From contig NC_047078.1 in NCBI RefSeq assembly GCF_902459465.1, positions 8,308,001 through 8,372,000 on the forward strand: a stretch of DNA of 64,000 bases. The letters are read 5' to 3'. Shown here one piece after another: positions 1-64,000 of this stretch; the stretch's first letter is position 1; each line of letters opens with the position of its first letter. The position numbers were made by a program, and so were the translations under genes. This DNA comes from Asterias rubens. Taxonomy: Eukaryota. Under the pieces are notes generated by a model that saw nothing but the letters and a program-made list of their open reading frames with translations, had not been told where the DNA came from and did not search any database.

Positions 1-3000
1 GATGGTAGTTACCACGGTAACATTCAATGGTTTATGAGGAGATGTCACTAAAATAAGAATGAAAATAAGAATGAAAAGCAAAAAAAACCACAAAAAACAT
101 TACCAGTCAAAATGGTATACATGTACACTTCACACTGTAAAAAACTGGGTCAGAGATAATTTTGTCTAAGAAATATTTTCTGCAAGAAGCATTTAATAAT
201 TAGGTGGACTTTGGTGTCAGATAAGCCTAAACCAGGCATGAAATTTCATCTTTTAGAGGGCAAGGCCACTTTCATTTTGCAAAGGGCACTTCATTTTGAA
301 ATTCTTAAAATCTATGGGAAACTGAGGGGCACCAAGGCCAAGACGGGGGGCAACAAAGGACATGGCCTCTGTTTAATGCAAGATCAACATTTACAGTAGG
401 TTTGGAAAAAGCTCCTAAGGTAGCAATGATTTGTGCTTCGTTTCATGCTTGGAGCAAAATGCTTACCAATTAAAAAGACCCGTGGTATAAATGCAAAAAA
501 TAGTTAATGGCCTGACGTTTTGACCCCAGCAGAGTATTTCTCCAAGGCTACACAAGTGTACAGGACAAAAGTGCTATTCACACAACAGCAATTTAACTTG
601 GGACCTTTGCTTAATTTTAGCATGGTTGTAAAATCTAGCAATGTTTGAACTTGGTTTGACAAGAATTTGCAAGAGAATTTTGACGGTAAAAAAAAAAATC
701 CTTTCACACAATGCACATCATTTGTAAAGTTTTACAACCATGCTACATTTGCTCTTGTGTGAAAGGGGTTAGGTCGTAGGTTCAGGCCATTAACAATTTC
801 AAGAACTACATGTAGTGGTGCACTTTAAACTCGACCTATGCAACTGCAGACAGAGACGCCATGACTGTATGTTAGAGGTATGTTCATTTGTTTGTAGAGT
901 AGATACAGCTAGTTTATCTTTGATTGCATTACCAAAGTACATGTTTTTATCTTATTTAAAGTATATATAATTAATAACACACTCAAAGAAAACACAAGTT
1001 AGAATTTGATGATTAATGTGTATGACTCATATAGTGCGGTATTCTGCCAACAGCTAGCTAGTCAAAATACTGAGAATAAAACAACTGAATCTGATCAGAG
1101 TTAACACTTTGTTTGTTTTTCTTGGTTGCCTTTCAAGTTGGTTTAAAGATTCTTTACATTGGTAGGGTTATGATGTGTCAGTCTCCTGAAAATATAAACA
1201 TTACCGATGCCAGCAGGGATAGGTCTATAAGTAACTTTTAGTTCTCTGTTGGCGTGACAAGCAATACATACGGCAGGCGGTTTGGGCACTGGCCTGGTGA
1301 CCAATCTTATTTCTTTATCTTTTTCTCTCATTATGTGCATTTTAACATGTCTTAAATGCTTTTGATAATTTTTGTGTACAGGTGGCAAAATCAATATATT
1401 TCTAGGGGACTTTGGAACGCTAGGTGGCAACAGACTTACCAGGTAAATTTCAATTGTGTACGTTATTAGTCTGAGTTTACTCACAATTCCCTGAACAATG
1501 GATTCATAATGGTCACATACATGTAGAGTTACCAAATGTCTTGATCCCCTTATTAATTAATTATTAACACCTTTTCAAACAGAAATCTTGATGTAGTGTA
1601 ACTGTAAGATTAACATACTAAGCTTGATACTGGTTTACTAAGTACTACCACTTTACATGCTTAGACAAGACATGCAAACAATCAAAACACAGATAAAAGA
1701 GATTATTTCTGGTAAAAAAGGAAGTGGTGAGATTATTTTGATTGTTTGTGTTAGGTTGTTTTTTTCTTCTTTTTTCCCTCTTTTTTTCTCTTCCCCTTTT
1801 TTGGGGGGAAAGGGGAGGGTGAGGGGAATGGTCGAGAAACTTACGTTCTACTATAAGCTGTGTTGTGCTGATGATCGTAGCGATCTCATTGGCCGCTTCG
1901 CATTGATATATCCCATGATCCTCTTTGGTCAGTCCGCGAATCATCAGACTGGTCTGAGAGATGGTCGATCGAAATGGAGCAAGTTTACCGTCCAGCTGAG
2001 CAAAACCAAAATAAAAAGTGCAACTTTAATTTGATTTAAAACAACGAAGAAGCTTACATTTTATATAAATGCTAGAAATTCAATACAGCGTAAAAAGAGG
2101 CAACTACCAGGCAACAATTCCTGGATAATAAAAGAATTAAAATAAACCATGTTTTAATTTTTATTTTTATTCATTCAGGATTGGTAGAAGTAATTAAATA
2201 CGACACAGAATGTTGGCTCTGAAATGAGACGGTTTGGTCTTGACGTTTTGAACAGTATACTCAGGAGAAGATACAGCGTACTGTAGCAGAATAATTTGCT
2301 ACGGTGCAAGCGTATTTCACAGGGTAGCAGAAAAATTAGGGGGCCATATTGCGCGGTCACCATGGATTTGCATTGGGACATCATATATTTTTGTGCGGTA
2401 AAAACTGGAAGGTTAGCATGCATTTTCGTGTGCAGACAGTATTGATGTTTTTTGACACTTTGTCACTGCTTATGCTTGTGATATTTTTTGATTTTTTTAA
2501 TTGATCATCATTCTGGTGTGGGTTGTTTGGAATTGATCAGGCTGAAGCAAATTCTTAGAAGGATTTTTGACTATTTGAAATAAGTAAGTGTCTTACCATT
2601 CTCCATGTGATAGTTGGGCTGGGCTCTCCCACTGCAGAGCATGGCATAGTGATGTCATCACCCAAGGTACGTTGATAAACTAGCTTAGGTTTAACAACAA
2701 ATGTCGGCGGGTCTGAAAAAGTCACATCATTTGAAATCAATCAATCAATCAGTCAATCAATCATGAGGCATTTGTAGAGCGCCATCATTCTATATTTGAT
2801 TTGTGGTAACACCATGTGTGTATCTACTTGCCAGGTAGAGTTTGTTCTTGAAGAACTGTCTTTCTTTATTCTACTATCGCGGAGTAGATTTATCGGATAA
2901 TCAGGAGACTTCTCAGTTCTGGAAAGAACTGTCCTGCTTTTTAACTACTACCCGGGCGGAAGGTATAGAAAATAGGCTGGGACTACCACTTTAGCTTACA

Positions 3001-6000
3001 GGATCGTAATTAACTGCACTACCGCAGAGTCAGTTCTTGAATTGTTCTCACTGTTTCGACTTGCTTGCTCTAGTCATCGTCACAAGGCACTTACAAACTG
3101 AAGAAAAGAGAGTTCACAGAATGTTATTTGGAGATGACAAGAGTCATAGACTAAAGCCTTGTTTATACTTCTTATATTTAGTCACCATACACTCACCTTT
3201 AACAGTCAGTAGGGTTGCTGTTGACACCCCTGCTGTACCGATCTTATTGTAAGGAGCGCAGGTATAAGACCCACTATCGTTAAACTCGGTGTCTGTGATG
3301 GTTAGACTGCCCTCGCTTGATATGTGATATCTGAAAACAAAGCAACATAGGAACAAAAATTGAAGACAAGACTACTTTGGCATTTCATTCTCCTAGTTTC
3401 CAACAAAAATCACAATTGTAATCAACTTGCACACTGCTTACGAACAAAAAGGACCTATGGTATAAATGCGAGAAAAAGTAAATGGCCGGATATTTGGACC
3501 CAGGACAGACTGCACTACAAAAACCAAGACTTGACTTCTGCGTTAACCAGTTAGCGAACTGGTTTCTTCCGTCGCCTTCAACCTCTTGGACCCCGGTTTA
3601 AATCCTGTTCAGGATGTGGATTGGGTTTTCATTGTGCCTGCGTGGGTTTCCTTAGAATTCTCTAGGGTTTATCTCCCACATCTAAAGCTGAAACTTCTTC
3701 CTTGTCTATTCTTCATCGGGTTCCTGTCTAGTACAGTGATTAAGATTGTTTTTCTGAGAATCAGCAACCAGCATAAACAACTAAATAAATAAATCATGGT
3801 CGTCTGAAACCAAGCTCACCTATTTGATGGCAGTTGAATAATCTCGGCTCCTGCTTTGTACCATTTAACATTAAGAACAGGTGGATCAGCATCAGCTGTG
3901 CATGATAGAGTAACATCAAGGCCTCTAGATATGTAGGCATTGGCTGGCATGCCCACAACATAAGCAGCATCTGAAATAAGACAACAATCATTAGTTTCCA
4001 TCATTGTAGAGAGAAGGCACTGGACACAGTTGGTAATTTGGCAAAGACAAGTATTCTCTGTGCAAATTTTGGCCTCAATTGGACATCAAAGCTGCAAGAA
4101 AAAACACCCTTGTTTTTATGCCTGAGAAAGGCCTCAGGCCTGAAAAGTCTTTCTCAGACTCAATTATTTGATTGAGAAATTACCTCTTTCTCAAAAAATA
4201 TGTTACTTCAGAGGGAGTCGTTTCTCACAATGTTTTAGGCTATCAACAGCTCTCCGTTGCTCATAACCAAGTAAGTTTTTATGCTAATACGTATTGTAAG
4301 CAATAAGCAAGTGTATTCAGTGCCTTTAAGAAGCTCTATGAAATTATGCCCAGGGATCATGGTTGGAAGAAAATAATGAGTTCAAGTTTGTCAGAGATTT
4401 TGAGCAGAAAATAAAGTAATTTTGTTCAGACAAATCAATATTGTTCACACAATGTTTTCAGACACAATATTTTCAGACAGACACATTTTTTACGACAATA
4501 CTTACATTGCACATCGAGGTACCCTCTTGCCGTGGGAGGTACCCCTAACCCATTAGTAGGGCTACACGAATACCATCCTTCATCCTCTGGGCGTACCCTC
4601 TCAACAGTCAGACCCCCCTCTGGGAGTAAGGCGTATCTCCCTCTAAGACTGGGTACAGTCTCTATGTAGTCATCTTGGTAGTACCAGCGTTGGGTGATAT
4701 TACTGGGTGAGGCTTCCGCTTCGCATTCCAAGATGGCCGTTTCGTCTTGTATTACTGAAATATTGTGTGGTGGGATGAATATAAATGGCGCACCTGTGGA
4801 CAAAACAAAAACAATACTTTGACTTATCTAGGAACAAAAATACTAACATTGTAAAAAAAAAAAAAAAAATTAAACATAAAAATATATATATAAGGGGAAA
4901 AATGGAACGAAACCAAAACGGGAGGCAAAAAAACCTGGAAATATATTTATTGCACTGTGTGTGTGTTGGCCCTAGGCCTTACATGTAAGTAGTGAAGGGA
5001 AAATGTGATTTTCGTTACAAAGGGTACTTCCTTTCGATAATATTGAAGTCTATGGAAACCTTTTGATAACCTGTTTCGGCTCTTGGCCTTGGTGCCTCTT
5101 TCACTTCCAAAATGAAGAGGGCACCAAGGCCAGCCAATCTGTAAAATGTTGGACTCTGAAGTCTGATTATGGTGGTACAGTGTACATGTACATGTATGCC
5201 TAATCTCATGTTCAGTTTACTACATGTGCATATAGTGCAGTCTAGGCCTCAGTCCAACAGAATCAAACAAAACAGCTAGTAGGATTTTGATGGTTCGGTA
5301 CGATTAATTTGAAATATTTATTACCCACCATGCACTAGAAGTCTGACTGTGTGCTGAACTGCCCCCTCCTCACTCTCCGCAGTGCAAACGTACGTCCCTC
5401 CATCATGCTCTTGCACCCCTTCAAAGACAATGGAACTGACTGTTGTCCGAATATGGGCACCTGTAATTGGTGCACCATCTTTGAGCCAAGTAACTGTTGG
5501 TGTAGGGGTGCCCTTTGCGATGCATTGAAGTTCACTGGTTTTTCCTTGGTGGAATATGACAAGAGCTGGTGGAGTACTTAAAAATCTTGGTGGGCCTGAG
5601 GAGTATAAAAAGAAAGAAACTTTATCATCAAAAGCTAGAAAGGATTTTCTTGAAGGATTTCTAAACACTCAATGATGGTATGAAAGTATAATTGACGCTT
5701 TTACTAAAACAAAAAGTAGAAAAGCTGTGCACTTCAACTTAATTCTTACTATGATCCTAGAGACAAATATTAACTTAATAAATGAAATAAGTAAATAAAA
5801 TAAAAAGTTTTGCCTCTGCCAAGTAATGTATTTAGGCAATTAATTTAGAAATGAAAGAAGTGATAATAAACTGTTTTGAATTTATTTAATTTTTGAAGAT
5901 CACCCTTTTTAACTTTTCAAATTGGTAACATTTTCCAGCGAGTGGACCAGCCATTCAGCTTTGCCGATTTGTGTTTGGTAGCACCACTGTGCAAAGAACT

Positions 6001-9000
6001 ACCAGTAGGCTGCCAGGCTATACGCCTAATGTACTGTACCGCATGATATCATCATAAAACTGCTGCAGGCTAGTAAAGATTCATTTATTTAAAACCACAG
6101 TGGACGACATTGAACAGAGCTGTATTTAGAGAGAGAGTTGCCCAGTAGAAGGATCAGTTTTCTTTCTGTAGTGGTTGCTGGATGATTTTTGATCCAAATG
6201 TAACAACCAATGTGCAGTCTAGTCTTGCATCCTGGGGCGTGTTTTTGCGGATGACCAAAAACTGTTTTGTTCAATTTAATGGCTCGTGATTGACCAACGG
6301 CAAATTCAACCGAAACAGTTAATATTGCTTTTGACCACCAAAACGCATTCCTGTGTGCACACATTTTTGGAGGGCCCTCCCAAGCCCTTCAAATCACAAG
6401 TTGTTACATTCTCTCAAAACACAGCTTTGGTACAATGTACATATGTATTATGGTCAGTCCTGCATTGTCTATAGCTCCATGGTCAGACAGTAAAGTTTGT
6501 GAGCAGAAGTCGTTTTCAAGGTGCTCAATTGTAAACATGTCAGATCATTAAGTTCACACTTTTAGAACTAGTGTAGGACACATTAACACACACACTTACA
6601 ACTAGGTGTACCTACATGTATGATCAGGGATAGGAGTCATTCCTGACAAAAAAGTCTGAAAGTGAAACTGGAATCCAGATCTGTGGATAAGGACTTGGGT
6701 ACAATGAAATGATGGAAATTCCACCTTTTGATCACCCTTTGAGTTATAGACTCGCAACAAAGGAGCTGTTGTGAACAGTAGGCTATCCTCAGTGTACAGT
6801 GAAAGTAGACCTAAGAGCTTGACTTTATTTAATTTTAAGAAAATGCTGTACCTTGATAACCATTTAGACTTTAAACAGTCTGAATTCAGATAAAAGTCTA
6901 TCTCATCACTAATACAGCATGTGTGCAACATGGATTTTCATCACATCAAAGCTATGGTTCTGGTGTAGTAAGATTTCAGTGCCGACTCCACTGTTCACAT
7001 GAACATTGTTCAGCCACACAGCTTTTGTCAGCTTGGCTTTTACCCAAGATTATTAGTATCAGGTTTTAGGTAACACAAGTACGCCCTAGGTTATGGAAAC
7101 AAGAAATTCAAAACCACGTCAGTTGAGTTCTTGCCCAACCCTGAGGCCAACATTGAACAGCCTTGGCAAACAACTCTATACAATTCAGAGTATTTTCTAA
7201 AAGACTTTAGGAATCGTTGCCCTTCGTTGAAAATGAGAAAATAAATCGAGATTTAAATGGCCATTCATGACAAGTAATAAAACCCAAAGTGAAATCTTTT
7301 CTCATTATAAAAAAAAACAAAGTGCCAACTCCACCAACAAAATGACAAAAAATAGATTGAGAGTCTGTTGTAACAGACAATTTTTTCAGCTAAACCATCT
7401 TTGTTCCAAACAGTTTTGTAAGATACATTTGCTCATGAATGCTTAGCAGAGCAAAATCTTGATAACATGTATACATAGGCATACATCATACATGTAGACC
7501 CCATTGGGCAAAATATTATTTTTAAGAAACTTTAAATCTGAACAGCATTATTAGCACAGATTGATTTTTAAAATGAAAGCACTCAAGTTTGCTGAAAGAG
7601 CAGGAGAGTTTTACATACATGTAGCAAGAACAGCTACAAGTGCATTGTAGTCCATTCTTATATTTTTTGCCTACAGAAGTGTTGCAAGTTAGCAACTCTG
7701 CTACGCAGCCCAACAAGTACATTAAAATGAGTTCACACTTCTTGAAGCCCAGTAGTGCCAGTTTAACTTAATCCCTATTATGGTATTCTTGTAAGAAGTC
7801 CCTAGTCTCAAGTACCAGGCCCTTATTAGGTCTTTAATTCATAAAAAAAACTCAAGATAAACACTTCCACTCAGGGCTTCTACAATGTATATGAGATTAT
7901 TCTGTCAAGCCCTTGGGATGGGATTTGTAGGAGCAGCTTGCCAAGCCTAAAAGTGACCTTGTGTTTCTATAATCCCAAGTGACTTTAGTTGTACCCTTCT
8001 CACCAAGCGAGGGAGCATACTCTGACACTATTGTGAGCGGCACACGGCCACTGGGGGTGGATTAGGTAACAGTTGGCTTTCAACAACAACAAACTGGTAT
8101 TGTTCATTACTGGGATTCAATTGACCAATGAAATCACATGTTGTGTTTTGACGGTTGGAAACATATTTCAAAGTTGTTGTTTGCATTATTTGAATTCAGA
8201 TTTTTTTCTATTGTGAAGTCCTCCTTGTTGTATCAGCAATTTTAACCCAACATTTTTTTCATGTTTACAAAAACAGGTTATTGGCTGAAGTTTTCATAAA
8301 CTCACTTTTGTATTTCAGAAATTTGGCAATTAACTGTTTTTCTTATGTGATTCATGTGTTTCAGTTGATAGGAAATCAAATGTAATGTTGTTCATTGAAC
8401 AAGATTATTTCAAAAAGAAAAGGTAACTTGGTTTTGGAAGTTTCTTAGTGAAGGTTCCCTTAAATAAGTAGGGCCTACCAGGCCTGTATGCTTCATTTTT
8501 GAAAGGGCAAGGGCACAAAGCCATTTTCTCTTAGGTAAAGGGCACCCAATAAGGAAATTGTAAATATCTACTGTTAGAGCATTTCAAGGGTGCAAAGGCA
8601 ATGACCAGGGGGCATGGAGGCAATCGCCTAATAGTTGCCTCTGTGAATGATGTATGCCTACATTAAACAACATAATTTTTTTTTAAGAAAAGGTAACTTG
8701 GTTTTGGGGCTTCTTGGTGAAAGACCCTGATAAATAAGTGGGGCCTACTGTAGCCTAGATATATCTATAGACATGTACATGTAGTGAATGGCAAATTGTG
8801 AATTGTTGTAGGTTATGCCCAGCTGCACATTAGACAGTGTTAGAGCATCCATGGAGAACCCAATCCCAAAATTCAAATCTCCCCAAAATGGCATTCTAAA
8901 TGTTCTACATGTAGGTGCAATAACTGTCCAGATCAGTACAATGTAAGTGAATGCCAATTGTGGATTATGGGACATCTTTCTGCCCAGCTTTAGACTTAAA

Positions 9001-12000
9001 TGTAGAGCGCCCCCCCCCCTCCTAACCCAAATACCCCAAACAATTCTAGGTGTAATAACTGTCCAGATCAACAAGTGGCACATAAAACATCAACCTTCAG
9101 ACTGAAACCGAAACCCATTAAGATGCACAATAAAATATGCCATTTGATTTAATGGGGGTGGGATGGGTTATGTTATGTACAATTGATATAAACTACCTTC
9201 CATTCCTGGGGTTGATTTCACAAAGAGTTGGGACTAGTCCTAACTTAAGACTAGTATTAACTTCTTGCATAGTCCTAACTTAGGACTTACTAGTCCTAAG
9301 AGATATCAAAAACGTACAGCTAGTCCTAAAATAGGACTAGTAACTCGTCCTAACCCGAGATAAGACTATAGTCATAACTCTTTGTGAAATCCACCCCTAG
9401 GCTGAAAAAGGATAAACAAGGGGCTTTAGTCAAGGCGTTACATAATTCCACCCCTGATCAATTTTAAAAGAAGTTATTAAATTCTTGCATCAAGTCACAG
9501 TTGGACAGTTTTGGTAAAAATGGCATCAAAAATGTTTTTCACAGCGCTCAGGAAAGTACTGAGTAGCTTAATGCTTTAACACACATCGGTGTAGATTTTA
9601 TGGGGAAAACCAAAATAATTTGCTTCAACTTACCTATAACAGTGAGATGAATAAATGTTCCATTTCCAATATCGTCATAGTTTCCATTCAAAACAATGAC
9701 TTGACACTCGTACATTCCATCATCCTCCGCTACTATATCATCAATCTGTAGCGATAAATCATCAAGAAGGCTAGCCCTTCCTTCATACTGGGGGTCGACG
9801 TAAGGTTCATTGGCTAAGAAACCGATGTAGAATGGGAACGGTAGATCCAGGCGACGCCATTGGATGAAGAATAAAACGAAAGGGGCGCTTGGGGAGGGGG
9901 TGGGGACTGATTGATTGCAGGGGAGGATCACAGTCTCACCGGTGCGAACGAAGATTTGTTCCTCCGAAGAATCTGTACACAGAAAAGAAATTTGAGAAAA
10001 AAGATTTAGCTGTTGCAAACTGCTTACCAACCAAAAGGACCTATGATTGTATAAATGCAAACAAAAGTTAATGGCCTGACGTTTCAACCATACATGTCTG
10101 CAGACAGAGTCTTCCTTGAGAAAAAAACAACAACAAAAAAACACATCATTGTTTTCTCATGATGTGAACATAAATTATTTGATTGGCTTATTATAGTCTA
10201 CACTTTGTATTTTATTAAAAAATACAGAGGATGCAACTAATTTATTCTTGCATTAAAACAATAATGATTCTCTTTAGAGCTTACTGATAAAAATCTGCTT
10301 TTTACAATACATTTACTGTAAATTTGTAGCGAGTGTAAAAATTCAAAATTTGATTGAAGTACTTATTCTTCTTCCAAAAAGCACTACAGGGCCCAATTTC
10401 ATAGAGCTACAAAAGGACAAAAAGTAGCTGCATGTAAGCATAACAATATTACGCTTACCGTAGTCTTGGTTCCAAGACCATTGGTGTTGCGCGGTCACAC
10501 TCAACCAACGTTCCAAATATGCACGGCAAAAACTGTACACGCTTGTAATGAATGAACGAACGCTAGCGGGCGCTCTGTTTCTCTGATTTAGATCTCACCA
10601 TGGTCTTGGTTATTTGCAACGACGGGTCTTAACTTTTTTATTGTTTTTCGGCAAATCTCCCCCGACTTTCCGGTGGAGCCAATCAGAGGCTGCGTAGCAG
10701 TTGGCTCATGAATAATAATTAGTGTTGTGCATGCAGTGTACAATGCATGCAGTAAGTGCGTTGCATGACTTTTGCTATACTCTGCATGTGTGTGTGGGTT
10801 TACGTTTTTTATCGGAGTATAATAATATCCAGATCAGTAGGATTTGAAACTTTGCATGGTGGAAATACGATATAGAAAGGTTTGCGGTAACACCAAACCT
10901 TTCTATTAATATCCAGATCCAGACTTCTGCATTGCCATGGTGCAGTTTGAGGACCCAGTTTGAAATGCGATCGTGGCGTTATGCTCCCGACGTGCCAGGG
11001 CCCAATTTCATGAAGCCTGTATTGGCACAACAATTTGCTTAGTTAGCACAAAGTAGTATTGCTTAGCAGAAACTGGTTACCAGCCAATTTTTAATTAAAT
11101 TTGAAATGTTGTAGACTTGTGGCTAGTGCCCAATTATATTTTTGGATAGTAAAGAAATTGTATACAGTATTTTCTGCCAAACAGATAACTGGTGGGTCCT
11201 GTAGTGTTATTCACGGTGAAAGTTGTTTAATCTTGGGGGAAGGAAATCTTGAGGGATTCAAAAGCGTCCCTTTGAGAACGTATTTTGAAACGTAAGCGTA
11301 GCTGCAGATCTTGGAACGTAAGCATAGCTTGACTCGGGATTGAAAGCGTACCTTTTGATATTACAGCGTAACCTAAACGTATCTTGGAGTGTATTAGCGT
11401 AGCTGAGTAGCTGCGTAGCTTGGAACGTTGACATATCTTTTGAAACGTAAGCATATCTTGGAACGTAAACCTAGCTGCGTATCTTGGAACGTAAGCGTAA
11501 CTTGACATAGGATTGAAAGCGTACCTTTTGATATTATAGCGTAACTTCAAGGAACGTAAGTAGATCTTGGAATGTAAACAGAGCGCAGAGCTGAGTAGCT
11601 GCGACTATAGTCGGGTCATAAATTCCACTAGTTGCCCAATTTAATCATTACCTCAAAAATAACTCTTCATTCACAGAATTAAAAAATAATACTTTGTTTG
11701 ACAAATTATGCTTTGAGGGAATTTTGTTTTATCATTATTTTTATTTCAACCTTTTATAAAAAATTCTCATAATTTGTTTAAGCTACTCACACAACAATGT
11801 CAATATAACAAAATGCGGAATTCATACGTTTTGACATCATCAAAATTACCTGAAAAATCATAACAAAAAGAAATTAGGGGGCCATGAAACAAAATGGAGC
11901 AATTGGAACGTTGCGATCATAAGAAACAACGGATTAGACACCCGCAAGCTGGGAGTTATAGCGCCCGGGATTTAACACCTCCAACCCCCACGAGACACGG

Positions 12001-15000
12001 CATGGGCGGTACGTGATATTCCACAAGGCTTACGTTCCGATTGCCCCACGCCGTGGGGCCATACAAGCATCCGTTACCAGACTCTCTGAATGCTAATCTT
12101 ACGTTCGATTTTTGACCATTATTTACGATTTCAAATCGTCACGTATCCATAATCTGAATAAGTAGTCTATACTTGAAATTTCACTGTTTTCCTAATGACC
12201 ACAGAATCACTTTGAGCAAAGATTATTAAAAATAGAGCGCCGATCATATTGACCTTTGACTCGATCTAGTTTGAATAGTCATCTTCAATTCGTCACGTGA
12301 TATGAATATTGCATACATTAAAAGTCATTTACATAGTCTGGCCACGCATTCAATTTGCAAATGTCTAAGACCTTGGTGAGCACAGACTCTAGACATGGTG
12401 AGATCTAAATCAGAGAAACAGAGTGCCCGCTAGCGTTCGTTCATTACAAGCGTGTACAGTTTTTGCCGTGCATAATCGGAACGTTGGTTGTGTGTGACCG
12501 CGCAACACCAATGGTCTTGGAACCAAGACTACGCTTACCGGGAAAAAAGTTACCAACTGCTTAGCAGAAAATTGTTAAGCAAAGTTTTCTTTAGCTAAGC
12601 ACATCTTTGAAATTGGGCCCTGCTTGCCATGTATAAAAAGTATCAAAAAATACCAGTTAAATCTTAGCCTTACTTTAACAACCGAAGCTTTCAGTTGCTA
12701 AAGCATGGATCAGTGAAGCTCTCTATAATATTTTCTTAAGACCAGAGAAACCTTTTACTGCTCAGCGTGAAACATAGACTAAAATCCCATCATTTGACAA
12801 CAAATCCCCCAACTCTAAACCTTCCCCTTGCCTTGTAATGTTTGTGCAGCCTGGCATTGAATCTACAACTATTACTGAAACTACTGTGTGATTTACTAAG
12901 AGGTTTATACAAGGCCACTTTCCTGTGACCTCATTGTGACCCCTTCACCACAAGAACCTGTCAGCCATCACTCCTTAGAGCTGTCTCAATGCTCCAAGCG
13001 TCCTATCCTCAGAGCATGCTCAGAGCAAACAGGGGTTGTAAAACAATACAGGAATAAACTACAAGCTTTTGACTTGGAAGTATAAACTATGGGTGTTTGG
13101 TTTCGTTTTGAAAAGTGTTCTGAATGCAGAGCGGTGAATTTTTAAAGGTTTCCGGCAAAGTTTGCAATCAAACCTCAAATTAACCCATAGCATCCTAGCT
13201 TCCACATAAATCTCCAAAGGTTACCCCTTTCTATTTTGTTTGGTTTATTTGGTAGGGTAAAACTCTTATAGAATGCTAAGTTTTTGTGATTGGTTAAAAA
13301 ATCAGTTACTATTGGAAACTATTGTTTTTAAATTTAAAAGATAGTTGATTTATAAGATAGTTACATGTACATGTATTGATAGCCAGGGCCTAATTTCATA
13401 AGCACAACAACTTGCTAAGCACAAAAGAGTATTGCTTAACAGAAACAGGAGACCAGTCACAGTTAAATTAGGTTCACACTGTTGTGTCTGATGCCCCGCT
13501 CAAATTTTGCTCAGCAAAGACACTTTTTCAAACAGCTGCTTAAAAGCTTCATGAAAGTGGGCCCTGATGTTTTGACCTTAGAAGAGTATTTTTTCGATGG
13601 CTGAAAAAAAAGGTTAAAATTTACAAAGCCGACTGTAATGTTTGCTGTACATGTGATTGGTGTGTACATTACCAATCAGAATGCCTGAAATCTCTGGTGG
13701 TTATTCATGAATGCAGATTTAATATCCCCTGATGGGACAGATTAAAACCAGAATGACCCTGTAGGGATTAAGGAAAGGGATAAGCCACATTTATTCCTAC
13801 TGTTGCATCTTTTTGATACTACCCACGCATTTAGTATGAGCCAGCCATCTGTCACCATTCCATTGGCATATTTCGCACATTTATTTATGCTTCTCAAAAG
13901 ACAGAAACAAACTTGAAAACTTGTGATTGATTAATACAAACATGAGTTGGGACAGGTTGATGTACGAGACCATCTTGTCATTCAATTAACAAGGTGTAAT
14001 GAGGTCTTTTATCAAGGTTTGAAAGTCTCTTGAGGATGAAAATAGTTTCACAATGGCAAAAATACCATCTGGTGCTAAAGTTAATGCAGACTTTGTGTTT
14101 GTGTCATTCAGAAAGTTAATATAATAATAGGAATGCCTGGAATTGCAGGTAGACTTTGTGGCATCCTAATCTAGTCTTGGACTGGGTGCTTGTAAATTTA
14201 TCTCTAAAGACTTTCGCCTTGATGGACTATATGTTATGGTGGAGACTATCCCCTCCATGCCCCAGGACCTTATTTCATAGAGCTGCTTAATGGCCATTTT
14301 GTGCTTACTGTGTGATTTCCATTCATAATCATCTCACTGGATTTCCATTTCATAGCACTGCCAACTGTAAGCACACAAAAAGGCATGGTAACCTTCCGGT
14401 GCTTTACTTCACAAAAATGAATGACGTAATACAAATCAATGTCAAACGCACAATATGGCAGCCTAATTTTCTTGCTAACCTGTGAAATATGTTTACACCG
14501 TAGCAAGTTGTTCTGCTTCTGTAAGCACAAAAATGTGCTTAGCGTTAAGCAGCTCTAATAAATTGGGCCCTGGTCATTGCCTTAGACTCTTAAGAGCCCT
14601 TTGTAATGTTCCAGTAGAATGTTAAGGTAGAGATTTCCAGCACAAATTGCCTTTATATAGACCTGAAAACTTTCACTTCTGCCCCTTGGAACTAATCAGA
14701 CCTGAAAGTGCCCCTTGCAAGTTGTCCTACACTTCATATGAAATTTGACCTATTTATCCCTTCGCCAGTTCATACATTTTGAAATTAAAAAAAAATTGTA
14801 TGCATACATGTAGTTTCACTGAGGTTTAGTAAAACTATTTTGGATAGGCCTACATTTGAAATGATTCTGATTTGAATAAAGACAAGTTGACTAAAGCAGG
14901 GTTTGAACCATGGAGAAACTACACACATTATGTACCATCTTCAGATGACAGATGACCTTGGATGAAACCCATGGCCTACAGATGTTCCTACACACTTCAT

Positions 15001-16579
15001 CATATTACCTTACAGGACTCTCAACTAAAAGCGGGGAGGGAAAAAAGCAGGAAATGTGGTTACTTCACAAGGTCATGGAAGGTCCTAGATAGTCCCCTGG
15101 TAGTGTTTGATGAATTAGATCCTGAACAGCCTTTCCTAGAAGCCAAACAACAAAGCTTGAAGTTGAATTTGTCTCTTTGGGACATTGGGGTAAGGTATGC
15201 CCCATGTTGCTTGACCCCTTGACCCTTAAAATGACCCCAATTCACCCACAGACACTCACAGGTGCTTTGTGTTAAATGATTTAATTGGAATGCAAATTGG
15301 GTTTTTGTGAGTAGTTGCCAGTTTTGATCAAATACAGATGGCTTTTGGGTAGTAGAGACTCATGAGGGATAGGCCCAAGTGGGAGATGCATAGGCTGCAG
15401 CATGTTATCTGCCAACTCTGATCAATTCATATTTCCCAAAAGTTTCATGCAGTCCTGGAATTTCATTTTTGAACATGTTGAAAGAGCAAGGCAATTTTAA
15501 TTTTGCAAAGGGCACTTCCATTGCAAAATCTTAAGTCAATGGGAAACTTTTGCAGGGCACCTATGCCAAGACCAAGGGCAACTGTACATGTGTGGCCTCC
15601 ATGTAAGTCCAGGCCTGCCCTGAAAATAAACCAATCGTCCTACGTTGTGACCTGATGAAAAAAAACTGAAAAATCTCCCTGATTATACAAATCTTGAATT
15701 TGATTCTTTATCTAAATATTTCCCTGTTTGATGTACAAAACCTCCCAAATTGCAAGATGCACGTTGCCAGCTCTGGAGGCTATACTGTAGAACAGAGAAC
15801 ATTTTAAAATTGCTTTTAAAATTTAGTTTATAGGTTAGCACTGAATTTTAGATTGTGTATGTGCGTGCGTACTCCCTGTTACAATACTAGGCATTCTTCG
15901 CTTACACAGCTAGCGCAGCAATTCGCCGCTTGTGAATTTGCTGCGTAAGAGGAGGATGATCCTAAGCACAGAGTTTGTCGGTAAGCGAAGCCATAAAATT
16001 GGGCCCTGGTTTTTACTAAAAATTATCACATGTGTTCACATTTTCTGTGATGTGGTTACCACAGTAATCAGAATGTAATTTGTTCAAGGCTGGAACATGA
16101 GTTTACAAACTGAGCTACATGTAGAATTAAATATGAAATCATTGTATGCATACATAATTGGTTGACAATGTCAACAATGGGAAACTAGTAAAAAGTCCCC
16201 CGTGGGTGGAGTCATACAAATTGACATTCATGGTCGAAGTTTCTGTTCATTGAATCCCAATCCATGGGAAATTCTAACTGTTGCTGTTCCCTGAGTGCCT
16301 ACACCATTGCACACACATGTTCTTGGCTCAACATGGCTCAACAATACCTGTTTGTATCCAGCTCTTAACATTGCTCTGTTCCCTGTACTGGTTTCTGATC
16401 TTCTCTTTCAAGGCTACATGTAGTTCATTGTGTACTTTGTATTAAAGAAAGCCCTAAGAAGGTTTCTCTAACATGGTAAACATCCTCTCTGACACATTAA
16501 GACATGGTCATTTAACACTTCCTTTGTTCAACAAGGTAACCACAAGTCAACAATTCTTAAGAAATCAGACAAACTATTG

Positions 16580-16610
<31 letters not shown>

Positions 16611-19600
16611 ATTTTTGCTATGGTAGAACCATAGATGGTCAAACTCCATGGTCAAACTCGCTTGCGTATGTTATATGTTTTCTCAAACTTTAGTTAAAAC
16701 TATATTGGAAAATCAAACACAGAATTTTGTTTATCCATCCTATAACCTCTCTTAAAGTTGAATTGTCCAGGTTGTTTACTTTTAAAAAACAAGACATTCA
16801 GATTGATAAAATTATTATAAACCATCAGGCCTGATAATCAACTTCACAGAGGCAACAAAGGTGATTGCCTCCACGCTCCCCTGGTCATTGCCTTGATGCC
16901 CTTGAGATGATTCAGTATAAATTTACAATTTCCAAGAGTGCCCTTTATTATCAAGGAGAAAATGCCTTGATGCCCTTACCCTAAGCATACATGCCTGTAC
17001 CATGATCACCCGATCATCAAATTGCATGCTTTTAAAAATAAATACAGGAGTTGGAGGAGCCTTTTTTTTCTCTATGAATCTTTTTTATGAAATCCACATT
17101 CTTCAGAGCAGTTAGCATTATTGTTGACATGTTTGAAATTCTTGAGTGACTAAATAAAGCAGCCAGTTAGACCAGTCTCAATACATTTTATGCAAACTAG
17201 ACAGCCTCTGTTTATTAGTCAGTCTCATGTGGTGTAAACAATGGCAGTTAGCTCATATGATATCTGTGAGAAACTCTCTTGACTATCCAATGCATTGACT
17301 GAAGTCATGCTTCATACTGACTGTTATACGATTTACTTTGAATTTTTGTTTTTGTCTGTTGGTAGAACTATACCGCTGACAGGTTTACTGTCTTTGAATC
17401 AAGGTATAGAGCGTTGTTCATGTACAATGTATACAGCATTCTTGCACAGTTAAAGGATATGAACTAATGGCCATCGGTGTATGGGTAAAAACCAAAATTA
17501 ATATTCTTTATCCCCGATGCAAATTTAACTTACACGAATATCGTTGCGGTACCCGCTGCCAAAACATAGGATTCAAACTGCCTCTAGCTACCGGGCAACC
17601 TCTGTAGTCTAGTTGGTAAGACACTGCTCTAGAATTGCAAGGGTCGTGGGTTCGAATCACACCCGAGTAACATGCCTGTGATATTTTTTCACAGGACTCG
17701 GGGAAAGTACTAAAAGTATACAGTGCTAACACATATCGGTGTATGTAAAAACAAAAATTAATATTCTTTATCCCCGATGCAAACTTAACATTTCTTATAA
17801 TGGCCATTTATTATCTCTTTTTGTAAAGAGAAAACAATGTAAAACAATAAAAGTACATAATTTGTAAAGCGCCATCTGTCTATGACCAAACATATTCCGA
17901 AAAGAATAAAGGGAAAGAAAGAAGAAAAAAAAACAAATAAATACATTACAATGTACTTGGATTAACATGTAACTTGGATTAACATGTAACTTGGATTAAC
18001 ATGTAACTTGGATTATCAAAGTTTACAGGGGATGTAAAATAGAAATTTGCACTAACAAAAACGAAGTGTATAAAAAACAAAAATGCAACATACAAAAAAT
18101 GCTTTTGTCACCTTCAAGTGTTAGAGAAAACGTGTTCACATGAAGCCATTAGTGCATGACATTCCCTTTGATAAGCTTTTCGACTGTTGGGAAAGGTAGT
18201 CAACAAGAAATCTATGAATGGACAAAACCAGTAGACTGTTAAAAACTCAATTGACAAGAATTTGTCAGGTTACATTACGAACTGTGTGAATTCTACGCGT
18301 GAGTAATATTTCACAATGATCATTGTACAATCAGGATGGTCCAGTTCCCACGAGTGGTTACAAATACAAAGTTTGGTGTGAAAGTTCCCAAGTATACTCG
18401 CAGTTGGTAAAAAATACAAACTGAACAAAGTGACCAATCAATAAACTTGTCTGCACTTTGAAAAGATTTTAAATACTGTACAAAGACCACTGGAGAGTGA
18501 TGGGCAAAATAAAAGGTATTCAGTTATACCAGTTTTCTAATCAACATCAAAAAATCAAACCAATGCCTTTGAAGTTTAATTAGACCATGTGTTGACAATC
18601 AATTTGTCCGAAGGATTCTGTATTGCAAATAATTTTGTTATTTTTAAAAATCAAAATGAGCAGTTTCTGTTGACAAGATGACACTTTACTGGTTGATTGC
18701 ATGGTTATTGCAAGACTTGTTGGTGCCCATAATTGTTTTTTGGTACCCATATTTGTTTTAAGCTTGGCATATATTGACTCAATATATTGAGTCATAGTTT
18801 TTCTGCTTGAATTTCCCACTGTTGTATTGGATGAAAAAAAAATCTTTAAAAAAAGTCAGTCATATGATTTTTTTCTTGTAAAACAATGTACTGTACATGT
18901 AAGGATTAACAATAACTGACAACTTTGATGTGTAATTGATTGGCAAAAACATTAAAATTGACAGTAAAAGGGAGATCAGTCGTTCCCATTGACCTCTCTA
19001 TTCAACTTTCACCTCTTCTCCCACTTTGGAAACAACGGTAAAACCGTAAAAATAATACAAAAGTGATCGACAGAAAAAGAGTTTTAAGAAACCAGACACC
19101 GAAAGAGTCAGTTGAGATGAATGTTTCACATCAAAAAGCAGTAGGCCTAATGGCTTCACATTTGAGAAGTATAGAGGAGAAATTTGAGAAAGACTTGGCT
19201 AAGGTTGAAACGTGAGGTCATTACCATTTTAAAAATCCTAACCATGAGCTCACTTTGGGTGCAACAGCCATGTCTTTTCAAATTATTTTGTCAATCTCTT
19301 AAAACTTGTGTTTTACAGCTACATGTTCATGCGGAACTCAAGATACGAATGAACTCTATACCTGTTAGGGCCTATAATACAAGGCCTTGAAAAGTGGAAC
19401 TTCATCATTGAGAGGGCAAGGCCACTTTCGTTTTGCAAAGGGCACTTCAATTGGCAAGAAGCTGACTTTAGTAAAGGGCACCAAGGCCAATACTAGGGGC
19501 AACAGAGGCCATGGACTATGTTTAATTTTAGGCTGGCTCAAAAACCTTTGACACCTTTTCTCTATTACTTAATGTACTGTCTACTTCAATTGACTACATC

Positions 19601-22600
19601 ATTCAGGCCTGGCACAGCTTGCCCAACTTTTGAAGAGGCACCAAGGCCGAGACACCAGTGCAACAGAGGCCATAGGCTCTGTTTAATTACACGCCTGCTC
19701 AAAACCCTTGGATATATTTTCTCTATGGATAAACTGTCCACTTCCATTAACTGCATCTTTCAGGCCTGTCACAGCTTGCCAAACTTATTTGTTGTTTTTA
19801 CTGAGTGGGCTGGCTGAGTGATTTAAGGTCAACCTTAGAGGTCATAATCCTTGAACACGTTAACTATTAAAATTCTTGCACCTGGCCATAAATTATAGAT
19901 GCTCAAAAGTGGGATATTACTCAGAGAGCAAAGATGATAAAAAAACATTCATGGATGGAATAATGTGAGAAAGGGTTTATGGTTATAGCAAATAAATTTC
20001 AACACCTCTTTGAAGATGAAACAGCTGAGACTCTTTGAGATTAAACTAACATCAGCAGAAATCCATTTATTATTAAAAGTTATTTAGTATGCAGAACCTC
20101 ATTGAAGGCCAACTAAAAAACATTATTGCATGGTTCTCAACACACGGTTTTCGATGCGGTTTTAGAAGGGTTGAGACTTTGTGATATAAAAACTAAACAT
20201 CAACTGGCAGAAATCTATGCACATTAAAAATCATTGCATTTTTTTAGTATGCAGACTGCAGAACTCCATTATAGGCCGAATAAAAATATATTATTTGCAT
20301 ACGCTTGTACTGTTTTCAAGTAATAATAAACCACATGGGAAATTTTAAATAGTTTTTGGTCAAACTTACAAAGAAAAATTTGCTAGTGCCGGACTTGAAC
20401 CCGCGACCTCCGGATTAACATGACGCCGAAATACCACTTTAGGCCACAATGCTGGTGGTCTCCTTATTTTGCTAATATCTTTGTTAGAGGGTGCAGACTA
20501 GTAGAGGCCATTCAACCTGTTCAACTGGTACATGTAACTACCAGGGATTACATGTACATCCAAGATCTATGCTAATTTAGTACTGTAGGCTAGTAGAAAA
20601 AAAACACATTATTTTTTAGGGTGGATTAAAAACTAAGGGCACAATTTTTTTGAAAATCACACGCTGCAGGACAGTCTTGATATGAAAACTTTTTTTTTTC
20701 TGTACAGGATTGCAACAAAGTAGGCCTACACACGTATAGGCCTATCGAAAGAAATTTTCCAAGAAGGGAGCCAATCATCATAAATCATCAATGAATTACT
20801 GCTGGTTTTTCAAGGGTACAAAGCTACCAAACAGTGACAGTTTTTAAGGTTACACACAGCATATTTCTGGTATGATAAACACACTGATTGGTGATTACAG
20901 CTGTGTTGATTGAAAGGTTTCATGGCTTCGCTGGAAAACTTGAGCCAGTATCTTTTTAAAAAAAATTGAATAACCCTGGCCTGATGCTTTACTGAGGCAA
21001 TGAAGGCGATTGCCTTCATGCCCCCTCGCCATTGTCTTGGTGCCCTTAAAATGCTATTATAGGCCTAAGTCTAAGTGGAAATTTAGTATTTCCTCATACG
21101 GTGTCCTTTACCAGGGAGAAAATGCCTTATTATTGCCCTACCTTTTCAAAAATGAAGCAAACTGGGTTCCATTGATACCAATTAATTATTAATTCTTTAC
21201 GAGACATGTCTGTGATAGTGTAGGAAAGAATTTAAACCAAAAGGAAAAATTGTAAAATTTAATGATTAAAGATATTTGTTGACTTTTCATTCATCATTTC
21301 CCACTACTGACCCAGTATTCTTGTGGTCATTTTTAGTGTAAACATGCAAATATTTGCGGTTTATTCCCACGCCAAGCATCTGGTCAGTTCCTAGTGTTAG
21401 TCTGTGGTCTTAGGGGTTGGTCAATATGCATCAATTGGTCATTGATGGAGTGTTTATAAGTTATTCTTAAGGTCATTCGTTCAATGATTTAATATTCTAT
21501 TTTGTTGAGTTTAATTCAATACAAGGTCCCTTAAAGACCATGTCATTTTTGAAATTCAAACAATCATAAATTGACTTGAGTCAAGCTTTGCACAGGTAAA
21601 ATCATCATTGCCAGTGCATGTTGTTTTCATCAGTAAGGAACAGAATATAATTCCCTACACTCGGGGAGAAGCCTGTTGCATTAGACTGGCTGGGAATTTG
21701 TCTGCTGTTTCATCAAGCCAATTTTGCTTTGTTCAACTATGGTTCAACCCAAAATTATTTCATCTTCCCGGTCTCTTTCCTTGCGGTTTATTACTTCCTA
21801 AATTTTTTAAATGATCAATAATTTGTACACGTTGTCCATGACCATTGGTTCATAGGGCCAACAGTTCACTTTCCACAGACTCTATATTCAATATTAAATT
21901 AGACTCCCCATGGAGTCAGATACTGGGGGACGTTTGTAGAGTTCCTGATCCTTTATTGTCATGCGGATCACTTTCCATTATGTGAGCAACAATAGAACCT
22001 GTCCCTGAACCGAAACAATCAATGATGTCACAGAGCCAAAAAATGAACGTCCGCAACACATGTGTAATTAGAGACGCCCTGTCCTTATTGCGTCTATAAA
22101 AAACTAATGCAGTGTACACAAATCGTTCAGCCGACAACAAGACGAATCAGGTAATGAGAAAATGGAACAAAACAAAATGAACCGTTAGAAATTGGTATCA
22201 CGTGTAGGCTACATGATCAAATGAACCATTAATTTTATTACAACCAAAATGAAAGGCCTAAAGGCCTAAATAAATAACCTTATGATTTAAGACATGACAA
22301 TAAATAATAAAGAACCTGATAAATTTTTATTTTAAAAAGACAATGAGGGAACTAATGAGGAACTTCATACATGTAGAACACTCAAAGAAAACTTGTTGTT
22401 GCCCCAATAGACCGATCCATTAAGCTCCGCCCCATTGCATATTGACCAATCCCAACGCAAAGAAGGTCCGACACTAAGGTCCGCTATGCGTGCGCGTATG
22501 CTTGGGGCGCGCGGCAGAGTTGTGCAGAAAGGCATTGTAGAGCCCCACGTGTTCTTTACACAAATGCATCGTGGGCGGAGCCTACTGGATTGGTCTATTG

Positions 22601-25600
22601 TACTGTCTTAAAAACATTATGCATTTAACATGTGATAAAACAACTTAACTGCTTTAAATTTGGTTGTTTTTAACAACTTGAAATTTGGCAACACAAATTG
22701 GAATGATAATAATAATTTGGGGGGCTAATCATCCTAATCATAATACTCGCAGCTAAGCTGAATTGCGAAGGACACGGCTAAAACGTGTTCAAGAAGCTGG
22801 CATGCAAGGGCGCATTTGGCTGCCAGCCACATCAACCCATTACGACAACGGAGCACAACCAAAGATCGAAAGTGTTTGATTTTTTTCCGAGAGAGTAAAA
22901 TCGAATGGTCTGGCAAACCCTTGAGGCACAGCAGAGAACCAACGCACAATTCAACTCACATAAATATATGGCCCTGGCCGGGAATCAAACCGGGGTGACG
23001 TTGGTGAGAGGCAAGTGCTTTACGCGCAAGCCAAACATGCCACCCTAGGTTCTACAATACAGCACTCAAGTATCCGACCCCCAATGGAGCATCAAAGCCC
23101 TCATATGTTAAACAAACACCTGCAAGATGTGGAGCTACTTGTTGAAGTATTAGACCAATACATGTAGAACCATTCGCAAATACTGGGGCGCACGCGTAAA
23201 GCTCAGAATTAGGTGCATTGCATCTCATTAGGTGCAATGCATCTCATTCAACAGTCTGCGCTTGCGCACTGGTATTTGCGAAAAGGTCATGTATTGTAGA
23301 TCCATGGTGCTGTGGCGCAAAGTTTCTTATTTTTTTTAAATATAATTGTAAAACTCTTGACTGTGGTTGTATTTCAATAAATTTTATTCAAGTGTAAATA
23401 ATTTATGTTAGGCCCTATACACATAGAACACAATAGGAAACGATTGGTCTCGTTCATACAATAGAACCAAGTGCATGACAAAGCATCAAGATTGTTGTAT
23501 GAATGCAATTTATGATGAGGAACTGTTGCCATGGTGATATGTTGATAGAGTGACACGCATAGCCAACGGCAGCTGCAACATGTGTCATTACCCACAAAAG
23601 GGCTTTCCAGTCATGGATAACACCACATTAATTCAACAATCGTGTACTTAATACCATTGTTCAAAATATTTGTTAGCTGTTGTACTGTGTCTTGTTTCCT
23701 GACTCAAAGACTTGTTTAGGTGCAGTGAGATGTAATTCATGTTCCCCAACTATTTTTATGCATACATGTAGTAATGTATTATGAAGGACATACAAATATT
23801 ATTTTTCAGTAAATTATAATCACATGCGCATACTGCCAATAGGTTTTTTCTTGATCTAAGCTAATGTATTAACTCAATTAGTAGCTTGTGAAGGCCAGAA
23901 TCATTATTATAAAAAAAAACAGTGGGTTGATTTAGAGCATTAGTAAATTACTCTTAGAGACTAGACCCCCCCCCCCCCACACAAAAAAAAAAGAAGAAGA
24001 TAATAATGGCAAAACAAGCTTTGTTGAACACTGACTCCCTGACTGGCACCCCCACACCCTAAATTGACAAACATATAGGGAGCAAGGTGGGAACATACAC
24101 TGTACGTTAACATGTAGGGCTAGGGCTACATATTGTAGATAGCTCAGTTGGTTGAGTACTAGCAATTTAATCCGGAGGTTCACAGACAGTTCAAGTCAAG
24201 CACCACACTGATAAACTTGTCTAAGTTGTTCCAGCCAAAATCACTTAAAACAGTACAGTTTCAGCCTAAAAAAGGGAGGTTCCACCATAGTCCTTGCTAC
24301 ACATGTACATGTATGGTTCTCATTAAATTGGCATCGGGATAAAGAATATTTATTTTGGTTTTACTCGTATACACACTGATGTGTAACATCACTCTATACT
24401 CGGTACTTTCTCAAGTTCTGTGAAAAAAATCGCTAGCCATTTTACTCACGGTGATATTCTGAGGTTCTACAGTGTACATACATGGCATACACGTACTGAC
24501 TTAAACAGAGAACTGTCTGCTTTGAGTTCCTTTGTTTTGCTGTCCTTAATATAAACCAACATTCAAATTATAAAGGGGTAAATATTGGCCAGTTCCAGCA
24601 ATCTTGTTATACCAGAGTTGACTAATGTACAATTGTAGGCCTTCTAATGTACATCTTATGGTTTAAATAAAGGGAAGGTATGTTTGGTAATTGTCAAAGA
24701 GTAGTCTTCTCACTTTGGTGTATCCCACAAAAACATAAAATAACAAGCTTGTGAAAATTTGAGCTAAATAATTGGTCATCGAAGTTGCAAGAAAATGATG
24801 AGAGAAAAAACACCCTTGTTCAGTTGTTGGCGTGCATGTTCAGTATGTATTTGTGTGCTTTCAGATAGGAATAAAAGACTTCTGGCTCGAAGTCTTTTAT
24901 TATTTTAACTAGTGAGAAATTACCTCTTTCTCAAAATCTATGCTACATGTACTTCAGAGGGAGCTGTTTCTCACATTGTTTTATACTATCAACAGCTCTC
25001 CAACGCTAATTACCAAGTCAGTTTTTAAGTTAATGTTTGTTTACTTCAAAGTTCAGAGGGAGCCGTTTCTCACAATGTTTTTAACCATCTACCTCTCCCC
25101 ATTACTCGTCACCATGTAAGGTTTTATGCTAATAATTATTTTGAGTAATTACCAATAGTGTCCACTGCCTTTAACACTAACAGCCTCATTCTTTGTAAAC
25201 CAATCTCTACCAGGCACAGTGTTCCTGTGGTTTTAGAGATTTAACAAGCTCATTATTACCCCACATCTGCTGCCCACAGTGTCTATCTTTCGATCTTTTG
25301 TAGAAAGTTTTATTAAAAACGGACAGCTGTGCACAGCTCATCTTCCAAGACATGTTATTAACAATTCATTTTTCTCACGGTATTAAACATTGATGTGCGA
25401 AGGATAAAAGTACATCGTTGGACTACAAGTTTTGTGTTGAGTAAAAGGTGTAGTGTGAATTAATTTAATATTTTTTACCTTGGCCTGGCATTTTATAAAT
25501 TCTTATATAGACACCACAAATTGTCTTCTTTGACCTTGTATTGATCGTACCTCTTGAAACATTCCTACTTTAGAAATTTTATATATTTTTACACTAGTTT

Positions 25601-27592
25601 GAGCCCCTTTCTCATAGAAAGAAATTGCCTTGACTTTTCACAAATAAAATAACACCCCTCTTCAAAAATGCAAATCAACAGATATACAGTATTCAATCTT
25701 AAAACCACCTTCAGGTAATGTGTAGCAGAGGCTCTATGTTTTTAGTTTTTAAAACCAAACCAAAGTCAAAGCTAAAACCATCATGGGCCAGGCCAATAAC
25801 CCACCAAACTCCAAAATGGTTTAGCCTTTGAGAAAGACTTGGCTATTTAAAAGTGGGCCAAAATAAGCCTCCTTTGGAGTTTACAGTTATCTTGGTAAGT
25901 GTACCAAACCATGTACATGTAGGCCCCTAACTGTCCTTTTTAGGAAATTAACACCAGGTAGTTTTGGTTGGTTGTTGAAAATTAGTTTTCAAATGTTTCT
26001 CTTCAAATTAGTTTTCTCAGATTATATTCAGAAAAAGAAAATAAAGTGACAATTAACCATCCTAACCCCTTCACTAGGACAATTTTGATTTAAAGGGAAC
26101 AATCTCTTTAGACAATGTCTCATACACAAGATCTTCCAGTGTTTAAACTATACACCTAGTTCTCAACGGTAAAAGTGTCTTCACACACATTTGAAAAAAG
26201 CTTCTCCGGACAACGTTTACACATGACACAGCCAGCACTAAAGGGATGCACGCATGATGGAGTTGATAAGTAAATAATGAATGCAGTAACAGTATTAGTC
26301 CCCCTTTGTCTGGCATTGATCCGGTGTAGGGTTTTAAAAATAGGGGGGCTTTTTGTTCCGTAAGACACAACACGCAGTTCTGTTGTGTGAGGAATTTTAT
26401 AGCATGTAGATTATGATGGGCCAGTCACTATTGTGTGTGTAGGATTGGGTTTGATTCAATTTCTAGAAGATTGTTTGGGTTTTTGGTTTTGTTGACAGTG
26501 GCTAGCCAGCTGGACAAGTGGGCTTGGCTTTGTATTTCAATGGTTTACCTGTTTACCTGTAGATTCGGGCTCTGCATAATGAAGGCTAAATGAAGCCTTA
26601 TAAAACGCCCATCCATATTCACACAAAACTTACTGCAAAAGTACTGAATGCAATGGAAGTAGCGAAGTCAAATGTGAGAGCAGAAGAGAATGAACTTAAT
26701 ATTTCCATATATCCTGTGGTGAACATCCTGCAAAACTGTACATGTCAATGTTTTTGGTGAGGTACTCATCAATGCCAATTTTGAAGATGTTAGTTGAATG
26801 AAAATAAACAACTGCAGCTGGTAGTTTGTTCCAAACATTACAGACTCTCTGTGTGAAGTTGTTCTGACGAATTCTGGTAGTACTAAATGTACGTTCCTTG
26901 TTTATCTTCAGATCATGGCCCCTTAGACCCTTTACATTTCTTGACATGTCAAATAGCTTATCTGGATGGTCTACATACAGCCGTTGTCATAAAAGTTGAT
27001 GCCTTTTGAACTTACTTAAAATTTATTTATGGGAGCCATGTATACATCACGTGTGTATGAATAATATTTGCAGACAAAGAATTCTGTGTAAGTGGAAAGT
27101 AAAAATATTTCCCCCAGCTGGTGCAAATGTTTATTTCATCAACATTAAATAACACAACATAGCATGGGAAAAATTGATAGTCAGTAGTGTTCAATACCCT
27201 ACGTTTTAAGGGAAATGCAGTGCAAGGCTTGGAAACTTATCCCAAAATAAAATTAAGCGACATTTTCATCATGCCAGAAAACATTACATTGTCTGTATAA
27301 TTGTAAAACCCCGGTTCGTTCACAATTTAACACTTCGTTCGAAAAGGTTACCCAAACCACACCACACAACTACAATAAAAAGCAATTCTCCCCAATTGCC
27401 TTCACGTAATTCTTTCAAAAGAACATAAAAAAGTACAACACGGATCACCGAATATTGAGACCACATACCTTGTGTTTGTAGCGCATTTTGACCGCAGACG
27501 ACACGTGCCGAAAAGATCCCTAACAACAAAACCGCCAACACGTACGCAGTCCGTCCGCAAAAACAAGCTGGAAAAACACCTTTTTTGAACAT
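1..27592 (-). CDS. IGSF9: IgSF9/Turtle-like Ig-superfamily adhesion receptor (5 Ig + FN3), 3'-partial, 9 coding exons in window
   Basis: Exons in transcription order: 27592-27469 (signal peptide MFKKGVFPACFCGRTAYVLAVLLLGIFSARVVCGQNALQTQ), 9972-9634 (Ig1), 5595-5329 (Ig2), 4793-4506 (Ig3), 3970-3820 + 3330-3197 (Ig4), 2712-2597 + 1995-1845 (Ig5), 47-1 (LTSPHKPLNVTVVTTI, FN3 start, cut by the window edge). All introns are GT..AG with matching phases. Each Ig has the C..W..DxGxYxC pattern. The 5 Ig + FN3 layout and motifs such as WYSCSPTNGLG, YTCAPYNKIGTAG and YQCEAANEIAT match Turtle/IgSF9. The family call is from recognition, not a search. Confidence 0.85.
2805..3095. mobile_element. Penelope-like retroelement terminal fragment with degenerate hammerhead-like motif
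   Basis: The same ~250-bp sequence recurs inverted at about 59880-60120. The minus strand at 3047-3088 reads gTGACGA t GACT..AGTC GAAAC, resembling a hammerhead core. Confidence 0.5.
3556..3720 (+). mobile_element. tRNA-derived SINE fragment with V-domain-like core
   Basis: Degenerate B-box (GGTTTAAATCC) followed by GCGTGGGTTTCC..CTCCCACATCTAAA. A related copy lies at about 39440-39595. Confidence 0.5.
4014..4329. mobile_element. MITE family A (TTAA-flanked, AGGCAGTGGACAC termini), degenerate copy
   Basis: Shares termini and internal motifs (GAGGGAGCCGTTTCTCACAATG, CTATCAACAGCTCTCC) with more than 10 copies in the window. Confidence 0.7.
9208..9397. mobile_element. 190-bp MITE with GGGGTGGATTTCACAAAGAGTT TIRs
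   Basis: GGGGTTGATTTCACAAAGAGTT ... AACTCTTTGTGAAATCCACCCC, with internal palindromic AGGACTAGTCCT repeats. Confidence 0.8.
10387..12622. mobile_element. MITE family B (CAGGGCCCAATTTCATAGAGCT TIR) split by a 2-kb insertion
   Basis: Left TIR at 10387, right TIR GAAATTGGGCCCTG ends at 12622. Other copies: 13384-13566, 14263-14572, 32183-32382, ~49750-49926, ~57045-57302, 61168-61535, 63772-64000. Confidence 0.75.
10461..12531. mobile_element. Non-autonomous DNA transposon, 2071 bp, ~140-bp TIRs, 9-bp TSD
   Basis: TIRs 10461-10602 and 12394-12531 differ by about 4 substitutions and one 4-bp indel; termini TAGTCTTGG..CCAAGACTA. TSD CGCTTACCG at 10452-10460 and 12532-12540. No transposase ORF inside. 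Confidence 0.88.
15450..15617. mobile_element. MITE family D (CAGGCCTG termini, GGGCACC/GGGCAAGGC motifs; hAT-like)
   Basis: CAGTCCTGGA ... TCCAGGCCTG. Related copies at about 255-375, 5050-5140, 8479-8660, 16827-16990, 19380-19790 and 20976-21150. No TSD found, so the superfamily is tentative. Confidence 0.6.
16585..16610. repeat. (CT)13 microsatellite
   Basis: Directly visible. Confidence 0.95.
17567..17790 (+). mobile_element. tRNA-derived SINE-like repeat (A box TAGTCTAGTTGG, B box GGTTCGAATC)
   Basis: Second full copy at 31526-31749; tail fragments at 9539-9620, 17472-17529 and inverted at about 24324-24450. The anticodon arm is not a canonical stem-loop, so this is not a tRNA gene. 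Confidence 0.75.
17953..18014. repeat. 17-bp tandem repeat (AACTTGGATTAACATGT) x ~3.5
   Basis: Directly visible. Confidence 0.9.
18030..18830 (-). mobile_element. Highly decayed LINE ORF2 fragment (possible)
   Basis: Scattered similarity (Y..KLKTN....K.LW; WLHVNTFSL) with many stops and frameshifts. Confidence 0.3.
22405..22600. mobile_element. 196-bp MITE with CAATAGACC..GCTCCGCCCA TIRs
   Basis: CAATAGACCGATCCATTAAGCTCCGCCCA and TGGGCGGAGCCTACTGGATTGGTCTATTG are imperfect reverse complements. Confidence 0.8.
24667..25174. mobile_element. MITE family A, long copy with internal duplication
   Basis: AGGGAAGGTATGTTTGGTAATTG ... AATTACCAATAGTGTCCACTGCCT|TTAA. The CTTCAGAGGGAGC..CTCAC block appears twice. 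Confidence 0.8.
26696..26990 (-). mobile_element. CR1-type LINE 3' end fragment
   Basis: LRGHDLKI..RQNNFTQRVCNVWNKLPAAVV..S.NIFKIGIDEYL is the classic CR1 ORF2 C-terminal motif set. Confidence 0.8.
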
Positions 27593-27910
27593 GACATCTC
27601 AATTTTCTGCTCTCTCCTCAACACCATGAAGTTATAGAAAGGCTGTGTGTTGCCGTTTATGAGTATCTTTCCCAGGAAATGTCATCATTTTGTTGGTAAA
27701 GTCAAGCAAAATGTTGCCCTTACGACCGTGAAAAATATAGCACTTGCCGTCTGCGCGAACATTGTTGACAGTCTGTGTGTTTGCAGGTGGCCGGCCGACC
27801 AAAAGCGCATGTGCGTTAAGCCATTCAGAAATTAATGAGCGTCCGCGGATCGACCAATAAGAACGACAGTTATAAACAAGCCCCTTAGAAATAAACCAAT
27901 CACGACTCTC
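27593..27910 (-). promoter_or_regulatory. Putative IgSF9 5' UTR/promoter region
   Basis: CpG-richer stretch immediately upstream of the signal-peptide exon, with two CCAAT motifs (about 27854 and 27896). TSS not determinable. Confidence 0.35.
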
Positions 27911-29273
27911 TTTACGCAGGCACGATCAAGGACTGCTCCATTTCTACAAAGGGATTTAAAGATTAATAACGCTCGGGTGGGCATTGTTTCCATAACTCGA
28001 TTTCAAAAGCCGTTTCAAAAAGACCGTGGGTGCAAACAAACGAAACTTTCAGTTTTTACAACGTAGAACTGTTTGGTTACACTTTCAAAAAAGCTTATCA
28101 GTTGTTGAGTATTTTTTACGACCTCACACAAACTCTCAATGAAATCCCCGTACGCCGGGGCACGGGATCTTTTAAAAAAGTGTTTCTATTTCTAGAAAGT
28201 CGGTTGAAAAGAATAATTATGGTTGTTTATACAAAATTGAATTGGTCGAATTATCGTGTTTCCTGCGAAGCATCACTATTTTATTAACTTTCTCAATTTA
28301 CAAATCAAACTAACTGGCTCTGCTGGTTTTCTAAAGCACACTTCACTAGTCCCAATTTCATAAAGCCTGGAAGTATTAAAACTTGCTTCTTAGCACAGAA
28401 AAATCTTGTTCACACGAATTTGTTACAAATGTTCGCAAGAAACGTAGACAAACTGAGAGAAAGACAACCGTTTTGGAGTATTGGTTATAGAAAAGAAAAA
28501 AGGGGCCTATTTATCGATCTATAATAATTATTATAAAAGATGCGTGAATATAAGAGGGCGCTACTTCAAATTTTTGTAATCGCGTGACAAAAATTCCCGA
28601 TGGTGAACACGAGAGGACGCTATTCAACTTTAACGGTGCACGGTATTATGTGGGTGCACCACAGACATAAACTCATGTAGAGATCAATGCTAAACGCCAA
28701 GCCTAACAAAATACAAAAAAAAAAACCAAAAACAAAAAACTTTAAAGTCTCTCAGCCTCTTGAAACAAATCCGATTTGTTTTCACACAGTTTAACCACAG
28801 ATTTCTTTTCAATTTTTTGGCAGGTCAGCCGTTCTTGGAGTTTTACTTATCACCCTAGAACATTATGAGCTCATGAAGCCCAGTGACACTCCACTTCCAA
28901 AGCCAAAATATTTTAATAGGACCATAGAGTTAGGACCATCTTTGAAACCTAAATTCATGAAGCCAAGAGAAAAGAACCCAATAGTGTCCAGTGTCTTTAA
29001 GGCCGGGTGGGGTAGTTTATAGCTTTCATAGCAGCTATTATATTCCATAACATAAATGTTTTGAGAATTAAAATCATTATTATTTACACATCATCAAAAC
29101 AAACCAACTACTGTCCCTAATAAAAGTCAAACTAAACAAACTAGCATTAATTATAAAAGTATTTTATTCATCTATTTTTGGTGTGATAATAATCTCAATT
29201 ATTGTAAAAATATTGTACTAGAATCAACCCGTGCTAATACAAACAAACAACAAACACCCCAACAAACAAACAC

Positions 29274-29410
29274 NNNNNNNNNNNNNNNNNNNNNNNNNNN
29301 NNNNNNNNNNNNNNNNNNNNNNNNNNNNNNNNNNNNNNNNNNNNNNNNNNNNNNNNNNNNNNNNNNNNNNNNNNNNNNNNNNNNNNNNNNNNNNNNNNNN
29401 NNNNNNNNNN
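29274..29410. other. Assembly gap (137 N) flanked by (AAAC)n-like low-complexity repeat
   Basis: Directly visible. Confidence 0.99.
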
Positions 29411-30119
29411 TGAACGAACAAACCAACGACGAACGAATCAATGAACAACAACCAAACAACCAAACAACCAAACAAACTAACAATTAAACAAAACATTGTC
29501 TTGTAACTGGCTTAGATATATAATTCGAATATTTTCATAATAAAATTTTAGCTGTGACCATTCCATGTAACATAATGAGGTTCAAAATCATAAGAAGTTC
29601 CTATTTATTACTTAATGAAATAATGTAATCATTAATACTGTGCAGCCACTCTGAAAGGAATAATACAAAGAATTAATTCAACCAAAAGGTCTAACATCAA
29701 GTGTCTATCACATATAAAGCTTATATAATTTGAATTTTTTTAAATTAACAATTTGATTTATTTGTTTCGATACTAAAATACTTTCAATACTAAAATAATT
29801 TTATTTGCTAATTACCCACAAATAAAACACCACCAAAAAGTCCTTTTTTCCCAAAACGACTTGCTGCCATTTTACATGGGGCACTCCTCCAATTCCCAAG
29901 CTAAATAGGACCAACTTTAATGCTCAATTTAATCAAATCTCCTCGACAGTTGAAAATCCAGAACACGAGGTTGTGACAGATTCTTACAAATACACAATCT
30001 ATTTAAGTTGCATGACCCCACAAAACGTTCTTATTCAAAAGATTGTGAGGGCCTACACTCTAAGATAATCAGCTTGGCACGTGAACTTCGGCCGATTTAG
30101 TGTGGTCCACCCTTACGGC

Positions 30120-38128
<8,009 letters not shown>

Positions 38129-38479
38129 TGGGAGAAATACAACTTCAAAAGCATGTTTTGTAGGCAGTGGTAGTTTTCCGCCGTTTTCCGCCGTCAATGA
38201 AACTCTGGTGTCCTTTTTCGCTACAATGTATAATAAGAACGTGTATATACACGGTACCAGTCTATGATAAGTTACCTAGACGTCAAACACGCTGATTATA
38301 ACCATGAAGACCTTTTTTTATTGGGTGCCTGACTATTTTCCTAAAGTAAAATTTTGCGTGTGCTGTGTTTGTACACAGTCGACCGCAAAATTCTGTTTTC
38401 TGCACTCGTTTTTTAAAACAATTCCTCGAATTTGCAAAGTATATTTGAAAACAAAGTTGTCCTTTATACCTCATTTACA
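38129..38479. promoter_or_regulatory. Likely shared bidirectional promoter of SULT (-) and MRPL17 (+)
   Basis: Only 351 bp separate the divergent ATGs (38128 on -, 38480 on +), so both 5' UTRs and core promoters must fit here unless there are unseen non-coding exons. Confidence 0.65.
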
Positions 38480-40064
38480 ATGAGGCATGGTAAGATCTAC
38501 CGTCGGATGGCTGGAGGGCCAAAACAACGAATAAATTTACTTCGACATTTGGTGACTACGCTTGTGAAGTTTGAACGATTGGAGGCGCCCTATGGAAAGG
38601 CACATGAAACTCAGAAATATGCAGAGAGGGTAAAGCATTTTTATATATTTCTATAAATATTATTTGACATTTTTCAAAATAATGTACTTGTAACACTCTG
38701 GGAAAACATCCTTTATCCTACCAACACATTTTAATTAATTTTTACCAAAAATATTATCTCATTTTTAAAATTAAAATTTTTGATTTGACTTGGTTGAGTA
38801 AATAAAATACTATTTTTAATTATTTTTATTGCATATTATTTATAATTTATATTATTATTTACTGTATTACAATGAAACAGTTTTGATACAGTTAAAAACC
38901 TGGTCTATCATGTCCATACTCTGCCTGTGTCATGTATGGATTCCATTTGATTCACGTTGGTCACTTGATGCCATTTGCATTTCTTGAGTCAAGATCCCTT
39001 CCCAACACTCATCAGGGAGGTGTGATCATACCCAAACATATGATCAAGTACTTGCCCACAATGCAATGGCACAGAAATTACTTTCCAATTAAAATAAATA
39101 CACTGTAGATAGCTTACCGTGAAATAATAAACTTTTGTTGTTGTTTACTTGTTTACATATGTTGTTTACCTGTTGTTTCCAGCTGATTAATATTGCCAAG
39201 AGAGGAGACACCGACGAAGAGGCGATGAAGATTGCAGATTTTTGGCTCTCGGTAAGTTGGTTGTTATTAAAGGAGTTATCTGTTACCTAAATCTTTAAAA
39301 ATTATCCCCATGTTTTGAACCCAAGTGATTCAATAATGCTAAGCAACCATGCTTAGCTGGCCTGGCACACCTATTTATTTTTATCAGAGTCCAACTGATA
39401 GTTGAGTAACTGTATGGATAGTTGCAGCTATCAGGCTGGCTCAGTAGTTTCTTCCCCGCATTTCACCTCCGAGGACTCGAGTTCGATTCCTGATAAACCA
39501 AAGCCTTTCATGTGGATTAGGGTTTCAGTCCGTACCTGACTGCGTGGTGTTTTTCCTCCAACATCTAAATTGAACATTTCTTCATTGTCTTCTCTACAAT
39601 AAGTTGGTATGATCATAATAGTTTATCACTGAGTAAATTTTTTTATGATTCTGCAGGACAAGAGACAAGTACACAAGCTCTTCAAAGTTCTAGCGCCTCG
39701 CTTCGCAAGCCGACAGAGCAACTACACGCAACTCCATCGAGTACCCGGCTACGAAGGAGAGAGAAATATCGCAATGGCGTTCTTAGAATACTGTGGCAAC
39801 CCGTACCCACCTCTTCAGCCAATCAAAAAGAAGAACCCAAATTGGATTTTGAATATTCTCATCCGGGAAGGGATAAAAGATTTGAAAGCAACTGGTGTCC
39901 TCCAAGGAGCTGGTAACCATTTTAAGTCCGTTGCATCGAACAATGGGTCCACAGAACTGAAAGGACTTGAAACAGCTCTAGGAGATTTGCAACTTGGAGT
40001 GTCACAAGAGGGCGCTGTTGATGATAAGCAGGTTAATGTGCCAAAGGATGGCACTCCTGTATGA
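38480..40064 (+). CDS. MRPL17: 39S mitochondrial ribosomal protein L17 (bL17m), complete, 3 exons, 208 aa
   Basis: Exons 38480-38629, 39183-39251, 39657-40064, all phase 0, GT-AG. MRHG...R..LLRHLVTTLVKFERLEAPYGKAHETQKYAERLI, KLFKVLAPRF..R...YT and AMAFLEY.GNP are bL17 hallmarks. Confidence 0.95.
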
Positions 40065-40163
40065 AACATAATCACCATGACTACCAGTGTGGAACCCAAT
40101 CACCACGAATACTATTAGTAAAAATGAAATTGCGGACTAAACAAAGTAATTATCAAACTGACC

Positions 40164-40419
40164 CATAGGGTTATATATAAGAACTAGAGGACCGCACGAG
40201 ACACGCGCGTGCCATTCTGTATGTGCGTTGAATATGAAATATATTTTGGAGTATGTGTTTATTGCATGCTACGCAATGCTGTTTTGTCAACATACAAAAT
40301 GGCAGCACAAACACATGCTGTGAGATGTCTGTTTTATCAACTTAGAAAATGGCCACCTGCGCACATGCCAGGGCACGTATATAGGCCAGTGCGCCCTCTA
40401 GTTCTCATATGACTCTATG
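40164..40419. mobile_element. 256-bp P-element-like MITE (CATAG..CTATG termini, 8-bp TSD)
   Basis: Perfect TSD AACTGACC at 40156-40163 and 40420-40427; TIR core GAACTAGAGG / CCTCTAGTTC. Confidence 0.85.
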
Positions 40420-41816
40420 AACTGACCAGAGTTCATAATATCACCAAGGAGTAAATTTATACATACAAATCTGACTGGAGAATGGTTAGCTGTTAGGTTG
40501 CAATTTTACAAACCTGTTAAGATAGTAGTGTTAAACTTTAAGATAGTAGACACTATTGGTAATTGTCAAAGACTAGTCTTCACAGTTGGTGTATCTCAAC
40601 ATATGCATAAAATAACAAACCTGTGAAAATTGCCGCTCAATCTGTCGTCGAATTTGCGAGATAATAATTAAAGCAAAAAACACCCTTGTCACACAACCGA
40701 GGCTGGAATAAGAAACAGTCTGGTTCCTATTTGTGAAATGATTATAAACATTCATTTTTCGATACGAGGAACATGATCAACAAGATGGAGGCAGCTTGAT
40801 AAAGGTCTATTGAAGCTTTACCATCGCTTTACGTCTACTAAAAATAAAAAAACAAACAATATTGACAGTTATTGTTTGACTTTATTTCCACTTTTTAATT
40901 CATAAACATGTTTGTTACATTTTGTAATGTACATTGTATTAATAAATAACTTACATTCATTATCAATTAAATACATTGTCTTTTATATTCACACTATTTC
41001 CATAGGTAGTATGAGATATTGCACTCAACAATTGTTTCATAAAAATATTGATTCATGTTCCATTTTTAAACACAAACTTTCACAAATAATTAACACTTCA
41101 AATCCCTTTTAGTGAGTACCACAATACGTTTACATTCGTACATCTACCTACAATCAAAGTTTTCCGATCCAAAATTACTTTCATCATACACTTTTCTGAG
41201 TGACAAAGTTCTGAGTTTATATAAAAACAAATAAATTTCCATCGTCTTTCATACAGAATTTATAAATATTTCTTGACTTATCACTTCCTGACTGACGGAG
41301 GAAAACAGAAAAAGTCCACGCACCGTCGAAAGGTTTAGAAATATAAACGGGGGAAAAAATATAACCGATGTTTATTGAACGAGTTACGACAACTTGAGGT
41401 TCTTAGAGGCTATTAATTTGGTGTAAAAAAATGCGGCCGAAAAATACAGTGAGAGCGCCCTCGGTTGGCAAGATCCCCGTGCCTAAACTGGCCATTAAGT
41501 CGCTCTGCCCCACCAGTCTCATGTATAAAAGACAACTGGGATGCCGCCTGTTGTTCAAAGGCGCTACATCATGATCATTCGGTGAAAGATAAACAGCCAA
41601 TCCTATGTGTTCTTGGAACATCAAAGAACTTGGCCACAGTGACCAGCAAGTGATATTACTCTAGCGCGTCTAGAACAATATTAATGTTCATGTATCCTGA
41701 AATAATGTTATAAGGAAATGAAAAACTTACTCAGGTCTACGGATCACATCACGGAGTTCACGCGCTTCTGAACATCTGGAATCAATGTACACTTCAAGGG
41801 ACTCACAATAATTGGT

Positions 41817-41891
41817 GCACTTTTGGGACGCTAGGTGGCAGCAGAAGTGCACGTGAACAACGTCTGCTGCCACCCAGCGTTCCAAAGTCTC
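41817..41891. mobile_element. MITE family E (TTTGGAACGCTAGGTGGCAGCAGAC TIR), minimal foldback copy
   Basis: Two TIRs about 15 bp apart. Longer copies at about 1404-1500 and 59405-59542. Confidence 0.75.
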
Positions 41892-43249
41892 TCTTGTTTG
41901 TCGTTGTGTTAACTATGTACCAACATTCTATTAGTTATAAGCTCCAAGTGCCAATAAGTTAATAATTATAAATATAACTGGTGATTTCATGGTGATAACT
42001 ATGTCGGCAATTAATGGTTTGGTTATGTTAGTGTTATTCAGGATAGCCCAATGGGACCAATGTACATGCATTCTTTTATGAACAAAAGTTTTAAACAATG
42101 TTTTGTGATGATAACGGTGCCCACGCTACCAACTTTCGCACAAATTTTGTGTTTGTGTAAAACTAAAATGCAAAATATAATCAATGTGTGTACGTTAAGA
42201 TAAGCGTATTTAACTACAAACTACAACCAATTAATAAAATAGTGTTTTCCTTTGTACACTATTGCAAAAGAATAGGAACAGCATGGATTGCGGATAAGTC
42301 ATGCACTTCGTGGAAGGCCGTAAAACTCACGTCATTCGCTGCCACGGAGACAGTTATGGTAAAACTCAAGTGTGTTGGACGTGGTGGCAATTCTGCAAAT
42401 TAGTTTAATTCCAAAATCTAATCTGAAAATCTTCATTTAAACGAACTTTTCCAGACCAGTTCTATAGACGCAATAGTTCTTCATTATTCTAATCCGGTAG
42501 CACCGTTTGTCACAGAACTCGGACCACAATCCAGCACACACTAAATATACACAGCGCCCCCTGCAGCTGAAATGTTTCCAATATAAAACACACAATAATT
42601 TAAAACGATGTTATTATTAGAGCCAAGACTGTTACTGTGGTCTCAAATCCCGCCCCTTTCATCCATCTTCATTGTCACACATCCTTCTCCAATCACCCTA
42701 CCATCCCAACTCATCACATTCCAAGTATATCGTTCGCTCTCGCGATTGTTCAAATTTTATATTGGAACAACATTTTGCGTGATTTTGTTTCATTCAATAC
42801 AAATACAATAAGAATTCAATGTTTACAACCGAACAACGCGAGACTTCGCGGTCTATAAATGGCCTTTTCGACACCACGGCTTCAACCCGGCTTCATCCGT
42901 CCTCTCGTCTGAAGCCCTGAAAACGTACGCAAAGCACGTGCAATAATATTGTCAAAAACAACAGTGTGGCCAAAAGCTAGCCTGATGAGCCGAATCTAGA
43001 GCCGAAGCCGTTGTTTCGAAAACGGCCCATTAATCTTCTTGCATACAATCACTTTCTCGTGTTTTATCTCGCACTTCCTCGTACACTACATTGTCCACAA
43101 TTTTAGCCCAATTCCCATGGGATATACTTATCACTGCCGACTTTTCAAATGAAGACAATCAGAACACACTGATCGAAACGTCAAAATAATTATTACAGCG
43201 CCATTATTTTCAGAAACACTAAAAGTCATTGTTAGAGATTATTACATTA

Positions 43250-44144
43250 CTAGCGGGATGCCGCGCTTCGCGCGGCAACCCCGCTAGAAAGCTCGACGTA
43301 AAAATGCTGCAAGTGTAGCGTTGTGTACAGGGGAGGGCTAAAGTGGCTGGGCAGGGTCACAATACAAATCACTGTGGCAAACAACCAATTCTAAGTTAAG
43401 ACGAATCTTAGTGCTTTGTGAAATCGTACACTTGTCCATCTTTTTTTCCGTTTCGGCATTGTCGATCCCATCCATATTTTCCAGTTTCCAGCGGATCCCG
43501 ATAGTGGTTCTTTCCCAGCGTTTATATCCCGTTTCGTTTATTTTGTTCCCGTTCAGTTGATTATTTTCTGTTCTGTATAGTTTTCAAACCCCTTTGCTTT
43601 TCCCCCCTCACCAGCCTCGTTCGTTTTTTCCCCAACTCCCTGTCCCACCGTGTGCCCCTTCCCTATCCCGTCCCATATCTAACCAACGTTACCGTGCCTC
43701 TCTATCTCCCGTCCCCGCGATCCCCTGCATTGGCATTGTTCTTTTATTGCCAATGTGTGCCAATAACTCATATTTTCCAGTTTCGCGCGGGTCCCGTTTG
43801 TGGGGTTTTCCCCGTTTTATGGGCTTGATCCCCCCCATTCAGTTTAATATTTTCCTGTCCCATGTCCCATCTCCCTGTCCACACAACGTTCTCTGAAAAA
43901 AACCCCACCGGTCTTCGTCCTGTCGTCGTGCCTAGCCCCCCCCCCCCCCCTGCATTGTTCTGTACTGTATGTACGCGCGAAGTTACTGGACGCTCGCGCC
44001 GTGACTGTCGTCACAAACAACACATGCCCCAACACGGGTACCCCGAAATTTACCCCAGGACGCATCATTTTAGCAGGGTTCGGGCACCACTTGCCAAACA
44101 ACAATGGCGGCGCCCATGCGATTTAAGCGCTTTTATAATATAGA
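43250..44144 (-). mobile_element. Complete non-autonomous Helitron, 895 bp
   Basis: On the minus strand it begins TCTATATTATAAAAGC after a host A (44145) and ends GCCGCGC-GAA-GCGCGGC atcccg CTAG before a host T (43249): 5'-TC, 3' hairpin plus CTAG, A|T target, no TSD. Confidence 0.88.
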
Positions 44145-44278
44145 TGTCTAGCTTAATATATAGTTCTAGTTTTCCCCTTCTGTGTTGTGTAAAGCTTTAT
44201 AATTTATATCAAATCTTTTTCAATTTTACTTTCATCTATTTCTCTTGAAAAATAGATTTAGACTTTAACATAGGAAAC

Positions 44279-44316
<38 letters not shown>

Positions 44317-44476
44317 GTATACAACTTGTATCCTGAAGACATGAAATTCTACAGGCCCGTGAAAACTTTCGGTTAATACGGCAAGAGAAAACACCCACTT
44401 TTTGTTATTTTTCTCAACGATTATATACACACTGTATTCAGCTGAAACGTTCAATGATGACTTAATTGTATATTCC

Positions 44477-45218
44477 TTAAAGGCAGTGGACACTATTGGT
44501 ATTTTACTCAAAATAATTGTTAGCATAAAACCTTACTTGGTAACGAGTAATGGGGAGAGGTTGATAGTATAAAGCATTGTGAGAAACGGCTCCCTCTGAA
44601 GTAACATATAGTTTTCGAGAAAGAAGTAATTTTCTACGAATTTGAATTCGAGATCTCAGAATTAGATTTTGATCGGTCCCGAAACCAAGCATCTGAAAAC
44701 ACAACTTCAACGACAAACTTAGCTCAAATTTGCACAGGTTTGTTATTTTATGCATGTTGAAATATACACCAAGTGAGAAAACTGGTCTTTGTCAATTACC
44801 AACAGTGACTGTCAAGTGTCTTTAAAGACAGTGGGCACTATTGGTTGGAAATTGTCAAAGACCAGTCCTCTCACTTGGTGTTTATCAACATATGCATAAC
44901 ATAACAAACCTGTGAAAATTTGAGCTCGATTGGTCGTCGGAGTTGCGAGATAATTATGAAAGAAAAACACACCCTTGTCACACGAAGTTATGTACTTTTA
45001 GATGGTTGATTTCGAGACCTTAAAATTCTAAACTTGAGGTCTCGAAATCAAATTCCTCGAAATCAAAATTACTTCTTTCTCGTAAACTATGTCACTTCAG
45101 AGGGAGCTGTTTCTCACAATGTTTTATACTATCAACCTCTCCCCATTACTCGTAATCAAGAAAGGTTTTATGATAATAATTATTTCCAGTAATTACCAAT
45201 AGTGTCCACTGCCTTTAA
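44477..45218. mobile_element. Two family A MITEs in inverted orientation sharing one TTAA
   Basis: TTAA|AGGCAGTGGACAC at 44477; junction GTGTCT|TTAA|AGACAG at 44822-44825; right end GTGTCCACTGCCT|TTAA at 45218. TTAA sites with AG..CT termini fit Kolobok/T2-type MITEs. Confidence 0.88.
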
Positions 45219-46857
45219 GAATGTGCCCCTAAATCGGCATTACACGCCGACAGCAACCAATCTATGCCCCTTCGTCAGGTTTGTTTCGGTCGAGAACCAA
45301 TGGTTGCACTTCATTCTCGTGTATAATGTGGTGACGGCCTTATTTCTCTAGGCTCTTTAAGACTCCAGACAATAACCACAGTCACCAACATTCTCAATTA
45401 GAGCCAAATTTAAGAACCCCGAAAAGATGGTGGAAGATAATTGCCTATAATGGCCTTAATTGTTGCTGCCAAATGATTCATCACACTACATCTCACATCA
45501 CACCCACCACTTTACATTTCACAGACACACCATTTCACTGCAACAGTAGTTTCGTTTTATTCATGATCTGTCGCTATGGAATTTCAATTATGAAAACTGG
45601 CTGGAAGTCATCAGTTAGCAGCAACAAACCCCAAAACACTTAGCGTTTAAAAATTACGATAACAAAAATGCATCTTTGATACAAAAAAAGTCATGTTGAT
45701 TGTTTTTTTGCTTTTAAAAAGAAATTGCACAGATTCTCATTTTGGGATTATGACAAAAAAAAAATTCAATGTCGTTATCGTTGGTGGTTTGTCACAACAT
45801 CACAATATCACCGCAATGGTCTTTTTTCCACGAGACACACACTTTTTGAAATTCGACTTTCACTGCAAGGATAGTTTTTTTCAAACACTGTGGAGAATTA
45901 TGTAAAATGTTTATTTAATATAGGCCTATCCATAATAGTTCAAGAAATTTAGTGCACCATTATACCATAAGTTTAATATTTTGTCCATTGATATAAAAAT
46001 CAACTTCTCTTGAGAATATAGTTTAATGTGTTTTTATACAGACAATAATTACATTCAATTAATACAATTTTTCAGACGTTCACCCGTGGCTTTTATGGAG
46101 GCTATTGAGGGCTCCCTTCAACCAGGCCCGGCCATTTTAACCGGGCCCGGTCGAATGCAATGACGCTGACTTATTTACAACTGGAATGTTAATGAACTAT
46201 TTACACAACATTAGTGACCAAATTAATACCAGTGGAGAAACTCAAAAAGGTGCAATGTTAAAATCTAGTTAGTTTACCAGCTCATGTTAGTCACAAAGGG
46301 GGCGGGGTTTGGGCTCAGTGTCTGCCGTTGTTAATGTAAGACAAAAACAATGGAAATAACATTATGTGGATGACGTCATTAGAGTAGGGCGCCCTCGCCG
46401 TGAGGTCAAAATGTAGGTTGTTCATTGGGCAACCATGTGCACCGCGCGTATGCGCATTTTATGTGCATTTCCAATGTTTCATCATTGGTATACCCCTTAA
46501 GATGGCAGCTTATGACGTCATCACTGCATATAAGGTCTATTGCCCCGCGGGATGGTGGTTTTCTTCAACGACCACAACCGAGGCAAGACGTAAAGTTAAT
46601 TAATAGTCAGTCCCCTATCCACAGCTTGTAATACGGTTACCAGCTTGTAAATGGTACCAGACACTGACAACCTATACTCAGTCCCACCACAGTCTCCCCA
46701 AAGTTGAGAGTAGTAAATTCTCAGTATTGTGATCAAGCGATTTGAAATCCAACTGTGATGATAGTCAGTACCCAATGCAGATCTTGTACACGACTACCGG
46801 CGTGTATTACAGGGTACCAGACAATGCCAAATCTACTCAGGACATAGAGCTATAGCT

Positions 46858-49800
46858 CTATGACTCAGGGTTAGGTGCTAATGGTTTAGTGTTAATCACA
46901 ATATTAGAGTTGTTATTAGTCCCACTACTCTTCCCAAGTTTAGAGAGTTGTAAATACTCTGTGTTGTGATCGTGAGATCTGAAGTCGGACTGAGAGGTGA
47001 CGCCATTGTTGCTGCTCCGAGCAGCGAAGTCACGGCACCGGTGATACGATGTGCTGTCCGGTCGCTTTCCCTCCCGGTCTGGAGCCGTCACACACGGACA
47101 ACAGGAAAAAACATGACGGAACTCCTTTCTGAATCGAGCTGCAAAGAGAAAAGGAGAAAAAGATAATCAGAACTATTGTATATCTGTGTTACGACGTCAG
47201 AACAATCTGTTTGATTAGATGATTTGTTTGCGGTACGTATGATACACATGTAATGATAATCTCTTTCTGAGTTTGTGTGCTTCTAAAAAGAATTCACCTT
47301 AGGTTTCAACTCGACGTTTCAATCAGTATGCTTTCATCGTCTTCTGGAGAAAACTAGACTCTGCTGAAGCTTTCAGAACCACCCCATTAAGAGATTATCA
47401 TTACATGGTGTTACCGCAAACTTTTATCGTATGTCCACCATGCAAAGTTTCAAGTCCTACTGATTAGATGATCTTCCCGCGAAAGTGAACTGGTATGGTA
47501 AACCCCCACAAGGGAATATAAACACCAAGCTTACAACAGCCAATCTATCTCATTACAAACATTCTCTTAACAACTATGATTATGAATTGCACAAAAACAA
47601 GAAATTGTGATTCAGTACCTATGACGACAATACTTATAATTGTAGTCAAATTGTAAAATAAGCGGTTAGCTTGGTGGATTCGAACCCACAACCTTGTGAT
47701 TGCAAGTCATGCAGTCTTACCATGCAGTCATGATTCTGCGCACCAGGCAAAGGGAATCAAACAAGGCAAGGACAAAATCTCGTGTGTGAAGCAAAATCAC
47801 GTGCGACAGCAAAATCAAGTCAATCTTATTCACACCAGAGGCATCTTAACAATTCCACGCGGTCTTTTGAGAGATTAGACGTTCTTCCATGAAAAGATGA
47901 ATTTTTAAATATCCAAATGACTTAGAGATCAATAGACGACAGACAGAATGGCGAATTTCAAACTGATTTAGATGCTTCATTTGAAGCGACACGCCGCCTT
48001 GGGCGTGATCTAACGCCCAATATAGCCCATGTAACCGAAGGTGTAAATCAATGATCACGGTAGGCGATGAGTCTTGATTGTTTGTCACTGGCAATTCAGA
48101 TCAAACGGCTATTGCATGAATGTTTGGCCTATACTTACACCACCAAAAGTAGTCTGGTTTCAGACCTTGTTGTGTTGGTTCGATACTGTTTAAACGTTGG
48201 ATAGTATTACAAGTGTACAAACAGTGAATGAGACAACTATTTTCACAAGACATCCGAGAACAGCTGCCTGTGGGTTTAAGGTATCCCCAACCAATCCCCG
48301 ACGGCTGTCCGAACAATAAAACCAAAATCATTTCTAAATGCCAATGAGGTTTTAACACAGCAAATAGCAATGTCATGAAAATACGTTTTTATATGCTAAA
48401 ATAATTTTCGTCTCATGATCACTGAGACGAAAATTATTTTCATGACATTGTTTTACTCATTTCTTAAAAACTACAATACCTCAGAAAGTAGTATTTTTAA
48501 GGTAAGCTTTCTGCTATCATAATCTTCAAACTGTGTAATGTAAACCTGTGTACATTGTGTCTTTTTGTCCTACAAAACGTACAAAAACCAGTTAATGGCG
48601 TTAGGCTTACATCCTCTCCGACATTTAGATTTCCATTCAGATGGAAAACATACATAAAGCAACTGTTTATTAATGAATACTGATGACCATGCAGCTGCAT
48701 ATTAAAGCCAAGTAGTTTCAGCAAAAAAAACTTACTTGGCAGAATTCCCTAAAATGCTTTTATGAAATTGGGCACAAATCTTTGCAAATAACTGCTCATT
48801 ATTCGCAAACGTTTAATGCTAATATCTTTGCAATTGTGACATTTGCTAAGATATTTTAGCCATCGCAAATATATTTTTGTTTATGTTTTCGTGTTACCCG
48901 TTTGTCTTGTCTCTTTGTTTGTAGTGTGTATGTATGTCTGTGTATGGCTTAATCTGACAGCCTCATCCTTAATTTGGTTGACATAGGTTAAATATTTCCC
49001 CTCTATGCTCTGATGTATGTAAAATATGACATTCGTCATCTTGAGAAGAGCAGTGTGAAATAAATACTGGCGTTGAATTGAATCTTATTTTCCACGAATT
49101 GTGGATTTGCGATTTGTATGACATCCCTTTAGGGCCACAATACAATTACACTTTTGTTCAGTTCACGTACAATACATCATATGAATATGTAGACGTTTCA
49201 CTAAGCCGTTATTTATGCATTCTGTGCGTATGAAGTTTTACAATTAATAAGGCTCATCAGAATTTGTGTGTAGTTCATTATTAGAATTGACAGTTGCATG
49301 AACTTCGGAGTTGAATCGAAGTCTAGCAACCAGAGGACATTGACGCCGATCGATGGTTTATGTTTTTTCCTTGTTTGCTCACATTAAGCCACGTCCAGTT
49401 TCATACGATTCGATATCACTTATTTTGGCCAGCACTCTGTGATATACGTGACTAAAATCTACAAGAAAAAGTCTTGTGAGTTTTATCCGAGTTTGAAACC
49501 TACTTCTAAAGAAGGGTTACACGACTGTTTCATGAGCTGGCCGCTAAGGCATGTATACGGCTGTATTATGTTTTTATGTAAGTTTTATCCATTGACCCTA
49601 AATTTTGAAATCTACATGCCGCGTAAAAAGGTTCAGCGACTGTTTCATGAACTGACCATCTAGGTACGTATGCTGCCTGTCTCTATGTAAGTTTTAACAT
49701 AGTTTGCAATGTTTTAAACTTACAGGTTTCGAAAAAGACTGCTCCTTCTATGCCCAATTTCACAGAGCTGTTGAGCAGAAAATATTGCTTAGCAAATATC

Positions 49801-52800
49801 TGCAAAGCAGAAAAGAGCAGGATACCAGTCAAAAATTGTACATGTGACATGGTAGTTTGGCTTGTAACCCTGTTCTGGTAAGCGAATATTTGTTTTGTGT
49901 TGCGGCTCTAAATGAATTGGGCCCTGAACTGACCGTCGAGGTAGGTATACGGTTGTTTTATGTCTTAAAACTTACCACTCAAGAAGTTGTAGATAACTGG
50001 ATTGATGACGTTGTTTAGGTAAGCCATGAAATGAGCAATCAGGAATGAGACATGGAGAGCAACCCTCCCACTGGATTCGGTGTTCTCAGATGCCTTCATA
50101 TTATTGAAACCATCCATGTATCTGAAATAAAACGTCAATAAAAACACACACACATTAAAACTAAAAAGGAGTGTAAAAATCACTGGAGAGCTGTCGATAA
50201 TTAATTACCACTAATTTACGTAAACGGTGAGCCGGTGTGTCACTTCAAAGCGATGGTGAGCCGGTGTGTCACTTCAAAGCGATGGGTGTACGGGCTGCCC
50301 CTCCGCCACCTGGACACGCGTGAACTAAAGACAGTGTGGCCAAGTGTAGAGGGAATGCGTAAGTCTCGGATGAAAAAGCATGTTTGTAAAGTGAGGAGTT
50401 ATTTTAAGTTTGAATAAACAATTTCCTCTGTAGAAAAGAACAACAACAAAACTGCAAAAAACTTGCATGCAGGTATACCTCAATCTCTTTTGATATGAGC
50501 ATTGGTTCGGAAAAGATCTTCAGTCTCCTCCTACTTTTGTATCTAGTCAAACTGCTTGTTAAAATCATAACTGGACTTTTTACATTCATGAAACCAAATC
50601 TCTAAAATGTCTATCCTTTAAAGGCAGTGAATACTATTGGTAATTACTCAAAATAATTATTAGAATAAAACCTTTCTTGGTAAAGAGTAATGGGGAGAGG
50701 TTGATGGTATAAAACATAGTGAGAAACGGCACCCTCTGAAGTGCCATAGTTTACGAGAAAGAAGTAATTTTCCACGAATTTGATTTCGAGACCTCAGATT
50801 TAGAACTTGAGGTCTCGAAATCAACCATCTAAACGCACACAACTTCGTGTGACAAGGGTGTTTTTTTCTTTCATTATTATCTCGCAAGTTCGATGACCGA
50901 TTGAGCTAAAATTTTCACAGGTTTGTTATTTTATGCATATGTTGAGATACACCAACTGTGAAGGCTAGTCTTTGACAATTACCAATTGTGTCCACTGCCC
51001 TTAAAATCATAACTGCACTTTTTACATTCATGAAACCAAATCTGTAAAATTTCTATCCTTTAATGTACTTTTTGTATGATTGAAACCATTCTCTTTATTA
51101 ATAATAATTTTTTCCCCTCATCATAATAAACAGAAGTATCAAGTTCATTTTGAATAAGCCTCTTTCTTGCCCCTGGCTAAGGTTTCAGAGTCCATGATGA
51201 AAAGTTCATCGCATAATACAAATTGTTTCCACAAAAAGAACATCTCTGAGCGATCGTATTTTGCTTGTTCTGTGCTAAGAGATTTGCCCAAAGCCGATCT
51301 ATGGCGTGATTGTTAACTGTTTATGCAACGAAATTCACCCTCGTTTCCTCGGCCTTCCGTGCTGGAGGTATTCAGAAATCGCTGATGTTTAATTAAGGTG
51401 TTTAACGTTATGCGGGGTCACGTTCACGCTTTGGGATCGAGGTGGTAATCTTACAGGGTGATACACCTTTGTAGAATTTCATCATCTTTAAATTTTGGAA
51501 AAAGAGCCTTTCAAGAGAGAACAACAATTTATATTAATTTCTTTTCAATCACAATATTGTCTGGTACCCGAAAAAGCAGCGACAGCGATAGTTGTAGCTA
51601 TCATTTCATGCATAGGAACCAGACTATTATTTGCCTTACAGCCTCAGATTGATGTATTGCTGCTCAGTTATGAAGATATTTAGTGTGATGACGCATTATC
51701 ACCATGAAAGTGGCACGAAGTTACATATAATAATAAAAATAATATGACACTTGTAAAGCGCAAACATATCCACCTAACAAGTAGGCGCTCAAGTCGCGAC
51801 AAAGAAAAACAATGAACAACAACAAGATATTTAAATTAAACTGTGTTGTTGTAGGCAATTACCATGAGGTGGGTTTTGAGGGTAGTTTTAAAGGAGTTGA
51901 GGGATGAAATAGAGCGAATGTTGTGAGGACGGCTGTTCCCAAAGACGAGGGGCAGCAATACGGAAAGATCTATCTCCCCAGGAGCGATAAGATCTCCGTA
52001 CAGTCAGAAGATGTTGACTTGCTGAACGAAGACCAGATCGACTGGGGTTATAAGGCCTGATGAGTACGCACTTTATGTAATCCACCATTACATATACATA
52101 AACTGACAAACCTGAGTTTGAGATCTATGACTTGTGTACATCATACAAACTTGAGGGCGCTGTCGTGCAAACGTGAAAATAAATGAGCTTTAAATGAGCT
52201 GTAAAAAAAAAACACTCTTGTCACACGAAGTTGTGTGCGTTTAGATCGTTGATTTCGAGACCCCACGTTCTAAATCTGAGGCCTTTATACAATCAACCTC
52301 TCCATATTATTACTCGTCAACAAGAAAGATTTTCTAATTATTTTGAGTAATTACCAATAGTGTCCATTGCCTTTAAAGAAACATTACAGAAATGGGATTA
52401 AAAATACCGCTTATATCACAGATTTACACAAAGTCTAATGATGACGATAGTAGAAAACATTTCTGAAATAGTTTTATTTGATGTAATTGTATTCATGAAT
52501 CTATAAGTCAAGCAAAATAGAACTCAAACTCATGTTTGTCAGTTTATGTTTAACGGTGGATTACATAAAGTGCTTACACTGCCAGCAACCGTTTTGTTAC
52601 CACCAACCAATGTTCCTTTGAGCAACGGGCCATATAGCCGCGTCATATCTCGTTATAGTTTGCGTCCAAAGCTAATCGATAGAAAGCATATTCTTTACTG
52701 TAAGAGGGTCTCAAATACCACAGGAAAAACAAAATAACAAACTTATAATATCAGCATGAATTGAGAAGCTGTCCCTTTGAAAAAATATTCCTTGGCCACA

Positions 52801-55800
52801 TAAAGTGCACGACTTACAAAAACAGTCCGTTCTTTCATCGCTACGGTGTAGCCTTACTAGCCAGAAGGCATTTACGAATGTATATCTCACTTCAATAGTC
52901 ATACCAGTGTCTTGAATCCTTTTGTCTGCTCTGACGGCTTGAAAAGAGCCTATGACATCTCTAATTTATATACATCATTCCTATTGTTGTAAAAAGGAAA
53001 CGAAATTTGAATGAAATGGTCTGGTTTCGAGTCAAGATAAAGCGGACTTAAAGGTCACCAAAAAATTAAATCAAATTCCTCGTAGATTTATGGTTTTTTT
53101 TTTCATCTTCGTTGTAGGCCCTAATAGAATACACAGTTTTTAGTCGTCCATATTATTTCCAAGTATTAAAAAAATGATTTTCAAGGACCCAAACAACGAG
53201 TGCATTGTAGCGTACATTGATAAGTTACTTAGTAGTTTTCTTATTATCGTTTTTAAGACACAGGCTATAATGTAAAGTAATGTAAAATTTTCTATTCTAC
53301 AGTAAGTTGCAAAGTCGATGACCAATAATTGAGCCAAATTTTTCACAGGTTAATTATTTTATGCATAACTTTAAAGGGAAGGTACACGTTTGGTATGTAA
53401 TTACTCAAAACAAATATTGACTTAAAAACTGACTTGGTAACTAGCATTGGAGAGCTGTTGTTGGAAACGACTCCCTCTGAAGTAACGTAGTTTTTGAGAA
53501 AGAGTTAATTTCTCACTAAAATAATAGAAGACTTCTAGCTCGAAGTATTTTATTCCTATCTGAAAGCACACAGATTCGTCCAACAATGGTGTTTTTTCTT
53601 TCATCATTTTTTTCCCAACTCCGATGACCAATTGAGCTAAAATTTTCACAGATTTGTTATTTTATGCATATGATGAGATACACCAAGTGAGAACACTTGT
53701 CTTTGACAATTACCAACAGTGTACCTTCCCTGTAAGGTACACCAAGTGAGAGTAGGCCTGGTTTTGACAATACAAAACGTGTCAAGTGCCTTTAAGGAGT
53801 GAGTTGTAAACGACAGACCAGATACACATAATGCCCAACTAAACTCCAAACACCGTAACCCGATCACAGTACGCCTAGCGTTTCAGTCTCCCGGGGATCG
53901 CGTCGATACACCCGCGTGTTGACTCAACTGCCCTCGGTGATGCCTCTTCACACATTCTCGTAGTTTTTTCCATTGGACCTTCGACGTGGCCCAGTGAAAG
54001 AGTCCAATCGAATCACGAATACAACGAAAATACTTCGCCACATCCATGTTGTTTTTATAACCATTTAATGTAAACTAAATCGAGGCTTGGACAAAAACAG
54101 CTCTAAAAAGGAACATCGATATTCGCTGTACAAACTTATTGGAATGTCCAGTATCCAATAGTGATGTACAAGGTAGACATTCATTGTAGAAACATAAGGG
54201 AATGTCCAATATCCAATATAGATGTACATGGAAGACATTCCCTATAAACACGTCGGGATTATCCAATATCCAATATTGATGTACGAAGTAGACATTCACT
54301 GTACAAACCTATGCGAATGTTGTCCAATATTTGATATCTATCGAAAAAGTAACATCGACAATTCTCGCTGTACAAACATTATTTGAATGTCCGATGTCAA
54401 ATATGCAACTAACGTACTTTTACTACTTTCTTAAGATATCCATAATATGCATGTATTTACCATCCACCTCTTATGATCCAGCGTGTTAACACTAGCGACT
54501 GCCCATCGACCCGCCCTAATGCGCACGATCGGCACACGATCTGTCTCATAAAGCTTTATCAATGTGGATAAAAACATGGTACCAGTCTAGACCCATGCAG
54601 TGAGCCCCAACAATGACGTCAAAGCAACTAGAACGCACTGGGGTCAGACCTGGGTCGATCCGGGAAGCTAATCGAAAGCACCGGGGTCAAACCTGGGTCG
54701 AACCGGGGTAGTTTATTGAGCGTACTTGGGTAAGAACTGGATAGACCCGGGGAGGCTAATCAAACGCGCTGGGGTCAGACCTGGGTCGATCCGGGGAAGC
54801 TAATCGAAAGCACCGGGGTCAAACCTGGGTCGAACCGGGGTAGCTTATTGAGCGTACTTGGGTAAGAACTGGATCGACCCGGGGAGGCTAATCGAACGCA
54901 CTGGGGTTAAACCTGGGTCAAGGTAGGGTAGCTAATCGATCATACTTGAGTCAGACCTGGTAACCCGGGCAAGCTAATCAAAAGCACCCATAATAATAGA
55001 TAAGACAATAATGGTATGAGTGCAAACATGTATTTTGAACTTCCAAGACTTGCACTCGTCTGTCCCCCGCGCGCTCTGCAGAAGCGATCGACCCCTTGCC
55101 ATTTTCCAAGGAATCATATCAAGTTTATAGAAACCGTTTTATAGCACGTTTAGTACGTTTAGTATTAGAGGGTACGCTTTGATGACTTTGTCACGCACGG
55201 ATAATACATTTCAACGAACTCACTATGATATGAAAATATCAAAGGACATTGGCAAGGACATTGACAGCATATTAACGGTACCATAGTCACGAATGGCCTT
55301 CTGCTGGTTAGCTGCGTGTCCACGACAAATATTTGTGACCCCGGTCTGGTGGTGGTAGAATTAGCGTTGAGTCCAGGGCCGCGTCAAGGACACTTCTACC
55401 ATGTAAGCAATAAACAAGTTTTCTGACAACACTAGCGATTGTGTGCTTGCTTCGCATGCAAGTTGTGTTTTCAAACAGTGATTCTGAAACCATACTATCC
55501 ATTTTTTTTCACGAGGAATATGAATTTTTCAGCAAGTGGAGATTATAATGGGGATGGTAGAGTGGCTCAACATTTGGCTGTCATGGCCGCCATTGATAAA
55601 ATAACCTTTCGTTCAGATGATGTGGTACTGGACGTTGGCTGTGGTACGGGGGACGAGACAATTGCAATAGCTGCTAAAGTCAAACGTATTACAGGTGAGT
55701 TCAAAAATCGTCATTATTATTAAAGTCACCTGGAAGTGGTATTTTTTCAAAATAAAGCTTTTGTCACAAATATATGTGTTTTGATGAGTGGAATGTGAAT

Positions 55801-58800
55801 AAACAGTTAACTAAGGTTTTAAAAAATCAGTTCTTATGTTATTTACAAACTTGAGAGTAGACCCCGACCCGAGAGGGCGCTGTTCGTGACGTCAATCGAG
55901 GCAGACTTTGCCTGTAATGCGTAGAGTAAACACAATTGCAAAGTACATGGACGTACATTGGACGTACATGTACTTTGCACGTGTGTTTACTATACGCATT
56001 GCAGGCAAAGTCTGCCTCGATTTATGTCACAAAAAGGGTAGGCGGAGTCAGCCCCCCAAACAACTTTATATATGTTTTAAACATATAAATCGGACAAACA
56101 ATTACTAAAAAAATTGTTTTATTGTTCGTAAGCATATACTGTTATGTTTGAAAGAAAAAAAAAAATTCCAGGTGACTTTAAAGTATGAGGTTTTTTATTT
56201 ATTTCATTTATTAATTTCACAGTAGGAACGACAAAGAAAACACACACACACAAAGGAGAGAAAACAATAAAAGTAGCAGCCCTCATGGATTTAAAAAAAG
56301 TTTGTTACTGACAAAGACTAGTATTCTCATTTGTCGCATCCCAACATAATGCACAAAATCACAAATCTGTGACAATTTGGACTCAATGTCATCGAAGTTG
56401 CAAGAGAAAACTGAAAGATAATCAAAGATCATATTTATGTTAAAGGCAACTGGATACTTTTAGTTATATCTGTGAAAATTTGGACTCAATTGGTCATCGA
56501 AGTTGCAAGAGAAAACCGAATGGAAATCAAAAATATGTTTATGTTAAAGGCACTGTACACCTTTGGTAAATTGTCAAAAACTAGATTCTCACCAAATACA
56601 CCATGTTGTTTCCCAACATGCATACAAATAACACATCTGTGAAAGTTTTAACTACATGGGTCATCGAAGTTGCAAAAGTATAATAAAAGAAAAAACACCC
56701 TTGTTGCGTGCTTTCAGATAAATAAAAGGATTCGGGCATGAAGTCTTATTGAGTGAGATATTAAGATTTTGTATTCATTTCCTTACGGGCACCGAAAAGG
56801 TCTTCACGGGGAGTTCTAAAGACGGGGTAGCTCCATTAGGAACTTTGTGTACAAAGTCTCTGGCAGTTTCTTAACTTCATAGCAAAAAGAAAGAACAACA
56901 TATTTATCAAAAACTGTGTTCTCGGTGTATTGTTCTCGGTGTTTTGTTCCAGAGGTTTTACACACGATCATTAATGATTTTAAGATTGTTAAATACCTTT
57001 TTGATTATCGATTTGTACAGAAAATATGGAACTGTTATCTAAAATAACTGTATTGGGCTCATAATTGGTTTTGTGCTAACGGAACGTTCTTAGCAGATTT
57101 TCCATTTTATAAAGCAGTTTACCGTAAGCAAAGGTAAATGCTGGATAACCTGCGGTTAGCACATTAGTGACGTAAGCGCAAATCCATGGTGAACGTGCCA
57201 TGCGAGCCTAGAATTTGTGTGCTTTCTTGAGACATTGTGTTGAAATAAGTTCATGCTTACGTACATTTGCTTACGGGTAAACAGCTTTATGAAATTGGGC
57301 CCTTGGGTGTAATATACACTCGTATGGCACCTACTAACCCCGATGTTTTTAAATACACTATCCTCAGGTGTTGATCTTTCTGTTGAAATGATAGCCGAAG
57401 CACGAGCGAAAAGCTCGCCGTCAAATGTATCATTTTTTGTGGGAGACGCACTCACTGTCGGTGATAACCCCAAATGGCGGGAAACATTCGATAAAGTTGT
57501 CAGTTTTCTGGTTTTACACTGGATTCAAGACAAACGCACGGCTTTGACGAGCATTCTCGCCTGCCTTAAACCACAAGGGGAAGCTTTGCTCATCGTGGAT
57601 ACCGACACACCAATTTTCTTTGATGCGTCAAGATTTCTACAAAGCCATGACAAGTGGGGTAAATATGTTAAGGTAAATATTCGTTGTCTTTGTTATGACA
57701 TACGTGCTTATCACTTATAAAGTATACCGCCCTCTGTTGACACTAACAAGATGACCGCCTTCTTGGAAACCACAAGATTAAGTATGGTTTGTTTATTTAA
57801 AAAAATAACTTTTTTTCTGTCATGTTCAATGAAGGACTTCATGGTCCCTATGTACCAATTGAAGCAGTCTGTGGCGGAAACGCAAGAAATGATGACATCT
57901 TTGGGCTGGGTTAACTGCAAGTGTGAAATCGTAACCCATGAGATTTGCATGGACGAAGTACAAGCAAAATGTAAGTATTAAAGATTCTTCATGAACAAAG
58001 AAAACAAGCAAAGAAAAAATAACACACTTTATGAAGAAACAAGAAACCCTAAATTCACCAAAGGAGATAAAGGCCGATAACAACTAATTCCAGTCGAGTA
58101 ATGGACAAATCAGATGATTTAAAGGTCGAGTTAAGGCCGAGTCACACTGCAGCGATAACGAAAACGATAACGATCACGTGAAGGCCGAGTCACACTGCAG
58201 CGATAACGAAAACGATAACGATCACGACGCAAAGAGAACGCATTGTATTGGTTGAATTGCTCCACGCAGAATACGCACACGCTCATTCAACCAATAGAAT
58301 GCGTTTCTGCCTTTAAGGTAATAAGTATTCAGTGGTAGTGACTAAAAACCCAATACGCGAAACGTTTACATTTTGGCGCTTCACTATTTTTTCCTGACTC
58401 ACACAACTGAATAAGCCCACCAACTTTGCACAGGTTTGTTTCGGAGGTATCATTGATCACACAAAACATGAACAACTGCTGCGATTTCGAGACATCTTCC
58501 ATCACCATTTCCAATTTTATCTTTTTCTTTCTTCAGTGTTCTTCAAAACATTGCTGCAGCAAACAAACATGATACCCGAGGACTACACGGACGAGTACCT
58601 GACAGATCTGTTGAACTTTGCATCGTCACGCGTCGAAAATAAAGACCAAGATTGCTTCTTTAAATTTACAGCACAACTTAGTATTATCCATGCTTTCAAG
58701 TAGTGCTTGCAAAACTTCAATATGAAAAGTGAATGTTTTTTCTTTCTGATAAATGTTGCTGTGTTAATTAAACCTCTGACGTTTCCAGTAATGATTAAAA

Positions 58801-60448
58801 CACTGGACGCTATTGGTAATTACTAAACATAATTGTTAGCATTAACAAAAACTCTTACTTGGTATAACGAGTAGTGGTAAACTGTTGATAGTATAACACA
58901 TTGTGAGAAACTGCTCCCTCTGAAGTATCGTAGTTTTGAGAAAGAGATGATTTCTCACTCAAATAATAAAAGACTTCAGCCCCGAGATACAATCTGTCCA
59001 AAGTTGGAATCTACCCCAAATTAGAATCTGCCCAAAGTGAAGTCTATCCCATTTAGGAATGTGTTGGTTATCACCTGATTGTGTTAGAAACGTGCGTAGA
59101 AAGTTTACAAATAGAAAGTAAATCTGTCCCAAATCGGAATACACTCAAGTTATAATTTGCCAAACATGGAACATACCCTAGGTTTGAAGCTGACCCAAAT
59201 TGGAATGTAGCCCGCGTTAGAATCTGTCTGGTACTAACCTGATTGTGTTTAGAACATGCGTAGGAAGTTTACAAATAGCAAACATGACAACCACCACTAT
59301 CAACATCCGGGCTACTTTACGTCTGGATTCCAGCTGTGTCTCTGTTGACTAATAGGAGAAGAGGAAAACATTGAATATTCATGAAGTGGTGTCACATCAT
59401 AAATGGATACTTTGGAACGCTAGGTGGCAGCAGACTTACCATATAAATGTCCATTGTTTATGTCGTTCTGATCATGCGCATATCACCGAGAACGATGTAT
59501 TTACCTGGTAAGTGTGCTGATACCTAGTGTCACAAAAATCCCCTATTGTTTAACATTAAAGACAATATTATTATACACTGTCACATTATTTGTTAGATAT
59601 GACAGGAACTTCTGTCCCCGATATGGCAAATGATGTACAAACTTCTTCTGATAGCGCCCTCTTTTGAAACCTCCTCCTCAAGCCCATGTTAGTTTTCCAT
59701 TGAGGGACCGAATGTCAGTAACAAAAAGCTATTTCGTTAGCTTTTTTGTTGGCCATGGTACAGTGCAGGACAGACAAAACAAAACTATACGCAAGACATA
59801 ACACCATTTATTTCCAGATGAGTTTGGTCAATGGTTTTTAGCGAGCATTCCATGGGGTAGCTATGGAGGATTGCAGGTTACTCAGATTCCAAGAACTGAC
59901 TCCGCGGTAGTGCAGTTAATTACGATCTTATAAGCTAAAGCAGTAGTCAATTTTCTATACTTTCCGCCCGGGTGGTAGTTAAATAGCAGGAGAGTTCTTT
60001 TTAGAACTGTGGAGTCTCAGAAACATCCAATACATCTACTCGGCGGTTGTAGAATAAAGAAAGACAGTTCTCTAAGAACAAACTATGCCTGGCAAGTAGA
60101 TACACACATGGTGTTACCACAAAAATTACTCAGTTTCATTTTGAGAGACAGGAGCTGTAGTTTTGGTGATTACTTCAACATGTGAAAGCAGCTATCAATC
60201 CGTAGCTGTAGCCGTAGCCGTAGCCGCTAAATCAGAAACTGCCTTACCTTATTCATAGTGGGTTTAGTCTGTCCCGCTGATCGCCCTCCCAACGCAGGTC
60301 TGTGCGATTCATCAGTCGGGATACCAGACCACAGTCTCAGGCAGACTCGTGCATACGCTACGGCCATGATCAACAGCGGGATTACATAGGACACAACCAC
60401 TTTGCTGATGTGGTAGACTTTCTGCCAGATGGTGCCCTTCCAAGCTTT
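46858..60448 (-). CDS. Orexin/allatotropin-type neuropeptide GPCR (class A), 5'-partial: TM5 to C-terminus, 4 exons in window
   Basis: Exons 60448-60248 (KAW..VYHISKVVVSYVIPLLIMAVAYARVCLRLWSGIP, TM5), 59348-59239 (STETQLESRRKVARMLIVVVVMFAICKLPTHVLNTIR, TM6; missing from the ORF track), 50121-49976 (..HFMAYLNNVINPVIYNFLS, TM7), 47138-46858 (ARFRKEFRHVFSCC.. to stop). Phases 0/2/1 are consistent. QLxSRRK, IYNFLS and FRxEF are typical of orexin/allatotropin receptors. I found no TM1-4 exons in 60449-64000. Confidence 0.82.
47735..48380 (-). mobile_element. Decayed DIRS/Ngaro-like retrotransposon remnant (RNase H region, possible)
   Basis: LFGQPSGIGWGYL resembles the LFTDASxxGWGAxL motif; the rest is interrupted by stops and frameshifts. 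Confidence 0.35.
50618..51004. mobile_element. Full-length family A MITE flanked by 63-bp direct repeats
   Basis: TTAA|AGGCAGTGAATACTATTGG ... CCAATTGTGTCCACTGCCC|TTAA. Flanks 50559-50621 and 51001-51063 differ at 3 positions. Confidence 0.9.
51727..52085 (-). mobile_element. L2-type LINE 3' end
   Basis: YNPSRSGLRSASQHLLTV..WGDRSFRIAAPRLW, followed by an L2-like 3' UTR and (ATT)n-like tail. Confidence 0.8.
53290..53794. mobile_element. Family A MITE variant (53371-53735) nested in an older family A copy
   Basis: Inner TTAA|AGGGAAGGTACAC ... GTGTACCTTCCCT|GTAA; the outer copy resumes and ends GTCAAGTGCCT|TTAA at 53794. Confidence 0.7.
54110..54400. repeat. Degenerate 57-58-bp minisatellite (~4.5 units)
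   Basis: GACATTC recurs at 54176, 54234 and 54291; core GAATGTCCAATATCCAATA. Confidence 0.85.
54635..54987. repeat. GC-rich ~44-bp tandem repeat with a 131-bp three-monomer higher-order unit
   Basis: GGGGTCAGACCTGGGTCGATCC at 54640 and 54771; about 8 monomers. Confidence 0.9.
55520..58703 (+). CDS. Class I SAM-dependent methyltransferase, juvenile hormone acid O-methyltransferase (JHAMT)-like, complete, 4 exons, 260 aa, nested antisense in a GPCR intron
   Basis: Exons 55520-55694, 57368-57672, 57835-57970, 58537-58703 total 783 nt including TAG. SAM motif VLDVGCGTG, GVDLSVEMI, FDKVVSFLVLHWIQD, LKPQGEALL, PIF and KWGKY match the JHAMT family pattern. The exon 3 acceptor is AAG at 57832-57834; an in-frame CAG alternative lies at 57865-57867. 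Confidence 0.85.
55720..56181. mobile_element. Kolobok-like MITE (TTAA TSD, AGTCACCTGGAA TIR) in methyltransferase intron 1
   Basis: TTAA|AGTCACCTGGAA ... TTCCAGGTGACT|TTAA, with an internal ~130-bp foldback at 55894-56022. Confidence 0.88.
58131..58295. mobile_element. Truncated MITE with its 48-bp 5' end tandemly duplicated
   Basis: AAGGCCGAGTCACACTGCAGCGATAACGAAAACGATAACGATCACG at 58133 and 58181. Confidence 0.65.
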
Positions 60449-60458
60449 CTGTAATTTC

Positions 60459-60797
60459 AAAATCAAAATCAAAATAAAAATCAAAACCAGACTTAGAATC
60501 AGACTTAGAATCAGACTTTAGAATCAGAATCAGAATCAGAATCAGAATCAGAATCAGAATCAGAATCAGAATCAGAATCAGAATCAGAAGCAAAATCAAA
60601 ATCAAAATCAAAATCAAAATCAAGATTAAAATCAAAATCAGGATCAAGATCAAGATCAAAATTAAAGTTAAAATTAAAATTAAAATTAAAATTAAAATCA
60701 AAATCTAAATTAAAATTAAAAACCAAATCAAAATCAAAATAGAAATCAAAATTGAAATCGAAAATCGAAATCAAAATCGGAATCGAAATCAAATCAA
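60459..60797. repeat. Compound hexamer microsatellite (AAAATC/AGAATC/AAAATT)n
   Basis: About 11 pure AGAATC units at 60520-60585 inside degenerate AAAATC arrays, abutting a GPCR splice acceptor. Confidence 0.95.
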
Positions 60798-61884
60798 TTT
60801 AAGATGAAAATGAATCAACCTCATGATTTCACCCACATGTTTACTATTGATTTATTTATAAAAACTTCTCACAGAGGACATTGTTTGCGAAAACACTGAC
60901 TATTTTTCTCAAGAGACCATGGCTGCAACTAACTTGTACTTTGTCCACGCTGCGTCCCCCATACTCCCCCATCAATTAACCTGTTTTTTGCACCTTAATC
61001 AGGACATTTGGTGGCAATTTTAACTGAAACAATTCAAGTGTTGCATCGAGCCATGTAGAAACCACCACTTGAATGCATAAGAGACGTGAAAAGGCACGCT
61101 GAAGTATGCTGTGAATCTATGCATGTCTCGGAAGTTTGAACAATGTTGTGAATGATGTTGTTAAGTCCAGGGAGTTTTTCATAGAGCTGCTTAAAAGCAC
61201 AAAAAGTAGCTAAGGACAACAAAATTATGCTAACCAGAATAAGTATACCAACCGAAATACCATCTGACATGTACTATCTGTGTCTGGTAACCTGTTAATC
61301 TTTGCTAAGCAGACATTTTAAAACAGCTTTTCTGCTCAAACAGCTAGCTTTATTTGGCCCTATTTAATTGAACTGCTTTTACGTATTTAAGAAGATAAGC
61401 ACAACAAAATGTTGCTTGCAGCCAAAATGTCATTTTCCATGCACCGTGTGTGACTGGTATCCTGCTAACTGTCACTTAGCAGAAACCTATTAAGCAATTT
61501 ATTCTGCTTAAGCAGCTCTGTGTAATTGAGCCCAGATACATTGAGCAGACGTCGCTTCTAATCAAATATGCAAGTTGCTATCAAAGGACATTTTGTACAT
61601 AATATTTCCTCAGTTTTTGTTTGTTTGTTTGTTCTTCTTCTTTTTTTTTTTTTTGGGGGGGGGGTAGCACCACAGAATGTCTGCCACACTGCATAAGGGG
61701 TAATGTGCCTATGTGGTCCCGATGGTATAAAGAACTAGATTGAAAAGCTAAGTTAACCATCACAACTAAAAAGATCAAAAAGAATTTTCGGTTTAACAGC
61801 ACGATTTGACTGGGTAAATAAAACGACTTAAATGTATGTGAGATCCATCTCTTCAACCAAGTGGCAAACGTGCACAATGTAAAC

Positions 61885-62261
61885 TTAAAGACACTGGATA
61901 CTATTAGTAATTGTCCAGTCTTCTCATTGGTGTATCTCAACATGTGCATAAAATAACAAACCTGTGACAATTTGCGCTCAATTGGTCGCCGAAGTTGCGA
62001 GATAATAATGGAAGTAAAAACACCGTGTCACACGAAGTTGTGTGCAGTTAGATGGTTGGTTTCGAGTCCTCAATTTCTAAATCTGAGGTACCGTAATTAA
62101 ATTCATGGAAAATTACTTCTTTCTCGAAAACTGCGTCACTTTAGAGGGAGCGTTTCCCACAATGTTGTATACTATCAACCTCTCCCCGTTACTCGTTACC
62201 AAGTGAGGTTTTATGCTGATAATTATTTTGAGTAATTACCAATAGTGTTCACTGCCTTTTA
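61885..62261. mobile_element. Full-length family A MITE
   Basis: TTAA|AGACACTGGATACTATTAG ... CCAATAGTGTTCACTGCCT|TTTA. Confidence 0.85.
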
Positions 62262-64000
62262 GAGGAATACAATGGTTGTTTGCAAATGTTCCGTCAGGCT
62301 GCTGCACTCTGTACGAACCAAGGAACCTATACTCTGTCTGGAGTTACTAATTGCAGTTTGAAACTAAAAACAAGAATTAGCAATTATTTCAGACTGCTTC
62401 GCAGACTACATGACGCATACAGAGTGAATGTTAAATGGTACAGTAAGTGGGGTAAAGTGCGCAACATTAGTGCGTTTTGCATTAAAAACAAGCAGAGAGG
62501 GTTGTTACGTGCCAAATTGGGTCGTTTTGTACATTATGGAAAGAGGGAGCGAGGTTGTTGTGCACCGGCAACGTTTCCAGAGTGATGACAAGTATTGAAT
62601 GTCATGTACTAATGGCCGATTAAAGGAATACCAGTCCACAGATCTCCATACTAAAGATCATCTCTAGACGGTATTTCTTATCAAAATTTTTTTTTTTACT
62701 CTTCCCGAACTCAGGGGTATAAATCACTTCTTAATAATTACAAAGGTGTTTCAAACGAACAAAATAGACTGCTCATACAAGTTTTAGCCTATCATATATG
62801 GACAATTTAGATTCCTATAAGATACAATAAGGCACGGCTTATACTTCCTGCGAATGTGGTACGAACTTTGACGTCACAAATAGCCTTGAATGATTCACAT
62901 CAATTGACTTGTGCTCAATTCCTGCGAAACATTCTGCTGCAAAAACGGGGCTGTAACGTCAAAACTCGTATCACATTATGCAGGAAGTATGAATCGAGCT
63001 TTATGTTTTCAGATAGCACTAATTTTGAACTGTTTAAGGAAGTCATATCCTTAATGATTTTCTTTAAGACGCTATTTCAATGCAGTGTACTGCCTATAGG
63101 CAAGTGCCATCATAATGGACGAATTCAACTCTTATAAATGACACTGTCTTATGTTTTCAGAAACAACTCTTGAACTGTCTTTCACTTGTAATTTGGTCTG
63201 TACTACTTCCTTCTCGATGATTTTCTTAAAGACGCCACTCCAAGGCACTCGATCATGCTCAATCAGCATCAGTCAAAGCCTTGCTGCATGTTCAACAGGC
63301 ATCATCATTCCTCCGAGACATGCATCTCCCCCATCCTCTCTGCCACCCGTGCATCTTATCCAGAAGGAAGACTGATTGTACAGTCCAAGATCTCCAATTT
63401 ATAAGATGTTTGAAGACCGTGGTAAATAGCGCCCTGGGGCGGCACACGGCGAGGGATAGATCATGCCGTAATTGAATCAAACTCTTAACGCCCCTATAAT
63501 GGGGCGAAATGGCATGCCCGTCTCTACTGCAATTTACACGGTTGGTTGGACGGTGTAGACACGCTCTTGACGAATGAGTACGGGGATAGTTAGAGGCGTT
63601 TCTAGGCAAACAGGCCTGAGGGAGAGTGCTCATTGGTTAAACCCACACGTTTGACGTTTCGCGTCGATGTTGTAAGTCAGAAACTAGCTATATACAAGCC
63701 GTACACATATCCATTCAATGGCACACCGCATACAGCTTGAAAAACAAAACAAAAAAACGGAACTCAACAACCAGGGCCCAATTTTATAAGAGCTGCTAAG
63801 CACAAAAATTTGCTTAGCATGAAATTTCTTCCTTGATAAAAACAGGATTACCAACCAAAGTTACACGTGATTTTCAGGGTATGCAAGCAAAAGCTGAATA
63901 CCAGTAACAAGCAATATGCAACACATGGAAATTTTGCTGTTAATCCTGTTTTTATCAAGGAAGAAATTTCATGCTAAGCAAATTGTTGTGCTTAGCAGCT

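Follow-up and report, generated by a model that had tools for sequence, protein, structure and literature searches.

The window, a stretch of 64,000 nt from Asterias rubens, carries on its minus strand the last four coding exons of a GPCR, from TM5 to the C-terminus, and, wholly within the intron that divides its TM6 exon from its TM7 exon and on the opposite strand, a four-exon methyltransferase gene (CDS 55520-58703; Table 1), the only methyltransferase copy in the window. The host intron is long relative to the two adjoining receptor introns (9,117 nt vs 899 and 2,837 nt), the stop-free pieces of the receptor each span at most 102 amino acids, and its TM1-4 exons fall outside the window. 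The methyltransferase exons sum to 783 nt, corresponding to 260 codons followed by TAG, and its introns are all of the GT...AG type; GT-AG splice sites are found throughout both genes. A complete four-exon methyltransferase lying antisense in a 9.1-kb TM6-TM7 intron had already been described in the first-pass annotation, which splice sites and RNA contigs confirm to the base. Repeats of about 390 bp in the window are common to A. rubens chromosomes at 83-93% identity.

Table 1. Exons and associated features of the receptor gene and of the methyltransferase gene nested within it (window coordinates).
Feature	Position	Strand	Basis
Receptor exon, TM5 and first part of intracellular loop 3	60248..60448	-	67 codons; splice sites
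Receptor exon, end of loop 3 and TM6 (FAICKLP, Lys at 6.48)	59239..59348	-	Splice sites; RNA contig
Receptor exon, extracellular loop 3 and TM7 (NPVIYNFLS)	49976..50121	-	Splice sites
Receptor last coding exon, helix 8 (ARFRKEFRHVFSCC), C-terminal tail and stop	46858..47138	-	Acceptor and frame
Host intron, TM6-TM7, 9,117 nt	50122..59238	-	Donor GT 59238-59237, acceptor AG 50123-50122
Methyltransferase exon 1, from Met1 into codon 59 (first base); carries Q17 and, as SAM motif I, VLDVGCGTG	55520..55694	+	ORF, GT donor
Methyltransferase exon 2, residues 59-160; FDKVVSFLVLHW with W110, LKPQGEALL	57368..57672	+	AG/GT sites, Methyltransf_11, RNA contigs
Methyltransferase exon 3, residues 161-206, start of C-terminal lid	57835..57970	+	AG/GTAAGT sites; aligns with starfish paralogues
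Methyltransferase exon 4, stop TAG 58701-58703	58537..58703	+	AG acceptor; RNA contig; aligns with paralogue C-termini
Methyltransferase 3' UTR, minimum extent	58704..58842	+	RNA contig X1 record 6 (58641-58842)

Both genes are spliced in RNA-labelled runs. In run X1, record 1 joins methyltransferase exons 1 and 2 (55691 to 57365, with 3 ambiguous bases), contigs of records 1 and 2 cover exon 2, and record 5 starts exactly at 58537, the first base of exon 4; the TM6 exon of the receptor is present in spliced form in a 2,691-nt RNA contig from run X2. Among the matches listed, the read depth of the methyltransferase RNA is low (7-10), and run X2 yields spliced receptor mRNA at a depth of 45 alongside a single enzyme contig, unspliced, at a depth of 3.6; the balance of the two transcripts is opposite in the two runs, contig depth being a poor gauge of expression. 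ATTAAA signals occur at 58767 and 58794 and RNA extends to 58842, and the whole methyltransferase mRNA therefore probably lies within the receptor intron. Between its end and the TM6 exon there are only about 400-535 bp, and an unspliced RNA contig (58951-59413) spans that exon. A retroposed origin of the nested gene was ruled out because it keeps the intron positions of its family.

Several lines of sequence comparison place the encoded enzyme. Exon 2 alone matches Pfam Methyltransf_11 (1.4e-10, 42 bits vs a cut-off of 21.2) and has an insect JHAMT as its best solved match (6.6e-12), while exon 1, whose MNFSAS.DY start is shared with starfish paralogues, gives weak partial matches to Methyltransf_31 and Methyltransf_25 under their cut-offs. 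A profile of the window pieces and starfish paralogues aligns with the JHAMT 9un4 over positions 8-262 of 262 (8.5e-29), and the same profile matches non-JHAMT enzymes over their core only, at 1e-16 or weaker. SAM motif I (VLDVGCGTG) is present, and the conserved D38, G40, G42, G44, D61, D85 and G129 are retained. By these features the predicted protein is a class I SAM-dependent methyltransferase and, in agreement with the family named in the first-pass annotation, JHAMT-like in the broad sense, including a C-terminal substrate lid. Q17 and W110 are found at the positions given there, and the proposed equivalence of W110 with the insect Trp holds, as it aligns with the Trp of LHW/LQW in insect JHAMT-clade proteins. 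Q17 is a tentative counterpart of the insect Gln: the latter lies four columns earlier in both HMMER and MAFFT alignments; counted back from the GxGxG strand, Q17 is at most one residue from the amphioxus Gln, itself aligned with the insect one. In Aedes JHAMT, Gln14 and Trp120 are proposed to bind the substrate carboxylate. Of the 73 columns conserved to 90% or more in a set of 20 starfish paralogues, the window copy retains 62, among them all SAM-motif residues; L169, L231 and F233 replace three Trp, and Q128 a Gly, kept by nearly all of these paralogues.

The family is expanded in starfish, with at least 5 JHAMT-like copies in Asterias (at least 4 annotated paralogues), at least 14 in Patiria and at least 6 in Acanthaster, spread over many chromosomes and in tandem arrays, and named 'juvenile hormone acid O-methyltransferase-like' by NCBI. 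The window methyltransferase is absent among the annotated proteins searched, and its orthologues elsewhere may therefore be under-annotated as well; our gene model apparently represents an unannotated starfish JHAMT-like paralogue. In a 115-row tree its protein falls in a starfish-only clade (SH-aLRT 98), itself nested among deuterostome sequences; a sister relation of this deuterostome group to the insect clade has weak support (82-87). The phylogeny called for in the first-pass annotation thus goes against it on this point: the window protein lies outside the arthropod/insect JHAMT clade and is not placed as an orthologue of arthropod JHAMT proper. Within the starfish clade it branches early and on a long branch (0.62 vs a median of 0.2), and no 1:1 orthologue was found in Patiria or Acanthaster. 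P0001 is the closest relative of exon 2. Acanthaster P0190, the nearest copy in that species (61% identity, 134 aa), was rejected as an orthologue since it groups with P0184, P0009 and P0166 in a careful tree; it sits at a scaffold end with its downstream side beyond the scaffold, and the closest Acanthaster relatives of the window copy sit in different genomic contexts. The 5 changes listed for the organism B variant of the enzyme comprise 3 non-synonymous and 2 synonymous ones.

The receptor exons encoding TM5, TM6 and TM7 give partial Pfam 7tm_1 matches that follow the order of the profile (positions 147-260); none of the three reaches the cut-off by itself, and the TM5 match is weak and partial. 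The TM7 exon carries NPVIY, a feature of rhodopsin-family 7TM receptors. Orexin receptors are the top solved-structure matches for the TM6 exon (4.8e-7) and for the TM7 exon (4.4e-7, next family 0.03). Since NK1R scores highest for both the TM5 exon and the helix 8/tail piece, the solved-structure search alone is ambiguous, and, with orexin and NK1R receptors about equal in summed bits piece by piece, the receptor call was not rested on solved structures. As a sole homologue query the TM5 exon returned no candidate, ESM Atlas look-ups with the TM5 and TM7 pieces reached generic 7tm_1 clusters only, and the texts and supplements of PMC9400282, PMC13548532, PMC8428848 and PMC9759900 held no usable receptor peptide motifs. 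The assignment comes from the published alignment of S. purpuratus and S. kowalevskii orexin-type receptors with protostome allatotropin receptors (PMC10987541 supplement 3), where the TM5 exon (AYARVCLRLWSGIP) agrees with the S. purpuratus receptor, the TM6 exon is identical to S. purpuratus OX at 26 of 39 residues (by-eye count), and SA(K/R)FRKEF is common to the window receptor, the S. kowalevskii receptor and lophotrochozoan allatotropin receptors. The family signature NP.IYNF.S(G/A)(K/R)FR.EF is present together with the TM5-ICL3 and TM6 motifs, closest to known orexin/allatotropin members. For the part from TM5 to the C-terminus, the assignment to orexin/allatotropin-type neuropeptide receptors made in the first-pass annotation holds on exon matches and motifs, the TM5, TM6 and TM7-helix 8 signatures being those of the sea-urchin and acorn-worm receptors.

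Conservation of the nesting was assessed from the methyltransferase side, at 12 loci of other family members, drawn from Asterias, Patiria, Acanthaster, Lytechinus and assembly GCA_014845345.1. No 7tm_1 host gene was found at any of these 12 loci in the five species, and tblastn with the receptor exons gave no match within 10 kb at loci L001-L011; at locus L012 the GPCR check was made by gene list alone. A conserved but unannotated nested copy may exist elsewhere.

These data most likely describe a real but ordinary nested pair, in which one copy of a duplicating family happened to end up within a long intron. Such chance nesting from an expanded family, raised in the first-pass annotation as the alternative to its own proposal, fits best, and to an independent, transcribed JHAMT-like gene that arrived by chance in an orexin-type host we assign a probability of roughly 0.75. 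An old duplicate of a repeatedly duplicating and dispersing family would have entered the intron, and the two genes would function as independent transcription units, with coupling limited to possible incidental antisense interference. The enzyme, a predicted 260-aa cytosolic methyltransferase, would O-methylate a small, probably hydrophobic carboxylic acid, which need not be farnesoic acid, and appears to have lost three substrate-lid Trp kept in other starfish copies.

The proposal that the first-pass annotation had favoured, an ancient or echinoderm-wide module in which a JHAMT-like gene is kept in the receptor gene so that signalling and terpenoid carboxyl-methylation are co-regulated, appears highly improbable. 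Both genes do belong to the families it named and are transcribed, and the early branching of the window copy means that the arrangement could be old; however, the enzyme is a long-branch member of a starfish-only paralogue clade outside that of the insect JHAMTs, the Patiria and Acanthaster searches yielded no orthologue of it, none of the 12 other loci in five species ties the family to a GPCR, and the spliced receptor mRNA in run X2 is accompanied, among the matches listed, by that sole unspliced enzyme contig (depth 45 vs 3.6). Moreover, nested antisense genes are common in metazoans and usually functionally unrelated, and an action of allatotropin on juvenile hormone is not known outside insects. 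We give equally little credence to an old, at least asteroid-wide, maintained nesting in which an early paralogue with a remodelled lid and a receptor with Lys 6.48 would be reciprocally regulated around a methyl-ester signal.

Coupling restricted to Asterias and close relatives, where a recent nesting would let transcription of one gene dampen or gate the other, is unlikely, if the least so of the alternatives: the proximity of the enzyme mRNA end to the TM6 exon, the unspliced contig across that exon and the opposite transcript balance in the two runs (among the matches listed) are compatible with it, but contig depth gauges expression poorly, and pre-mRNA or carried-over DNA could account for the unspliced contig. 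Somewhat less probable still is that the nested copy has lost, or is losing, its function but continues to be transcribed. The long terminal branch, the replacement of near-universal Trp and Gly residues by L169, L231, F233 and Q128, the absence among annotated proteins, the low read depth among the matches listed and the 3 to 2 ratio of non-synonymous to synonymous changes among the 5 listed for organism B would all suit decay, whereas the intact 260-codon frame in four canonical exons at family intron positions, the correctly spliced transcripts, and the retention of all SAM-binding motifs and of 62/73 conserved columns argue against it.

A conserved physical link between the receptor and a JHAMT-like gene would hint that neuropeptides controlled sesquiterpenoid methylation before insects arose, and would offer a concrete handle on the disputed methyl farnesoate-like hormones of deuterostomes. 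The evidence points the opposite way, to a family that duplicates heavily and disperses, one copy of which lies within a long intron. What is gained is a curated model of that apparently unannotated paralogue, the extent of the JHAMT-like expansion in starfish, and an orexin-type receptor paralogue whose toggle position is occupied by an unusual Lys.

Compared with insect JHAMTs of solved structure (9un4, 9xyq/9xyo, 7ebs/7ec0/7ejb), the window enzyme is of the same length class (260 vs 267-293 aa), can be aligned end to end including the C-terminal lid, and has SAM motif I and the SF..LHW Trp, but it is about 27-31% identical to insect-clade representatives and belongs to a separate deuterostome group, within a starfish-only clade; juvenile hormone is not known from echinoderms. 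That a deuterostome carries a JHAMT-family enzyme, as the first-pass annotation had it, is correct, but is not new, since passages of PMC9181382 and PMC10015273 already describe JHAMT-like genes in three groups, namely echinoderms, hemichordates and amphioxus. To this published family the window gene adds one more starfish sequence, a divergent one on a long branch, and the passages of the two papers that matched our search terms describe neither the starfish expansion nor nesting in a receptor gene. The receptor shares AY.RVC.RLWSGIP, KSTE.QL.SRRKVA.MLIVVVV.FAIC and INP.IYNF.SA.FR with S. purpuratus and S. kowalevskii orexin-type and allatotropin receptors, its by-eye identity over three segments being 53-67% to the S. 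purpuratus and S. kowalevskii receptors, 52% to human OX2 and 39% to NPFFR; it departs from known orexin-type/allatotropin receptors, which have Tyr or Phe at 6.48, in its Lys at that position. As an arrangement, the locus resembles other intron-hosted, opposite-strand genes of metazoans, in that the long intron of an unrelated host gene houses an entire gene equipped with a start, introns and poly(A) signals of its own; against such nested genes nothing about it is unusual, and only the pairing of these two particular families invites a story.

The first-pass annotation had placed a complete four-exon methyltransferase gene on the opposite strand within the TM6-TM7 intron of a GPCR gene, and this arrangement is borne out by splice sites and by contigs from two public runs labelled RNA (X1 and X2), which confirm both gene models. 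The joined methyltransferase exons comprise 783 nt and 260 codons ending in TAG, with GT...AG boundaries in all three introns. One X1 contig contains the exon 1-exon 2 junction, another has its first base exactly at 58537, the start of exon 4, and a third ends at 58842, shortly beyond ATTAAA motifs at 58767 and 58794 on the 3' side of the gene. On the receptor side, the TM6 exon is spliced into a 2,691-nt X2 contig; the introns beside the host intron measure 899 and 2,837 nt, and the window does not contain the exons for TM1-4. Between the enzyme's ATG and the TM7 exon there are 5.4 kb, and between its stop codon and the TM6 exon 535 bp. The window copy was absent from the matched database proteins, though the query carried its own exon words, and may be unannotated.

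Features of the window and their coordinates
Feature	Coordinates	Strand	Remark
Methyltransferase exon 1	55520-55694	+	joined frame
Methyltransferase exon 2	57368-57672	+	joined frame
Methyltransferase exon 3	57835-57970	+	joined frame
Methyltransferase exon 4	58537-58703	+	joined frame
Receptor TM5 exon	60448-60248	-	canonical splice sites
Receptor TM6 exon	59348-59239	-	canonical splice sites
Receptor TM7 exon	50121-49976	-	canonical splice sites
Receptor helix 8 and tail exon	47138-46858	-	canonical splice sites
Receptor TM6-TM7 (host) intron	50122-59238	-	9,117 nt
Minisatellite	54631-54987		period 44/132
Minisatellite	54121-54320		period 58
TCAAAA hexamer microsatellite	60457-60797		340 bp, ~57 copies
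Dispersed repeat, ~390 bp	50618-51005, 44821-45218, 61885-62259, 30317-30645		SINE/MITE-like
Stop-free ORF	30629-31525	+	299 aa
N run	29274-29410
GC-rich, strongly GC-skewed segment	32001-34000
Ig V-set domain exon	9551-10144	-	1.1e-8
ORF with Ribosomal_L17 domain	39645-40061	+	6.7e-8; probably mitochondrial L17

The sequence is eukaryotic, with a GC content of about 0.37-0.42. Within the host intron, two minisatellites lie 0.5-1.4 kb 5' of the start codon of the nested gene, and one copy of the dispersed repeat family is also found there. This family is shared at 83-93% identity with the two A. rubens chromosome loci L003/L004, in keeping with an A. rubens origin of the sequence. The hexamer microsatellite adjoins the TM5 exon acceptor and produces long ILILIL/FDFDF pseudo-ORFs. 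The stop-free ORF, which lacks a Pfam match and by eye resembles the C-terminal end of ORF2 in a non-LTR retrotransposon, adjoins both the N run and the GC-rich segment.

Searches of solved structures, conducted exon by exon, were ambiguous for the receptor: orexin receptors were the top matches of the TM6 and TM7 exons (for TM7, 4e-7 versus 0.03 for the next family), and the substance-P receptor scored highest for the TM5 and helix 8 pieces. We compared the receptor segments by eye with a published transmembrane alignment of orexin/allatotropin receptors (PMC10987541 supplement 3). The TM5 segment IWQKVYH...AYARVCLRLWSGIP and the TM6 segment KSTETQLESRRKVARMLIVVVVMFAIC... are identical to S. 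purpuratus OX at 20/38 and 26/39 positions, respectively, and the TM6 segment from S9 matches human OX2 at 16/31. The TM7-helix 8 segment AHFMAYLNNVINPVIYNFLSARFRKEFRHVF shares 19 of 31 positions with S. kowalevskii OX, 17 of 31 with S. purpuratus OX and 12 of 31 with human NPFFR. Together with a YNF.SA(K/R)FR signature, which is that of the ambulacrarian and lophotrochozoan orexin/allatotropin-type members, this alignment settles, at the level of sequence, the orexin/allatotropin type originally assigned to the GPCR.

For the enzyme, exon 2 alone scores above the Pfam Methyltransf_11 cut-off and has insect JHAMTs as its best solved-structure relatives (6.6e-12). A profile built from the translations of the four exons and six starfish paralogues (A1) aligns with positions 8-262 of 262 of the JHAMT 9un4 at 8.5e-29, the next JHAMTs following at about 1e-20 and other methyltransferases matching over the Rossmann core only. 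By these matches the enzyme is JHAMT-like in fold and family. Q17 and W110 are indeed at the positions claimed for them in the 260-aa protein, W110 aligning with the LHW/LQW Trp of insects and Q17 being a possible counterpart of JHAMT Gln14. In a 115-row tree, insect rows named by cluster look-ups (Eurygaster JHAMT, Musca, Culicoides, Gryllus, Aquatica, Gonioctena) form one clade (support 95), and deuterostome rows split by phylum (Ptychodera; crinoid and sea urchin; amphioxus; starfish) into clades joined weakly to one another and to insects (82-87). The window protein, whose closest proteins are all from starfish, falls within a starfish-only clade (98). The JHAMT assignment thus holds as family-level likeness but does not extend to orthology, in a strict sense, with the JHAMT of insects.

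A careful tree of the starfish clade resolves the window copy as an early long branch (0.62 versus a median of 0.2) and contains no orthologue of it; identity to every full-length paralogue is at most 49%. The Acanthaster fragment P0190 was considered as an orthologue, with 61% identity over 134 aa, yet groups elsewhere in that tree. Among columns at least 90% conserved in 20 starfish paralogues, 62 of 73 are kept by the window copy, including all SAM motifs. In its C-terminal half, Q128, L169, L231 and F233 replace the G, W, W and W of 19-20 of the 20 paralogues, which would mean that the substrate lid has been remodelled or that constraint has relaxed.

The family is expanded in starfish, with at least 14 annotated copies on at least seven chromosomes in Patiria miniata, tandem arrays among them, at least six copies in Acanthaster, and four annotated copies plus that of the window in Asterias. 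Patiria copies of 82-89% identity reside on at least six chromosomes (P0157, P0158, P0159, P0160, P0180, P0186, P0208; loci L007, L008). The gene model of P0208 ('ryncolin-2-like') fuses a family first exon to a fibrinogen-C gene, and L008 holds an additional, inverted exon 1 copy at 7106-7282. Together these features suggest recent dispersal. In the unannotated assembly GCA_014845345.1, an Asterias relative by tree, locus L001 (contig JACSEG010000407.1, 5919-7042) encodes a close relative of the A. rubens paralogue P0185. In this L001 copy, which has a CD20-like gene on its upstream side, exons 2 and 3 appear fused, since one tblastn match spans residues 59-187.

We compared the nesting from the enzyme side, at twelve other family loci: L001, A. 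rubens L003/L004 and L005, P. miniata L006, L007 and L008, A. planci L002, L009, L010 and L012, and Lytechinus variegatus L011. Their neighbours are subtilase, ARID/RFX, CutC, HLH, RNase P p30, fibrinogen-C, CYTH, Arf, CD20, FMN dehydrogenase and RFWD3 genes, or more methyltransferase copies. A 7tm_1 host gene is present at 0 of 12, and the translations of the four receptor exons, used as tblastn queries, gave no match at E<0.1 in L001-L011, L012 being judged by gene list only. Other genomic contexts are also seen for P0190 and P0189, the nearest relatives in Acanthaster, the downstream side of P0190 being cut by a scaffold end. Animal genomes commonly carry antisense genes within long introns, as a rule without relation to the host gene. 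From these observations, the receptor-enzyme pairing is best read as the chance landing of one old duplicate from a dispersing family.

The ancient or co-regulated module initially proposed is not supported by this comparison: with no such host at the other loci, and with the link between allatotropin and juvenile hormone being an insect trait, a conserved functional receptor-enzyme module is very improbable. A lineage-specific antisense interaction between the receptor and the nested enzyme is unlikely, if less remote. An X1 contig (58951-59413, depth 13) covers the TM6 exon unspliced, together with the ends of the introns on either side, and could derive from pre-mRNA of the receptor, from carried-over DNA or from transcription reading through from the nested gene. 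The balance of receptor and enzyme transcripts is opposite in the two RNA runs, contig depth being unsound as an expression measure.

Part of the initial inference had already been published. Two earlier papers report JHAMT-like genes from echinoderms, hemichordates and amphioxus and discuss whether they might provide a route to methyl farnesoate (PMC9181382; PMC10015273). What is added here is the nested pair of genes, one more JHAMT-like paralogue from starfish and a paralogue among the orexin-type receptors. A spliced RNA contig carries the TM6 exon of the latter with a single mismatch, and its unusual residue is therefore not an assembly slip: the receptor has Lys at the 6.48 'toggle' (FAICKLP), a position taken by Tyr or Phe in every orexin/allatotropin receptor of the published alignment.
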